Assembly: GCA_963755715.1 (NCBI GenBank)
Contig: CAVWLW010000003.1
Coordinates: 1-64,000 of the forward strand
Direction: 5' to 3'
DNA from: an uncultured delta proteobacterium
Lineage (GTDB): Bacteria > Desulfobacterota > Binatia > UBA9968
Length of the DNA stretch: 64,000 bases
This document shows, one piece after another, positions 1 through 64,000 of this stretch; the stretch's first letter is position 1, and the number at the start of each line of letters is the position of its first letter. A program made the position numbers and the translations under genes. Under the pieces are notes generated by a model. That model did no database searches. It was not told the origin of the DNA and saw only the letters and a program-made list of their open reading frames with translations.

Positions 1-93
1 TATGAAGGCAGAGCTTATGAGCCTTACTGCACCTTGTCCACTTGCGAGAGCTTCTTTAAGATAGCGAGCCAAAACAGAAAAGGAGTGAGAAAC

Positions 94-291
94 ATGAGAA
101 AACTTCTAGGGCGTTTGTTAGTTGAAGACAATGGGCAGGGTTTAGTTGAGTACACCTTGATCGTCGTACTGGTCGCGTTGGTCTTTTGGGTAGCTATTAA
201 AAATACCAATATCGGCAGCGGGTTGGCTGCTGCTTGGAGCAAAGTCAGCGATTGCGTTTCGACTCCGTCAAGCTGTGATTCCGCCTCGTAG
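94..291 (+). CDS. flp: Flp/Fap type IVb pilin
   Basis: MRKLLGRLLVEDNGQGLVEYTLIVVLVALV: short leader, G-x4-EY Flp motif and hydrophobic helix. AGGAG RBS at 81-85 supports ATG 94. Confidence 0.85.
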   Translation: MRKLLGRLLVEDNGQGLVEYTLIVVLVALVFWVAIKNTNIGSGLAAAWSKVSDCVSTPSSCDSAS

Positions 292-296
292 TTTCG

Positions 297-557
297 ATGC
301 GGGACCACTGCCAGAGATGGCAGCGGTTTCCCTTTTCTAAGGAGGTGACGGTGAAGCGCGGACGATGCGCTGGGGGCTTGGTGCCTTTCTGGGCCAAGGA
401 TCAGACGATCGGCAACAAGATTATCAACGCGCGCCCCGAAACTCTGACGGATAGGCCGCCTTTCAAAGACCTTCTTTCCTCGCGCCGCTGCCTCGTACCG
501 GCGGACGGCTTTTATGAGTGGTGCAAAGCGGGCAAGACCAAGCAGCCGATTCACTAG
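297..557 (+). pseudogene. SOS response-associated peptidase (SRAP/YedK family), internal fragment
   Basis: GLVPFWAKD...INARPETL...F...RRCLVPADGFYEW are SRAP motifs. The N-terminal MCGR and the C-terminal half are absent. Confidence 0.8.
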
Positions 558-906
558 GGACTGGTAACGCTCATTCACGATTATGGTCAATGTTTGGGTG
601 CGGCTCATCCTCTTGTTCGGACTAGCAGTTGCGGAATGCTACCGTATGGCGAAGACAGAGCACACATAGACTTGTCTCGCCCATACATAATAGGAATTCA
701 GGGAGCAGCAATATCCAACACTGGTTTGTAGTCTCAGAAGGGGTCAAGTCCGCTGTTAGCTAGAAGCGGCGATGAGAGACCTCCATCATCCAGACTATTT
801 TTCCTGCGTAGGCCGACCGGATCGGCAGCATCGGCGCTCACCTTGCCAGCGGCCTTTGTCAATATTAGTATCGCGAATGACCGACCTCAACATTTTCTCC
901 AGTAGG

Positions 907-1938
907 ATGAGCATGATCAAAACAAAACGCCTGAGCATGATCGTCGGCGTATTGTTTTTTCTTGTAATAGGTCTAACGCCTGTGGCTCGGAAATTCGTTT
1001 ATGCCGGCGAAACTTTCTATAACGGTGGCGCGGGCGCAACTGGGGTTCGGGAATTGCCGCTGTTCGTTGCGAAGGATTTTAAGATCTTCGAAAAATACGG
1101 CCTCGATGTGGAGTTGATTTCCACAAACGGAGGTTCACCTTTGGTGCAGGCCCTGGTGGGGGGCAGTATGCAATCGGCAAGTCTTGCTGCCATGGCCCCG
1201 ATAAGAGCGGTTCAAGCCGGCGCCAATTTGGCGATCGTCGCCGGGTTCCTGAATAAAAATATGTACTCCTTTGTCACCCGGCAAAACATTCAAAAGGCCT
1301 CTGATCTCAAAGGCAAAACCATAGGAATTGCCAGCTTCGGCGCAGCCAATGAGTTTAGTGTATTACTGGCATTGAAGGCGCTTGGCATTGCGCCCAATGA
1401 AGTAAATCTCCGGGTTGCGGGAGGAAGCTTGGCCCGATTGACCGGGATCGAACACGGCGGTATTGATGCCACAGTTGTTCCGCACAGCAATAATTCAGTC
1501 GTGATCGGGAGAGGAATGCGCGTTTTCGCCGACCTTGCGAAGCTCGTCAAGGAATTTCCTGACGGAACCGTGGTGATGAAACGCAATCTGTCCCAGCGCG
1601 AAAGGGCTGCGTCAAAACGATTCCTACAGGCTTTGAGTGAAGCTATCTACCGGTTGAAAACTGAGCCGGCCATGCGGGAGACCATCGTTGCGAGTATGCA
1701 GAAGCGCATGAGAGTCAATCGCAAGTATGCCGAGGACGTTTACGAAGAATACAATGAAGTATTTTCCTATCCGCCTCGGTTGGGGCGCGATGGACTGCAA
1801 GACGTTTTGGAAATCATGGCAAGGCAAGCGAATAAGCCTCAGGCAGAGTTCAAAATAGAGCGGTTTGTTGACGAGAGCATTATGGATGAGCTAGCCGCCG
1901 AAGGCTTTTTCAAGAAATTGGAAGCTCGCAGCAATTAG
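907..1938 (+). CDS. ABC-type substrate-binding protein, NMT1/THI5/SsuA-like
   Basis: Signal-like N-terminus, FEKYGLDVEL, DLKGKTIGIASFG, C-terminal FVDESIMDEL. Start could be 907 or 913. Confidence 0.8.
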   Translation: MSMIKTKRLSMIVGVLFFLVIGLTPVARKFVYAGETFYNGGAGATGVRELPLFVAKDFKIFEKYGLDVELISTNGGSPLVQALVGGSMQSASLAAMAPIRAVQAGANLAIVAGFLNKNMYSFVTRQNIQKASDLKGKTIGIASFGAANEFSVLLALKALGIAPNEVNLRVAGGSLARLTGIEHGGIDATVVPHSNNSVVIGRGMRVFADLAKLVKEFPDGTVVMKRNLSQRERAASKRFLQALSEAIYRLKTEPAMRETIVASMQKRMRVNRKYAEDVYEEYNEVFSYPPRLGRDGLQDVLEIMARQANKPQAEFKIERFVDESIMDELAAEGFFKKLEARSN

Positions 1939-1967
1939 AATTCTCACAGCGGAAAAGGAGAGCCGTC

Positions 1968-2843
1968 ATGACAACGAGAATCAAACATATCGGGATAATG
2001 AGCCAGACTCCGCCACGTCTTTTTAAGTTTTACGAATGTCTATTCGATTTCCGGACAACTGCACGCGATCCAGCCGCGGAGCGTGACCGCGCCAAAGCAA
2101 CCGGTCATCGGATCCTGGCATCGGGACGCGTTGCCAGTGCCTTCGCTCGAACTGTTATAGCAAGCGATGGCAACATCGGTGTTGCTTTCAACCAGCGCCG
2201 TCCCGGGTATCCGGGCGGACTCGATCACTTCGGCATGATGGTCGATGACATCGGGGAAGCGCTCAAGAGAATCAAAGGAAAGTATCCAACCGTTGGGGCC
2301 GTGAAACGACCTCCTGGTCGGCCCTTCGTTGACTACAGCAGCCACGACCCTGAGGGAAACATATTCGATATTGTCGAGCCCGGAAAAAAACAATTAGTCG
2401 GTGTATGGACAGAGGCGGAAAACACAAGACCACGCCGCATCAAACATTTCACCATCCGCGCAATGAATCCCGCAGCCTTGGCGCAATTTTACGTCGACGT
2501 CTTTGAGTTCAAGCAGGAAGAAAAAGCGCTGGAAGATCCGAACTTTTATCTTACGGATGGTACCGTGACGATGATTCTAGCTCCCTATAAGATCGAGGAC
2601 TACCTCGGCACGGAACATAAGCGACCGGGTTTTGATCATATAGGGTTTGAGGTGGAAAACTTGGAAGCCTTCAAAAACGATGTTGAAGCTCTGGCCCAGA
2701 CCGATCCTGAATATCTGGCGCCAAAGGCTCCAAACGTCGAGTCCGAATATCAAGTCATCATGGATCTCCTCCGGGGCTGCCGGCATGGACAACACCAAAT
2801 GTGTGACCCAGAGGGAAACCTGATGGATATTTCAAACAGCTAA
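1968..2843 (+). CDS. Two-domain VOC (glyoxalase/extradiol dioxygenase-like) protein
   Basis: Duplicated KHIGI/KHFTI, DHFG/DHIGF and DPEGN motifs. GGAG RBS. Confidence 0.75.
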   Translation: MTTRIKHIGIMSQTPPRLFKFYECLFDFRTTARDPAAERDRAKATGHRILASGRVASAFARTVIASDGNIGVAFNQRRPGYPGGLDHFGMMVDDIGEALKRIKGKYPTVGAVKRPPGRPFVDYSSHDPEGNIFDIVEPGKKQLVGVWTEAENTRPRRIKHFTIRAMNPAALAQFYVDVFEFKQEEKALEDPNFYLTDGTVTMILAPYKIEDYLGTEHKRPGFDHIGFEVENLEAFKNDVEALAQTDPEYLAPKAPNVESEYQVIMDLLRGCRHGQHQMCDPEGNLMDISNS

Positions 2844-2873
2844 GATAGAGACTAGCGCAAATAGCTAATACAG

Positions 2874-2917
2874 GAAATGATCTGGCGCAGAGGCTGAGAG
2901 CGGTGCCAGATTATTTC
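2874..2917. terminator. 15-bp stem-loop, probable terminator
   Basis: GAAATGATCTGGCGC pairs with GTGCCAGATTATTTC (two G-U pairs), 30 nt after the VOC stop. Confidence 0.45.
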
Positions 2918-3002
2918 GCTGCGAGCCATCTTGTCGATTCTTCCCGATCGAGTTCCACCAGTTTGATTCCACACCTTTCTTCTGGCTATGATTCACGCAT
3001 CG

Positions 3003-4240
3003 ATGGCTCAGACATTTTTCAAAGTTCTGGCGCCGCAAGAGGCGCTGAAAATTTTGCTCGGCGTTACGCCGGTGGGCGAGGAGCAGATGGCTTCCGTCAA
3101 GGCGCGCGGGCGCGTTTTAGCGGAAGATCTTCACTCCGCGGTCGACCTGCCCCATTTTCATCGCGCGGCGATGGACGGCTATGCCGTCAGAGCCAAGGAC
3201 ACTTTTGGCGCCAGTCAAAGTTTGCCGGCTTATCTGAAACTGGCTGGCGTCGTGGAAATGGGCAAGGAGGCGGCGCAAGCGTTGGCGCCCGGGTCGGCGA
3301 TGCGTATTTCCACCGGCGGCATGATGCCGCCCGAGGCCGATGCCGTGGTGATGGTCGAGTACACCGACGAGACCGATGCCGGTTTAGTCGAGATCCATCG
3401 CGGCGTGTCGCCGTGGCAAAACGTGATTCAGATCGGCGATGATATCAAAAAGGGCGAAGCGGTTTTTTCACGCGGGCGGCGGCTGCGCGCGCACGATCTT
3501 GGCGCTTTGACGGGCGTCGGTATTTCATCGATACCGGTTTATCAGCAGCCGCGCGTCGCTTTGATCTCCACCGGCGACGAGATCGTCGACGCCGATATCG
3601 AGCCACTGCCGGGACAGGTGCGCAACATCAATCAACATTCCCTCGCGGGACTGATCGAAGAGTGCGGCGGCGAACTCAAAGACTGGGGTGTGGTGCGCGA
3701 CGATCGTAGCGCGCTGACCGAAGCAATCGGCGCGGCGCTCGAATGGGGCGATGTCGTGCTGCTTTCCGGCGGCAGCTCCATGGGCGCGAAAGATATCGCC
3801 TTGGAAACGATCTTATCTTTTCCTGATTCCGAATTTATTTTTCACGGCATCTCGATTGCGCCGGGCAAGCCAACGATTTTCGCCAAAGCTTGCGGCAAGC
3901 CGATCCTCGGTTTGCCCGGCTATCCGGTATCGGCGCTGGTGATTTTCGATTTGTTCGCCGCGCCGCTGATTCGCCGCCTCGGCGGTGAAAACATCGACGC
4001 GCTGCAACGCTTCTCGCGCACTGCGCGCGCCGTGTTAAAAACCAACGTCGCCTCGCAGATCGGCCGCGAGGATTACGTGCGCGTCACTTTGGAGCGCCAG
4101 TCGGAAAAACTGGTCGCAACCCCTTGCCAAGCAAATCCGGCGCGATCTTCACGCTGGTCAAAGCCGACGGCATGGTGCGCATCGATATGAATCAGGATGG
4201 TCTGGAGCAGGGGGAAGAGGTGGAGGTAATTCTATTTTAG
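3003..4240 (+). CDS. moeA: Molybdopterin molybdotransferase MoeA (frameshift near 4120)
   Basis: AAMDGYAV, ISTGG, STGDE, SGGSS, PGKP, GLPGYP. The C-terminus LPSKSGAIFTLVKADGMVRI...EVEVILF* continues in another frame to TAG 4240. Confidence 0.9.
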
Positions 4241-4307
4241 TCTAGCGTCTAGGTTTCTAGCGTCTAGAGTTTTCGAACACCAGACCCTAGACTCCCAACG
4301 CTAGACT
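4239..4307. repeat. TCTAG-based short tandem units arranged as an inverted repeat
   Basis: AGTCTAG CGTCTAG GTTTCTAG CGTCTAG on the left; CCAGAC, CCTAGACT and CGCTAGACT on the right. Confidence 0.6.
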
Positions 4308-4318
4308 TTCTCAAGTCC

Positions 4319-6250
4319 ATGGCCCGCAAACGTTACCTCAAGAAAACTCCCTTGATCGAGGCGCGCGAGTTGTTTCTTGCGACAGTGGATCCGAGCGAGT
4401 TAGCCGTCGAAGAAATTGCCGTCGACGATGGGCTCGATCGCATTACTGCGGAGCCCGTCTTTGCAAAAATTTCCTCGCCCCATTACCACGCCTCCGCGAT
4501 GGACGGCATTTGCGTGCGTGCCGAAGACACTTTCGGCGCGACGGAATTCGTCGGCAAGACACTCACAATGGCGGATTCCGATTTGCCGGGATTGGCTTCA
4601 TTCACATACGTCGACACCGGCAACGCGCTTCCTGGCTGGGCCAACGCCGTGATCATGATCGAGAAAGTGCATCAGATCGATGAGCACACGCTGGAGATCT
4701 TCGAGTCCGTGGCGCCGTGGAACCACGTGCGTCTGGTCGGCGAAGATGTCGTCGCCACGGAATTGCTTTTACCGCGCGCCCATCGGTTGCGTCCCTACGA
4801 TTTAGGCGCGCTGCTGGCTGCCGGGCATACCACTGTGCGCGTCAAAGCCCGGCCGAAAGTCGGGATTATTCCGACGGGAGACGAGCTGATCCAGCCTGGC
4901 GAAGAAACTAAGCCGGGCGCAGTGATCGATTTCAATTCCACCGTTCTTGCGAGCTTCGTGCGCGAGTGGGGCGGGGCGCCGATCAAATATCCGCGCGCAC
5001 GCGACGACATGGACGCGCTCATGCAGGCGGTGCGCAGGGCAACCGAAGAATGCGATGTCGTAACCATTATCGCCGGTTCGTCGGCGGGAGAACACGATCT
5101 GACGGCGGACGTCGTCGCCGAGGCGGGAGAACTGCTGGCGCACGGTATCGACGTCATGCCGGGAAAACCCGCTGTGTTGGGTAGCGTCGGCAACAAGCCA
5201 TTACTCGGCGTGCCCGGCTATCCGGTCTCGGCGATCGTCATTGCGCGCGAGATTTTACGCCCGGCGTTAGAAAAATTTCTCGGCTCGGCGGCGCCGGCTT
5301 ATCCGATTGTGCGCGCCATCTTGCCGAAAAAAATTGCCTCGCATCTCGGCTTGGAGGAATTTATTCGCGTTACTCTGGGCCGCGTCAACGAAAAGTTGGT
5401 CGCGGTGCCGCTGGGACGCGGCGCGGGCGTGATCACCACGATGGTGCATGCCGATGGCTTGATGCGCATACCGAGTCTCGTCGAAGGATTGAATGCAGGC
5501 GAGGAGGCCGAGGTCGAACTGCTGCGGCCGATCGCAGACATCGAAAATACGATTCTCTGCACCGGCAGTCATGATCTGGCGATCGGCGTGTTGGAAGATC
5601 AATTGAAACTGCGTCACCCGGAGCTCAAGATTGCCGCCACCAATGTCGGCAGCTTGGGCGGTTTGCTCGCGCTTCAACGCAGCGAAACGCACATGGCCGG
5701 AACCCATTTGCTCGATCCGGAGACCGGCGTCTACAATATTCCCGACATCAAGCGAACGATTCCAAAAGTGCCGGTCGTACTCGTCCACCTGGCCGAGCGT
5801 GAACAGGGAATTCTCGTCGCTCGTGGCAATCCACAATCGATCGGCAGCCTCAAAGATTTGACCCGGACCGGCGTTCGTTTCGTCAACCGCCAGCCGGGTT
5901 CGGGCACGCGGGTGTTGCTTGATTGTGAGCTGAAAAAACTCGGGATCGAGCCGTTGGTGATCGTCGGTTACGAGCGCGAAGAATTTACTCATATGGCTGT
6001 CGGCGTCGCCATTGCGAGCGGACTCGCCGACGCCGGCCTCGGTGTGCGCGCGGCGGCGACGGCGTTGAAACTCGATTTCATCCCCGTGGCCGACGAAGAA
6101 TATGACTTGCTTATGTCGCGGCCGTTTTATGAATCCGCACGCGGCAGCGCCCTGGTGGCAATTATCCGTACCGCAGAATTTCGTCAGGCCGTAAGCGCGC
6201 TCGGCGGCTATGACGCCACCCGGGCTGGTGAGGTTCTCTACCGGCAATAG
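4319..6250 (+). CDS. moeA: MoeA fused to a C-terminal PBP (LysR-substrate-like molybdate/tungstate-binding) domain
   Basis: SAMDG, PTGDE, AGSSAG and PGKP, followed by TGSHD, GSLGGL, VNRQPGSGTR, THMAV and EEYDL of the PBP-like domain. Confidence 0.9.
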   Translation: MARKRYLKKTPLIEARELFLATVDPSELAVEEIAVDDGLDRITAEPVFAKISSPHYHASAMDGICVRAEDTFGATEFVGKTLTMADSDLPGLASFTYVDTGNALPGWANAVIMIEKVHQIDEHTLEIFESVAPWNHVRLVGEDVVATELLLPRAHRLRPYDLGALLAAGHTTVRVKARPKVGIIPTGDELIQPGEETKPGAVIDFNSTVLASFVREWGGAPIKYPRARDDMDALMQAVRRATEECDVVTIIAGSSAGEHDLTADVVAEAGELLAHGIDVMPGKPAVLGSVGNKPLLGVPGYPVSAIVIAREILRPALEKFLGSAAPAYPIVRAILPKKIASHLGLEEFIRVTLGRVNEKLVAVPLGRGAGVITTMVHADGLMRIPSLVEGLNAGEEAEVELLRPIADIENTILCTGSHDLAIGVLEDQLKLRHPELKIAATNVGSLGGLLALQRSETHMAGTHLLDPETGVYNIPDIKRTIPKVPVVLVHLAEREQGILVARGNPQSIGSLKDLTRTGVRFVNRQPGSGTRVLLDCELKKLGIEPLVIVGYEREEFTHMAVGVAIASGLADAGLGVRAAATALKLDFIPVADEEYDLLMSRPFYESARGSALVAIIRTAEFRQAVSALGGYDATRAGEVLYRQ

Positions 6251-6505
6251 CTCATCTTATGCGTCGGCAGCGCGCGGATAGCGCAAGCAATGCCTGCGCG
6301 GTCTTTTATTCCGCGCCAGCAACTCATTAATCAGTGCTCGTTGAGTCGCGATATACACCGCGGAATTCGCTGCAAAGCGTGGCCGGAGTTTGGCCGTTCT
6401 GCGTTTGTTTCCGGGCTTCATGGTTTGTCCATTTCTGTACCGCGTCTTGTTCACCAAATCTTGTGCAAGCTTAATAAAAACAGCTGGTTAAGACGACTCG
6501 CTCGA

Positions 6506-6521
6506 TGGCATCCGCATTGCT
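6506..6521 (+). promoter_or_regulatory. Candidate sigma-54 promoter
   Basis: TGGCAT-CCGCA-TTGCT, ending 36 nt upstream of ATG 6558. Confidence 0.6.
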
Positions 6522-6557
6522 CGAAGAACTCGCGGACGGGTGTGATGAAGGATTCCC

Positions 6558-6803
6558 ATGAATGACTCAATTGAGACGCTGCGCTTGCTCACCCTACCGC
6601 AGGCTGCAAAGCTACTGCATGTCTCCATACGAACTCTCCATCGGATGATTCACAAACAGGAACTCCCGGCGTTCAAGGTCGGTGGACAATGGCGCCTACA
6701 TGAAAGTCGATTGACTGAATGGATTGAGCGCCGTGAGCAGTCAGCCAGTGTCGCGCTCAGACCCGAGGACGAGAGTCTACGCTTGCGGAACGACGCTGGG
6801 TAA
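6558..6803 (+). CDS. Excisionase-like (HTH_17) DNA-binding protein
   Basis: LLTLPQAAKLLHVSIRTLHRMI...LPAFKVGGQWR. Confidence 0.85.
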   Translation: MNDSIETLRLLTLPQAAKLLHVSIRTLHRMIHKQELPAFKVGGQWRLHESRLTEWIERREQSASVALRPEDESLRLRNDAG

Positions 6804-6926
6804 CGTGGCTCGACGTTAAGCCTCCGTCGAGTTCGATAGAAATTGCAAGGTTCCAAGGGCCCAATAAATTGACAGTTTCTATGTGCGAAGCTTGACCGGA
6901 TCATACTTCAAGCCACCGGCGCGTTT

Positions 6927-9524
6927 TTGCGCAGACTACGCCGGAGGCTGCTCGTCATTATTTTGATCGCGGTCGTGCCGATTCTTGCGTTTATTTTGTG
7001 CCAGGCGAAGATCGCGCGCGACGTGCAGATTGCCGAGGCGCGGGAGGCGGCGTGGCAAATCGTCGAAAACGTCGCGCTTCGAGAATCCCGGTTTATAGAC
7101 GCGGCGCAGCAGTTATTGGCCCTCTTGGCGGAAACGCCGGAAGCGGCACACGGAAGCAAGAGCGCTTGCAACCAATTCCTGCGACGATTTGCCGAGCATA
7201 ACACGGTCTATGTCGATCTCGGAGTGGCCGATTCTAATGGCGACGTTATATGCCGCGCTCAGTTAGCTGATTCAAACAGCGAGAACATTGCCGCCACCAG
7301 CCATTTTCGCCAAGCGCTCAAAGAGAAGTCTTTCGCCATCGGCGATTATCAGGTTCAGGGAAGTGAGTCCCGGCGAAGCATCAATTTCGGTAATCCGATC
7401 CTGGATGACCATGGGCATGTGAAGTCGGTGATCTTCGCGGCTCTGGATGTCAATTGGATCAATCAGCTTGCCGCAGACCATACTTTGCCTGACGGTGTGG
7501 CGCTATCGATCGTCGACAGAAAAGGCACTCTCTTGGCGCGATTTCCAGATCCAGAAAAGTGGATCGGCAAGCATATTCCGGACGCCTCGCTCTTCGAGAT
7601 GCTGCAATTGCGCAGCCGCATCAGCACCAGCGAGATGGTTGGTTTGGATGGCGTAGACCGGCTCTATGCATTGAAACCGATTCCCCGGCACGCTACGGCA
7701 GGCCAAATTTATGTGATGGTCGGAATCCCCAAGGAGGTGGCATTCGGCCAAGCCAACGAGGCCTTGACGCGCAGTTTGATCTGGCTCGGCATCGTTTCCC
7801 TGATGGCGACCGGCCTGGCTTGGTTGATCGGCAGCAAATTTGTCGTGGGGTATGTAAAAGTCCGCGCCGAGTCCGAAGAGGCGCGCGCTCAGCTCGCAGC
7901 GATCGTTGAATCCTCCCAGGATGCGATCATCGGCATGACCTTGGACGGCGTGGTAACGAGCTGGAATGAAGGCGCCCAGTCGATGTACGGCTTCGAAAGT
8001 CATGAGATTGTCGGTCAATCCGTTTACCGTCTCATTCCCGAAACGCACCAGGGTGAAGTGACCGAGCTCTTGAATATCGTTAAACGCGATCTTGGTATCA
8101 ATCGCTATGAAAGCAAGCGCATGCGCCAGGATGGTCAACTGTTCGACGTGTCCGCGTCGCTCTCGCCGGTCCGCGACCTGCAAGGAAACGTGATCGGTGC
8201 TGCCACCATCACGCGGGATATCACCCTGCAGCGCAAAGGCGAAGAACAACTGCTCGCCTACACGGACCAGTTAGAGACGCTCAATCTGGTTTCTCAGGAA
8301 ATCGCCGGCACGCTCTTGGTCCCCGACGTTATCGAACGGAGCTTGCGCCGGCTGGTTTCAGCCACTGGATTCGAAATCGCACTCGCACAGTGCGAGCAAG
8401 ACTCCGCGGAGGGAAAATTCTACGGGGTTACTTCCGGTTCCCACTCGATTTCAGAACTGGCGCAGATCTGGAACGGATTGGGGCCTGAATTCGAGCAGTG
8501 TTTCTGGCAGTGTCGGAATGCCTGGTTTGTCGAAGATGTGGCGGAGGCGCCAGAGTTGGCTTCGGCCGCCGCCGACAGCCGGATCCGGGCCCTCGCGGTG
8601 TTGCCGCTCGCGCACGACACGCCGCTGCGCGCGGCGGTCGCATTGATGAGCACGCGCGTTCACCCGTTCGGCACCGACGAGAAACAGTTCCTGCAAGCAA
8701 TGGCGCGGCAAATTGCCCTCGCGGTGGAAAACGCCCGGCTCTACGGCGCCACCCTGGAAGCCAACCAAGAACTGCGCCGCGAAATTGAAGAGCGTAAACG
8801 CGCAGAGCAAACCTTGGCCGATTTCACGGCGATGGTGGCGCACGACCTGCGCTCGCCGTTGTCGAATGTGGTATCGATCACGGATTCGATCCGGGATGGG
8901 TTGTTCGGCGCGGTGACGGAACTGCAACAGAAATGGCTCTGGAAGATTCAGTCGAGCTGCAAGAGTTTGATCACCCACGTCAGCGACTTTTTAGATATCT
9001 CGAAAGTCGACGCTGGCAACCTTCAACTTGTAAAGGCTCCGGTGGAGATCCGACCGCTGCTGCAAGACACTTTGATCGAATATTCCGTTGAGGCGGACAA
9101 GCGAAAAATCGCCCTCAAGACCGAGATCAGCGACTATCTACCGCAACTCTGCGTCGATCGCCGGCGCATGAATCAGGTGTTGAGTAATCTTTTGAGCAAC
9201 GCTCTCAAATTCACTGAGATCGGCGGCGAGATCGAAGTCGCGGCGAGAACCTGGGGCGATTCAGAGATTATTCTGGCAGTCAAAGATTCGGGTATCGGCA
9301 TTCCGCAAGACGAGCTGGAGCTGATTTTTGACAAGTACCGCCAAGGCGGCGGTGGACGGCACTCGACCCATACGGGAACTGGGCTCGGTCTAGCAATTTG
9401 CAAAAAAATCGTCGAAGCCCATGGCGGCCGGATCTGGGTCGAAAGCGAGCTGGGTCGGGGCAGCACTTTTTATGTTTCGCTGCCGCTTCAGCTCGCCGAT
9501 TGGCGCTGCGCTACACCGGCATGA
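6927..9524 (+). CDS. Sensor histidine kinase (dCache-TM-PAS-GAF-HisKA-HATPase)
   Basis: Two TM segments, AIVESSQDAII PAS, GAF ending IALAVENARLY, H-box AHDLRSPL, NLLSNALKF, DSGIGI, GTGLGLAI. Confidence 0.9.
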   Translation: MRRLRRRLLVIILIAVVPILAFILCQAKIARDVQIAEAREAAWQIVENVALRESRFIDAAQQLLALLAETPEAAHGSKSACNQFLRRFAEHNTVYVDLGVADSNGDVICRAQLADSNSENIAATSHFRQALKEKSFAIGDYQVQGSESRRSINFGNPILDDHGHVKSVIFAALDVNWINQLAADHTLPDGVALSIVDRKGTLLARFPDPEKWIGKHIPDASLFEMLQLRSRISTSEMVGLDGVDRLYALKPIPRHATAGQIYVMVGIPKEVAFGQANEALTRSLIWLGIVSLMATGLAWLIGSKFVVGYVKVRAESEEARAQLAAIVESSQDAIIGMTLDGVVTSWNEGAQSMYGFESHEIVGQSVYRLIPETHQGEVTELLNIVKRDLGINRYESKRMRQDGQLFDVSASLSPVRDLQGNVIGAATITRDITLQRKGEEQLLAYTDQLETLNLVSQEIAGTLLVPDVIERSLRRLVSATGFEIALAQCEQDSAEGKFYGVTSGSHSISELAQIWNGLGPEFEQCFWQCRNAWFVEDVAEAPELASAAADSRIRALAVLPLAHDTPLRAAVALMSTRVHPFGTDEKQFLQAMARQIALAVENARLYGATLEANQELRREIEERKRAEQTLADFTAMVAHDLRSPLSNVVSITDSIRDGLFGAVTELQQKWLWKIQSSCKSLITHVSDFLDISKVDAGNLQLVKAPVEIRPLLQDTLIEYSVEADKRKIALKTEISDYLPQLCVDRRRMNQVLSNLLSNALKFTEIGGEIEVAARTWGDSEIILAVKDSGIGIPQDELELIFDKYRQGGGGRHSTHTGTGLGLAICKKIVEAHGGRIWVESELGRGSTFYVSLPLQLADWRCATPA

Positions 9525-11064
9525 GCCCATGCTTCTTGTTCGGCCGCGATTCTTTTTTAAAGCGCAGAATCTCTAGGGATTGGATGAGCCGCTTGCGCGT
9601 CTCGTGCGGGCGGATCGCCGCGTGAGCGAATTGTTTCGCCAGCGCTTCGAACGGGCCGTTGAACCGTTCCTGATATTCGGCGATTTTCTCCGCGCGCGTT
9701 TTCGCCGGATCGGGCGATTGCTCGATTTCGCGCTTGTAAAGCACATTGACGGCGCCACCACCGCCCATAACCGCTAGTTCCACGCCGGGCCAAACGAACA
9801 ATTGATCGGCACCCATTTCGCGCGTGCACAAGGCCTGCTTGGCGCCGCCATAGCCCTTGCGTAGCACGATCGTGATTTTGGGCACCGTCGCCTCGGCGTA
9901 GGCGTAGAGCATTTTCGCGCCGTGGCGGATGATGCCTTTCTCCTCTTGCTCCTTTCCAGGAAAGAAACCGGGGACGTCCATCAACGTAATCACGGGAATA
10001 TTGAACGCGTCGCAAAAACGAATAAAACGCGCCGCTTTGTCCGAAGCATCGACGTCCAAGCTGCCGGCGAGAAACATCGGTTGGTTGGCGACGAAGCCAA
10101 CCGGATAACCGTCGAGGCGGCCAAAACCGATAACGAGGTTGCGCGCGAATTTCGCCTTCAGCTCGAAAAACTCGCCGTCGTCGACAATCGTTTTGATAAC
10201 TTGCAGGATATTGTACGCGCGCTTCATGTCCTCCGGGACGATGGTTTCCAACTTATCGAGCGAGCGCGCTGGATCATCGCTGTTTTCCTTGCGCGGTGGC
10301 AAGGACTCGAAGCTCGAGGGCAAAAAGCCGACGAGCTTTCTGATCGTGGCCAGGCATTCTTCATCGTTCTTGGCGACGAGATCGGTCACGCCGGAGACTT
10401 CGGAGTGAATTTTCGCGCCGCCCAACTCTTCCATCGTGACCGTTTCGCCGAGGACTTCTTTGATTACGGCGGGGCCGGTGATGAACATCTGGCTGGTGTT
10501 TTGCACTTGAATGATAAAATCCGTCAGGGCGGGTGAATAAGAACCCACGCCGATACAGGGCCCCATGATGGCTGAGATCTGCGGAATGCAGCCCGAGGCG
10601 ATGCTGTTTTCGAAAAAGATTTTACCGATCGCTGAAGTGACCGAGAGACCTTCCTGGATGCGCGCCCCGGCCGAGTCGTTCAACCCGATGACCGGCACGC
10701 CGAGCTTGCGCGCCGTCTGAATCACATAGGCGATTTTTTCCGCGTGGGCGCTGCCGACGCTGCCCGCGAGCACGGCACGGTCCTGGGAATAAACATAGAC
10801 CGGCCGGCCCTCGATCTTGCCAAAGCCGGTGACGACGCCGTCGGACGGCTGGCGTTTTTCCGCCATGCCGAAATCACTGCACGGCGTTTCCGCGAGCATG
10901 AATTCCTCGACGAAAGAGGCGGGATCGAGCAGTTTATCGATGCGCTCGCGGGCGGTGAGCTTGCCTTCGGCGCGCTGCCGGGCCGCCGCTTTCGGGTCGG
11001 CGTCGAGGGCGATTTGCTCGCGCTCGGAAAGCTTCTTTTCGAGATCTTGTCTGGAATGTGCCAT
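9511..11064 (-). CDS. mmdA: Acyl-CoA carboxyltransferase (methylmalonyl-CoA decarboxylase alpha / PccB family)
   Basis: GKLTARERI, DSAGARIQEG, FITGPAVI, RFIRFCDAFNIP, DVPGF, IIRHGAK, KKHGLMPV. Shares an operon with a Na+-pump beta subunit. Confidence 0.8.
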   Translation of the reverse strand: MAHSRQDLEKKLSEREQIALDADPKAAARQRAEGKLTARERIDKLLDPASFVEEFMLAETPCSDFGMAEKRQPSDGVVTGFGKIEGRPVYVYSQDRAVLAGSVGSAHAEKIAYVIQTARKLGVPVIGLNDSAGARIQEGLSVTSAIGKIFFENSIASGCIPQISAIMGPCIGVGSYSPALTDFIIQVQNTSQMFITGPAVIKEVLGETVTMEELGGAKIHSEVSGVTDLVAKNDEECLATIRKLVGFLPSSFESLPPRKENSDDPARSLDKLETIVPEDMKRAYNILQVIKTIVDDGEFFELKAKFARNLVIGFGRLDGYPVGFVANQPMFLAGSLDVDASDKAARFIRFCDAFNIPVITLMDVPGFFPGKEQEEKGIIRHGAKMLYAYAEATVPKITIVLRKGYGGAKQALCTREMGADQLFVWPGVELAVMGGGGAVNVLYKREIEQSPDPAKTRAEKIAEYQERFNGPFEALAKQFAHAAIRPHETRKRLIQSLEILRFKKESRPNKKHGLMPV

Positions 11065-11075
11065 GATTTGTTCTT

Positions 11076-12225
11076 TTAGCCGCCGACGATACCCATCCCT
11101 TGAAGCACGGAAAGCATGACCGCCGCGGCAATGACGGAGCCGATCTGGCCGCCGGCGTTGGCGCTCATGGCGTGCATCAAAAGATAGTTCTTCTTATTGT
11201 ATTTCTGACCTTCGACTTGGACGACACGGGCCGACATCGGAAACGCCGAAATACCTGCGGCGCCGATTAACGGATTGATCTTGCCGCCCGTCAGAGCGCA
11301 CATCAGCTTGCCGAAAAGCACGCCAACCGCGGTGTCCAAGCTGATGGCGATAAATCCAAGGCAGAGGATCAGCAGAGTTTCGCCGCGTAAAAAATTACTC
11401 GCCTCCATGGTCGCGCCGATGCAGAGTCCGAGCAAGAGCGTAACGATATTGGTGATTTCGTTCTCCGCGGCGTTTTTCAAGCGATCGACGACGCCGCTTT
11501 CTCGCAGCAAATTGCCGAGCATGACGGTGCCGATCAGCGGCGCGCCCTTGGGCGCCAAGATCGAGGCGAAAATCGTTACGACGATGGGGAAAACGATCTT
11601 AGTGGTTTTTGAGATCGGCTCACGCTTGGCTGCGCCCATGATGATCTGCCGTTCTTTTTCGCTGGTAAGCGCGCGCATGATCGGTGGCTGAATCAGCGGC
11701 ACCAAAGACATGTACGAATAGGCGGCCACGGAAACCGCGCCCAGCATGTGCGGCGCAAATTTCGAGCTGACGTAGATTGCCGTCGGTCCATCGCAAGCGC
11801 CGATGATCGCCACCGCGACCGCGTCTAATTTGTCGAAGCCAAGCGCCAAAGCCAGCAGCAAAGTAAGAAAGATGCCGAATTGGCCGGCCGCGCCGAGCAA
11901 GATGATCTTGGGATTTTCCAGCAGCGGCTGAAAATCCGTCATGGCGCCGATGCCGACAAAAATCAGCAGAGGAAAAACTTCGGTGAGTACGCCATTGTCG
12001 TAAAAAAAACGCAGAAAGCCTTCGTTTCCCCATCATGTCCGCCAACGGAATATTCACGAGTATAGCGCCAAAGCCGATCGGCACGAGGAGCAACGGCTCG
12101 TAGCCTTTGTTGATTCCCAAGTAAAGAAGCAATGATCCGATAACGAGCATGACCACGTGGCCGAGGCCGAGATTTGCCACGCCGAGGAAAAGCCCCTGCA
12201 AGCCCGAGGCAAGTGCGGATTCCAT
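11076..12225 (-). CDS. oadB: Na+-translocating decarboxylase beta subunit (frameshift near 12025)
   Basis: YEPLLLVPIGFG, GIGAMTDF, IIGACDGPTAIY, YSYM, NPLIGAAGISAFPMSAR. Confidence 0.92.
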
Positions 12226-12234
12226 GAAGTGAAA

Positions 12235-12381
12235 CTATCCTTTCTTAAGGTCTGCTTCAGGGCGTTGATAGGGGAAGATTTTTTTTATCAGCAGAATAAG
12301 CAGGCTCAATAACCAGAGCACCAACATAGTTCCGACCATGCCGATCAGCGCCAGCGTCCAGCCGAATGTCCACGTGTCCAT
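12235..12381 (-). CDS. Decarboxylase gamma/delta subunit (OadG/MmdD family), 48 aa
   Basis: MDTWTFGWTLALIGMVGTMLVLWLL: single TM. GAGGAG RBS. Lies between the biotin carrier and the beta subunit. Confidence 0.7.
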   Translation of the reverse strand: MDTWTFGWTLALIGMVGTMLVLWLLSLLILLIKKIFPYQRPEADLKKG

Positions 12382-12430
12382 TGCTTCTCCTCGCAGTCGC
12401 TCAACAAGTTGTGAATTTGACTCGGCGGGG

Positions 12431-12646
12431 TTACTCGATAACGGCGAGCGCCTGCTCGGCTTCAACGGCTTGCCCCGGTGAAACCATGATTTCTTTCAAC
12501 GTTCCGGCCACCGGCGCGACAATGGGAATTTCCATTTTCATCGCTTCCATGACGATCACGACTTCGTCTTCATCGACATGGTCGCCTACCTGTTTCTCGA
12601 TTCTCAAAATCTTACCGACCATCGGTGCTTCGACGCTTGTGGCCAA
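12431..12646 (-). CDS. Biotin carboxyl carrier protein
   Basis: EAMKM biotinylation motif. TTG start behind GAAGGAGAG. Confidence 0.9.
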   Translation of the reverse strand: MATSVEAPMVGKILRIEKQVGDHVDEDEVVIVMEAMKMEIPIVAPVAGTLKEIMVSPGQAVEAEQALAVIE

Positions 12647-12896
12647 GGATTCTCTCCTTCTTATTAATTCGATTTTGCTTTCGCCCGCGGGGCGCCATGC
12701 GGCGCCATGTGCAGCGTGACAACTTTGTGCCATTTAGTAGAGTTTCGCCTGTGTTGTCAATGACGTTCGAGGCTTTTACCGTTTGTAAATCACGAGCGCA
12801 AAAAGCTCATTCACGTCCTGCTATAAGCGCCCGTTCCACCTTGCTTTCAGCTGATGTATACGATAGTAATCGGATAGTTTATTTCGGAGGAATATT

Positions 12897-13991
12897 ATGT
12901 CCAAACCCGCGACGCAACTAGAGAATGTGATGGATAACATTCCCTATTACGACAAATGGCAGCTCGATGAAGGGATCCCGGTCATCAAAACTTTTTTTGT
13001 GCAAGATCTAAAAAAAGTCGAGCTAAAATCCTGGAGCAGAACCGGCGGCAACGGTGCCTTTATTAATATGGAAGGCGCGGAGGGCGCCACGGGCGCTTAT
13101 GTCAGTGAAATTCCAGCAGGGAAAAAACTGAATCCAGCCAGACATCTATACGAAGATTTGCATTTCGTGCTCAAGGGACGCGGCGGGACGACGATATGGA
13201 ATGGCAAAGGGGCAAAGCAGAACTTTGAGTGGCAAGAGGGCAGCCTGTTTGCGTTACCGCTCAACTGCACCTATCAGCATTTCAACGGTTCGGGCGACGA
13301 GCCGGCAAGATTTTTTTCGGTCAACAGCATGCCGATCGTGTTCAACTTGTTTCACGATGCGGACTTCATTTTTAACACGCCGCGCGATTTCACGGATCGC
13401 TTTGACGGTGATCCGGAATACTTTAGCGGCAAAGGCAAGGCCTATCCCGGCCGGGTTTGGGACACCAACTTCATCGCCGACGCGCGCAACTTTGCGCTCG
13501 AAGATTGGAAAGAGCGCGGCGCAGCCGGCAAAAACGTGATGCTAGAAATGGCCAGCGGCTCGATGGCGGCGCATATTTCCGAGTTCCCGATCGGCACTTA
13601 TAAAAAGGCCCATCGCCACGGTCCAGGGTTCAACGTCATTATTATCAAGGGCCAAGGCTTCTCGTTGTTCTGGCGCGAGGGCGAAGAGCCCAAGCGCTAC
13701 GACTGGCAGGATGGCAGCGTCTTCACGCCGCCGGCAATGATGTGGCACCAGCATTTTAACACCGGCGCCACGGGAGCACGCTATCTGCCGCCGCGCCTCG
13801 GCGGGATCAAGTACAGCCTCGGCGAAAGCTTCGGTGATATCAGCAAGGTCGATAAGGACGTTAAAGCCGGCGGGAACCAAATCGAGTACTACGACGAAGC
13901 TCCGTGGATCCGCAAGATGTTCGAGGAAGAGCTCGCCAAATCCAGCACCTCTACTCGGATGAACCCGGACTTTTATAAAAAACCAGCCTAA
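12897..13991 (+). CDS. Bicupin protein (gentisate-dioxygenase-like fold), substrate unknown
   Basis: RHLYED...YQHFN and AHRHGPG...WHQHFN cupin motifs. GGAGG RBS. Confidence 0.75.
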   Translation: MSKPATQLENVMDNIPYYDKWQLDEGIPVIKTFFVQDLKKVELKSWSRTGGNGAFINMEGAEGATGAYVSEIPAGKKLNPARHLYEDLHFVLKGRGGTTIWNGKGAKQNFEWQEGSLFALPLNCTYQHFNGSGDEPARFFSVNSMPIVFNLFHDADFIFNTPRDFTDRFDGDPEYFSGKGKAYPGRVWDTNFIADARNFALEDWKERGAAGKNVMLEMASGSMAAHISEFPIGTYKKAHRHGPGFNVIIIKGQGFSLFWREGEEPKRYDWQDGSVFTPPAMMWHQHFNTGATGARYLPPRLGGIKYSLGESFGDISKVDKDVKAGGNQIEYYDEAPWIRKMFEEELAKSSTSTRMNPDFYKKPA

Positions 13992-14011
13992 AGCAAATTT
14001 GCTTACGAGTG

Positions 14012-14048
14012 AAAGCCCCGCCGGAAAACCACCGAGCGGGGCTTTTTT
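14012..14048 (+). terminator. Rho-independent terminator
   Basis: AAAGCCCCGC ... GCGGGGCTTT followed by a T tract. Confidence 0.85.
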
Positions 14049-14101
14049 GTGTCTTGGTAAAATTATTGAGAGTTTTCTCAAGCCTGTGCTAGATTTAGCC
14101 G

Positions 14102-14674
14102 ATGTCGGCTGCGCGATTAATCCCATTGGCCTCGTTTGTGATTAATATAATGATGCTGGGTCAAGTTTTGCTGGCGAGCGCCGCGGAAAAAAGAACGGTG
14201 GTTTTTGCGGCGCCGACGGTAGGTCTGTTTCCTCCAGGTGATTCCTCTCCGGTAGCCGGCACAATCGCGGCTCGACTGACGTTTGATGAGTCTACTTATT
14301 TCGTTCTCGCCGCGGCTGAAGAGCCGACCCAAAGTGCGGCAATTGTTTCGAGCGAGTCGAAAGCCAAAACCGTGGATGTAAATGTCAACGAGAAAAGTAC
14401 GGTGAAAGCCGTCGAGTCCCCGGCGCGAGCGGCTGGTAGGAGTGACATCGCTCCTCAACCACAGTCGAAATCGATAGTGCCGATTCAAAATATGCAAAAA
14501 GAAAAAGCTCTCCCTGAGAAGCCCCGCTCGATTATGCAAATGTTAGAGGGACATGAAACGGAATTGCTGGTGGCCGCGGCGATCGCCGTGGCGTTCTTTT
14601 CGGTCGGTTGGGTTTGCGGCGGCAACTACTATCTGCGCCGCGACCGGCGGCGTCGGACCCAGCTCCGATTTTGA
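14102..14674 (+). CDS. Hypothetical protein with signal peptide and C-terminal TM plus Arg-rich tail
   Basis: Hydrophobic N-terminus, low-complexity middle, TM followed by RRDRRRR. Confidence 0.5.
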   Translation: MSAARLIPLASFVINIMMLGQVLLASAAEKRTVVFAAPTVGLFPPGDSSPVAGTIAARLTFDESTYFVLAAAEEPTQSAAIVSSESKAKTVDVNVNEKSTVKAVESPARAAGRSDIAPQPQSKSIVPIQNMQKEKALPEKPRSIMQMLEGHETELLVAAAIAVAFFSVGWVCGGNYYLRRDRRRRTQLRF

Positions 14675-14701
14675 TTAGGTCTGCTGCTTCGAACCTCCTT
14701 C

Positions 14702-15295
14702 ATGGAAGTCATTGTCGCGCTCGTTGCTTATCTAGTTGGTTCCATCCCCACAGGATTTATCATCGGCAAACTCGCAGGGATCGATGTCAGAACGGCGGGG
14801 AGCGGAAATATCGGCGCCACTAACGTGGCCCGCGTGATGGGCAAGGGACGCGGCCTTCTGACTTTGCTCGCGGATATCGCCAAAGGATTTGTCCCGGTGT
14901 TCGCGGCGCAGCAAATGGCATTCAGCCACACGGCAGTGGCTGTGATCGCCGCCGCCGCCTTCTTGGGGCATCTCTACCCGATCTTTCTAAAATTTCGCGG
15001 CGGCAAAGGGGTGGCGACCGCGTTCGGAGCTTTACTGGCCTTGGCGCCCGAGGTGACTTTGATTTTGCTCGCGGTATTTATCTGCGCGGCTTTGCTGAGC
15101 CGAATCGTATCACTCGGCTCGATCGGCGCCGCGCTCGCGGCGCCGATCTTGTTTTGGGTTTTTTCTTATCCAACGCCGCTCGTGGCGCTAACGGTTTTTC
15201 TCGCGGCGATGATCGTTATCCGTCACCGCGCTAACATAAAGCGGTTGCTTAATGGCGCTGAACCGCGATTTGGCGCGCGGCCTAGTTCTCGATAA
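14702..15295 (+). CDS. plsY: Glycerol-3-phosphate acyltransferase PlsY
   Basis: YLVGSIP, GSGNIGATN, GHLYPIFLKFRGGKGVAT, RHRANIKRL. Confidence 0.95.
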   Translation: MEVIVALVAYLVGSIPTGFIIGKLAGIDVRTAGSGNIGATNVARVMGKGRGLLTLLADIAKGFVPVFAAQQMAFSHTAVAVIAAAAFLGHLYPIFLKFRGGKGVATAFGALLALAPEVTLILLAVFICAALLSRIVSLGSIGAALAAPILFWVFSYPTPLVALTVFLAAMIVIRHRANIKRLLNGAEPRFGARPSSR

Positions 15296-15993
15296 TGACT
15301 TCGACTCGGCGGTTTTGCTGCCGTCCGCTCTCGGTGTCATTGGAAGCAACGGGCGCGCGCGTTCCGAGGCCTTGGGAGGAAACGTTTCTTCCGTTTACGC
15401 CGTTGCGTTCTAGGGAGTCGGCGACGGTGCTCGCGCGCCGTTCCGAGAGGCGTTGGTTGTACGCTTCCTGAGCGGCGCTTTCCCGACTGGCGTGGCCCTC
15501 GACGGTGATGCGTCGATTGGGCGCATCGCGCTTGATGATGTCGGCGATTTGATTGACTTTATTTCTGCCGTCGCGCGTCAAGTCCGCGCTGTCAAATTCA
15601 AAGTTCACATTGGGTAAATTGACCGCGACGCCGCGGCTCGTTTCTTTCGCCTCGATGTTTCTTTTTTTCAGCTCTTCGATCAGAGCACGGTTCTTTTCAA
15701 TCTCGGCGCGCTGCTGATCGATCGACTGCTGCTGTTCCTTCTGCTTGTTCTCTTGCCCTAGCAATTGGTCCCCGACGAGCGCTCCGGTTCCCAACCCCAG
15801 CACGCCGCCGATCGCAGCCCCGGCGCCAGGATGACCCACCGCCGCGCCGATGGCGCCTCCCGCAGCGGCGCCACCTAGCGCGCCGATGCCTGCGCCCTTT
15901 TCACGCGTGGTGAAGTCGCCGCCAGCACACCCCGCGCCGATCGATGACGGCCAGCAATAGCGTGCAAATAGATGACTGAGGGGAAATTTTCAT
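15282..15993 (-). CDS. OmpA-family lipoprotein with glycine zipper (frameshift near 15943)
   Basis: IGAGC lipobox once one extra base is removed, glycine zipper, FEFDSADL, NQRLSERRA, NRRVEV. Confidence 0.85.
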
Positions 15994-16095
15994 GGTGGTT
16001 CCTCCCACCGATGGGTGACCAATGATTGCGTTGGGTCCAATTGTTACTCAATGCCCGACTGCAATTTTTCAGCGCCGGCGATCACCCTAGCGTTC

Positions 16096-16434
16096 TTAAT
16101 ACTCACGCTGGCGACGGAGTTCCTCAAGTTCTTTGCGTTGTCGCTCGATTTCAGCCTGGTTGGCGTCCGTCTGGCGTTGTTGATCGGTCTGTCTGTTTTG
16201 CTGTCCCTGAAGTTGATCGCCAACTAGGGCGCCGCTCCCGAGCCCCAGCGCGCCGCCGATCGCGGCACCGGCACCCGGATGACCCACTGCTGCGCCGATG
16301 ATCCCGCCGGCGGCAGCGCCGCCTAAAGCGCCGATGCCCGCGCCCTTTTCGCGCGTGCTCAAATCGCCGCCGGCACACCCAGCCATGGCAGTGAGGGTGA
16401 AAACAACTGCCACCATAGTCAATGCCCGTTTCAT
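16096..16434 (-). CDS. Glycine-zipper lipoprotein with coiled-coil tail
   Basis: MAGC lipobox, GAGIGALGGAAAGGIIG repeats. GGAGG RBS. Confidence 0.8.
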   Translation of the reverse strand: MKRALTMVAVVFTLTAMAGCAGGDLSTREKGAGIGALGGAAAGGIIGAAVGHPGAGAAIGGALGLGSGALVGDQLQGQQNRQTDQQRQTDANQAEIERQRKELEELRRQREY

Positions 16435-16597
16435 TGTACCTCCGAAAGTTATGGGGATGGAAACATCGAAGTTAAGTAATTGTAGCAAAGGCGTTTTTCC
16501 CCAGCAAGGTACAATAAATTTTCCAGCCGCAATCACCGAATAATCCTAAGCAGCTTGGACGCCGGGTGTACTTAATTGTTAATGCGTAGCCGTGCTG

Positions 16598-16627
16598 TTG
16601 ACATCGTAGACCTTATAAGTCTAGAGT
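16598..16627 (+). promoter_or_regulatory. Sigma-70-like promoter overlapped by palindromic operator TAGAC-N7-GTCTA
   Basis: TTGACA at 16598, TAGAGT at 16622, palindrome at 16607-16623, directly upstream of mrp. Confidence 0.55.
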
Positions 16628-16645
16628 TTTTAAGAAAGGATTTTT

Positions 16646-17746
16646 GTGGAAAATCTGACTGAAGAACGTATTCTCGACGCATTGCGTAAAGTTCAAGATC
16701 CCGAGCTTCATCGCGATATTGTCAGCCTTGGCATGGTGAAGAACCTGGCCGTGACTAATGGCAATGTGAGTTTCACGGTGGAGCTTACGACACCGGCCTG
16801 TCCACTGCGCGAAACCATCGACAACGATTGTAAAAAAGCTTTGGGCGAGATCGCCGGCATCGATACCGTCCAGATAAATTTCGGCGCTCAGGTGCGCGGC
16901 AGCAAGGCCGGCGCCGGGCAGACCGATTTATTGCCCACAGTGAAAAACGTCGTGCTGGTCGCCGCGGGGAAAGGCGGCGTAGGAAAATCGACGGTGGCGG
17001 CGAATTTGGCGGTGGCGTTAAAAATGCATGGCGCCGCGACGGGATTGCTCGATGCCGATATTTACGGGCCGTCCGTGCCGATCATCATGGGCGTCAAAGG
17101 CGAGCCAAAGCAGATCGATGTCGACGGCAGTCGCAAAATCGAACCGACCATGGCTCATGGCTTGCCGGTCATGTCGATCGGCTTTTTCCTCGACCCGGAT
17201 CAGGCCGTGATCTGGCGCGGCCCGATGCTCGGTAAGGCATTGCATCAATTGATGGCGGACGTGCATTGGGGTGATTTGGACTACCTCGTCGTCGATATGC
17301 CGCCGGGCACCGGCGATGTGCAAATCACTTTTTCGCAGCAGCTCAAGGTGAGCGGCGCCTTGTTGGTCGCAACGCCGCAGGAAGTAGCGCTCGCGGACGT
17401 GGTGCGCGCTAAATCAATGTTCGATAAAGTGATGATCCCGATCGTCGGCATCGTCGAGAACATGAGCTACTTTGTTTGCGACGGTTGCGGCAAGAAGCAC
17501 GAGATATTTTCCCGCGGTGGCGCGCAACGCGTAGCGGAACGCTTCAAAATCCCTTATCTCGGTGAAATTCCCATCACGCCATCGCTGCGCGAAGGCGGCG
17601 ATAAAGGCGTGCCGAGTCTGATTCAGGATCCAAAGAGTGAAGTCAGTCAAAGTTTTTTGGCGATCGCGGCAAAGTTGGCTGGACAGCTGTCGATCGTCTC
17701 GGAACAGGCAAAGAAAGCCCAAGGGCTCAAGATCGTGTCGAGCTAG
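16646..17746 (+). CDS. apbC: Mrp/ApbC/NBP35 Fe-S cluster carrier ATPase with N-terminal DUF59 domain
   Basis: VQDPEL, LTTPACP, GKGGVGKST, DADIYGPS, WRGPM, DMPPGTGD, ENMS, CDGC. Confidence 0.95.
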   Translation: MENLTEERILDALRKVQDPELHRDIVSLGMVKNLAVTNGNVSFTVELTTPACPLRETIDNDCKKALGEIAGIDTVQINFGAQVRGSKAGAGQTDLLPTVKNVVLVAAGKGGVGKSTVAANLAVALKMHGAATGLLDADIYGPSVPIIMGVKGEPKQIDVDGSRKIEPTMAHGLPVMSIGFFLDPDQAVIWRGPMLGKALHQLMADVHWGDLDYLVVDMPPGTGDVQITFSQQLKVSGALLVATPQEVALADVVRAKSMFDKVMIPIVGIVENMSYFVCDGCGKKHEIFSRGGAQRVAERFKIPYLGEIPITPSLREGGDKGVPSLIQDPKSEVSQSFLAIAAKLAGQLSIVSEQAKKAQGLKIVSS

Positions 17747-17787
17747 GCAGGGCAGACGCCTAGCCGCGTTCCTAAGGAGCAAATCTC

Positions 17788-18087
17788 ATGGTGACAAAAG
17801 AACAGGTCTACGAAGCGTTGCAAGAATGTTACGATCCGGAAATTCCGGTCAACATCGTCGATCTAGGTCTCATCTACGACGTCGAAATCAATAACGATAA
17901 CGTCGCAGTGAAAATGACGTTGACAGCGCCGGGCTGCGGCATGGGCACCATGATCGCCGCGGATGCAAAGCAGAAAATTATGGCGCTCGAAGGCGTCGGC
18001 GACGCCACCGTCGATCTCGTCTGGGATCCACCCTGGAACCCGAGCATGATTCGCGAAGAGGCCAAACAGCGCCTCGGCATCGTTTGA
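17788..18087 (+). CDS. sufT: DUF59/SufT metal-sulfur cluster assembly factor
   Basis: YDPEIPVNIVDLGLIY, MTLTAPGC, WDPPW. Confidence 0.88.
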   Translation: MVTKEQVYEALQECYDPEIPVNIVDLGLIYDVEINNDNVAVKMTLTAPGCGMGTMIAADAKQKIMALEGVGDATVDLVWDPPWNPSMIREEAKQRLGIV

Positions 18088-18168
18088 GCGCGCATCCGCC
18101 GAGTCGAAGCATTCCGCAGTGAAAAAGATATTGCTTCAGCGGATCATCGTTGATCCCGGTCTTCGATA

Positions 18169-19419
18169 ATGAACGACAAACCCAGGGTGCGTCCGGTTGA
18201 GGCCTTTCCAGTTCAACAAGACGGCAAGACATTGGTTTATCTGAAAGACCCTTTGAATTTCGCCACGCCGCTGGGAATCTCGCCGGCGGGATATTTCGTC
18301 CTGGCGCATTTCGACGGCCAACATTCCTTCACGGACGTTCAAGAAGCCTATTGCAAGCAGTTTGGCTCACTGCTGATGAGCGACGACTTGAAAAGCTTCG
18401 TCGACATGCTCGATCAGCATTACTATCTGGATAGCGAACGGTTCCGCGATTACAAAAACGCGGTGGTACTGGAATTTCGTAACCAAACGACGCGCGTGCC
18501 GGCGCATGTCGGTGGCGTTTACAAAGCCGATCCCGAAGAATTAAAAACTCAACTCGAAGGATTTTTTAGCGCCCCGAACGGTCCGGGACTGCCCAATAGC
18601 CAACTCGCCGGGTCGACACCGCGGGCGATCGTCGCGCCGCACATTGACTTTCATCGTGGCGGTCCCGCCTACGCGTGGGCTTACAAGCCGTTGGCTGAAA
18701 GCGACGGCGCGGATCTTTACATTCTCCTCGGCACCTCGCATTACAGCGGCCAGACGCCGTACATTTTGACGCTCAAGAATTTTGCAACTCCGCTCGGTCT
18801 CGTCGAAACGGATCGCGATTTCGTCCAGCGCTTGCAGGCGAAATGCGCCGAGGATTGTTTTACCGATGAGTACTTGCATCGGGGCGAGCACTCGCTCGAA
18901 TTTCAGGTGGTTTTCCTAAAATACATCGCGCAACAGCGCGCCGCTTTAACCGGACGGCCGGAGAAGCCGTTTAAGATCGTGCCGATTCTCGTATCGTCGT
19001 TTCATTCCGCGGTCGTCAACCAGACGCTTCCTGAAAAAGATTCGGCCGTGGGAACCTTTTTACGGACGCTGCGCGATTTGGCGGCATTGGAGAGGCGGCG
19101 AGTTTGTTTTGTGGCCGGGGTGGATCTCGCGCACGTCGGCAGACAGTTCGGCGATCGCGAGCCGATCACGGATGATTTTCTCAAGTGGGTTGAAAGCGAG
19201 GATCAAAAACTCGTCAACCGGTTGGTGGCGTTGGACGCGCCCGGTTTTTTCAACGCGGTCGCTAAAGATCAGGATAAGCGCCGCATCTGCGGCTTCTCAC
19301 CGCTCTATTCATTGATTCATCTGCTCGACGGCGCGCGGGGCAATCATCTCAAGTACAGCCAGGCGTTCACGCCGGAAACCGGCTCCGCGGTTACGTTTAG
19401 CAGTTTAATTTTTGAATAA
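18169..19419 (+). CDS. MEMO1-family protein (AmmeMemoRadiSam protein B) with extra N-terminal domain
   Basis: VAPHID, LGTSH, EHSLEFQ, DLAHVG, RICG. Confidence 0.85.
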   Translation: MNDKPRVRPVEAFPVQQDGKTLVYLKDPLNFATPLGISPAGYFVLAHFDGQHSFTDVQEAYCKQFGSLLMSDDLKSFVDMLDQHYYLDSERFRDYKNAVVLEFRNQTTRVPAHVGGVYKADPEELKTQLEGFFSAPNGPGLPNSQLAGSTPRAIVAPHIDFHRGGPAYAWAYKPLAESDGADLYILLGTSHYSGQTPYILTLKNFATPLGLVETDRDFVQRLQAKCAEDCFTDEYLHRGEHSLEFQVVFLKYIAQQRAALTGRPEKPFKIVPILVSSFHSAVVNQTLPEKDSAVGTFLRTLRDLAALERRRVCFVAGVDLAHVGRQFGDREPITDDFLKWVESEDQKLVNRLVALDAPGFFNAVAKDQDKRRICGFSPLYSLIHLLDGARGNHLKYSQAFTPETGSAVTFSSLIFE

Positions 19420-19465
19420 CCGTTCGATTCTTGATTCCCGGCACGTTTCACATTCAAGCCACGCA

Positions 19466-20224
19466 TCAGTGCATATTCATGCCGCCGTCGACGCCGATGG
19501 CTTGGCCGGTCATGAAGTCGCTGTCATCGGAAGCGAGGAAGATGACGGTGCCCACCAAGTCCGCGGGGTATTGATCGCGCTGGATGGCGCGGCGCTTTCT
19601 GCGGTCGGCCAGTTGCTCAGGGCTCGTGACGCCTTCCTGGTTTGGGCTGGAAATGGTTAAGCCGGGCATGATCGAATTGACGCAGATATTGTCGCCGCCG
19701 ACTTCGCGCGCGAGCGCGCGGGTGAAACCCAATACGCCGGCTTTAGACGAGACATAATGCAAGAAAAATGGCGTGCCGCTTTGCGTCGTCCCCGATGAGA
19801 TGTTGATGATCTTGCCTTTTTTCTGCTGCTTCATGGCAGGGTAGACGGCCTTCACGCAGAGGAACAACCCTTTTACGTTGACTGCCATCACGCGATCCCA
19901 TTCGTCGGTGTCGATCTCCATGAAGTTTTTCTTTTTCAAGGCCGAGTAAAGGCCGGCGTTGTTCACGAGAATGTCGATGCGGCCATAGGCTTTCAACGTA
20001 GCCGCGGCCATCGCTTGAGTTTTCTCTGGCGAGGTGACGTCGACGGCCACGGCGATAGCGTCGCCGCCGGCCGCTTTGATGTCGGCGGCAACTCTCTGCG
20101 CTTCCACTTCCTGAATATCGGCGACGACGACCTTGGCGCCTTCTTTGGCGAGTCCGTGCGCGTAAGCTTTGCCGATGCCCACGCCGCCGCCGGTGACAAT
20201 CGCTACTCTGTCTTTTAAGCGCAT
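19466..20224 (-). CDS. Short-chain dehydrogenase/reductase
   Basis: TGGGVGIG, NNAG, YVSSK. Confidence 0.92.
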   Translation of the reverse strand: MRLKDRVAIVTGGGVGIGKAYAHGLAKEGAKVVVADIQEVEAQRVAADIKAAGGDAIAVAVDVTSPEKTQAMAAATLKAYGRIDILVNNAGLYSALKKKNFMEIDTDEWDRVMAVNVKGLFLCVKAVYPAMKQQKKGKIINISSGTTQSGTPFFLHYVSSKAGVLGFTRALAREVGGDNICVNSIMPGLTISSPNQEGVTSPEQLADRRKRRAIQRDQYPADLVGTVIFLASDDSDFMTGQAIGVDGGMNMH

Positions 20225-20249
20225 AGGTTCCTCCGCAGGTTAAGTTCTA

Positions 20250-20387
20250 TCACGCAAAGCCGCGAAGAATGCCAGGTCGTGAGCTAGGTTGAGTCTTGTC
20301 GAGCGAATAGAAGAGATCTCGAAAAGATTTCTTCCTTCGGTCGAAATGACAAGATGTGATTTTGGCATTCTCGCCGTATTCGCGCGA
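20250..20387. repeat. Nested REP-like palindromic element
   Basis: Outer arms 20250-20274 and 20363-20387 (AGAATGCCA/TGGCATTCT); inner arms 20293-20319 and 20325-20350. Confidence 0.65.
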
Positions 20388-20411
20388 AGAATTGTTTTGG
20401 ATTTTCTCCAC

Positions 20412-21452
20412 TTAAATCTTTATCCGATAAAAATCGATCGGGTTATCGTGCAGGATCGCTTTCTTGGATTCGTCGCTGATATCTATGCGGCCCAAAAATT
20501 CGGGTATGTCGTGGCTGAACATGTCGGGCAGGCGTTCGTGCGGATAATCCGACGGCCACATTAAACATTTTGGATTGAATTGCTTCAGCACATGCGGCAA
20601 CGCTTTTTCTTCCACTTCGCAGGTCGTCCAAATTTGGCCGTTGCGAATCAGCTCGCTCGGTTTCTGTTTCAGTAGCGGCGCCTGCACGCGATAAGGTTTT
20701 TCCATCTCTTCGTCCATGCGATCCATCATGTACGGCAGCCAGCCGCAGCCGGCTTCAAGAAACGCGCAACGCAATTTCGGGAAGCGGACGAAGACGCCTT
20801 CGAAGATCATGTGGGTGAATTGAATTAGAATCGCGAAGGGATGCTCGAGTGTGTGGACGTGGAGAAATTTATTGAAAAAATCGAAGCCCATGCCGCGGCT
20901 CGGCGCGCCGTGGACGGTGAGCGGCATATCGAGCCGCTCGGCCGCTTCGTAGATCGGATCGAAATCGGCGTGGCCGTAGCCCTTGTGCAGCGCAGTGACC
21001 GCGGGCAGCAAGCCGGCGACCAATCCCAATGACTTCGCGCGCTCGAGCTCTTTGGCGGCTTCGATGGGTTCGTGCACCGGCAGCAGCGCGACACCTTTGA
21101 GGCGCGGGCTGACATTGGAGAACCGGTCGGCAAGCCATGAATTGTACGCGCGCGCGAGCACGCACGCCCACTCGGGATTTTGCACCAGCCCGAGTCCCAA
21201 TCCACCGGTTGGGTAAAGCACCGTGGTATGGACGCCGAGCTCGTCGAGAAATTGCAGCCAGCGCGGCGCGGGAGTTTCCGGATCTTTTCCAGGAACGCCG
21301 GTGCCGCGGTTCCAGCCGTCGAGGGAAGGAAAGTAAGAATAAGTTTCGAAACGAGGCGCGCTCGAATATCTGCCGCCGAGATAATCGTGCAGCTCGCGGT
21401 CTTTTTCCAACACGTGACCGTCGGCGTCGATGATCGGATAGTTCGGGTTCAT
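20412..21452 (-). CDS. Amidohydrolase-2 family metalloenzyme
   Basis: IIDADGHV, VHG, FLEAGCGW, SDYPH. Confidence 0.9.
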   Translation of the reverse strand: MNPNYPIIDADGHVLEKDRELHDYLGGRYSSAPRFETYSYFPSLDGWNRGTGVPGKDPETPAPRWLQFLDELGVHTTVLYPTGGLGLGLVQNPEWACVLARAYNSWLADRFSNVSPRLKGVALLPVHEPIEAAKELERAKSLGLVAGLLPAVTALHKGYGHADFDPIYEAAERLDMPLTVHGAPSRGMGFDFFNKFLHVHTLEHPFAILIQFTHMIFEGVFVRFPKLRCAFLEAGCGWLPYMMDRMDEEMEKPYRVQAPLLKQKPSELIRNGQIWTTCEVEEKALPHVLKQFNPKCLMWPSDYPHERLPDMFSHDIPEFLGRIDISDESKKAILHDNPIDFYRIKI

Positions 21453-21472
21453 TGCAAACTCCTTACGAATAA

Positions 21473-21569
21473 TTGGAGTGTTGGAGTGGTGGAGTCATGG
21501 AGTGTGGGTATACGGCAGCCGCGCTCAATGGACCCATCATTCCATTACTCCAATACTCCATTACTCCAA
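21473..21569. repeat. Octamer (TGGAGTNN)x4 / (NNACTCCA)x4 inverted tandem repeat
   Basis: TTGGAGTG TTGGAGTG GTGGAGTC ATGGAGTG TGGGT ... ACCCA TCATTCCA TTACTCCA ATACTCCA TTACTCCAA. Confidence 0.8.
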
Positions 21570-21570
21570 C

Positions 21571-22341
21571 TCACAGGAACGATATCCCGCCGTCGACGTT
21601 GATCGTTTGGCCGGTGATGAAATCGCTGAGCGGCGATGCGAGAAACAACATCGCGCCGACCACGTCGTTGGGCATTTGTATGCGCTTGAGTGCGCGCAAG
21701 CCGACCGACGATTCTCTGAACTTGACCATCTGGTCGGTCGGATTTTCTTCCGACAGCGTGTTGCCGGGCGCGAGACAATTGACGTTGATATTATCATCGC
21801 CGACTTCGCGTGCCAGCGTGCGCGTGAAACCGATGGTGGCAGCCTTCGATGTCACGTAATGAATCCTTCCCGGCGCGCCGGCAAAAACGGTTCCCGAAGC
21901 GATGGTGATGATCTTGCCGGATTTTTGTTTGCGCATTGTCGGCAGCGCCGCGCGACAGCAAAAGAAAAGACCACGCAGGTTCACCGCCATCAGCCGGTCC
22001 CATTCTTCCGGATCGATTGTCTCAATCCCGCCGCGGTTCATCGGCACGACGGAGAAAACTGCGGCGTTGTTCACCAGCACGTCGATCTGGCCGAAACGCT
22101 CAAGGGCACGCGCGGCCATTTCCTTAGTCGACGCTTCGTTCGAAACGTCGGTGTGCAGTGCCAACGTCGGCGCGCCGAAATCGTTGGTGATCTCGGCGCC
22201 GCCGCGCTTGGCCGCTGCTTCATCGATATCGGCGATCACAACATGGGCGCCGGCTTTCGCAAAGCCCAGGCAGTAGGCTTTGCCGATGCCGTGGGCGCCG
22301 CCGGTGACGATAGCGACTTTGCCTTTGAGCCCCTCGATCAT
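21571..22341 (-). CDS. Short-chain dehydrogenase/reductase
   Basis: MIEGLKGKVAIVTGGAHGIG, NNAA, YVTSK. Its ATG overlaps the TGA of the upstream gene (ATGA). Confidence 0.9.
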   Translation of the reverse strand: MIEGLKGKVAIVTGGAHGIGKAYCLGFAKAGAHVVIADIDEAAAKRGGAEITNDFGAPTLALHTDVSNEASTKEMAARALERFGQIDVLVNNAAVFSVVPMNRGGIETIDPEEWDRLMAVNLRGLFFCCRAALPTMRKQKSGKIITIASGTVFAGAPGRIHYVTSKAATIGFTRTLAREVGDDNINVNCLAPGNTLSEENPTDQMVKFRESSVGLRALKRIQMPNDVVGAMLFLASPLSDFITGQTINVDGGISFL

Positions 22342-23433
22342 CCTAGCGCTGGATTGATTAATGCCTTGGTCGGAAAGGTGCCCGGCACTTCGCCGCCGAT
22401 GGCGCGGATGCAGTGCTCGATTTCTTTCAACGGGAAAACATGGCTGACCATTTCCTGGACCGGAAACTTGAGTCTCCTCGATGATACGCAACGCCGCTTC
22501 AGTGGCGTCGTTATCGGCGGTGAAGCAGCCTTGCAACTTAATTTCATTCCACACGAGTTTATCCATGAGCATCGGTGTAACGGTGGTGTCGCCGGTCAAG
22601 CCGCCGAGGACCATCGTCGATTGGCGATGCAGGCAGTCAACGGACTTCAAGATCGCGTTGGGGTTGCCGGACACGTCGACGACCACGTCGCACAGCTCGC
22701 CGTTGGTTTCCTTGCGGATCACTTCCACGACGTCTTCTTCTTCGACGTTGATGGTGCGCGTGGCGCCGAATTTTTTTGCTAGCTCGAGCCGCGGCTTGTC
22801 GCGGCCGATGCCGGTGATGAAAATTTTCGCCGCGCCAGCGTGTTTGGATGCAAAAGTGCACGAAAGTCCTTGCTGACCGGGGCCCTGAATCAAAACGTAG
22901 TCGCCCATTTTGACGCCGCCGCGGCGGATCGCCCATTGGAAGCCGTTGGCCATCACAGAACCGATCAACGCGGCTGCTTCGGCGGGAAGCGAATCACTCA
23001 CCTTGGTGGCGAGCACATCGGGGGCCAAGTAAAGATAATCGGCGAAGCCGCCGAACAGATGGGGCGGCTTGTCGCATTTGGTCCGTCCGCCATAGTTGGT
23101 GCGTTGGCGGCAAAAGCGCTGGTTGTTGCGCCGGCAGTCGGCGCAGCGGCCGCAGCCGAGTGCGCCTTTGAGGATGACACGGTCGCCTTCTTTGACATGA
23201 TGAATTGCCGCGGCGTTCTTGCCGAGTTTTTCGACGCGGCCGAGAATTTCATGGCCGAGGATGATCGGATAATCGACTTTGAGCTTGCCGTGCAGATACT
23301 TGACGTCTGTGCCGCACACGCCGCCCATTTCTATTTTTATCAGCCCGCCATCGGCGGGAATGTCAGGCATCGGATATTCGCGGACCTCGAGTTTGTCCGG
23401 GCCAAGTAACGTCGCTCCTCGTACGCTTGCCAT
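22338..23433 (-). CDS. Zinc-dependent alcohol dehydrogenase (MDR) (frameshift near 22470)
   Basis: VCGTD, GHE, CGRCADC...C, GPGQQG. The C-terminus FPVQEMVSHVFPL...KALINPALG* is in ORF 22338..22547. Confidence 0.88.
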
Positions 23434-23522
23434 GGTTTGTCCTCCTTAGTTTGTTGCGTGTATTCGAGTCGAGATCCCTCGCTCTCGCTCGGGATGAAGT
23501 GACCTCTGGTTATTATCAGAGG

Positions 23523-24504
23523 TCACTTCACTCGGTATTCCCGCGTTAGCTTGTCGATGAAGCCGTTGTCCTCGAGTTCCTTTACCAACGACATGTCGAC
23601 ATACCGTTCGGGATTTTCTTTGAGCACCTTCGGGTCTTTCTTGCCGACTTCTTGGATCGGCAGCTCGAAATATTCTCGCGAAGGAGAGGGCTTGAGCGGA
23701 AAGTCGTACTCTTTGAAAGTTTTCTTCCAGCACTTCGCGGTCCTGGACTTTCATATACTTGGACAAAACTTTCATGGCGAATTCTTTGTTGGACTTATAA
23801 ATCGCCACGCCTTCGATCATCGCCTTGGTGAAGTTGACTAGCTCCGGCCGCGTTTTCGCCAAGTAGGATCGGCGCGACACGAAGAAAAGGCTGGAGTAGG
23901 GAATGTTCAACTTGGAGGCATCGAGCAACAGCGTCATGCCCAGTTTCCGCGCCATTAGCGTCATCGGCGGGGTCAGCATCGCGGCATCGGCGTTATTGGT
24001 CTCGACCGCGGCGATGCGGTTCGACTGGTTGCCGACTTGCAGCAACGCCACGTCGATGTCCGGGCGCAAGCCTTCGCGCTGGAGCAGATAGCGGGCGGCG
24101 AAATCGGCGTTGCTGCCGAAGCGGCTGATGGCGACCCGTTTTACTTCTTTGATGCTTTTGATGCCCTTGCGTGCGTAGACGCGGTTGTCCATGGTATTGC
24201 CCAGCCGGCCAAACATGACCAAGTCGAGTTGCGGCGTCGAGATCACGACCTGCGGCGAAAACATGCCGACGTGGGCGTCGCCGGAACTCAACGCAGCGGC
24301 GGCGGAGGAAGCGCCCTGAATAAAAATCAGCTGAACGTTATTGCCGTACTTTTCAAACAGCTTAGCTTCTTTCGTCACCCAGAGCGGCGCGAACTGACCG
24401 ACTTCGCTGGTCCAAACGACGTTGATATTCGCGGCGGAAACTGACGCGGCTTGGGTAAGCAGTAAAACGGCGGCGAAGTGCAGCGTCAGACGATTCAATC
24501 TCAT
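23523..24504 (-). CDS. ABC-type substrate-binding protein, NMT1/SsuA-like (frameshift near 23715)
   Basis: Signal peptide, LFEKYG, AISRFGS. The C-terminus RYVDMSLVKELEDNGFIDKL...K* is in another frame. Confidence 0.8.
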
Positions 24505-24543
24505 GCGTGACTCCTTTTGCTAAAAGCGCAGATAATCCGGCCG

Positions 24544-24573
24544 TTGACCTCGATTCCCGGATACCCCTATACT
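24544..24573 (+). promoter_or_regulatory. Candidate sigma-70 promoter
   Basis: TTGACC-N18-TATACT upstream of the GGAGG RBS and ATG 24610. Confidence 0.5.
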
Positions 24574-24609
24574 GCCGAACCCTTGTTGAATCAAGTTTGA
24601 GGAGGCCCG

Positions 24610-25587
24610 ATGATTCAATTCATGATCGTGCTGCTAATGCTCTTAATCGGCCATCCTTTGGCGTCGGCCCAGACGCCCACGCGCGTGATGTCCGGCTACG
24701 CTGCGACGTCGGGACCGCATGCGGTGTTATGGATTGCCCGTGACGCTGGGCTATTTGAAAAGAATGGCTTGCGTACCGACGTCGCTTACATTCGCAGCGG
24801 CTCAACCATGGCGCAAACCCTGGTGTCCGGCGAGATCCAGATGTCACAGATGGGCGGACCGGCGATGCTCGCCGCCGGGGTCGCGGGTATGGATGTGACG
24901 TTTGTCGCCGTGGCGCTCAACACCACGCCGATCGTGATCATGGGCACGGTGTCGAAGATGGAAGAGCTCAAAGGCAAATCGATCGGCGTGACCCGGTATG
25001 GTTCCAACACCGACATCTCGGCGCGTTTTGCGATCCGCAAGGCGGGACTTCAGCCAGAAAAAGACATCGCGTTGATCCAACTTGAAGATTACGCCGGCAT
25101 CATGGGCGGCATCGCGTCCGGCCGCATTGCCGCCGGCGCGCTCGCCGATCCCTTTACAGACGCCGCAAAGAAGTTGGGCTATAAAGAAATCGCGGATCTC
25201 GCCGCCATGGGATTGGAATTCCCCTTTGTCGGGATCGTCGCCAAGAAATCATTCATCAAGGACAACATGGACACCGTGCAGCGTTTCGTGCGCGCTTACG
25301 TGGAGGCGATCGCGATCTACAAGAACAACCGAGACCTGGCGATGAAGATCACGAGCAAGTATACGGGCATCAAGGATCCGGCAATTCTTGCCGCGACCGT
25401 GGATTTCTATGCGCCGAAGCTGCAGCGGGTTCCTTATGCCACGGTCGGCGGCATTCGCTTCGTTTTGGATCAAGTCGCGGTGCGCGACCCGCGCGCGAAA
25501 AATTACGCGCCGGAGTCGTTTATGGATTTGCGTTTCGTCAAACAGCTCGAAGACAGTGGGTTCTTTCAGGGCCTGTATCCGAAATAG
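24610..25587 (+). CDS. ABC-type substrate-binding protein, NMT1/SsuA-like
   Basis: GLFEKNGL, ELKGKSIGVTRYGS, FMDLRFVKQLEDSGF. Confidence 0.85.
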   Translation: MIQFMIVLLMLLIGHPLASAQTPTRVMSGYAATSGPHAVLWIARDAGLFEKNGLRTDVAYIRSGSTMAQTLVSGEIQMSQMGGPAMLAAGVAGMDVTFVAVALNTTPIVIMGTVSKMEELKGKSIGVTRYGSNTDISARFAIRKAGLQPEKDIALIQLEDYAGIMGGIASGRIAAGALADPFTDAAKKLGYKEIADLAAMGLEFPFVGIVAKKSFIKDNMDTVQRFVRAYVEAIAIYKNNRDLAMKITSKYTGIKDPAILAATVDFYAPKLQRVPYATVGGIRFVLDQVAVRDPRAKNYAPESFMDLRFVKQLEDSGFFQGLYPK

Positions 25588-25686
25588 ATCTTTATTGACA
25601 AATTTGCGCGATGGCGGCGACTGCTTCTTTTAAGATACAGTCGTTTGTCGTGATTGGCTGTCGAACGCTTGAACGCCGGCGATTTT

Positions 25687-25932
25687 TTATTTCTTGAACT
25701 TCTGGTAGATCCACAGCAAGAGAAAGGCGCCGACAATCGAGCCGATCCAACCGGCACCTTGACCAGCCTCATACCAGCCCACCGCCTGACCGGCATAAGT
25801 CGCGGCGATCGAACCGGCGATACCGAGCAACGTCGTCACGATGAATCCCATGTTTTCCTTGCCGGGCATGATTAGCTTCGCAATCACGCCGACGATAAAT
25901 CCGATAATGATCGTGGTCAAAAGGCCAAACAT
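25687..25932 (-). CDS. GlsB/YeaQ/YmgE (transglycosylase-associated) membrane protein
   Basis: IIIGFIVGVIAKLIMPG...LGIAGS...GWIGSIVGA. Confidence 0.9.
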   Translation of the reverse strand: MFGLLTTIIIGFIVGVIAKLIMPGKENMGFIVTTLLGIAGSIAATYAGQAVGWYEAGQGAGWIGSIVGAFLLLWIYQKFKK

Positions 25933-26086
25933 ACTTCCTCCTGCGAATGGACAGATCTCATCCGGCGTAATATCGAAAAGGAATGCTTGGAGTCAAACGA
26001 TGGATCTTGGATTGAACGGGTTGAGGGTTTCTGCTTGACGCTGGTCGTTGAGCTAACCTAAAGTTGCGGCGCAGGAGGATAAGCTC

Positions 26087-27043
26087 ATGCATTGGCGGAT
26101 GGCGTGGCTCGCGGTCTCGCTTCTCATGGTCGTCGGCAGCCTTAAGCTTCCCCAAGCCGATGCTCGGATCGTCGTCGGCGTATCGACAGTGAACGTCGCG
26201 TTTCTGCCGATCTATCTCACTCAGGACAAAGGTTTCTTCAAGGATGAGGGATTGGACGTGCTCGTCGTCATGTTCAATGCCGGCGCGACGAATCTGCAAG
26301 CGATGATCGGTGGCGACGTGCAGATCATGGCCGGCGGGGTACCGGAGACTGTGCTCGCCAGGGCGAGCGGCGTGGACATCAAGAACTTCTGGGCGATCTC
26401 TAACCTGATGCCATTTCAAATTTATGGCAGCCCCAAGTTGAAGTCGCTGAAGGATGGCAAAGGGAAAAAGTTTGCGATCAGCCGCTTCGGCTCGCTCTCC
26501 GAATTTCTCACCCGTTCGGCTCTGCGCCGGTCCGGCGTCGATCCCAAAGACGTCACGATGTTGCAAATTGGCGCAACTCCGGCGCGCTTCACCACGCTGG
26601 CAACCGGCATCGTCGATGCAACGATTCTATGGTTTCCGGTGACCGAGCGGGCCAGGGCCGTCGGCATGAACAAGCTCTTTGATCTAAAAGATATCTATCC
26701 CAATTGGACCAACGTCGGCTTCATCGCGCGCGAAGCGTGGCTCGCCAAGGAAAAGGATCAGGCGGCGAGATTCTTGCGCGCTTATCAGCGCGGCGTAAAG
26801 CACACGCGCGAGAACCGCGACGACGGCATCAAAGCGCTTAGGAAATATGTCGGACTCGACGCCGCCGAGGCGGCCGCCGGATACGACGAATACCGCGATT
26901 CTTTTCCGCTCGACGGTCGAATCCTCGACGCAGGTATCAGCGCCACTGTGGAGCAAGAGATCGAAAGCGGCAGACTCAAAGGAAAAATTTCTCTGAGCGA
27001 AATGATCGATAACAGCTTTATCAACTCCATGGGGAAAAGGTAA
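26087..27043 (+). CDS. ABC-type substrate-binding protein, NMT1/SsuA-like
   Basis: GFFKDEGLDV, KGKKFAISRFGS, RFLRAY. Confidence 0.85.
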   Translation: MHWRMAWLAVSLLMVVGSLKLPQADARIVVGVSTVNVAFLPIYLTQDKGFFKDEGLDVLVVMFNAGATNLQAMIGGDVQIMAGGVPETVLARASGVDIKNFWAISNLMPFQIYGSPKLKSLKDGKGKKFAISRFGSLSEFLTRSALRRSGVDPKDVTMLQIGATPARFTTLATGIVDATILWFPVTERARAVGMNKLFDLKDIYPNWTNVGFIAREAWLAKEKDQAARFLRAYQRGVKHTRENRDDGIKALRKYVGLDAAEAAAGYDEYRDSFPLDGRILDAGISATVEQEIESGRLKGKISLSEMIDNSFINSMGKR

Positions 27044-27108
27044 TTTTCAGCGCCATCGCCCAGTGGATCTGTATGAACCTGCCTAGCATGGCGCGACTGT
27101 TTTTGATC

Positions 27109-27609
27109 CTACTGATTCTTGACCAGGGCGAGTCCGAGCAGCACGACGATTGGGCCGAGCGCGGCGTTGATTTTTAACAAAAGAAACCAGCGGCGCCAGT
27201 AGGTGAGCAGAGGTTCGGGCCAGGCATCGAAGCTTTGCGGCAATTGCTCGGTCAGACGCGCGATCGTCGGCGCGTATTTAAATACCTGCAGGCAGTGGTG
27301 TACGAGCATCGCGCCGAAGAGGAACAGCTTTACGCCGAAGACGATGGCGAAAGAGTCACCGATGGTTGGCGGCGGCATGGCAAGGCGCGCAAGCAAATTC
27401 ACGATTCCCGTCAGCAGCAACAACCCGATCGCGAACCAGCTAATGGCTTCGAGGCCGATTCTGGCCCGATTCATCGTTCTTAGCGCGAGCTTCGGGGCCA
27501 GCTCGTTAACCGCTGGTCCCGACACTGCGAGAAAAAATACGATGGCGCCGAGCCACATCGCGATTGCGATCAGGTGCGCCATCGAGGTCAGCGTTTGCCA
27601 CGTGGTCAT
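27109..27609 (-). CDS. Four-TM CopD-like/DUF4149-type membrane protein
   Basis: HLIAIAMWLGAIVF, LLLTG, K...HH pattern. Divergent from the cox operon. Confidence 0.55.
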   Translation of the reverse strand: MTTWQTLTSMAHLIAIAMWLGAIVFFLAVSGPAVNELAPKLALRTMNRARIGLEAISWFAIGLLLLTGIVNLLARLAMPPPTIGDSFAIVFGVKLFLFGAMLVHHCLQVFKYAPTIARLTEQLPQSFDAWPEPLLTYWRRWFLLLKINAALGPIVVLLGLALVKNQ

Positions 27610-27766
27610 CGAAGGAGTTCGCTCACGATTTCCAAGATTGGCTGCAATCTTCGCACAAATCATCGGCAAATCAACTTTGTCCGCGCTTGAATTGAGCCAA
27701 CCCCTGTGTTAGCTAAGGGAAAGTTTTCACGCCGGTCTGCAAAAAATCATAAGGATGGTTCACTAG

Positions 27767-28432
27767 ATGCTGCAGTGGTTGCCGGAAGACGTGTCGACGT
27801 TTGGGCAGGAGATCGATTCCCTTTTCTACCTTATTTATTACATCACGGCAGTCACTTTTATACTCGTGACCGTCTTGATGGTTGTGTTCTTGATCAAGTA
27901 TCGCGACCAGGGCGGCAGGCGCGCCACTTATAGTCACGGCAATACGACACTCGAGATCATTTGGACGATCATCCCGGCGGTGATCCTGATTGTCCTGGCA
28001 TTCATGAGCGCGTCGACTTGGGCGAAAATTAAACGCCATGTCCCCGACACGGATTTCGAAGTCGGTGTCACCGCTAAACAGTTCAATTGGGAAATCAGTT
28101 ATCCCGGGCCCGACGGCAAGCTCGGCACCGACGATGACGTCAAGTTCGATAACGATGTGCACGTGCCGGTGCATAAAGTAGTTCGGCTAGTGATCGCCTC
28201 AAAGGACGTGATCCACAGCTTCTTCATCCCCAACATGCGGTTTAAGCAGGACGCGGTCCCGGGCCGGCAAATCATCAACTGGTTCGAAGGGACCAAGCCG
28301 GGAAAATATGAGCTGCCTTGCGCGGAGTTATGCGGATTTGGTCATTCCGGCATGAAAGGCTGGCTCTACGTCATGACGCCCGACGAATATAAAAAATGGG
28401 CGGACGAAAATCTGGCTGCTAAACCGCAGTAA
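27767..28432 (+). CDS. coxB: Cytochrome c oxidase subunit II
   Basis: LEIIWTIIP, DVIHSF and CuA motif CAELCGFGHSGM. No fused CxxCH domain. Confidence 0.95.
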   Translation: MLQWLPEDVSTFGQEIDSLFYLIYYITAVTFILVTVLMVVFLIKYRDQGGRRATYSHGNTTLEIIWTIIPAVILIVLAFMSASTWAKIKRHVPDTDFEVGVTAKQFNWEISYPGPDGKLGTDDDVKFDNDVHVPVHKVVRLVIASKDVIHSFFIPNMRFKQDAVPGRQIINWFEGTKPGKYELPCAELCGFGHSGMKGWLYVMTPDEYKKWADENLAAKPQ

Positions 28433-28487
28433 ATACATCCAAACTTTTGTTGATTCATCCGAAGCCACTGACGGAGGATTTTGACCG

Positions 28488-30250
28488 ATGAGCGAGACAG
28501 CGGCGACGCACGCGTCGCATGAGCATCACCAAGAACTGGGTTTTTTCCGAACGTATATCTTTTCGCTCGACCATAAGATGATTGGTCGGCAGTTCTTGTT
28601 CATGGGCCTGCTCATGATCATCGTTGGCGGCTTGCTCGCGATGCTGGTGCGCTGGGAATTGGCTTGGCCGGAAACACCCGTACCGGGGCTAGGTTTTATT
28701 CCCGAACCCTATATTTATCCCGGCGAACACGGTGGCGGCATTATTCCACCGCAAACTTATAACGCCCTCTTTACGATGCACGCGACGATCATGATTTTCT
28801 TTGTCGTCATGCCGATCATGGTCGGAACTTTCGGCAATTTTCTGATTCCGCTGATGATCGGCACCCGGGATATGGCATTCCCAAAATTGAACATGCTCTC
28901 TTTCTGGGTCGGCGCCATCGCGACCTGCGTGATGCTCTCGAGCTTTTTTGTTCCTGGAGGTCCGGCGGCGGGCGGTTGGACAAGTTACGCGCCGTTGTCC
29001 GCGAGAGCGCAATACACCGGCGTCGAATGGGGACAAAATCTCTGGATCATAAGCTTGCTGATTCTTGGCGTGTCTTCGCTGATGGGATCGATTAATTACA
29101 TTACGACCATCATCAACATGCGGGCGCCGGGCATGACCTATTTCCGCATGCCGTTGACTGTCTGGTCGCTCTTTATCACGGCGATCTTGCTGCTGCTCGC
29201 CTTGCCGGTTCTGACCGCGGCTTTAGCCATGTTGCTCTTCGACCGCATAGCTGGCACGAGCTTTTTTCTCCCGGAAGGCGGCGGGCAACCGTTGCTCTGG
29301 CAGCATATGTTTTGGTTTTTCGGCCATCCGGAAGTCTACATTTTGGTGCTGCCGGCCATGGGTGTCACTTCCGATATCCTTTCCACTTTTTCGCGCAAGC
29401 CGATTTTTGGTTATCACGCCATGGCTTTTTCGATGATCGCCATCGCCTTTCTATCGTGGATCGTTTGGGGCCATCATATGTTTATCAGCGGCATGAATCC
29501 GCTGCTCGGCACGGCGTTCATGATGACGACCATGGTCATCGCGGTGCCGTCGGCCATCAAAGTTTTCAATTGGCTGGGCACTTTGTGGGGCGGGACGATT
29601 CGCTTCACCTCGCCGATGCTGTTTGCCTTGGGATTCGTGTCGAATTTCGTGATCGGCGGCTTGAGCGGAGTCTTCATGGCCTCGACGCCGGTCGATATCT
29701 TCATCCACGACACCTACTTACATCGTTGCTCATTTCCATTACGTGGTCGCCGGAATCGTCTTTGCTTTGTTCGCGGCGGTTTATTACTGGTTTCCCAAGA
29801 TGTTCGGCCGCACGATGAACGAACCGCTGGCAAAGATTCATTTCGTTTTAACCTATATTTTTTTCAACGGCGCGTTTTTTCCCATGCACTTCCTCGGCGT
29901 CGCGGGGCACATGCGGCGAATTTACAATCCCACCCAGTACGAGTTCTTGCATGCCGATGCAGCATTGGAACGTGTTCATCACGATCAGCGCGCTGCTCTT
30001 GGGCGCGTCGCAGTTTTTTTTCCTGTTTAACTTCGTCTGGAGTCTAATCGCGGGCAAAAAAGCGGATCGCAATCCCTGGCAGGCCAACACCCTGGAATGG
30101 TCGGCGCCGACGCCGCCGCCGCACGGCAATTTCGAGGTACAACCGGTCGTCTACCGCGGCCCCTACGAGTACAGCTCGCCGGAAGTCAAAGAGGATTGGC
30201 TGCCGCAAGATAGAAATCTCGGTACTACCGCCGCAGCGCGAGCGCATTAA
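28488..30250 (+). CDS. coxA: Cytochrome c oxidase subunit I, A1 type (frameshifts near 29718 and 29950)
   Basis: [50 protein letters not shown]. Confidence 0.95.
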
Positions 30251-30265
30251 CGGAAAATTGGAAAT

Positions 30266-31234
30266 ATGAAAGCGGACGGTAGCGGGATGGAGGAACCCAT
30301 CCTCCCCCATCCTTTAACTATTTCAGTTTGGCCGCACCGCATCGCCGTCATTCTCGTCGGCGCCACCTTTCCCCTCTTATTCATCGGCGGGCTCGTCACC
30401 GGCAAAGGCGCGGGACTGGCCGTGCCGGATTGGCCGACCAGTTTTGGCTACAACATGTTCCTTTATCCGTGGTCGAAAATGGTTGGCAATATTTTCTACG
30501 AGCATAGTCATCGGCTGGTGGCTTCCTTCGTCGGTTTATTGACGATCGGCTTGGCGCTGGCGTTGTGGTTGCGTGAGCCGCGCCCCTGGCTGCGCCGGCT
30601 CGGCCTTGCCGCGTTGGCATTGGTGATCCTTCAAGGTGTTCTTGGAGGTTTGCGTGTGGTGCTGCTGGAGCAAACTTTGGCGATCGTGCATGCGGCAACG
30701 GCGCAGCTCTTTTTTGCGCTGACGGTTTGCCTGGCGGTTTTCACGTCGGCCGGCTGGACTCATGGCGCCGTTGAGACGACGCTTAATGACGGCGGACGGT
30801 TGCGCCGCCTGGGCGCTGTCACCACGGCGCTTGTGTATGGGCAAATCGTCTTCGGCGCGGTGTTGCGCCATACCGGCGAACGGGTCGACGCCCATCTTAC
30901 TCTTGCCGCGCTAGTTACACTGCACGTAATTTTTATTATTATAAGGGTGATGAAAGATCATTCTACCCAACCGGGTCTGACCCGGCCGGCGCTGATGCTT
31001 TTCGCGCTCACGCTCGCGCAAATCGTGCTGGGAACGCTGTCCTACTTGGCGAAATTTACCGCCCTGTGGCGATTGCCTGTCGACGCGATTGTCTTGCTGA
31101 CGACGACGCATCTCGCGGTCGGCGCGCTGATGCTTGCCGCGGCTGTAACACTGACCTTGCGCGCCCATCGACTTTTGGCGCCGCCCAAGTTTGCCCGCGG
31201 CGAAAAGATCTTGACGGAGCAACTTTCCGTATGA
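30266..31234 (+). CDS. ctaA: Heme A synthase, COX15/CtaA family
   Basis: GLAVPDWP, YEHSHRL, QGVLGG, conserved His residues. Lacks the Cys pair. Confidence 0.85.
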   Translation: MKADGSGMEEPILPHPLTISVWPHRIAVILVGATFPLLFIGGLVTGKGAGLAVPDWPTSFGYNMFLYPWSKMVGNIFYEHSHRLVASFVGLLTIGLALALWLREPRPWLRRLGLAALALVILQGVLGGLRVVLLEQTLAIVHAATAQLFFALTVCLAVFTSAGWTHGAVETTLNDGGRLRRLGAVTTALVYGQIVFGAVLRHTGERVDAHLTLAALVTLHVIFIIIRVMKDHSTQPGLTRPALMLFALTLAQIVLGTLSYLAKFTALWRLPVDAIVLLTTTHLAVGALMLAAAVTLTLRAHRLLAPPKFARGEKILTEQLSV

Positions 31235-32136
31235 GCTCGACCACCGGGACCATCAATGCCGCGACGGTAAGCGCGAGCCGGCGGGCTGTCGACTTCTTTG
31301 AGCTGACTAAGCCGCGCATCGTTTTAATGGTGTTGATCACCGCCTTTGTCGGTTATTATGCCGGTTCCGGGCGCATCCCTGACTATCTGCAATTGCTGCA
31401 AATGTTGCTCGGCACAGCGCTCGCGGCCGGCGGCACGCTCACGTTGAATCAATTTATTGAGCGCGAGATCGACGCGAAAATGGAGCGCACGCGCCGGCGC
31501 CCACTGCCCGACGGCCGGGTGCAGCCGCAAGACGCGCTTTGGTTCGGTGTTTCGTTGACCCTTTTGGGCCTCGGTTATCTGGCGGCGGCCGTCAATTTAT
31601 TGAGCGCTGTTGTCGCGGCCGCCATTACCTTGAGTTATCTCTTGATCTATACGCCGATGAAGCGCGCCAGTTCGCTTTGTGTGCCAGTCGGCGCGATTCC
31701 CGGCGCCTTGCCGCCCGTGATCGGCTGGGTTGCCGCGCGCGGCGAGCTGTCTGTCGACGCGTGGGTGCTGTTTGCGATCATGTTTCTCTGGCAAATTCCG
31801 CATACGCTGGCCATCGCTTATCTTTATCGTGAAGATTTCGCCAAGGCTGGAATTCAGTTTCTGCCGGTGATCGAACCGGATGGCGACAGCACCAATCGCC
31901 AAATTCTCATCCACTGCGCCGCGCTGTTAGTCGTGAGCCTTCTGCCGACACTCATCGGTCTCGCCGGACCGAGCTACTTCGTCGTGGCTTTTCTGCTCGG
32001 TGCCGGCTTTCTTGCGAGCGGCGTCAGGCTCGTCCTTACGCCTACGCGTACGGGCGCGCGCCGACTGTTGTTTGCGTCGCTAATCTACCTTCCTGTTCTC
32101 TTGCTGGTGATGGCTTTGGACCGTGTGCCGATATGA
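31231..32136 (+). CDS. ctaB: Protoheme IX farnesyltransferase (heme O synthase)
   Basis: LTKPRI, DAKMERTRRRPLP, YTPMKR, GAIPGALPP, WQIPH. Confidence 0.95.
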   Translation: MSSTTGTINAATVSASRRAVDFFELTKPRIVLMVLITAFVGYYAGSGRIPDYLQLLQMLLGTALAAGGTLTLNQFIEREIDAKMERTRRRPLPDGRVQPQDALWFGVSLTLLGLGYLAAAVNLLSAVVAAAITLSYLLIYTPMKRASSLCVPVGAIPGALPPVIGWVAARGELSVDAWVLFAIMFLWQIPHTLAIAYLYREDFAKAGIQFLPVIEPDGDSTNRQILIHCAALLVVSLLPTLIGLAGPSYFVVAFLLGAGFLASGVRLVLTPTRTGARRLLFASLIYLPVLLLVMALDRVPI

Positions 32137-32258
32137 ACGAGCAGATTATGGAACCGCCGGAAGGAATTGACACGCGCAACCGACGTCTCGGTTTCGCGTT
32201 GGCCATTTTGGCCGTGTCGTATATCATTGCGGTGATAGTTTTCATCATTATGAGATGA
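32133..32258 (+). CDS. 41-aa single-TM protein in the cox operon (not in the ORF track)
   Basis: MNEQIMEPPEGIDTRNRRLGFALAILAVSYIIAVIVFIIMR*. ATGA overlap with the ctaB stop. Confidence 0.65.
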   Translation: MNEQIMEPPEGIDTRNRRLGFALAILAVSYIIAVIVFIIMR

Positions 32259-32273
32259 CACGACCGTTGGTCC

Positions 32274-32939
32274 ATGGCTAAGAGTTCAACAGCGCGCAAA
32301 TTAGATGACGCACCGCTGGTTCAAGCGGACCGGCGACCTGCGTTCGGTGGCGGTGGGCCACCGGCGCCGCCGGTTCGGCCCAATACACCGATCGCCAACA
32401 ATGCTTGGCTCGCAGTCCTTATGTTGTTGGGCGCGGAGGCGATGTTTTTTGCCGGCCTGATCGGCGCGTTTTTGGTTTTCCGCATCGCCAGTCCCGTCTG
32501 GCCGCCGCCGTTTCAGCCGCGCCTGCCGACCGCGGTTACCGCGATTAATACGCTGATTTTACTTGCCAGCGCGGTAACGATCCGGCTCGGAATGAGAGCG
32601 AATCAACGTGGCGACCGCGCGCGTCTGGTGCGTTTGCTGTTATGGACCGCCGCAGCGGGCACGAGTTTTTTATTGATTCAAGGGTTCGAGTGGTTTCGCC
32701 TGATTCATTTTGGCTTGACCGTGTCGAGCAGCGTCTACGGCGGTTTGTTTTACACGATTATCGGCTGTCACGGCTTGCATGTTTTCGGCGCGTTAATCTG
32801 GTTGGTTGTCGTGTGGCAAAAGGCGAGAGCCGGAAAGTACACGCGGCAGAATTACGTCGGTTTACAAACTTGCGGCATGTATTGGACATTCGTTGTGGGT
32901 TTGTGGCCCGTCCTCTATGGGCTCGTTTATCTCTATTAA
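32274..32939 (+). CDS. coxC: Cytochrome c oxidase subunit III family protein (first copy)
   Basis: EAMFFAGL, NTLILLAS, Q..EW, GCHGLHV, YWTFV. Confidence 0.85.
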   Translation: MAKSSTARKLDDAPLVQADRRPAFGGGGPPAPPVRPNTPIANNAWLAVLMLLGAEAMFFAGLIGAFLVFRIASPVWPPPFQPRLPTAVTAINTLILLASAVTIRLGMRANQRGDRARLVRLLLWTAAAGTSFLLIQGFEWFRLIHFGLTVSSSVYGGLFYTIIGCHGLHVFGALIWLVVVWQKARAGKYTRQNYVGLQTCGMYWTFVVGLWPVLYGLVYLY

Positions 32940-32948
32940 GCGATTTGG

Positions 32949-33281
32949 TTGACACTCCAGAATCGATACGTTAATTTGCGGTTGATTATTCCGATGCTTA
33001 GAAAAATTCATTGCATCATGATGGCGGCCGGCTTTACGTTGCTTGCGCGGACGGCAACGACGTGGGCTTGCGCCGTTTGTCTCGGCGGCGAGAGTGATTC
33101 ATTGACGGACGGCTTTAAGGCCAGCGTGCTATTTCTCATGGCGACGCCTTATCTCGTCGTCGGCTCGATCGTCTGTGGGCTCATTTTCAATTACCGGCGA
33201 GCACTGAAAAAGCGCGAGAAGTCGGAAACACTCGAGCCCATCGGTCACTTAGCATGGAATCAGGAGGATAGCGTTAGATGA
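32949..33281 (+). CDS. Small membrane protein with signal peptide and ACAVC motif
   Basis: WACAVCLGG followed by one TM. Stop overlaps the next ATG. Start uncertain (may be 32994 or 33018). Confidence 0.6.
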   Translation: MTLQNRYVNLRLIIPMLRKIHCIMMAAGFTLLARTATTWACAVCLGGESDSLTDGFKASVLFLMATPYLVVGSIVCGLIFNYRRALKKREKSETLEPIGHLAWNQEDSVR

Positions 33282-33886
33282 GTGAAGTTGCGGCAGCGCA
33301 CTTGGAAGTGGAGCCCCAAGAATCGCCCTTGACCCCCGAGAGTTGGGGCAAACTGGGCATGTGGCTGTTCCTCGCCGGCGACGCCATGTCGTTTGGCTGT
33401 TTGATCGTCGGTTACGGGATTTTGCGCCATGCCAGTAGTAATTGGCCGGTGCCTAAAGACGTGCTGGGAATTAATCTCACGGCGTTTATGACGTTTCTAC
33501 TGATCGTTAGCAGCGTCTGGATGGTGCTGGCGTTAGAAGCGATTCAGGAAAACAACAAAGCCCGGTTCAATAAGTTTCTCGGTCTGACGATTTTGGGCGG
33601 TGCGATGTTCTTGGGGTGCCAGGCTTACGAGTGGACTCACCTGCTCGGTCATCGGTTACCCGAACTCGGCATCTCATTTTCCAGCAGTCTCTTCGCCTCG
33701 ACGTTTTTTATTCTGACGGGTTTTCACGGCATGCACGTGACCGGTGGGGTAATTTACAATACCTCCGTGCTGGCGGCGGTCAACCGCGGCCGCTATCAAG
33801 CGAAACACGTTGAGATCGCCGGCCTCTACTGGCACTTCGTCGACTTGGTGTGGATATTGATTTTTACGTTTGTTTATCTACTGTAA
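33278..33886 (+). CDS. coxC: Cytochrome c oxidase subunit III family protein (second copy)
   Basis: KLGMWLFLAGD, TGFHGMHV, GLYWHFVDLVW. Confidence 0.9.
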   Translation: MSEVAAAHLEVEPQESPLTPESWGKLGMWLFLAGDAMSFGCLIVGYGILRHASSNWPVPKDVLGINLTAFMTFLLIVSSVWMVLALEAIQENNKARFNKFLGLTILGGAMFLGCQAYEWTHLLGHRLPELGISFSSSLFASTFFILTGFHGMHVTGGVIYNTSVLAAVNRGRYQAKHVEIAGLYWHFVDLVWILIFTFVYLL

Positions 33887-33905
33887 TCCGTTTCGGGAGA
33901 GCGAG

Positions 33906-34184
33906 ATGTCATCGACCACACACTCCAGTGCCCAATACATCAAGATTTTCTATATCCTCCTGGCGCTCACCGTCATCGAGGTCGCGATCGTTTACTTGGG
34001 CTTACCGAAAATGCTGCTCGCCGCGCTGTTGGTGATCTTCGCGGTGTGGAAGGCCGCTTTGGTGGCGATGCATTTCATGCATCTTAAGTTCGAGAAAAGA
34101 ACTTTGGCAGTGGTCGCTCTGGTGCCCTTTGTTCTGTGCGTTTTCTTGATCCTGATGCTGATGCCGGACATCTTTCCCCATTGA
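33906..34184 (+). CDS. Cytochrome c oxidase subunit IV family
   Basis: LLALTVIEV, KAALVAMHFMHLKFE. Confidence 0.88.
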   Translation: MSSTTHSSAQYIKIFYILLALTVIEVAIVYLGLPKMLLAALLVIFAVWKAALVAMHFMHLKFEKRTLAVVALVPFVLCVFLILMLMPDIFPH

Positions 34185-34609
34185 TTGCCATTTCCGAGCT
34201 TCCGAGTTTGAATGCGGCGCTGAATAGTCTCAGCGCCGTTTTTCTTTTTGCCGGTTTTCTCTTCATCAAGTCGGGCAACCAAAATGCCCATCGGAACTGC
34301 ATGTTGACGGCATTCGCCTGCTCGATATTATTTTTGACTTCCTATCTCGTTTATCACTATCACGTGGGCTCCGTGCCGTTTAAGGGCCAGGGTTGGATTC
34401 GCCCCGTCTATTTCACGATTCTCCTGACCCATACCATCCTCGCGGTAACCGTGGTGCCGCTGGCGCTCATCACGTTGCGCCGCGCCTGGCGGGAAAATTT
34501 TCCGGCGCATCGGCGCATCGCGCGCTGGACATTTCCGATCTGGCTTTACGTTTCCGTCACCGGAGTGATCGTTTATTGGATGCTCTATTGGCTGGTGCCG
34601 TCGCGTTGA
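34181..34609 (+). CDS. DUF420 (CtaM/YozB-like) oxidase assembly protein
   Basis: LPSLNAALN, HRNCM, FLTSYL, HTILA, HRRIARWTFPIWLYVSVTGV. Confidence 0.9.
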   Translation: MIAISELPSLNAALNSLSAVFLFAGFLFIKSGNQNAHRNCMLTAFACSILFLTSYLVYHYHVGSVPFKGQGWIRPVYFTILLTHTILAVTVVPLALITLRRAWRENFPAHRRIARWTFPIWLYVSVTGVIVYWMLYWLVPSR

Positions 34610-34653
34610 CAGCGGAAAAGCCTTCACGATAAACCGGAAGGCCTGGAGGGACG

Positions 34654-35454
34654 ATGAAATCCATTGGCATCGTGGGTTGTGGGGCCATCGGTAAGGCGCT
34701 GATTCAAGCCGCCGAAGCGGGCAAGCTCTCGGTGCGCATCGCCGGCGTCACCAGCCGAACGGAAAAAAGCGCGCGCGAGTTTCTCGCGGCATTTAAAAAT
34801 CCGCCGCCGTATTTGTCGTTGGTCGAACTGATCAACGCCGGCGATTTGATTGTCGAAGCCGCCGGTGGCGCTGTCGTCCCGGAACTGGCGAAGAAAGCTT
34901 TCGCAGCGGGTAAAGATTTGATGGTGATCAGCGTCGGCGCGCTGCTGGATCATCCCGAGATTATGGCGGAGTCGCGGCGCACCGGTTGCCGTTTGTATGT
35001 TCCGTCGGGAGCGATCGCTGGGTTGGACGGCATCAAGTCCGCTTCCGTCGGTCAGATTACCCATGTGACACACACCGCGCGCAAGCCTCCGGTCGGGCTC
35101 GAAGGCGCGCCGTACTTGATCGAGCATGGGATTTCTTTGGCCGGGTTGCGCGAAGAAAAAGAAGTATTTTCCGGCTCGGCGCGCGAAGCCTGCCGCGGCT
35201 TTCCGGCCAACGTCAACGTGACGGGAGCGGTCAGTTTGGCCGGCATCGGCCCCGATCAAACGCGCGTGCGAATCCTGGCCGTGCCGGGACTGGCGCGAAA
35301 TTGCCACGACATCGAGGTCGAAGGCGAGTTCGGCCGGCTGCACGTGCATCTCGAAAATATCCCGAGCGAGAATCCGAAAACCGGCAAGCTCACGGCGTTG
35401 TCGATCATTCGCGCCGTGCAAGACGCCGTCGATACGGTGCGCATCGGGAATTAA
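34654..35454 (+). CDS. nadX: L-aspartate dehydrogenase
   Basis: GCGAIG, VEAAG, SVGAL, PSGAIAGLD, FPANVNV, NPKTG. Confidence 0.9.
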   Translation: MKSIGIVGCGAIGKALIQAAEAGKLSVRIAGVTSRTEKSAREFLAAFKNPPPYLSLVELINAGDLIVEAAGGAVVPELAKKAFAAGKDLMVISVGALLDHPEIMAESRRTGCRLYVPSGAIAGLDGIKSASVGQITHVTHTARKPPVGLEGAPYLIEHGISLAGLREEKEVFSGSAREACRGFPANVNVTGAVSLAGIGPDQTRVRILAVPGLARNCHDIEVEGEFGRLHVHLENIPSENPKTGKLTALSIIRAVQDAVDTVRIGN

Positions 35455-35532
35455 GGTCGCGGATCCTCGACTAGGTTTTGCCGAGGCATCTCGCGCCAAG
35501 GCGCTAAGCACGCCAGGTATAAAATCTAAACG

Positions 35533-37128
35533 ATGAACAACAGCGACATCATCGTTCACACGCTGCAAGAAGCCGGAGTGCGCTGGGTTTTCGGCGTGCC
35601 GAGCGGGCCGGTATTGCCGCTGATCGAGGCACTCAGGCAGAGTCCCATCCAGTTTGTTCTTACCGCGAGCGAAACATCGGCCGGATTCATGGCTACCGCG
35701 GTAGGTTACCTTACTGGAGTTCCGGGCGTGTGCGTATCGACTGTTGGGCCCGGTGCCACCAATCTCACGACTGGCGTCGGCTGCGCCTGGTTGGACCGCG
35801 CGCCGGTGCTGGCGATTACCTGCAATGTCGCGACTCCGTGGCTCGAGCGGCGGATTCAAATGCGCATCGACCATCATATGTTGTTCAAACCGCTGACCAA
35901 AGCGACTTTGTCTTTGCGTGACAATCCCGTCCGCGCCACGATCGCGCAGGCACTCGCGATGGCGTGCACTGAACCGCCGGGCCCGGTGCATCTCGACCTG
36001 CCCGAAGACATTGCGCTGTCGGTGCAAAGCGACTTCACTGCGGCGCCGGTACAGGCGAGCGGTCTTGCGGATCTTTCGGATGAAATCGTGCGGACTGTGA
36101 GTGTTGCATTGGCGCGCTCGCACCGCCCGTTGTTGATCACCGGGTTGAGTTTCACGCGCAGCCGAGCGGCGGCTGAATTACTCAAGTTCGTCGAGCGGCA
36201 AAAATTGCCTTTTGTCGAGACCATGCACGCCAAGGGATTTTTGCCGGAAAATCACACGCATTGGGCCGGCGTTATCGGCCGCGCCCGGCGCTCCGACGTG
36301 AAGCGCTTTACGGACCAAGCGGATCTGATCATCGCGGTGGGTTACGATCCGATCGAGATCAATTATGAGGACTGGGCTCGGAACACGCCCATCATCCACA
36401 TCAACACGGAAGCCGCCGAGCCGGGAGATGGGTTGAAATTTCTCTGGAACAAATCCTGTGATCTCGACGCAGCGATCGAGGCGATTGCTGGAATCGAGGC
36501 GTCCGCCAACGATTGGTCGGCTGAGGAGTGGCAAAAGCACCGATCGTTGCTCGATCGGGCTTTGCGTCCGGATGGCGCAGATTTCGCGGCGCACCAGGTT
36601 TTGGACGTCTTGCGCGACAAATTTCCACGGGACGGCATTCTCGCCTACGACGTCGGCGCGCACACCCATCAAATCGCCTCGCAATGGCGCACGGATGTGC
36701 CGCGCACGCTGTTGTCGACCAACGGCTGGTCTTCGATGGGCTACGGCATGCCCGCGGCCTACGCGGCAAAGCTGGTTCATCCCGAGCGCGCCGTCGTTGC
36801 GATCGTCGGCGATGGCGGTTTTCAGATGACCGCCGGCGAGTTGTCGCTGGCGCGGCGTTTGAATTTGGCCGTGCCGCTGATCATTCTCAACGACGGCTGG
36901 CTCGGCTTGATGAAAGTGAAGCAGGAACGAAAAAATTATGCGCTTTCCGGCGTTCACCTCGGCGCGCCGCCCGAGTCGCCGGCGCATTACTTCGGCGTTC
37001 CCTGCCGGCCGGCGAAAAACCTCGATGAATTCAGCTCCGCGCTCGATTGGGCGTTCGCCATCGATGGCCCAACCGTCATCGAAGCGTTTATCGACGCCGG
37101 CGCTTACTCTGCGACGGTTTTCGATTGA
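35533..37128 (+). CDS. Thiamine-diphosphate-dependent enzyme (acetolactate synthase-like)
   Basis: VFGVP, GPGATN, PGPVHLDLP, SMGYGMPAA, GDGGF. Confidence 0.88.
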   Translation: MNNSDIIVHTLQEAGVRWVFGVPSGPVLPLIEALRQSPIQFVLTASETSAGFMATAVGYLTGVPGVCVSTVGPGATNLTTGVGCAWLDRAPVLAITCNVATPWLERRIQMRIDHHMLFKPLTKATLSLRDNPVRATIAQALAMACTEPPGPVHLDLPEDIALSVQSDFTAAPVQASGLADLSDEIVRTVSVALARSHRPLLITGLSFTRSRAAAELLKFVERQKLPFVETMHAKGFLPENHTHWAGVIGRARRSDVKRFTDQADLIIAVGYDPIEINYEDWARNTPIIHINTEAAEPGDGLKFLWNKSCDLDAAIEAIAGIEASANDWSAEEWQKHRSLLDRALRPDGADFAAHQVLDVLRDKFPRDGILAYDVGAHTHQIASQWRTDVPRTLLSTNGWSSMGYGMPAAYAAKLVHPERAVVAIVGDGGFQMTAGELSLARRLNLAVPLIILNDGWLGLMKVKQERKNYALSGVHLGAPPESPAHYFGVPCRPAKNLDEFSSALDWAFAIDGPTVIEAFIDAGAYSATVFD

Positions 37129-37143
37129 GCCACGCGGTTCTCG

Positions 37144-38370
37144 ATGACCGTACCCGCACCGGCGCGCGAGCGCTTTCGTTGGACTATCCTGGCGCTGATC
37201 AGTGTCTCTCATATCATCGGCGCGTCGGCCCAGTATGGCATCAACACGCTGGCGCCATTTTACAAAGACGAGCTCGGCCTCTCACGCGCGCAAGTCGGTT
37301 TGTTCTTCTCGGCTTTTTATTTGGCGATGACCGGGGCGTCTTTCGCCACCGGCTGGCTCGCCGACCGTTTCGGCGTGCGCCGGACGACGTGGCAGGGACA
37401 TTTCCTATTAGGAATTTGCATCGTCGCCGCGGCATTGTCGCCGTCATTCTGGACCGCCTGCATCAGTTTCTTTCTCGCCGGCTGCGGCTACAGCTTTCTC
37501 AATCCCGCTTCGACCATCGGCGTGATGGCTTGGTTTCGGCGCGACGAGCGCGCCACCGCGATGGGTATCAAACAAACCGGAGTTCCGGCCGGCGGAGTGG
37601 TCGCCGCGGCTTTAGCGCCTTCGCTCGTGCTCGTGATCGGCTGGCGCGGTGCGCTGGCCGCGCTCGGGATCGTCAATTTTCTTTTTGGATTTATCTTCGC
37701 TTCGCTATGGCGCGATCCGAGCGATGACAAACAGGATCCGTCCACGGCCGAAACGGTCATCACGGAAAAAAATCCTTTGGATATTTGGCGGCTCCTGCCG
37801 CTGGGTTGCGCCACGGGGATCTATCTAATCGGCCAGATGGTTTTGCTCACCTACGTGCCGCTCTATTTGAAAGATGTCATGGGTTTTTCGCCTCACTCGG
37901 CAAGTCAAGCGCTTGCTTTGACGCAAGCGGGAGCGATGGTCGGAAGGACCGGCTGGGGCTTTATGAGCGACCGCTTATTCGGCGGCCGGCGCAAAATCGT
38001 CTTGATCTGGATCGGCGTGATGTCGGTCGCGCTGATCGCCGCGCTGAGTGTGATGGAGCGCGGATCGTCCTACTATTTACTGTTGGCGATTCTCTTTTTT
38101 GCCGGCGTCTCGATCGTCGGCTATCAGGGCGTGTCCTATGCGCTCATCGGCGAGATTTCCGGCAAGGCGCGAACCGGCGCAGGCTTGGGCATGATGATTA
38201 CCATCAACTCCGGCGCGGCGACGCTGGGCACGCCCGTGTTTGGCTACATCGTCGATCGTACCGGCTCCTATGCGCTGGGCTGGCAAATTCTCGCGGCCCT
38301 ATTGACCGCCGGCATTATCGCCTTGGCTCTTTTGTTAAAAGAGCCGCCACCGGATCCTTCGCGACCGTAA
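37144..38370 (+). CDS. MFS transporter
   Basis: GWLADRFGVRR motif A, ERATAMGIKQTG, about 12 TM. Confidence 0.9.
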   Translation: MTVPAPARERFRWTILALISVSHIIGASAQYGINTLAPFYKDELGLSRAQVGLFFSAFYLAMTGASFATGWLADRFGVRRTTWQGHFLLGICIVAAALSPSFWTACISFFLAGCGYSFLNPASTIGVMAWFRRDERATAMGIKQTGVPAGGVVAAALAPSLVLVIGWRGALAALGIVNFLFGFIFASLWRDPSDDKQDPSTAETVITEKNPLDIWRLLPLGCATGIYLIGQMVLLTYVPLYLKDVMGFSPHSASQALALTQAGAMVGRTGWGFMSDRLFGGRRKIVLIWIGVMSVALIAALSVMERGSSYYLLLAILFFAGVSIVGYQGVSYALIGEISGKARTGAGLGMMITINSGAATLGTPVFGYIVDRTGSYALGWQILAALLTAGIIALALLLKEPPPDPSRP

Positions 38371-38459
38371 GCCCGCGTGGTTTGCTCGCCTTCCTCCGGT
38401 GTTAGTCTGGCATCATCGAAGCCACTTTACGCAGCGGTTTTAAAGCCAACGGAGGTTCT

Positions 38460-38814
38460 ATGGCCGGCGAAAACTTTCGTATCGAACGAGACTCGATGGG
38501 CGAGGTGAAGGTGCCGAGCGAAGCTTATTACGGCGCGCAGACGCAGCGTGCGGTCGAAAACTTCCCAGTGAGCGGCATCGGTTTTCCGCGCCAATTCATC
38601 CGCGTGCTTGACGATCCGGGCTGGGTGTCGGGAAGATGGATCTCGCCGATGGCCGGCGATCGGTTACGAAAAAGCCGCCAAGTTAGCGCAGCGAGCGATG
38701 GCGAGCGGCCAGACCATCAGAGAACTGGCGCAGCAGGAAAAAGTACTTGGAGATGACGAATTGGCAAAGATCCTCGATCCATGGCGCATGACGCAGCCGG
38801 GGATCGAGGATTAG
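38460..38814 (+). pseudogene. fumC: Class II fumarase/aspartase-family remnant with a large internal deletion
   Basis: N-terminus [11 protein letters not shown]...[13 protein letters not shown] is joined to C-terminus [10 protein letters not shown]...LDPWRMTQP through a 45-bp inverted piece of the same gene. Confidence 0.88.
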
Positions 38815-38992
38815 TCAGAGAGCCAGAGCGAAGCGCCAGTTCATTTTGTCGCTGTCCACTTTACTCAAGGGGCCAGGGCACAATAGGAAAAAACCTACAT
38901 GTAAGTAAAATGCAGACAAAGAGCCTTTTAAAGCACCTATTTAACAATATGTCTTCCTTGCTAAAACAACGAGTTACGACTATTTTCCGACT

Positions 38993-39008
38993 TGGCACAT
39001 GGCTTGAT
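38993..39008 (+). promoter_or_regulatory. Candidate sigma-54 promoter (variant -12 element)
   Basis: TGGCAC-ATGGC-TTGAT. A sigma-54 activator gene lies 0.7 kb downstream. Confidence 0.4.
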
Positions 39009-39115
39009 ACAACTTAAGCATTGTTGCCAAAAGGCCGCGTGGGAGGGCTCGATCCTTACTAACTACGGCCTGTGGGTTTCGACAGAGGTGACTTTCCAAT
39101 CACGCGGGGGGAGTT

Positions 39116-39340
39116 ATGAAAGCGGCTACAATCATAGGCATCGCGCTTATCATTCTAGGGATCGTCGCTCTCGCTTATCGGGGAATTACTTATACCCAGC
39201 GTGAGAAGATTGTCGATATCGGCCCTCTACAAGCTACCGCGGACCGCGAAAAAACTATTCCACTGCCTCCGATATTAGGAGGACTGTCCCTGGTTGGCGG
39301 TATCGTGCTGGTGATTGTCGGGTCGAAATCGAGGTCGTAA
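39116..39340 (+). CDS. Small two-TM protein (DUF3185-like)
   Basis: IIGIALIILGIVALAY.GITYT.REKIVDIGPLQAT...IPLPPILGG. Confidence 0.75.
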   Translation: MKAATIIGIALIILGIVALAYRGITYTQREKIVDIGPLQATADREKTIPLPPILGGLSLVGGIVLVIVGSKSRS

Positions 39341-39702
39341 CTGTTCTAGCTACTTGCGGCAAGTTTTTACAGTGACGACTGCTGAATTGGCAACACAATT
39401 TAAGTAAGCATAGTTTGAGCCATTTTAAGCAGCATGCTGTGACACAATTCATCAGAACAAATAATCGTGGTGCGGTAACCCGTTTGGGTACGTTGCCGTC
39501 CATTCCGACGCTGCAATTTTGACGTGCAGTCGGAAGAGAGCGTAGGCCATAGTGGCGGTCGCGCATGAATATACACGTCGGCGCTCGTGCAGTCGTTTCA
39601 ACGCATCAAACTTTCGACGACTATCGAATGTTAAAAAATTAGTGGAGTATTCTCGGCTCGCAGGCGCGGAAAGCGCTATCTTTAAATAACCGGAGAGGCT
39701 GT

Positions 39703-41118
39703 ATGGTCGCACCTAAAATCCTGGTCGTAGACGACGATAAGAACCTGCTTGAGCTTGCCAAGACGCGCTTGGCCGCGGCGAACTATGGTGTAACCGTCGC
39801 CTTGGGTCAGGAAGAAGCGCTCGAGGCGGTGAATAACGAAAGCTTCGACTTGGCGATCGTTGATTTGCGCCTCGCCGATGAGGACGGCATCACTTTGATG
39901 GAGAAATTGCACGCTATTTTTCCCGGCATGCCAGTGATTATTCTTACAGGTCATGCCAGCGTTGAAGGCGCGGTCGACGCGATGAAAAGAGGCGCCTATA
40001 CTTATCTTACCAAGCCTTTTGATCCGCGCGAGCTGATTCTGCAAATCGGCCGAGCATTGGAGAGCTGCAAACTGGCCTCCGAGAACCAAATGCTCAAAGG
40101 CATGTTGAAGGAAAAATATGACTTCGCCAACATCGTCGCCAAGAGCGACAAGATGCAGCGAGTGCTGGAGGCGGTTTCTCGGATCGCAAAAACCGATTCA
40201 ACGGTCTACATCCATGGCGAGAGCGGCACCGGCAAGGAATTGATCGCCAAAGCGATTCACTTGGCGAGCCCGCGAAAGGACAAACCTTTCGTTGCAATTA
40301 ATTGCGCCGCGATCCCGGAAACACTGCTCGAAAGCGAGCTTTTCGGCCACGAAAAGGGCGCTTTTACCGGCGCGGTGCGCAGCACCAAAGGTCTCTTTAC
40401 TCAAGCGAACGAAGGCACACTCTTTCTCGACGAGATCGGCGATATGCCGTTGTCGATTCAAGTGAAACTGCTCCGTGCTTTGGAGGAACGCCAATTTTAT
40501 CCCGTCGGCGGTGAAAAGCCCGTCCAGGTCGACGTGCGAGTGGTGGTTGCGACCAAAAAAGATTTGGTGGAAGAAGTAAAGAAAGGGCAGTTCCGCGAGG
40601 ATCTTTTTTATCGGATCCACGTGATTCCCATTGTCCTGCCGCCGCTCAAGGATCGTATCGAGGATATTCCTTACCTCGTCGATCATCTGCTGAAAAAAAT
40701 CAGCCAGCAAATGAAGCGAGACGTCAAAGGCCTTACGCCGAAGGCCATGGAAAAGCTGATGCAACACGATTGGCCGGGCAATGTGCGAGAATTGGAAAAT
40801 ACTCTCGAATATGCCGTGACGATGACCCAGCGCGATGTCGTGACCGACGATCTCGTTCTGCAAACCAAAGTTTCCACGGGCGCGGTGGCGACGACGGGGG
40901 ATACGATTCAAGCGCAACTTTTACCGACAAACGGATCCTTCAAGACCTTGAAGGAAGCCAGATCAGAGTTCGAAAGAGCTTATCTGGTTCGCCTGTTGCA
41001 TTCGTGCAACGGCAAAGCGACCCGCGCCGCGGAGATCGCCGGAAAATATCGCGCCGACTTCTATGACCTGCTGAAAAAGCACGACATCAAGCTCGCCGAG
41101 TTTAAGAGATTCAACTGA
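39703..41118 (+). CDS. Sigma-54-dependent response regulator (NtrC/GlrR-like)
   Basis: REC (VVDDD, VD, TG, KPF), [35 protein letters not shown]-terminal HTH. Confidence 0.93.
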
Positions 41119-41172
41119 CGAGTCGAACTCGCTCCCACGCGCAGTTTATCGATTCGCCGCGAATCTTATGTC

Positions 41173-42574
41173 TCACCTGGAACAATCGACACAGAAGTAA
41201 CTTGCCTGCGTTCTGGAGATTTTTAGTCGACCAACGATCGGCGCGTCGGCGTGTTCTTCAAGATTGACTTTTAGACGCAGGAATCCAGGGTGAGTGCTGA
41301 TAACCAGCACCACCAAGCCGAGCGCGCTCAGGCTCATTATTTGAACGGCGGCGGGGCCGCCGAAGTAATGGGCAAGGGCGCCGGCCAACAGCGTGCCGAT
41401 CGGCACGGTCGCGCGGCTGATCAAATAAAAGCTCATGACGCGGCCGCGGATATGTCGCGGCGCACTTAGCTGCAGCAACGCCTGGTCCTGGGTCTGGTAA
41501 GTCGTCATAAAAACGCCGCTCATGAAAGCGCACGTCAAGGACAACCAAACCCAATGCGACAAGCCAAAGAAGAATACCGAGATACTGAAAACCACAGCGC
41601 CGATGACCGCCGGCAGGGCGTAAGCGTTCCGGCGCGGGATGGAAGCCACGACCAGCGCGCCCAGCAATGAGCCAATGCCAAAGGCGCTCAGTAAGAAACC
41701 TTGAAGCTGGGCGCCGCCATGTAAAACATCTTTCGCGAAGATCGGCATCATGTTGGTAAAGGGCATGCCGAGAGTGAGCGGGCCGAGCGCCAGGATCAAC
41801 TGGGTGCGAATGTTGCTGTTGGCTCTCACGTAGGCAAAGCCGCCCTTGATGCTTTGAAAAAACGACTCCCGGGCGACACGGGCCGACTCGAGGCTGCGCT
41901 CGGGGATATGCATCTGGATCGTCCAGACCGTCGCGAGCAGGAACATGGCCGCTTGGACATAATAGGAACCGTGCACACCAATGGTGGCGATCAGTAAACC
42001 TGCGAAGGCCGGTCCGACGGCGCGCGAGCTGTTGACAGCCATGGAATTGAGCGCCAGCGCATTCATGAGGTGTCTTCGCCCGGCGAGGTCATTCACCAGG
42101 ATTTGGCGCGCGGGATTCTGAAAGGCTTGCACGGTGCCGACCAGGAAGCCGGTTACGTAAACATGCCAGGGTTGGACACGATTCGTAAGACGAGCGTGGC
42201 CAGAATGAGATTGAGAACCGCATTGGTAACTTGGGCAACGATGAGTTGTGCTTTACGACCGGAGCGGTCCGCCAGCGCGCCCGCAACGATGCCGAAAAGG
42301 AAAAGCGGAATGCCGCGCATGGCGGCGGCAAGGCCCAATTGCAGGGGTGAGCTGGTAATATGGTAAATGAGATAGCCGCGGGTGATGCTGTCCATCCACT
42401 GGCCCAGGCTGGTGTCGAGCTGCCCAAGCCAAAGGAGTCGATAGTCGCGGATGCTGAGGGAATCAAAGGTATGGATTCTGCTCAGCAACCCACGCATTTT
42501 TGGCCGCCAGCGTTTGCAGAAGGGTCTGTTTGCCTTTGCGTTCCTCCCGTCGGCTCCGGGTTCCTCGTTGTCAT
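41173..42574 (-). CDS. MFS transporter (MFS_3/EntS-like), several frameshifts
   Basis: RDYRLLWLGQ, GALADRSGRK, AFQNPARQ, RGRVMS, spread over three ORFs. Confidence 0.8.
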
Positions 42575-42665
42575 GTCGTTCCAGCTTTCTTGTGCGGGCG
42601 GGTCATCGGATGAATTGTCGAACGACTTGGAGTGGGTAGCGCAGAGAATGCGGTTCACTGTCATT

Positions 42666-44091
42666 TCAATTCTTCCTACTGCCCCTTACGGCGGAGAAGA
42701 GAATGGAAAACAAGGTGAAAAAGTTAATGATATGAACGGTGTGATTGAAGGTTTGCATGAAGGCGTCCGGAAAAACTCCCCAGCTCTGCGGAAATTCGAT
42801 TTGAGATCGCGTTAACCCGGCAACGGTTAAGCCATAAGTGAAGAGAGTTGTGGAAAGCGCGACACCACAAGACGCGCCAAGACGACCGGTCGTAATCGCC
42901 ATGCCGGCAGCCGCTCCAACCTTGTCTCGGGGTGCTGATCCGAGAATCGCGTTCTGGTTCGGTGTATTGAAAATGGCGATGCCAAGCCCGGAAAGCGCTA
43001 GCGGAAGCATGATTCTCGGTATCGAAGCGCTGCGGGTGAGAGAGGCGATGAAGAATTGTCCCAGGACGATCACACTCGTGCCGATCGTACAGAGGAAGCG
43101 CGAGCCAAATCGATCAGAGAGTCGACCGGCCAGCGGTGCAACCATGCACGATCACAACCGAGTTGGCGATGATGATCCAGCCCATTTTGGAAGGAGAAAA
43201 GCCCATGATGCTCTGCAGGTAAAAGGGCATGAGAAATTGAATGGCTGCCTGCGATGAGGTGATGAAGAACAGACTTAAATTGGCGAAAGTGAATAACCGG
43301 CTGCGGAATAGCGAAAGGCTCAGAATAGGAACTTCAACGCGTAGTTCGGTCAGGATTAAAAGAAACAATCCAGTGAACGAAAGCACAAGGAGTGAGATGG
43401 ACGTGAGGTTGAGTCCCTCGTGGGGGAGGTCTCGTATCGTGTAAAGAAAAAGCGTGTTCGTCGCGAGCAACAGGAAGGCTCCGACGAAATCAATCTTGGC
43501 GCCTTCCTTTTCGTCTCCGCCGGTTTCCTCCATCGTCTTCCATGCTAGGTAAGCCCCAAGCATTCCGACCGGTAGATTAATGTAAAATATCCAACGCCAG
43601 CCGAGCGTATCGATCAGGAAACCCCCCAGAGTGGGCCCGGTAAGGAAACCGGTATGCAGCGCTACCGAGGTATAACCCAGCGCTTTTCCCCGCTCTTCCG
43701 GTGGAAAAACCGTTGAAACGATAGCTCTCCCATTGGCGGTCAACATGGCGCCGCCAATCGCCTGCAAGCATCTAAACAGAATGAGCTGCGCTGGGGAGTG
43801 AGACAGACCGCATAGGGCTGAGCCGAAGATGAAAAGAAGAAAGCCGGTTATATAGATCCGCTTGCGACCAAAAAGATCGCCGACCCGTCCCACCGTTATG
43901 ACCAGACCGATGAGAGTGAGATCATAAATAAGCAGAGTCCACTGGACGGTTGTGAGGTCGGTTCCAAAAGTTCCGGTCAGGGTTGGCAATGCAACTAAAA
44001 GAACTCGTTGATCCACGGCCACCATGAACAGCCCTACACAAACATTGAAAAGAACCAAGCGGGGATTCCGAGGACGGCTGGTTTGTGTCAT
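42666..44091 (-). CDS. DHA2 (EmrB/QacA-like) MFS efflux transporter (frameshift near 43148)
   Basis: VALPTL, GRVGDLFGRKR, GPTLGGFL...WRWIFYINLP, GRLSDRFGSR. Confidence 0.88.
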
Positions 44092-44253
44092 AGGGAATTT
44101 TGAAACAAGAAACATCTTTGGATGCGGCGTACATCACACACGCTACAAGCGCTCGCGCAAACCAGCAACCGCAATTGAATACAATGAGAACACTATTTAA
44201 AGACTTAAATCCAAAAGGAGCAGGCGAACGGTTCCTAGCCGGTTTGTATTTGG

Positions 44254-44361
44254 CTATCCGGACGGACCGCTCTTACCGCCTTGCAGGGCTTTTTCTAAGG
44301 CGTCCATTTCCGCGCCAAAGGTGCGCCAGTCGCCTTTGTCTAGATTGCCGCCCAGCGACAT
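44254..44361 (-). pseudogene. Possible C-terminal remnant of a UPF0182-like protein
   Basis: LDKGDWRTFGAEMDALEKAL resembles, from memory, the GDW..FG.E...L helix ending UPF0182 proteins. Confidence 0.3.
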
Positions 44362-44400
44362 GAGTTTTGGTCGGGATCTGAGGAATTTGGAGAATCGGTC

Positions 44401-44578
44401 CTAGGACGCCTTCAACTTCTCTGCGGCAATCGCGACATTAAACGCACCTGTGTCCAAATTGCTGTTTCGCGCCAGCTCGTACCCGGCGGCTTCAAGGATC
44501 ATTTTCAAATTGCCGCGGACATTACGTTGGTCATCGGCGACGAGTAAACGAATGAATCTCCGATACCGCCATCGGCAT
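44401..44578 (-). pseudogene. Response-regulator receiver N-terminal remnant
   Basis: MAVSEIH / LLVADDQRNVRGNLKMILEAAGYE matches the start of 48401..49057 (VHILVVDDERNIRNNLAMVLEAEGYK). GAGGAG RBS. Confidence 0.7.
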
Positions 44579-44602
44579 TCTCCTCTCGCTGGTCATTTGG
44601 CT

Positions 44603-44812
44603 TCATTGAGAGATCAGGAGCTCCAGCTCTCCTTCACGCCGAAGTACTTTTGCGCTCACATCATCGCCATGTCTCGTCAGATGAAGGTCGACGATCGACG
44701 CTCCGACCCGAAGGTTGGTGATCTCGATATCATTCAAGAACGGTGGCAGAGCCGGTCGAACGAGCGAAACTCGACCTCTGACGCCATCGACGTGGAGCCC
44801 GAGGGCCGCCTG
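44603..44812 (-). pseudogene. C-terminal remnant of an amylo-alpha-1,6-glucosidase-like protein
   Basis: AALGLHVDGVRGRVSLVRPALPPFLNDIEITNLRVGASIVDLHLTRHGDDVSAKVLRREGELELLISQ*. Confidence 0.7.
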
Positions 44813-45111
44813 AAGTGGATGTAATCGCAGTGAAAGTGGATCACATCAAACCGCGACAGATCGCGAGAGACCAGTTCCAACATGCGAACGTGATGGGGCA
44901 GCGTCTCCCGCACATCCGGATCACGCCAGAGCGCTGTGGGACAGACGGGCACGAGGTGGCCGCTTGTTCGCGAATCGCCACTGGCAAATAGAGTCACGTC
45001 ATGACCGAGCCCGACGAGTTCCTCCGTCAGCCAGGAGACCACCCGCTCCGTTCCTCCGTAAAGCTGCGGAGGCACGCTCTCATAAAGAGGCGCGACCTGC
45101 GCGATTTGCAA
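44813..45111 (-). pseudogene. GT4 glycosyltransferase N-terminal fragment
   Basis: IAQVAPLYESVPPQLYGGTERVV...GHDVTLFASGDS...FDVIHFHCDY, then similarity stops. Confidence 0.85.
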
Positions 45112-45235
45112 CCGGTCTTCGATGGGTCGCGATCAGACTTTGAATCATACAGCATAGTCCTGCACCTGTTTCCTCGATTGCCAACGTGAATAGACGGCAA
45201 TTGCATGTCATGAATTCCCGTTCACAGTTCACAGC

Positions 45236-46720
45236 TCAGTTCAAAACTCGTGGCGGCGATGAAATTTCACCGGCACTTTCTTGGCGTGCCTTCCGTGCGG
45301 CGCGCCTTTTTTTGTTCTTGACCCGAACCTGGGGCAGGCCTTTGCGGTTCTTGTGGAAATAGCAAATCTCTACCAACGAAGGCCATAATTCGATGGAGCC
45401 TTTAATCACACTGATAGCGTCGTCGACGATGCGCAGCAGGTTTTGTTGGAAGAAGTCGGGCTCGAAGCCATAAAACGCCCTCTCCAAATTTGCTGCGAAG
45501 AGCCGAAGCGACTGGGCTCGCGCGGCGTTCCTGTCGCTTTCCGCGGCCTGCATCGCACGGCGGTGCAATTCAGTGATCTTGGTAAGAATCTCTTCGGCAT
45601 CCTGAGCGGTCACCTCGGGTTCGTAATCGAACGCGATGCTCAGATCATCGAGCCGCGTAAGCGTGGACTTGATCTTCCGTTTTAGCAGATTGGACACTTC
45701 CTCATTGAAGATCTCCGCGGCCGGCGGATTGCGCATGTAGTTGCTCTTGGTGTGGTTCTGCGCGGCATCGACATGAGCGGAGCAAACGCCGTCCTGCTGG
45801 ATCCACAGACGGTAGATGTAATCCTCGAAGCGCAGCCAAGTCGGGAAGAATGGCGGCAGGCCGAAGGTGTTGTCATAACCCGCTACGCCTGAGTCCATAC
45901 GCCAGTTCTTCTTGGTCAGCACAGGACGGAAGTTCACCAGCACGTAGAACTCGGTTAGCTCGTCCAGGGTTGTTTGTTGCTCATCGGCCAGGAACATATC
46001 CACATAGTCGAGAGCGTCGATATCGTTGGTTCCGGAACGGAAGGTTTGGGCCATCTTCACAATCGCGTTGTCGGGCACCGATCCGTGCTGAAGTATTAGC
46101 GAGTTCTCCCGCGTCAGACCCTTGGTCGCGTTGGTCTCGAGATCCATGGCGGTGTCCATGAGCAATTCACCGCGCTCATAGTTGCCGGGGACCTGGGCGG
46201 CCGATTTGCCCAACACGTCGAGGAAAGAAGCGACGATGTCGAATGACTTCCGGGTGTAGCCGTTCTGACCGGCTTTATACAACCGGCCATGGCAGACCTC
46301 GTCTTCGCCGAGCGATTCAGGGCTGTCTTCCACCAAAGCGTACGGTCGCATGTCGTCATCGGAACTGAGCATTATTCCACCGAGGGTATACATGAGCGTG
46401 CAGTTGCGGTTACCGCCGTAGCTGGGCCGAAAAAGGTTCTTGACCAGAGGTTCCAGTTTCCTGTCCCTCAGCCGCTCATTGAGGAATGCGAGGAAATGCG
46501 CCTTTTCTTTCGGGCCGACATAGAAAAGGTCGTTATGGGTGCGAGTTTGTTCCAGCAGGGGATAGTACTTCTCGTGATTGGCCGGGCTGGAGTCGTCCAG
46601 GACCAGAAGCCGGACCGACTGGCCGTTGCGCCAAAAATGTTCGTCGTATTGCTTGATGGTTTCGCCGACGTCGCGGAGACGGTAAGTGGGAACAACAAAA
46701 AATAAATCTGGATCGTTCAT
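45236..46720 (-). CDS. Uncharacterised protein with GT-A-like nucleotide-sugar-binding motifs
   Basis: FVVPTYR, LVLDDS, YGGNRN, SSDDD (DxD), RFED. Directly upstream of GT4. Confidence 0.55.
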   Translation of the reverse strand: MNDPDLFFVVPTYRLRDVGETIKQYDEHFWRNGQSVRLLVLDDSSPANHEKYYPLLEQTRTHNDLFYVGPKEKAHFLAFLNERLRDRKLEPLVKNLFRPSYGGNRNCTLMYTLGGIMLSSDDDMRPYALVEDSPESLGEDEVCHGRLYKAGQNGYTRKSFDIVASFLDVLGKSAAQVPGNYERGELLMDTAMDLETNATKGLTRENSLILQHGSVPDNAIVKMAQTFRSGTNDIDALDYVDMFLADEQQTTLDELTEFYVLVNFRPVLTKKNWRMDSGVAGYDNTFGLPPFFPTWLRFEDYIYRLWIQQDGVCSAHVDAAQNHTKSNYMRNPPAAEIFNEEVSNLLKRKIKSTLTRLDDLSIAFDYEPEVTAQDAEEILTKITELHRRAMQAAESDRNAARAQSLRLFAANLERAFYGFEPDFFQQNLLRIVDDAISVIKGSIELWPSLVEICYFHKNRKGLPQVRVKNKKRRAARKARQESAGEISSPPRVLN

Positions 46721-46866
46721 TAAAATACATGGCCTCGGATTTCTTTAAACTGAGATCAATCGTGAGCGGAAAGAAATCGAATTTGCTGAGCAGGGGGACT
46801 CTAAGCTTCTTCTCCTCAGTCACGCCCAATAAACCGCGCCAACGAGGGATAAGGTACCTTGTCCGA

Positions 46867-47505
46867 CTAGGCAACGAACACGCCCTTTAAGACCATTTTC
46901 GTTCGCTCGCGGTTTTCTTTTTCGAAGCTGGGCTCGTGTGCCGCTACCCATGTCTGGCTAAATGATTTGACGAGATCAGAAAATATTTTAGCTTGATCCT
47001 TTTGGGTGATTTCAAACTTCGCGCGCGCCACGGTATCCAGGTGCGGCAATGACAGATCGATGAACGCAACGCCATCGTCAAAATTGCCGTTGTCCCGGGT
47101 CGGTGGGTTGATGATGATCATCGATTCGAGAACTTGATGATCGACCCATTTTACTTCCAGACCCCAGCTCTGGGCCAATTTGCTGCGCCGAATAACCTCG
47201 GCTTGCGATTCGCTATCGAGGCTGCTGTGCAGCGGACAGGGGAACATGATTCTTCGCTTGTTGTGGGCCGGAGAAGAGGAGGCGAGTCCTCTCCTTTGGC
47301 AATTGGCAAACATGCCGTCGATATCGAATCTTGAGTCGCTTAAAAGAATTATCCACACCGCTCGAGCGTCCCGAATAGAGTCGGCGACGGCAGGCGGTGG
47401 ATTCTCGCCATAATACAGCGAAACGATTTTTCCTGAGGTCACCTTCCTGGTGAGTCTAGCCAGCCAATTGATGATTCCTAAACCGCCGGTACTTTCGTCT
47501 TCCAT
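46867..47505 (-). CDS. Hypothetical protein
   Basis: 212-aa ORF with AAGGGAG RBS, co-oriented with its neighbours. Confidence 0.55.
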   Translation of the reverse strand: MEDESTGGLGIINWLARLTRKVTSGKIVSLYYGENPPPAVADSIRDARAVWIILLSDSRFDIDGMFANCQRRGLASSSPAHNKRRIMFPCPLHSSLDSESQAEVIRRSKLAQSWGLEVKWVDHQVLESMIIINPPTRDNGNFDDGVAFIDLSLPHLDTVARAKFEITQKDQAKIFSDLVKSFSQTWVAAHEPSFEKENRERTKMVLKGVFVA

Positions 47506-47557
47506 GGTCGTTGTCTCCCTTTAGGATTTAATGAGTCGTTTGTCGTCGCGCTTGTTT

Positions 47558-48389
47558 TTAGCGCCCGTCTCCATACAAATACTGCTCCGATGGCGTGACC
47601 ACGAAATAGGTTTTTACGCGCGTCACTCCGGGGATCTTTCTAATTATGTCGGCGACGATCTGCTCCAAGCCGGCAGCCACAATGATCCCTGAAACATGCA
47701 CCTCGCCGCACCGGGTTTCCACTTCGAGATTCGAAATGTCCAGACGTAAGGAAGCGATTAGCAGCGCCTCACTCTCGCGGTGATCGTCAGGTCCTTCAGG
47801 GCTTGCAAAGACTCCGGAGTCGGCCGGTATTCTTCTTTTGAGAAACCTCTGCAATCATGCGAGCGGCTGTCTCTACGGTGGTTCTGGCGGTGTTCAGCAC
47901 GAGGTCGTATCGAGTAGGATCGCGCCAATCGATCTTGAAGAGCTCCTTTATCCGTCGGGCACGGATTGTGTCCAACTCTTCGAGGAATTTTCTCGCGGCT
48001 TCCTCTGCGAGCCCTTTGCGCGCCATGACATGTTGGATCCTTGACTCCGTTGGAGTATCCAAAAAAACATTCAACACGTGACGAATGCCCGGGAAAAACT
48101 CCTGACCGGCGCGGCCGTGGTACACAATATTTCCCTCTTGCGCGAGCTCACATACCGCCGCCTGGAGCGCGATCCGATAAACCCAGCGGCTCTCAAGCCA
48201 TTGCTCCCACCAGTGATGCCGCTTTTCTTCCAGCACTTCGAAGAGCTTCGCTTCGGAGATGCCGTAGCGCTCGTTAGCTTTGACCAGCACTTCTCTGCTG
48301 ATGCAGCGATGACCCAGGATAGCGGCGACACGCTCTGCGACTGCGCGACCATCGCCGAAAGCCTCATGAGATAGGGTGATAATAGACAT
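47558..48389 (-). CDS. Cytidylate-kinase-like protein with C-terminal BON domain (frameshift near 47835)
   Basis: IITLSHEAFGDG, VYHGRAG, YDLVLNT, then LEVETRCGEVHVSG...IPGVTRV (BON). Confidence 0.8.
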
Positions 48390-48400
48390 AGGTTTATGCC

Positions 48401-49057
48401 TTATGGGTGGTCGGCCGCGTCGAGGCGTCCTAAGCGCTTCAGAGCATCGCGTGCCGGCTGAAACGTCGACTGGGCGTCAAGTGCCATGTAATAATAATGC
48501 ACGGCGTGGGATGTATGACCCTCGCTCTCGGCAAGCTCACCGAGCTGATAATGCGGCTCCGGGCGCGTAACATCGCGCATTATGGCGATTTTTAGGTATA
48601 CGCGCGCTTCCGTGTAGGATTTGCGTCCGCGGGCTAGCTCGGCGAGGTGGAGAAGCTCATCGACGGTTCCGCTCATGCCGATCTTTTGTCGTTGAAGGAT
48701 TTCTTCGCAAAGCAGCAGGATATTCTTTGGATCGAACGGCTTCTCAATGAAGTCTACAGCTCCGAGTTTCATTGCATCGACGGCTCGGCTTACAGTTCCG
48801 TAGGCAGTCAGCATGACCACCGGCATCTTGGGTCTAAGGCCTCGTAGATAGCGAAGCAGTTCCAAGCCATCCATCTTCGGCATCTGGATATCGACGAAGA
48901 CGATATCGTAGAGGCCCGCTTTAACTTGCAGCAGAGCGTCATCGCCATTGCTGGCCTTATCCACCTTGTACCCTTCGGCCTCGAGCACCATGGCGAGATT
49001 ATTGCGGATGTTGCGCTCGTCATCGACAACCAAAATGTGAACCTGCGATTGAGTCAT
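48401..49057 (-). CDS. Response regulator receiver with C-terminal TPR helices, no DNA-binding domain
   Basis: VVDDE, VDIQMPKMDG, LTAYG, EKPF, then EARVYL...PEPHYQLG...YYMAL...FQPARDAL. Confidence 0.85.
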   Translation of the reverse strand: MTQSQVHILVVDDERNIRNNLAMVLEAEGYKVDKASNGDDALLQVKAGLYDIVFVDIQMPKMDGLELLRYLRGLRPKMPVVMLTAYGTVSRAVDAMKLGAVDFIEKPFDPKNILLLCEEILQRQKIGMSGTVDELLHLAELARGRKSYTEARVYLKIAIMRDVTRPEPHYQLGELAESEGHTSHAVHYYYMALDAQSTFQPARDALKRLGRLDAADHP

Positions 49058-49113
49058 CGGACTGCTCCTTTCATGCTGTTGCCGGACGAGATTCGCGATC
49101 TATTTGTATAGAG

Positions 49114-49129
49114 CGCATGAAACGTGCCA
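49114..49129 (-). promoter_or_regulatory. Sigma-54 promoter for the leftward operon
   Basis: Minus strand TGGCAC-GTTTC-ATGCG (GG-N10-GC), 56 nt before ATG 49057. Confidence 0.65.
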
Positions 49130-49222
49130 TCCCGCGCATTCCAAGCTGCCGACTGCCGATCGGAAAGAGCCGTGAAATTGCAGGCAGTCCTGCTGTGGCC
49201 CAAGAGCCGCGAATCACTGCTG

Positions 49223-49267
49223 CTTGCAACTTGCAAATGTCGATCACTTGTTTCTTGCAACTTGCAA
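49223..49267. promoter_or_regulatory. Two CTTGCAACTTGCAA boxes, candidate enhancer sites
   Basis: Identical 14-mers start at 49223 and 49254 (31 bp apart). The core TTGCAA-C-TTGCAA is palindromic. Confidence 0.65.
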
Positions 49268-49320
49268 CGAGCGGCTCGTTTACCTTCCTTCGAAAGCTAA
49301 CGATTTCGTAATCGAATAAC

Positions 49321-49336
49321 TGGCACTAGGGTTGCA
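49321..49336 (+). promoter_or_regulatory. Sigma-54 promoter of the kdp operon
   Basis: TGGCAC-TAGGG-TTGCA, a full consensus match. Confidence 0.85.
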
Positions 49337-49376
49337 CCACAGCCTAAAGCAGGACTCTACTTTTAGGAGCGATCAA

Positions 49377-49460
49377 ATGGCTGACGCTATATTCATCATC
49401 ATCTCGGTCGTGTTTTTTGTCATCTCATGGTTCTACGTCCGCGGCTGTGATCGTCTGTAA
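49377..49460 (+). CDS. 27-aa hydrophobic peptide upstream of kdpF (not in the ORF track)
   Basis: MADAIFIIISVVFFVISWFYVRGCDRL*. AGGAG RBS. Confidence 0.7.
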   Translation: MADAIFIIISVVFFVISWFYVRGCDRL

Positions 49461-49469
49461 GGAGGAACT

Positions 49470-49559
49470 ATGGGACTGGAATATATTATTGGCTTTATCG
49501 TTTCGGTGGTTGTCTTGGTGTACTTGCTTTACGCGCTGCTATGGCCAGAGAAGTTCTAA
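49470..49559 (+). CDS. kdpF: K+-transporting ATPase subunit F (not in the ORF track)
   Basis: MGLEYIIGFIVSVVVLVYLLYALLWPEKF*. YL.YAL..PEKF motif and AAGGAGG RBS. Confidence 0.92.
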   Translation: MGLEYIIGFIVSVVVLVYLLYALLWPEKF

Positions 49560-49631
49560 CTGAGAGCAAGAAATCGCGGCGATGCGAAACAAATTGAAAA
49601 ATATTGCATTAGTAAGAAGGCGGGAGACGTC

Positions 49632-51353
49632 ATGACGGTAAATGGATGGATTCAAATCTTACTATATATGGCGATAATTTTCGCCATAACCAAGCCGCTC
49701 GGCAGCTACATGTATCGTGTATTCGAGGGGGACCGGCAACCTTTGCCGCGCCTGTTCGGGGCGATTGAGCGGTTGCTTTACAAGCTTTGCGGCGTTGATT
49801 CGAAGCAGCAGCAAGACTGGAAGCAGTACACGCTAGCGATGCTCGTGTTCAGCGCAATCACCTTGCTGGTCACCTACGGCATCGAACGGCTGCAACATAT
49901 TCTGCCGCTCAATCCGCAAAATTTTCCACCGGTCGCCCCGGACTTGGCGTTTAACACGGCGGCGAGCTTTACGACGAATACCAACTGGCAGGCGTATACA
50001 GGCGAGTCGACGATGAGCTACCTGACGCAGATGGCCGGACTCGCCTGGCATAATTTCATGTCCGCCGCTGTCGGCATCGGCATAGCGCTCGCGTTGGCGC
50101 GCGGTATCACCTACCGCTTGCAGGCCGGCGCGGCGAAAACACTGGGCAATTTCTGGGTCGACCTCGTGCGCGCCACAGTGTACGTCTTGATTCCTATCTC
50201 TATCCCGGTCGCATTGCTGCTGGTGTCTCAGGGAGTCATTCAAAACTTTTCGTCATATGTCGACATAACGACACTGGAGGGCGTCAAGCAAACCTTGGCG
50301 ATGGGGCCGGTGGCATCGCAGGAAATCATCAAGGAACTTGGGACTAACGGCGGCGGATTTTTCAACGCCAACAGTGCCCATCCATTCGAAAGCGCTACTC
50401 CGCTGACCAACTTCATCGAAATGCTGCTGATTTTTTCCATTCCAGCCGCGATGACCTACACGTACGGCCGCATGGCGCGGGACCAGAAACAGGGATGGGT
50501 GCTGTTCGCCGCGATGGCGCTTATTTTCGTCGTCGGTGTCTGGGTTGCGTACTCCAGCGAAGCGCAAGGCAATCCACTCATGCGCGGTATGGCGGTCGAT
50601 CAAGGCGCAGGCAACTGGGAGGGGAAAGAAGCGCGTTTCGGTATCGCCAACTCTGCGCTGTTTGCCACTGTCACCACGGCAACTTCGTGCGGCGCGGTCA
50701 ATTCGATGCACGATAGTTTCACCGCGCTCGGCGGGCTCGTTCCGCTCGCCAACATTCAACTCGGCGAATTGGTTTTCGGCGGCGTCGGCGCGGGACTCTA
50801 CGCGATGCTGATTTACGTCATCCTGTCAGTTTTTATCGCGGGGCTGATGGTCGGACGCACGCCGGAATATCTCGGCAAAAAGATCGAATCGCGGGAGATC
50901 AAACTCTCGATGCTCTACGTGCTGATCTTCCCGCTGTTGATCCTTTATTACGCCGGCTGGTCGCTGGTCGCGCCGTACGGCGTTTCATCTCTAAACAACG
51001 CCGGCCCGCACGGCCTCAGTGAAATTCTCTACGCTTATAGCAGCGCCGCGGGCAACAATGGTTCCGCCTTCGCCGGCCTGAACGCAAACACGCTCTGGTT
51101 TAACGTGAGTCTCGGTTTGACGATGCTCGCTGGGCGTTTCTTGATGATCATTCCCGCGATGGCGGTGGCCGGCTCGCTCGTTGGTAAAAAAGCGGTGCCG
51201 GAAAGCTTGGGCACCTTCCCGACCAACGGATCGCTTTTCGTCGTGCTGCTCGTCGGCGTCATCATCATCGTCGGGGCGTTGACTTTCTTCCCCGCGCTCG
51301 CGCTCGGTCCGATCGTCGAACATTTTTTGGCTCAAGCAGGAAAGGTTTACTAA
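49632..51353 (+). CDS. kdpA: K+-transporting ATPase subunit A
   Basis: Filter motifs TNTNWQ, LGTNGGG, TSCGAVN, GNNGSAF; also [11 protein letters not shown]. Confidence 0.97.
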
Positions 51354-51354
51354 C

Positions 51355-53413
51355 ATGGCAGACACACGCTTAAAGGAACGTTCTCTGTTCGATCCGGAAA
51401 TCATGCGGCCGGCGATTTGGGACAGTTTCCGCAAACTGACGCCGCGCCACGTGATCAAGAACCCGGTCATGTTCGTGGTCGAGATCGGCAGCGTGCTGAC
51501 CACTTTGATCTTGGTGCGCGATCTTTTCGCGCCGACGCCAGGATCTCAGCCGCTCTGGTTTACCTTCAACGTCAGTTTCTGGTTGTGGTTCACCGTGGTC
51601 TTCGCCAACTTCGCCGAAGCGGTGGCCGAAGGACGCGGCAAGGCCCAGGCGGCGACGCTGCGCAAAATGCGCAAGGAAACCAACGCGCGGCGCTTGGTTA
51701 ACGGTCATCGGGAAGAAGTCGTGCCCGCGTCGGCGCTCCGCAAAGGGGACACCGTCGTGGTCGAAGCCGGCGAAATTATCCCCGGCGACGGCGACGTGAT
51801 TCAAGGCATCGCATCGGTCGATGAATCGGCGATCACCGGCGAATCAGCGCCGGTCATTCGCGAAAGCGGCGGCGACCGTTCAGCGGTCACCGGCGGCACC
51901 AAAGTTTTGTCCGACCGGATCGTCGTGCGCATCACGGCAAGCCCAGGGCGAATCTTTTCTCGATCGCATGATCGCTTTGGTCGAAGGCGCGGAGCGGCAG
52001 AAGACGCCGAATGAAATCGCGCTGAATATTCTACTCGCCGGCCTCACGCTGGTTTTTCTTTTTGCCTGCGTCACCCTCGTGCCGATGGCGCTCTACTCCG
52101 GCATGGCCACCGTTTCCGTCACTGTTATCGTGGCGCTGCTCGTTTGCCTGATTCCGACGACTATCGGCGGTCTTCTTTCGGCAATCGGTATCGCCGGCAT
52201 CGATCGGTTACTTAGAAAAAACGTGCTCGCCATGAGCGGACGCGCCGTCGAGGCCGCCGGCGATGTCGACACTCTGCTTTTAGACAAGACCGGCACGATC
52301 ACGCTCGGCAACCGTATGGCCACAGAGTTTATCACTGTCGATGGCGTGAGCCCGGAAGCTCTCGCGGACGCCGCCCAGCTCGCGAGTCTCGCCGATGAAA
52401 CTCCGGAAGGCCGCTCGATCGTCGTGCTGGCGAAGGAGAAATACGGACTGCGCGGTCGCGACGTGCAAAGCATCGGCGCAAAATTTATTCCGTTCAGCGC
52501 CCAAACACGCATGAGCGGTTGTGATCTGGACGGCCGCATCATCCGCAAAGGCGCGGTCGATGCGATTGTCAGCTTCGTCGGCGAGATGGGCGGCGCAGTG
52601 AGCTCGCAAATCGAAGGCGTCACTCACGGCATCGCCGATGCGGGAGGCACGCCGCTGGTGGTTTCCGAAGGTAGCGAGGTTCTCGGCGTGATCCATTTAA
52701 AGGACGTGGTGAAGGGGGGCATCAAAGAACGCTTTGCGCGCTTCCGCGCCATGGGCATTCGAACGGTCATGATCACCGGCGACAATCCGCGCACCGCCGC
52801 GGCGATCGCTCGCGAAGCCGGCGTCGATGATTTTCTCGCCGAAGCGACGCCGGAAGCGAAAATGCGTTTGATCAAAGAAGAACAGAACAAGGGCAAATTG
52901 GTGGCCATGACCGGTGACGGCACCAACGACGCACCCGCGCTGGCGCAAGCGGACGTCGGCGTGGCGATGAACACGGGCACGCAAGCGGCCAAAGAGGCCG
53001 GCAACATGGTCGACTTGGATTCCAACCCGACCAAGCTTTTGGAAGTCGTCGAGATCGGCAAGCAGATGCTCATGACCCGCGGCGTGCTCACGACTTTTTC
53101 CATCGCCAACGACGTGGCCAAGTATTTCGCGATCATCCCGGCCATGTTCATGGGCGTCTATCCGCAGATCGCGCCGCTCAATATCATGCATCTGGCGTCG
53201 CCGCAAAGCGCGATTCTTTCGGCGGTTATTTTCAACGCGATCATTATTATCTTGCTTATTCCGTTGGCCTTGCGCGGTGTCCAGTATCGCCCCATCGGCG
53301 CCGGCCCGTTGCTGGCACGTTCCCTATTGATCTACGGCGTCGGCGGGGTGGTCGCGCCGTTCATCGGCATCAAACTCGTCGATTTGGTTTTGGCAGCCGT
53401 CGGACTTGTCTAG
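51355..53413 (+). CDS. kdpB: K+-transporting ATPase subunit B (frameshift near 51947)
   Basis: [38 protein letters not shown]. Confidence 0.97.
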
Positions 53414-53421
53414 GAGAATCT

Positions 53422-54099
53422 ATGAAAACTTTCACTATCGCTTTACGCGCGACAATCGTTACGTTGGTGTTAACAGGACTTATCTATCCCTTCGTCATGA
53501 CCGGACTCGCTCAAGTGCTTTTCCCATGGCGCGCAAACGGCAGCCTGGTTACGGACGAAAAAGGCCAGGTCGTCGGCTCCGAGTTGATTGCCCAGGGATT
53601 CTCGAATCCCGCTTACTTTCAGCCGCGGCCTTCGGCGGCAGGGGAGAAGGGCTATGACGCGACTTCTTCAGGCGGCTCCAACCTCGGCCCGACATCGAAG
53701 AAGCTGCAGGATCGTATCAACGACGATCTCAAGCGCTTGAAGGCGGAAAATCCGCAAGCCACCGGACCCGTTCCAGCGGAACTTGTCACTACTTCGGCGA
53801 GCGGACTCGATCCGCACCTGTCGCCTGAAGGCATGATCTGGCAACTGCCGCGAGTTGCCAAAGCGCGCGGCGTAGCTCTCGAGCGGGTGAAGGCTGTGGT
53901 CGATGCCAACGTCGAAGGAAGAACATTCGGCGTCTTGGGCGAACCGCGAGTCAACGTGCTGATGGTCAATCTAGCGCTCGATCGCCAATTTGGCCGGCCA
54001 GCTCCGCTTCCTCCGGCTCCTGAAAAGAAAGAGGCAAAGGAAGCAAGCCCAGACAACAAAGGCGGTACTCAATCAGCCGCTCCGGCCGAGAAGCCCTAA
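53422..54099 (+). CDS. kdpC: K+-transporting ATPase subunit C
   Basis: ANGS, GSELIAQ, FQPRPS, SNLGP, SASGLDPH, GEPRVNVL. Has a Pro/Ala/Glu/Lys-rich tail. Confidence 0.95.
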   Translation: MKTFTIALRATIVTLVLTGLIYPFVMTGLAQVLFPWRANGSLVTDEKGQVVGSELIAQGFSNPAYFQPRPSAAGEKGYDATSSGGSNLGPTSKKLQDRINDDLKRLKAENPQATGPVPAELVTTSASGLDPHLSPEGMIWQLPRVAKARGVALERVKAVVDANVEGRTFGVLGEPRVNVLMVNLALDRQFGRPAPLPPAPEKKEAKEASPDNKGGTQSAAPAEKP

Positions 54100-54126
54100 C
54101 CAGACGAGAATCAGGAGGGTCGACCG

Positions 54127-54886
<760 letters not shown>

Positions 54887-54916
54887 ATCTGAACTTCACG
54901 AAGAGGAGGAAGGAGA

Positions 54917-56615
54917 ATGGTCATAGGCAAGCCACTGGGGAGATTTTTGTCGGTTACAATACTGTTGAGCTGGACGCTGATGTTGCATCCGGTTCTCGCA
55001 GAGGAAGCTACGCCACCGGGCGGGGCGCCGCCGCAAGCAGCGGAGCCGAAACCTGATCCTGCCGGAGTATCGACGGGCGATAAAACGAACGTCATCGACG
55101 CCGGTGGAAATTCCTTTGCCGTGTCGGAGCCCAGTGACAAAGCCGATCCAGATTACGCCAAAAAGAAAAAGGACTTCGAAGTGTACCAGACCCAGGCAGG
55201 CAAGGAACCACTTGCGACGAAACTTGCCGATGCCGTTGGCCACCTTCGGCTTGCGACGAACTTTAGCTGGACGCTCTTGACCGGCTACCTGGTGCTGTTC
55301 ATGCAAGCCGGCTTCGCGCTTCTCACTTGCGGCTTGGTGCGCAAGAAAAACGCCGCGCATCTAATGATGTTAAACTTTGCTGCCTATGTCTTCGCCTTTC
55401 TCGCTTATTATGCCTGTGGCTTTGCCTTTCAGTTCGGCGCCGTGGCCGTCAACGCCGCGCCAACTAACCTCGGCGGCACGCCGACACTCAATGAGTTTCT
55501 CCTTGGCAGCGGCCAGTGGGGTTTTCTGGGCGGGAAAGGGTTTTTTCTAAGCGGCGCAGGCTACGACGCCGGAAGCAAGTTTAGCGCTCTTCGAAGTCGT
55601 GTTTATGGCGACTGCCGGCTATATCATCGTCGGCGCCATTTGCGAGCGCATTACATTCTGGGCGTTTATTCTGTGCGAACTTTTCGTGGGGGCCATTCTT
55701 TATCCCATGTTCGGCTGTTGGGTCTGGGGCGGCGGCTGGCTGTCGCAGCTGGGCGCCACGATGAACTGGGGACATGGTTACGTCGATTTCGCCGGCTCCA
55801 CCGTGGTCCACGCCGTCGGCGGATTCTGCGCAATGGCTTTGGCTGTGCTCCTCGGCCCGCGTATTGGCAAGTACGGCGCCGACGGAAAACCACGCGCCTT
55901 TCCAGCCCATAACATTGTCTTCGTGGTCACCGGGACATTTATTCTGCTGTTCGGTTGGATGGGTTTTAACCCTGGTTCCACTCTGGGCGCGACGGACTTG
56001 CGGATATCGGTGATCGCGATAAACACCAATCTCGCTGCGGTTGCGGGATCGGCGACGGCGATGATTCTTTGGTACTTTCTGTTTAGGAAGCCGGATATAA
56101 CGATGGCGTGTAACGGCATGCTGGCCGGCCTGGTTGCGATCACCGCGCCTTGTGCCTTCGTGAGCGCCAACTCCGCTGTGGTGATCGGCATCATCGCCGG
56201 CATCGTCGTCTGCTCTGGAGTCTTGTTCAATGAGCGCGTGCTCAAAGTCGACGATCCCTGTGGCGCCGTCTCGGTGCACGGTTATTGCGGTTGGCTCGGC
56301 GCAGTCTGTGTCGGTATTTTCGCCGATGGGACCTACGGGGCCGGCTGGAACGGTGTCGGGGCTGCGAGCTATCTTGGCAAAGCGGGCCAGGGGGTGACGG
56401 GTTTGCTCTACGGCGACTTATCCCAATTCTGGTTGCAGTTGGGCGGTGCCACCCTGTGCATGATCTATGCCTTCGGCTTCACTTACGTCACTTTCAAGCT
56501 GGTCAACGCCATCGTGCCGTTGCGAGTGCCGGCCGAAACTGAACTTGAAGGTCTCGATATTCCCGAGTTCGGCATGACCGCCTATCCCGAGGATGCGCTG
56601 GCTGAAGCGAAGTGA
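54917..56615 (+). CDS. amtB: Ammonium transporter (frameshift near 55580)
   Basis: LVLFMQAGF, GAICER, WVWGGG, DFAGSTVVH, GPRIG, GWMGFNPGS, DDPCGAVSVHG, LRV...E..GLD. Confidence 0.93.
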
Positions 56616-56886
56616 TCGGCGGAGATTGCTTATCGATAGATAGTGGGAGAAGTCTACCTAGGAGAGAGAGGCTATAGTCACATATCGAGTCGCGGCATAA
56701 AAAACGTTTGGTACGGGCCAATAAAGGAGCAGTGCTGCTTTTGGGGAGTGGCACGCTCCTTTTCGGCGTTTGGTCACAATCTGTGGGTTACGGCGGTTTG
56801 TAGTAGCGTGATTTGCGGCAAGAATGATAAACAGATCAGTTCATTAGAAAAAGTCGATGCTGCGCAACACCTGAAATATTTCTACC

Positions 56887-58044
56887 ATGGGTAAAAAACA
56901 GAAACGCCCTGAAGATTTCCTCGAGCTGGTCGAGCGCGCCAAGCGCGGACGGCTGAAGGTTTATATTGGCTCGGCCGCCGGCGTCGGTAAAACTTATCAG
57001 ATGCTCGAGGAAGCTCACGCGCTCAAAAAGCGCGGCGTCGACGTGGTGTTGGCGTTCATCGAGCCGCACGACCGGCTCGATACCGCGGCGCTGATCGAGG
57101 GACTCGAGGTGGTGCCGCGCCAGCGCGTCGATTATCGCGGCGTGGTTGTCGAGGAGATGGATCTCGATGCGGTTCTCAAGCGCCGTCCTCAGGTTGCCAT
57201 CGTCGATGAGCTGGCGCATACCAACGCGCCGTTTTGCAAAAACAAGAAGCGCTATCAGGACGTGTTGGAACTGCTCGAAGCCGGCATCAACGTCATCTGC
57301 GCCTTCAACGTGCAACATCTCGAAAGCCTCAACGAAATGGTCAAACAGGCCACCGGCGTGGTGGTTCGCGAGACTGTGCCGGACTCGATCCTGAAGCGGG
57401 CCGATCAAGTCGTCGACATCGATCTGGCGGTCGAAGATCTCATCGATCGCCTTAAAGCGGGCAAGATCTATGCGCCCGACAAGGTTGGATGGGCGCTGGA
57501 GAATTTTTTCTTACCGGAAAAACTTGCGGTGCTGCGTGAAATCGCCTTGCGGGAGGTCGCGGAAAGCGTCGATCGCACGGTTGCGGCCAAAGCCGGCAAC
57601 GGTGATGCCGGCCGCAGGTCGGCGGCGAGCGAACGCGTGATGGTTTGTCTGCCCACCCGGCCGCCGCCCAACGGCGCCATGCTGCTTAGACAGGGCTCGC
57701 GCTTGGCGGGCCGGTTGAACACCGACTGGTTTGTTGTCCATGTCGAGACCAAAAGCGAAGCCGGTCACCGGATCGACGCGACACTGCAGCGGTACCTTCT
57801 GGACGACGAGCAAAGAGCCCGAGACTTGGGCGCTGAAGTCGTGCGCCTGCGCTCGGAAGAACCGGTTGACGCGCTCCTCGAATTTGGCCGTGATCATGGC
57901 GTCCGCCATATTGTCGTCGGGCGATCGCACAAGCCTTGGTGGCGTCGTATGTTAGGTCAGTCGCCGGTCTTTAAGCTGGTTACCGAGGCGGCCGGATTCG
58001 ATCTCCACATCGTGTCGTTGGAAGATCGGGAGGCAAAGGAATGA
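56887..58044 (+). CDS. kdpD: Stand-alone KdpD N-terminal sensor domain plus Usp domain
   Basis: GRLKVYIGSAAGVGKT, VDELAHTN, NVQHLESLN, LREIALR, then a Usp domain. No TM or kinase part. Confidence 0.9.
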   Translation: MGKKQKRPEDFLELVERAKRGRLKVYIGSAAGVGKTYQMLEEAHALKKRGVDVVLAFIEPHDRLDTAALIEGLEVVPRQRVDYRGVVVEEMDLDAVLKRRPQVAIVDELAHTNAPFCKNKKRYQDVLELLEAGINVICAFNVQHLESLNEMVKQATGVVVRETVPDSILKRADQVVDIDLAVEDLIDRLKAGKIYAPDKVGWALENFFLPEKLAVLREIALREVAESVDRTVAAKAGNGDAGRRSAASERVMVCLPTRPPPNGAMLLRQGSRLAGRLNTDWFVVHVETKSEAGHRIDATLQRYLLDDEQRARDLGAEVVRLRSEEPVDALLEFGRDHGVRHIVVGRSHKPWWRRMLGQSPVFKLVTEAAGFDLHIVSLEDREAKE

Positions 58045-59880
58045 ATCTTTACAAAAAACTATTGCTGGCCCAGGCGCCGATCGCCATCGCCCTGGCGATT
58101 GTCGGCATTTTTTCGGTGATCGTCGTGTCCTATCTCGGCACTCATTCGCAAACCATTTTGAAGGACAACTACCGCAGCGTGCTGGCCGCGCAGCGGATGA
58201 AAGAAGCCATCGAACGGATGGATAGCGGCGCGCTGTTTATGGTCGCGGGCGAGCGTCAAAAAGGGCTTGAGCAGGTAGAAAAAAATCAGCCGATCTTCGA
58301 AGCCGAGCTGAAAGTGCAAGAGGGGAATATCACGGAGTCGGGAGAGAAGGAGTTCACCGAGGGGCTGCGCGCCGCGTGGATGGATTATCAAACGAAATTT
58401 GCGCGCCTGCAAAAAAGCACGAGCAGCGAAGAGGCAAAACAAATCTACTTCTCCGAGCTGGAATCGGCCTTTTACAGAGTGAAATCGGCCGCCGACGAAA
58501 TCCTGGCGATCAATCAAGACACCATGGTGCGCAAAAGCGATGACGTGAGGCGCACGGCGGAGCGCATGAACGCGGTCACCATCACGGTGGCGCTCGCTGC
58601 CCTTGCGCTGGGACTCATCGTCTCGACATTTTTGACTCGGCGCCTGCTCCGGCCGGTTTCGGCCCTCAGCGAGGCGACGCGAAAAATCGGCGAGGGCAAC
58701 TTCGACACGCGGGCTCACGTGCGGGGCAACGACGAGCTGGCGCAGTTGGCGCGGGACTTCAATGCCATGGCCGCGCGCTTGGCGGAATACCGCAAAAGCT
58801 CGCTCGGTGACTTGCTGCAGGCGCATTTGAGCATGCAGGCGGCGATCGACAGCCTGCCCGACCCGGTAGCGATTTTTAATATCGACGGCAATCTCCAGAA
58901 CGTCAACCGTGCGGCGGAAACGCTGATTGGGCTGAGAACTGACAGGCGGCGCCAAAGAGCCGTTCAAAACCGTCGACGCTGCGACACGAGCCGTTCTCGA
59001 GCGCATGCGCAGTCACGTGCTATCGGGCAAAGGCGCGTTTAACCCGAGAGGGTTCGAAGATGCGGTCCAGCTCCCGACTATGTTGGGCGATCGGTATTTC
59101 TTGCCGCGCGCCACGCCGGTCTACGAATCGCGCGGCGTGATCGTCGGCGCCACGGTGCTCTTGCAGGACGTTACCCGCTTGCGCCGCTTCGAAGAATTGA
59201 AAAACGACGTGGTGGCGACCATCGCGCACGAGTTCCGCACTCCGCTCACGTCCTTGCGCATGGCGGTGCATCTGTGCACCGAACAGGTCGCCGGTCCGCT
59301 CACGGAAAAGCAAGCCGAGCTTTTGCACGCGGCGCGCGAAGATTGCGACCGGCTGCAAGCCATGGTCGACGATCTCTTAGACATGTCGAGGATCGAATCG
59401 GGCCGCGTCGAGCTCTATCCGTTGCCGACTCCGAGCGGCGTGCTTGCCGAGAGCGCCGTGGAACAATTCAAGGCGGAAGCGGAGGCGAAAGGCGTGCGCC
59501 TGAGCGCGGACATCACGATTCCGGAAGTCAAAGTGCTGGCGGATCACGAGCGCGTGGGCCATGTATTTGCGAATCTTGTCGGCAACGCGTTACGCCACAC
59601 CCAACGCGATGGTTCGGTGATCCTGGGTGCGAGCGTCACCAACGGCGCGGTGCGCTTCACTGTAACGGACACGGGCAAAGGAATTCCAAAGGAATACCAG
59701 GAGCGAATCTTTGAAAAGTTTTTCCAGGTCCCGGAGAGCGGACCGAAAGGAACCGGCCTGGGTCTTTATATCGCCAGGGAGATCGTGCGCGGTCATGGCG
59801 GCGACATTGGCGTGGAAAGCGAACCGGGCAGGGGAAGCACTTTTTGGTTCACTTTGCCGCGGGAGACCAAGAGCGCTTAG
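58041..59880 (+). CDS. Sensor histidine kinase, KinB-like (TM-4HB-TM-HAMP-PAS-HisKA-HATPase) (frameshift near 58945)
   Basis: ILKDNYRSV, HAMP DELAQLARDFNAM, AHEFRTPLTS, NLVGNA, DTGKGI, GTGLGL. ATGA overlap with kdpD. Confidence 0.9.
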
Positions 59881-59914
59881 AACGGAGCGGGGTCATGGCA
59901 GTACCCACTCGGAG

Positions 59915-59995
59915 TCCTTCGACTTGGCTCAGGACGAACGGAGACGATCTTAAAGTCGTTGATGATTTTCCGTTCATGCTGAGGGTCTCGAAGCA
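59915..59995. repeat. REP-like long inverted repeat between convergent genes
   Basis: TCCTTCGACTTGGCTCAGGACGAACGGA ... TCCGTTCATGCTGAGGGTCTCGAAGCA. Confidence 0.7.
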
Positions 59996-60025
59996 TTGCG
60001 AACCTTTTTTAGCAAGGCTCTTTTT

Positions 60026-61447
60026 CTACCCCTCATATTTTTTTCGCTTGCGCCAAAGCGTCGAGGCGTCGATCCCAAGCACGGCGGCGGCTTCGTCCAA
60101 CGTTGCGGTGCGCGCGATCACCCGGGTGATGTGCTCGCGCTCGACAGCGTCCAAGGAAAAATCGCCGCCCACTTGCGGCGCGTCCGCGGCGCGATGGCGC
60201 GCGGCAATGTGCGCCGGAAAGGCTTCCGGTTCGATGATTTGAGCCGGCCAAAGGATCACCGCTCTTTCGATGGTGTTTCTGAGCTCGCGGACATTGCCGG
60301 GCCACGAGTACGCGGTCAAAACATCGGCGGCGGAACTCGAAAGCTCGGGAGGTTGACGCCGCGCCGATTTTGCGAAGAAAATCAAAAAGCGGCGCGCCAA
60401 ACGCAAAATATCCTCCGGCCGCTCGCGCAGCGGCGGCAGCTGCAAGTCGATCACGTTCAGACGATAGAGCAAATCTTCGCGAAACAGGCCTTGGCGCACG
60501 TGCTCGGTTAAATCGCGATTGGTGGCCGCCACGGTTCGAACGTCGGCCCGCCGGGTTTTGTTCTCGCCGAGCCGTTCGAATTCTTTTTCCTCGATGAAGC
60601 GGAGTAGCTTCGCTTGCAGGGAAGGCGAGATGTCGCCGATCTCATCGAGAAAAAGCGTGCCACCCTCGGCCGCCTCGACGCGGCCCGCTTGATCGCGCAC
60701 GGCGCCGGTAAAAGCTCCTTTGGCGTGGCCGAACAGCTCGCTGGTCAGCAATTCCTCGGATAGAGTCGGGCAATTGACGACGACGAAAGGATGGCGGCTG
60801 CGCGGGCTCAATGAATGAATCCACCGCGCCAGCACGCTCTTGCCGGTGCCGCTTTCGCCGCGCAACAGCACCGCTGCGTCCGAGCTCGCCGCCTTTCGCG
60901 CAACTTCAAAAACCGCGCGAAGCTTCGGTGAATCGGATTCCAGATCGCTGTCCGGCGCCGCCTCGCGCAGACGGCCCTCCAGATCGATGACCTGTCGTTT
61001 CAGGTCGCGTTGCTTGATGCATTGATCGACAACGTGACGAATCTGCGCCGGCGTAAACGGCTTGGCCAGGTAGTCGGCCGCGCCGCGTTTGATCGCGTCT
61101 ACTGCGTTGTCGATGGTGGCGTAGGCCGTGATCACCACCACCAACAGATTGGGACAATCGGCGATCAGTTTGGGGATGAGGTCGAGACCGCTGGTGTCGC
61201 CGAGACGGACATCGAGAAACGCCAAATCGTAGGCTTGTTGGGTGAGCGCGTCGAGCGCGCTTTCTCCGGACGATACCGCGGTCACCTGACAGCCGGCTTG
61301 CTCGAGACAGAGCGAAAGCGTGGCGCGGATGTTCTTTTCATCGTCGATGACAAGTACCCGGAGTCTTGGATCCGGAGTCGGTTTTGAGGAGGACCACGAT
61401 GATCCGCCTTGTTTGGGCACTATGCTATCCGAGAGTTGTCGATGCAA
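60026..61447 (-). CDS. Sigma-54-dependent response regulator (AlgB/NtrC-like)
   Basis: [44 protein letters not shown]. Start uncertain. Confidence 0.93.
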
Positions 61448-61501
61448 GCGGCCGCGCGATTGGATCGTCGATGGCGCCGCGAGGCGGGAAACGGCTCGGC
61501 G

Positions 61502-63926
61502 TTACGGTGCTACTTGGACGCCGAGCATGCGGCCGAGATCTTCACAGCAAGCGACCCAACGGCGCGCCGTTTCGTCGCCGCGTTTTTCGGCGTCGCGCTG
61601 ATGGGGATATTCCCGCTTCCACAGCTGATAAAAAATATTTTGGACTTTCCAGAGATGGGTCGTGAACGGGAGCTCTTGAAGAAAGCTCGCGGCGTCGTGC
61701 AATTGCTCGAGTGCGGCCAACGAGGATTGCGTCGCAAGCACGCCGGCCACGCGCTCCAACGACTGCCGGTAGGCAAACTCCAAGGCCGTCATGTCGAGAG
61801 CGATGCCTTCGGCTTTGGCGGACTCAAAAAGGCGGGTGACCTCGGCGCGATCGATCTGCGTTCGTTCCAGCGCTGCGCGCAAATCCTGATTCAATACGAA
61901 CTCCGCCGCGGCGGCAAATCCTTTGGGAAGGGGAATCGCGAGATCGGTGAGAAAACGCATGAGCGGCGCGCGCGACTCGTAAACTTGCCGATAGAGCGCC
62001 GCCGCTTCGGCGAGATTGGCAGCCAGGATTTTCGTCAAGACGCTTCTTTGCTGGTCGTGAAAGAGCGAGCGCAAAGAGTAGTTCGATTCGCCGAAGCGAC
62101 GCTCCATCACGCGCAGGACCGCGGTGAGCTCGGCGCGGCGAAACGGTTCCACGGCGCTTTCAATCACGCTTTGATAGCTTGCGTCATCGCGAAATTCGCC
62201 AACCCCGCCGCTAATGTTGTGGTCGCCCAGATGGAGCACGCCGAAATTGAGCCTGGCAGTTTCCTGGGTAATTCTCGACGTGAGACGAACTCGGCCGAAG
62301 GCGAGCTTGGCTCGGCCGGCGGTGAAAACCTGTTGATCTTCACGGCTGGCGTCGTAGCAGTAGATCGCGGTCTCGCGCGGATAGTCTTCGAACAAAGTGC
62401 TGACCGCGTAATGGGCGCCGACTTTTTCCCAGTCAACCTTGGCGGGCCGGACCGAACGCGCATAGATGTCGGATCCATTGCCCTGCGCCGCGACGTTGCT
62501 TTTGGCCGCCGCCAAGCGCTGGGTAAACTGGCTTTCCAAAGACGCGCCGAAAAGGTCTTCCGCTAGTTGCAAGGCGCGGCCGGCGAACTGGAGAATTTGC
62601 ACGGCTTCGATGCCGGAAATGTCGTCGAAGAACCAACCGCAACTGGTGTACATGAGCATGGCATGGCGCTGCATTTCGAGGAGCTTGAGCGCCGTCACGC
62701 TTTCCGTGGCAGTCAAGCTCCGCCCGGCGTGAGCGGTGACAAAGCTTCGAATGTTTTCCGCCGATCGATCGTGAACGACGTCGATGTAGCCATTGCGGGC
62801 GGCCCAGGGATCGTTGAATAGCGCGCGCGCTTTCTCTTCCCAGCGCGGCGCGATGGTGTCGCGCAGCCAGTCCAGCGCGTTGCGCAGCGGCGTGCGCCAC
62901 GCCTGGTTCCAGCCGGGATGGGCGCCCGAGTTGCAGCCGCAATCGCTCCACCAGCGATCGATGCCGTGGGCGCAGCTCCAGGAGCTTTTCTCGACGATTT
63001 CGACTTCGTCGGTCGGCGGGTATTTTGCCAAGAACTCGCCGTAGTTGGTAAGTTGCGCCGGCGCGCCCGCGCCGATCCGATCTAGGACATAGGCCAGGGC
63101 CATGTCGCCGAAGCGATGATGGTGGCCGTAGCTCTCACCGTCCGTGGCGACGTGCACGAGCTGGGCGCCGTCTCTTTGGGCGAAAGCGCCGGTCAATCTT
63201 TCGATGAAACGATCGCCGTGCGAAAGCAGTCCCTCGAAAGCCACGGCGCGCGCGATCGGGCCGTCATAAAAAAACAGCGCGATCGATCTTCCCGACGGCA
63301 GACGGTGCTGGTAGGCGCGGGTGCCGTCGATGGGCCGACCCTTGAGCTCGTGCCATTTCGCCTCGCCGATCCGGCGCACACGCGCCGCCTGATGCGGCGC
63401 CAGAATCGTAAAACGCAGGCCAAACTCGGCGAGCAATTCGAGAGTTTCCAAATCGACGGCGGTTTCCGGGAGCCACATTCCTTCCGGCGCGCGGTTAAAT
63501 CTTTTTTCGAAGTCGCGCACGCCCCAGATAATTTGAGTGGCGCGATCGCGGCTGTTGGCCAAGGGCATGATGACGTGATTGTAAGCCTGGGCGATAGCGG
63601 CAGCCGTGGCCGGAAAAGTATTTTTGGCTTTCCCGGTCGGCGGCCAAGATCGCGGCGTAGACGTCCGGCGCCTTGACTTCCAGCCATGATAAGAGCGTCG
63701 GACCAAAGTCGAAGCTCATTTTGGCGTAGTTATTGACCAGCTTGACGATGCGGCCTTGTCCATCGAGAATCCGCGAAACCGAATTGGGCGCATAGCATTC
63801 CGCGGTGATTCTTTCATTCCAATCGTGATAGGGCGCGGCTGAATCTTGCAACTCGACGGCTTCGAGCCAGGGGTTTTCCCGCGGCGGTTGGTAGAAATGG
63901 CCGTGAATACAAATGAAGCGTTCCAT
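61502..63926 (-). CDS. Glycoside hydrolase family 57 with DUF3536 (frameshift near 63607)
   Basis: IHGHFYQPPRENPW, GMWLPETA, ATDGESYGHH, SWSCAHG, MYTSCGWFFD. Confidence 0.9.
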
Positions 63927-64000
63927 GTGAGGATGCTTGGTCGTGGCACGACGTCAGGCTCGGCCCCGACGGCGTGCGCAAGGCTTGGGGTTAGGGATTG

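Follow-up and report, generated by a model that had tools for sequence, protein, structure and literature searches.

Genes and features of the kdp locus

The locus lies in a 64,000-nt stretch of DNA (the window) from a soil bacterium, an uncultured delta proteobacterium, and comprises a kdpFABC operon for K+ uptake in which kdpC is followed by two PII-family genes, PIIx and glnK, an ammonium transporter gene, a short kdpD (KdpD-N) and a sensor kinase gene (Table 1). The gene order and positions given in an initial annotation of this DNA are all confirmed: Pfam matches lie where the genes had been placed, kdpC and PIIx are 27 nt apart, PIIx and glnK overlap by 14 nt, and 30 nt separate glnK from amt. 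The peptide that the annotation had put ahead of kdpF is best matched by a conserved 27-codon ORF, which is kept in 6/6 aligned loci and matched no Pfam or NCBIfam family, and not by a 64-codon ORF at 49117 that overlaps the promoter region and belongs to no family. RR218 adjoins kdp in relatives too (59–89% identity), and the NtrC-type activator holds the same position in them (67–92% identity).

Table 1. Features of the kdp locus, with their positions in the window and the evidence for each
Feature	Position	Strand	Evidence
RR218, divergent 218-aa receiver-domain protein flanking the kdp operon	48401..49057	-	Response_reg 116 bits
Two exact TTGCAACTTGCAA repeats, putative enhancer (UAS) for the NtrC-type activator	49224..49267	+	repeat search
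Putative sigma-54 -24/-12 promoter, TGGCACTAGGGTTGCA	49321..49336	+	exact TGGCAC-N5-TTGCA match
Conserved 27-aa hydrophobic peptide, upstream of kdpF	49378..49460	+	read from sequence; 27-codon ORF
kdpF	49470..49559	+	PF09604 33.4 bits; TIGR02115
kdpA	49632..51353	+	PF03814 810 bits
kdpB, one gene, TGES motif	51355..53413	+	E1-E2_ATPase and Hydrolase split over two frames
kdpC	53422..54099	+	PF02669 240 bits
PIIx, divergent P-II, 144 aa, C-terminal helical extension	54127..54561	+	PF00543 71.7 bits
glnK, canonical GlnK-type P-II	54548..54886	+	PF00543 106.6 bits
1837-nt segment, glnK from its codon 8 onward plus most of amt, lacking in a naturally occurring deletion variant	54570..56406	.	joint in contigs
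amt	54917..56615	+	Amt family; 566 aa when intact
Stable hairpin 3' of amt, terminator-like	56723..56762	+	folding; terminator-like site listing
Short KdpD (KdpD-N), KdpD domain and Usp	56887..58044	+	PF02702 303.5 bits plus Usp
Membrane sensor kinase, 4HB/HAMP/PAS/HisKA/HATPase, one gene	58041..59880	+	Pfam
NtrC-type sigma-54 activator, convergent	60026..61447	-	Sigma54_activat 224, Response_reg 93.8, HTH_8 36.4 bits

In the window sequence, kdpB, amt and the kinase gene are each broken into two frames. Three broken genes inside 8 kb, in a window where COX1, two MFS genes and OAD_beta look split as well, could point to misassembly or to decay into pseudogenes. We checked its integrity against short-read Logan contigs from three DNA soil runs of three studies. 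Relative to the window, the contigs have one base fewer at 51945/6, two more at 55578/9 and one fewer at 58945, exactly the changes that restore a single frame in each gene. Contigs of X1, X5 and X17 lack one base of kdpB at 51945/6/9, amt has two extra letters at 55578/9 in X1 and X5, and X1, X4 and X5 lack one base of the kinase gene at 58945. Both kdpB and the kinase gene are single intact frames in genomes G012 and G018, and intact Amt proteins of 566 aa exist with 99% identity to that of the window. Thus, the frame breaks are assembly errors. The embedding of the PII and amt genes is likewise genuine: contigs bridge the kdpC/PIIx (X5 record 28, 53943–54434), glnK/amt (X1 record 4, 54542–54981) and amt/kdpD-N (X4 record 23, 56407–57290) junctions, and an independent genome, G021, carries an amt–kdpD-N contig with 88.8% nucleotide identity to the window. 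Among the Logan contigs listed, none spans the PIIx/glnK junction with 31 letters on each side; this junction is carried by the metagenome contigs L197 and L198. Restoration of all three frames by contigs from independent studies refutes the misassembly or pseudogene reading, to which we assign next to no probability.

The upstream region supports the sigma-54 control that had been proposed from the initial annotation. The putative promoter is the sole exact TGGCAC-N5-TTGCA match in the 64-kb window, sits 42 nt upstream of the first ORF, and has CTGGCA and TTGC invariant in 6/6 aligned loci. The motif of the putative enhancer matches three times at ≤1 mismatch, against 0.20 expected and with three reached in 0/100 shuffles, and the core of the repeats is also invariant in 6/6 loci. 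Near RR218, the minus strand has a sigma-54-like site, with 2 mismatches, at 49114–49129. No terminator-like site was detected between kdpC and PIIx, as annotated initially, no promoter motif was found upstream of PIIx, and no sigma-54-like site (≤2 mismatches) occurs on the plus strand from 49337 to 57924. The hairpin behind amt has a folding energy of -29.6 kcal/mol (z -3.5; 0/200 shuffles as stable) and is conserved in G021 and L197 (3/3 sequences). Since no promoter or terminator motif is found between kdpC and glnK–amt and the hairpin lies past amt, glnK–amt probably shares a transcript with the pump. A soil metatranscriptome run includes contigs that fall on kdpB and amt; this is weak evidence because the library may contain DNA.

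Products of the inserted genes and of kdpD-N

PIIx is a true member of PF00543, nearest to GlnB/GlnK (119 bits), and forms its own clade (6 rows, SH-aLRT 100). Its gene adjoins the 3' end of kdpC in 7 genomes and 11/11 metagenome loci, and was found only there in every case examined. More than 100 protein clusters span the full length of PIIx, including the C-terminal extension; a search for PIIx fusion proteins found none. Canonical PII proteins hold ATP and 2-oxoglutarate with basic residues. In PIIx, R38, K58, K85, and K90, which we take to be the effector-pocket residues in question, are replaced by N/S, E, D, and E. PIIx apparently represents a family without prior description that is restricted to the Kdp gene neighbourhood, and it is PIIx rather than Amt that appears to be the conserved, novel partner of Kdp. 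Its sequence suggests a Kdp-dedicated regulator of a non-canonical effector.

GlnK retains Arg47 and Tyr51 in its T-loop. In a tree it forms a clade (SH-aLRT 99) with the kdp-linked GlnK of genome G014, which is located before kdpD-N and has no Amt beside it. This kdp-linked GlnK is seen in three lineages, and Amt lies beside kdpD in two. Metagenome contig L198 shows the order kdpC–PIIx–GlnK with the same PIIx/glnK overlap and a PIIx that is 79% identical. The glnK/amt pair is a third copy, as the genome has two further ordinary PII/Amt loci.

Amt carries a signal peptide and a periplasmic extension of ~85 aa and retains the twin-His, Phe-gate, Trp/Ser and Asp residues of the pore. The subtype is widespread (7184 proteins at E≤1e-80), and a protein named from Syntrophobacteraceae is 86% identical. 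Close orthologs occur in just 2/89 other genomes of the family, though they are common in metagenomes; the one in G101 (85%) follows a DinB-family gene on a 2.7-kb contig without a PII or kdp gene. The best matches among solved structures are Ks-Amt5 (6eu6, 213.9 bits) and Sd-Amt1 (8qj3, 201 bits), with AmtB at ~146. Three residues past the signature Gln, Amt has a Phe where assimilatory Amts have a Tyr, and it matches the N1/N2 receptor signature (PMC11152129) at 3/7 positions, the Glu, Asp, Phe/Thr and last Ser/Thr being absent. A search of the 566-aa protein for a fused transducer domain returned only the Amt family.

The short KdpD matches NF038185 (KdpD_non_kinase) at 376.6 bits, under the family cut-off of 550. 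Its Walker A (GVGKT) and Walker B (DELAHTN) motifs are invariant in 19/19 sequences, and the genome encodes two diadenylate cyclase genes.

Variation and deletion of the insert

KdpC is present in 29 of the 90 genomes of the family. Among 17 kdp loci of the same type, PIIx occurs in 5 and GlnK in 2, Amt is confined to the window, and 12 have neither PIIx nor GlnK; beyond these, G021 adds its one amt–kdpD-N contig. Most related kdp loci thus lack PIIx, GlnK and Amt, so these proteins are not needed for Kdp function. The synteny kdpC–PII–PII–amt–kdpD, to which the initial annotation had looked for support, is retained in that PIIx always lies 3' of kdpC, but the full order is not broadly conserved.

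The joint of the deletion variant (54569->56407) is present in 3/3 DNA runs (X1, X4 and X5), and L197 aligns to 54062–54571 at 99.6% and then to 56407–57725 at 93.3%. A second joint (53996->56861) marks forms without the whole insert in the same soils. Because it is deleted in some strains, the glnK–amt module is accessory, and it is dispensable in the field. In relatives, the slot from kdpC to kdpD-N holds other cargo, such as a BBP2 porin or a 76-aa membrane protein; among congeners it contains nothing, the small membrane protein, PIIx, the porin, GlnK or Amt. Such variable cargo is as compatible with a hot spot of recombination as with a functional unit. The ammonium module, sometimes deleted, is an add-on specific to its lineage.

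Known systems and possible roles of PIIx, GlnK and Amt

The backbone of the locus resembles the operon DVU3334–DVU3339 of Desulfovibrio vulgaris Hildenborough (Rajeev et al. 2011, PMC3333781). In both, KdpD is divided into a K+-sensor/Usp chain and a kinase chain that come after kdpFABC, and the operon has a response regulator of its own instead of KdpE. In contrast to D. vulgaris, the kinase of the window takes its input through 4HB/HAMP/PAS and the activator gene runs convergently; moreover, that report mentions no PII gene or Amt in the kdp operon and assigns a PII and an ammonium transporter to a distinct nitrogen operon, DVU1231-1234. The short KdpD also resembles short KdpD/Usp proteins that are atypical serine kinases, such as that of Deinococcus geothermalis; according to Silberberg et al. 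2024 (PMC11018627), such proteins, with Walker A/B motifs and no kinase domains, phosphorylate KdpB and respond to c-di-AMP. Shared with that system are a short KdpD encoded 3' of the pump, diadenylate cyclases and the TGES motif in KdpB. Activity and c-di-AMP binding of the short KdpD in the window are only predicted, and here, unlike in the passages on that system, the pump is separated from KdpD by one or two PII genes.

Like the GlnK–AmtB pair (2nuu/2ns1), the window combines a canonical GlnK, T-loop residues included, with an Amt whose pore residues are intact, but this pair belongs to a K+ pump operon with a sigma-54 promoter ahead of it and not to a nitrogen-regulated operon. GlnK acts on AmtB, SbtB is a PII-family protein dedicated to the transporter SbtA, and PstA/DarA are PII-family c-di-AMP receptors. 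PIIx shares with SbtB and PstA/DarA that it is a PII-fold protein encoded with one transporter, which it presumably controls, and that its effector would depart from ATP/2-oxoglutarate. It differs from them as a true PF00543 member with another set of substitutions, and from SbtB in that its presumed partner is a P-type ATPase complex or the serine kinase of that complex. The window Amt keeps the pore selectivity residues of Ks-Amt5 and Sd-Amt1, its highest-scoring solved relatives, but differs from both in lacking a fused transducer domain and in its incomplete N1/N2 signature (PMC11152129).

The initial annotation had proposed a circuit in which Amt and the two PIIs sense ammonium, or manage its leak through Kdp, with feedback on the pump or KdpD; Amt would then be mainly a receptor or transceptor and not an uptake route. 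The ranking of two known ammonium receptors above AmtB, the Phe in place of the assimilatory Tyr (PMC11152129) and the position of Amt immediately 5' of kdpD-N and the kinase gene in two genomes are in line with this proposal, and the G014 GlnK, beside kdpD-N without Amt, suggests that GlnK has a target in the Kdp system. Ammonium has also been reported to enter via Kdp (Buurman 1991, as cited in PMC1609136). However, more than half of the receptor signature and any fused transducer are missing, a canonical GlnK adjoining Amt normally marks a transporter, and the glnK–amt module has been lost in a near-identical strain; we regard such a circuit as distinctly unlikely. Alternatively, glnK–amt may have landed by chance in a recombination-prone slot and have no coupling function; its co-transcription with kdp would then be neutral or mildly costly, and PIIx may still regulate Kdp. 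The differing slot content among congeners, the coexistence of both deletion joints in the same soils and the mosaic L197 agree with chance insertion, and the patchy distribution of Amt together with the Syntrophobacteraceae match suggests horizontal acquisition. Yet the translational overlap of PIIx and glnK persists in L198 despite the divergence of its PIIx, a distinct kdp-linked GlnK clade is common to two species, and the amt–kdpD-N junction and hairpin are kept in another species at 88.8% nucleotide identity. We regard a chance passenger as fairly unlikely.

We see an even chance that the locus is a working sigma-54/split-KdpD Kdp system joined by a dedicated PII-family regulator and a lineage-specific, co-transcribed GlnK/Amt module. 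On the best reading, the underlying Kdp system is of a known type, and PIIx and GlnK/Amt are gains. From the gene anatomy, motifs and conservation pattern observed here, we infer its transcription, binding partners, effectors and physiology as follows. The HAMP/PAS kinase probably feeds the NtrC-type activator, for which the two upstream repeats are the most likely binding sites and which from there would drive the sigma-54 promoter ahead of peptide–kdpFABC. The short KdpD may serve as a brake at the post-translational level, working as an atypical serine kinase on the serine in the TGES motif of KdpB, and PIIx would act on the pump or on this brake, much as GlnK does on AmtB and SbtB on SbtA. 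With glnK–amt probably co-transcribed with the pump under K+ scarcity, the most likely effect is that GlnK-gated ammonium uptake is switched on alongside K+ uptake. Such uptake could supply a substitute monovalent cation, ammonium being reported to replace K+ and to enter through Kdp (Buurman 1989 and 1991, as cited in PMC1609136), or, alternatively, nitrogen for glutamate, which balances K+.

Gene order and integrity of the locus

ORF listing and Pfam scans bear out the gene order proposed in the initial annotation, kdpFABC followed by two P-II genes, amt and kdpD, along with its spacings: 27 nt between kdpC and the gene for the divergent P-II protein (PIIx), a 14-nt overlap of the PIIx and glnK genes, and 30 nt between glnK and amt. 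By Pfam, the four KdpFABC subunits are encoded together, with kdpB forming a single frame after removal of an assembly indel.

Features of the kdp–PII–amt locus and its flanks
Feature	Position	Strand	Basis
218-aa receiver protein gene, divergent from the operon	48401-49057	-	Pfam scan
Sigma-54-like site, two mismatches	49114-49129	-	
Sigma-54 site, TGGCAC-N5-TTGCW	49321-49336		Exact match
27-codon hydrophobic ORF	49378-49460	+	
kdpF	49470-49559	+	PF09604
kdpA	49632-51353	+	PF03814
kdpB	51355-53413	+	E1-E2_ATPase + Hydrolase
kdpC	53422-54099	+	PF02669
PIIx, divergent P-II	54127-54561	+	PF00543, 71.7 bits
GlnK, canonical P-II	54548-54886	+	106.6 bits
Amt	54917-56615	+	Pfam scan
Hairpin 3' of amt	56723-56762		
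KdpD-N, KdpD+Usp protein without kinase domains	56887-58044	+	Pfam scan
Kinase, 4HB/HAMP/PAS/HisKA/HATPase	58041-59880	+	Pfam scan
Convergent receiver/sigma-54/HTH_8 activator	60026-61447	-	Sigma54_activat, 224 bits

In the window sequence, kdpB, amt and the kinase gene each occupy two frames (ORF listing, Pfam). We aligned Logan contigs from three DNA soil runs of three studies (X1, X4, X5) and one soil metatranscriptome run (X17) to positions 49000-60100. The contigs lack one base in kdpB at 51945/6 (X1, X5) or 51949 (X17), carry two additional bases in amt at 55578/9 (X1, X5), and lack one base in the kinase gene at 58945 (X1, X4, X5); with these changes each gene reads in one frame and encodes 685 aa (KdpB), 566 aa (Amt) or 612 aa (kinase). 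Because the contigs restore the frames, intact Amt proteins of 566 aa with 99% identity to that of the window are on record, and relatives have one-frame kdpB and kinase genes, the interruptions are indel errors in the assembly and not decay of the locus. Single contigs span the kdpC/PIIx (X5 record 28), glnK/amt (X1 record 4) and amt/kdpD-N (X4 record 23) junctions, the related genome G021 joins amt and kdpD-N on the same contig with a nucleotide identity of 88.8%, and the PIIx/glnK overlap is present on the metagenome contigs L197 and L198. The frame-restoring contigs and bridged junctions rule out a pseudogene or misassembly reading; a misassembly at kdpC/PIIx or amt/kdpD-N, against which the initial annotation had cautioned, is excluded by the bridging contigs and G021.

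Elsewhere in the window, several genes, among them OAD_beta, COX1, COX15/UbiA and two MFS genes, look truncated or divided between overlapping frames (11076-11942, 28488-30250, 30266-32136, 41173-42466, 42666-44115). This pattern fits assembly-wide indel errors and recurs in several relatives with few contigs.

A divergent P-II protein encoded behind kdpC

PIIx belongs to the PII family, scoring 119 bits in profile comparison with solved GlnB/GlnK in addition to its PF00543 match. Its AF2 model has a beta-alpha-beta core at a mean pLDDT of only 62.8, which is too low for fold comparison. In alignments to solved PIIs, the canonical GFGRQKG is replaced by GAG(S/N)QQG, K58 by E, and GKIGDGK by GDL(C/S)DGE; PIIx lacks R38, K58 and K90, which we take to be the basic residues of the canonical ATP/2-oxoglutarate pocket. 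The T-loop is one residue shorter than in canonical PII. Canonical Y51 of the T-loop and the C-terminal arginines (R101, R103) are retained, and across 20 sequences Y46, R47, G48, Y51 and R102 are invariant and R100 nearly so. Most members also carry a C-terminal addition of ~35 residues that ends in a helix.

No NCBIfam model exists for PIIx, which the generic P-II equivalogs match at 89 bits, below their cut-off of 202. Six PIIx sequences form a clade with SH-aLRT 100 and long branches in a tree that covers 53 PII rows of the order, two canonical ones being from unpublished genomes; PIIx of the related genome G018, frameshifted at the N-terminus, was for that reason omitted. PIIx is represented by more than 100 metagenome protein clusters (50-97% identity), an ESM Atlas search with PIIx returned generic P-II clusters only (0.86-0.87), and a search for longer, fused forms gave none at E<=1e-15, weak evidence against fusion. 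A 241-aa protein with KdpC and P-II domains (P0048) looks like read-through of the kdpC end and not like a genuine fusion. Complex prediction for PIIx with KdpD-N gave a score of 0.00 and a mark of 0.32, values that say nothing either way about binding.

The PIIx gene lies directly 3' of kdpC in seven family genomes (G000, G012, G014, G018, G081, G096 and G103, the last with a truncated copy) and in 11 of 11 metagenome loci. Two kdp locus types carry it, with KdpD-N chains no more than 40-44% identical between them; among loci of the window's type it is present in 5 of 17. In a sample of 400 other genomes of the phylum, the only matches were four borderline ones (127-133 bits). A scan of genome contigs with the PIIx alignment is uninformative on PIIx context because canonical PII dominates it through the N-terminal pattern (best matches 39-50% identical). 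Family-wide tallies take in the unpublished genomes G005, G076, G079 and G093; the individually discussed loci do not rest on them.

The glnK-amt pair and the variable slot

Two ordinary PII/Amt loci are present elsewhere in the same genome, and the kdp-embedded GlnK is canonical throughout its sequence. The initial annotation had suggested placing this GlnK in a tree against the housekeeping copies, and in the PII tree it groups with a kdp-linked GlnK, that of the related genome G014 (SH-aLRT 99). The latter is encoded immediately 5' of kdpD-N and has no Amt; no amt relic was found between GlnK and kdpD-N of G014. The metagenome contig L198, whose PIIx is 79% identical, has the order kdpC-PIIx-GlnK, with a PIIx/glnK overlap like that of the window.

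The hallmarks of a GlnK-AmtB pair are found at 54548-56615, where canonical GlnK adjoins an Amt with the Trp/Ser site, Phe gate, twin-His and Asp. An Amt ortholog aligns to 6eu6 and 8qj3 with the pore motifs, which the window's own Amt shares, and an intact protein 99% identical to it exceeds the TIGR00836 cut-off (360.4 against 343.3 bits). Among 89 other genomes of the family, just two have a close ortholog: in G021 it is 99% identical over 284 aa, and in G101, where a short contig places it 3' of a DinB-family gene, 85% identical. In metagenomes the subtype is frequent, represented by at least 120 clusters with identities of 82% and above, of which one is named from Syntrophobacteraceae. 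The locus could be a sensing circuit instead of a device for co-switched ammonium uptake, and the best solved relatives of the Amt are indeed the ammonium receptors Ks-Amt5 and Sd-Amt1. The receptor signature N1/N2 is given as Q-x6-E-x15-N-x2-D-[FT]-x54-60-T-x2-[ST] (PMC11152129). Unlike those receptors, the window Amt (Q..T..N..A-Y...T..Y) carries only three of the seven N1/N2 positions in a by-eye alignment check and has no fused cytoplasmic transducer module, ending ~10 residues past the Amt domain; as described in the same source, not all cluster-2 members carry the fusion. From the intact pore residues, the partial signature and the missing transducer domain we read the Amt, with reservations, as a probable transporter.

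The alternative that glnK-amt is incidental cargo in a recombination hot spot bears on the stretch between kdpC and kdpD-N, hereafter the slot. This is empty in nine genomes, holds a 76-aa membrane protein alone in three, PIIx and this protein in G012 and G081, PIIx, a BBP2 porin and the 76-aa protein in G018, the same three plus GlnK in G014, and PIIx-GlnK-Amt in the window. Of the kdpC-PII-PII-amt-kdpD synteny, the position of PIIx 3' of kdpC is constant, and among the slots of these genomes only that of the window has PIIx-GlnK-Amt; the embedded GlnK/Amt is a lineage-specific variant. L197 (1825 nt) is 99.6% identical to window positions 54062-54571 and resumes at 56407 with 93.3% identity, and is devoid of glnK from codon 8 and of amt except its last 65 codons. 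Its deletion joint is also present in all three DNA runs, and a second joint, 53996->56861, marks contigs of relatives without the whole insert. Because of the deletion joint and the insert-free relatives, the glnK-amt module is dispensable and polymorphic in the field. The mosaic identity of L197 suggests recombination between diverged strains at the kdp locus; no repeats that would explain the joint flank glnK-amt.

The ~73-76-aa protein, which matches no known family and is predicted to have two membrane helices, is encoded 5' of kdpD-N in many relatives (L035 11714-11944; L036 6075-6296, minus strand; L147, L149, L162, L180, L181, L199-L202, L207); it is absent from the window, with glnK-amt in its place. 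A second kdp type of the family has a conserved 106-112-aa membrane protein (MLQFTI...SLRRLLEAH...) 3' of kdpC, between kdpC and kdpD-N (loci L148, L163, L166, L167, L170, L171). The slot porin of G018 and G014 is a BBP2/OmpL-like outer-membrane protein (PF07642, 225 bits; L035 10144-11361, L149/L150 about 8550-9725), and G106, a related genome, encodes a 52% identical porin ~3 kb away from a glnK-amt pair (L153). A further kdp type with the order kdpC-kdpA (L172, L174, L176; G014, G071), ~37-51% identical to the window proteins, coexists with other kdp loci in some family genomes. In G014 the PIIx-bearing locus is assembled twice (contigs C20 and C30).

Predicted control and possible role

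The sigma-54 site is the sole exact match in the 64-kb window and lies 42 nt 5' of the first ORF. Looser sites with one or two mismatches do not exceed chance in the window, and none is present on the plus strand at 49337-57924. Two exact copies of TTGCAACTTGCAA are located 54 and 85 nt upstream of the site; this repeat has three matches against 0.20 expected, a number reached in none of 100 shuffles. A six-locus alignment that takes in two distant metagenome contigs shows conservation of the GG and GC elements, of the repeat cores and of the 27-aa ORF. As in the D. vulgaris type, a -24/-12 promoter precedes the operon (6/6 loci) and an NtrC-type activator is encoded nearby; on the simplest reading, these are predicted to govern the operon. 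The 27-codon ORF, MADAIFIIISVVFFVISWFYVRGCDRL, has its own ribosome-binding site 5' of kdpF and matches no Pfam or NCBIfam family; kept in 6/6 aligned loci, it may encode a fifth small Kdp subunit.

As the initial annotation had it, there is no terminator-like site between kdpC and PIIx. The hairpin 3' of amt (-29.6 kcal/mol, z -3.5), whose folding is equalled by 0 of 200 shuffles, is kept in G021 and L197. An Rfam search of 48900-61600 gave no match at E<=0.1, c-di-AMP riboswitches included. Judged from motifs, the simplest reading would be a single sigma-54 transcript from the peptide through amt, terminated partly or completely ahead of kdpD-N. In the X17 RNA library, contigs match kdpB and amt, which indicates presence only and not transcript structure.

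On the minus strand, TGGCACGTTTCATGCG, the two-mismatch sigma-54-like site, lies 57 nt 5' of the divergent receiver gene and is kept in three congeners in the six-locus alignment; this gene and the kdp operon may share a divergent sigma-54 control region. A receiver paralog (52-60% identical) follows the kinase gene in most related loci, e.g. L158, L159, L162, L173, L177, L179 and L180; the window lacks it, its kinase and activator genes being only 145 nt apart.

The sigma-54/split-KdpD frame is already known: for the kdp operon DVU3334-3339 of D. vulgaris, KdpD is described as split and KdpE as replaced by a regulator of the operon's own (PMC3333781), and the window likewise combines a split KdpD with a dedicated regulator, of the sigma-54 type. 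Short KdpD/Usp chains are reported to be atypical serine kinases that phosphorylate KdpB, c-di-AMP-responsive in D. geothermalis and typically retained downstream of the pump (PMC11018627); the inhibitory phosphorylation site is the TGES motif of KdpB (PMC9651954, PMC11018627). KdpD-N covers all 210 positions of PF02702 (1-210), followed by Usp, has no HisKA/HATPase, and scores 376.6 bits against NF038185, under the cut-off of 550. It shares with the D. geothermalis type an invariant Walker A/B (GVGKT and DELAHTN in 19/19 sequences), the motif in KdpB (AITGESAPV), and diadenylate cyclases, two DAC-domain genes in the genome being a precondition for c-di-AMP control through Usp.

The gene anatomy, motifs and part-by-part conservation of the locus are established. 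In the circuit that we propose, low K+ would be sensed by the HAMP/PAS kinase, and the NtrC-type activator would bind the TTGCAACTTGCAA repeats and open the sigma-54 promoter. KdpD-N would brake the pump via serine phosphorylation, possibly under c-di-AMP control, and PIIx, made together with the pump, would adjust either the pump or this brake according to an effector that is not ATP/2-oxoglutarate. In the window lineage, GlnK-gated ammonium uptake would be turned on alongside the pump. Glutamate, which requires assimilated nitrogen, is the counter-ion of K+. Ammonium can substitute for K+ in K+-limited cultures and can enter via Kdp (Buurman 1989 and 1991, cited in PMC1609136). Together, these properties provide a rationale for joint K+ and ammonium uptake. 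A bolder version, which we consider unlikely, is that PIIx represents a new PII functional class dedicated to a P-type ATPase: its acidified pocket would respond to a signal of K+ homeostasis (c-di-AMP or K+ itself) in place of ATP/2-oxoglutarate, and it would gate KdpFABC directly or set the serine kinase activity of KdpD-N; in the window lineage GlnK would add nitrogen/energy status, such that a PII pair controls one pump.

Textbooks present Kdp as the emergency K+ pump and PII proteins as the sensors of nitrogen and energy. To our knowledge, the known links of Kdp to nitrogen/energy sensing go via PtsN and c-di-AMP, not PII. In the open-access full-text literature we found no paper on PII genes within kdp operons or on a kdp-glnK-amt unit, and the Kdp-bound PII subfamily appears undescribed. 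If the proposed role is true, a PII subfamily with a rebuilt pocket, found only behind kdpC, would give K+ homeostasis a new input, and PII signalling would gain a P-type ATPase system as a new target class. The near-identical soil strains with and without glnK-amt would constitute a natural experiment, and would therefore make the chemostat observations of ammonium replacing K+ and entering via Kdp genetically testable.
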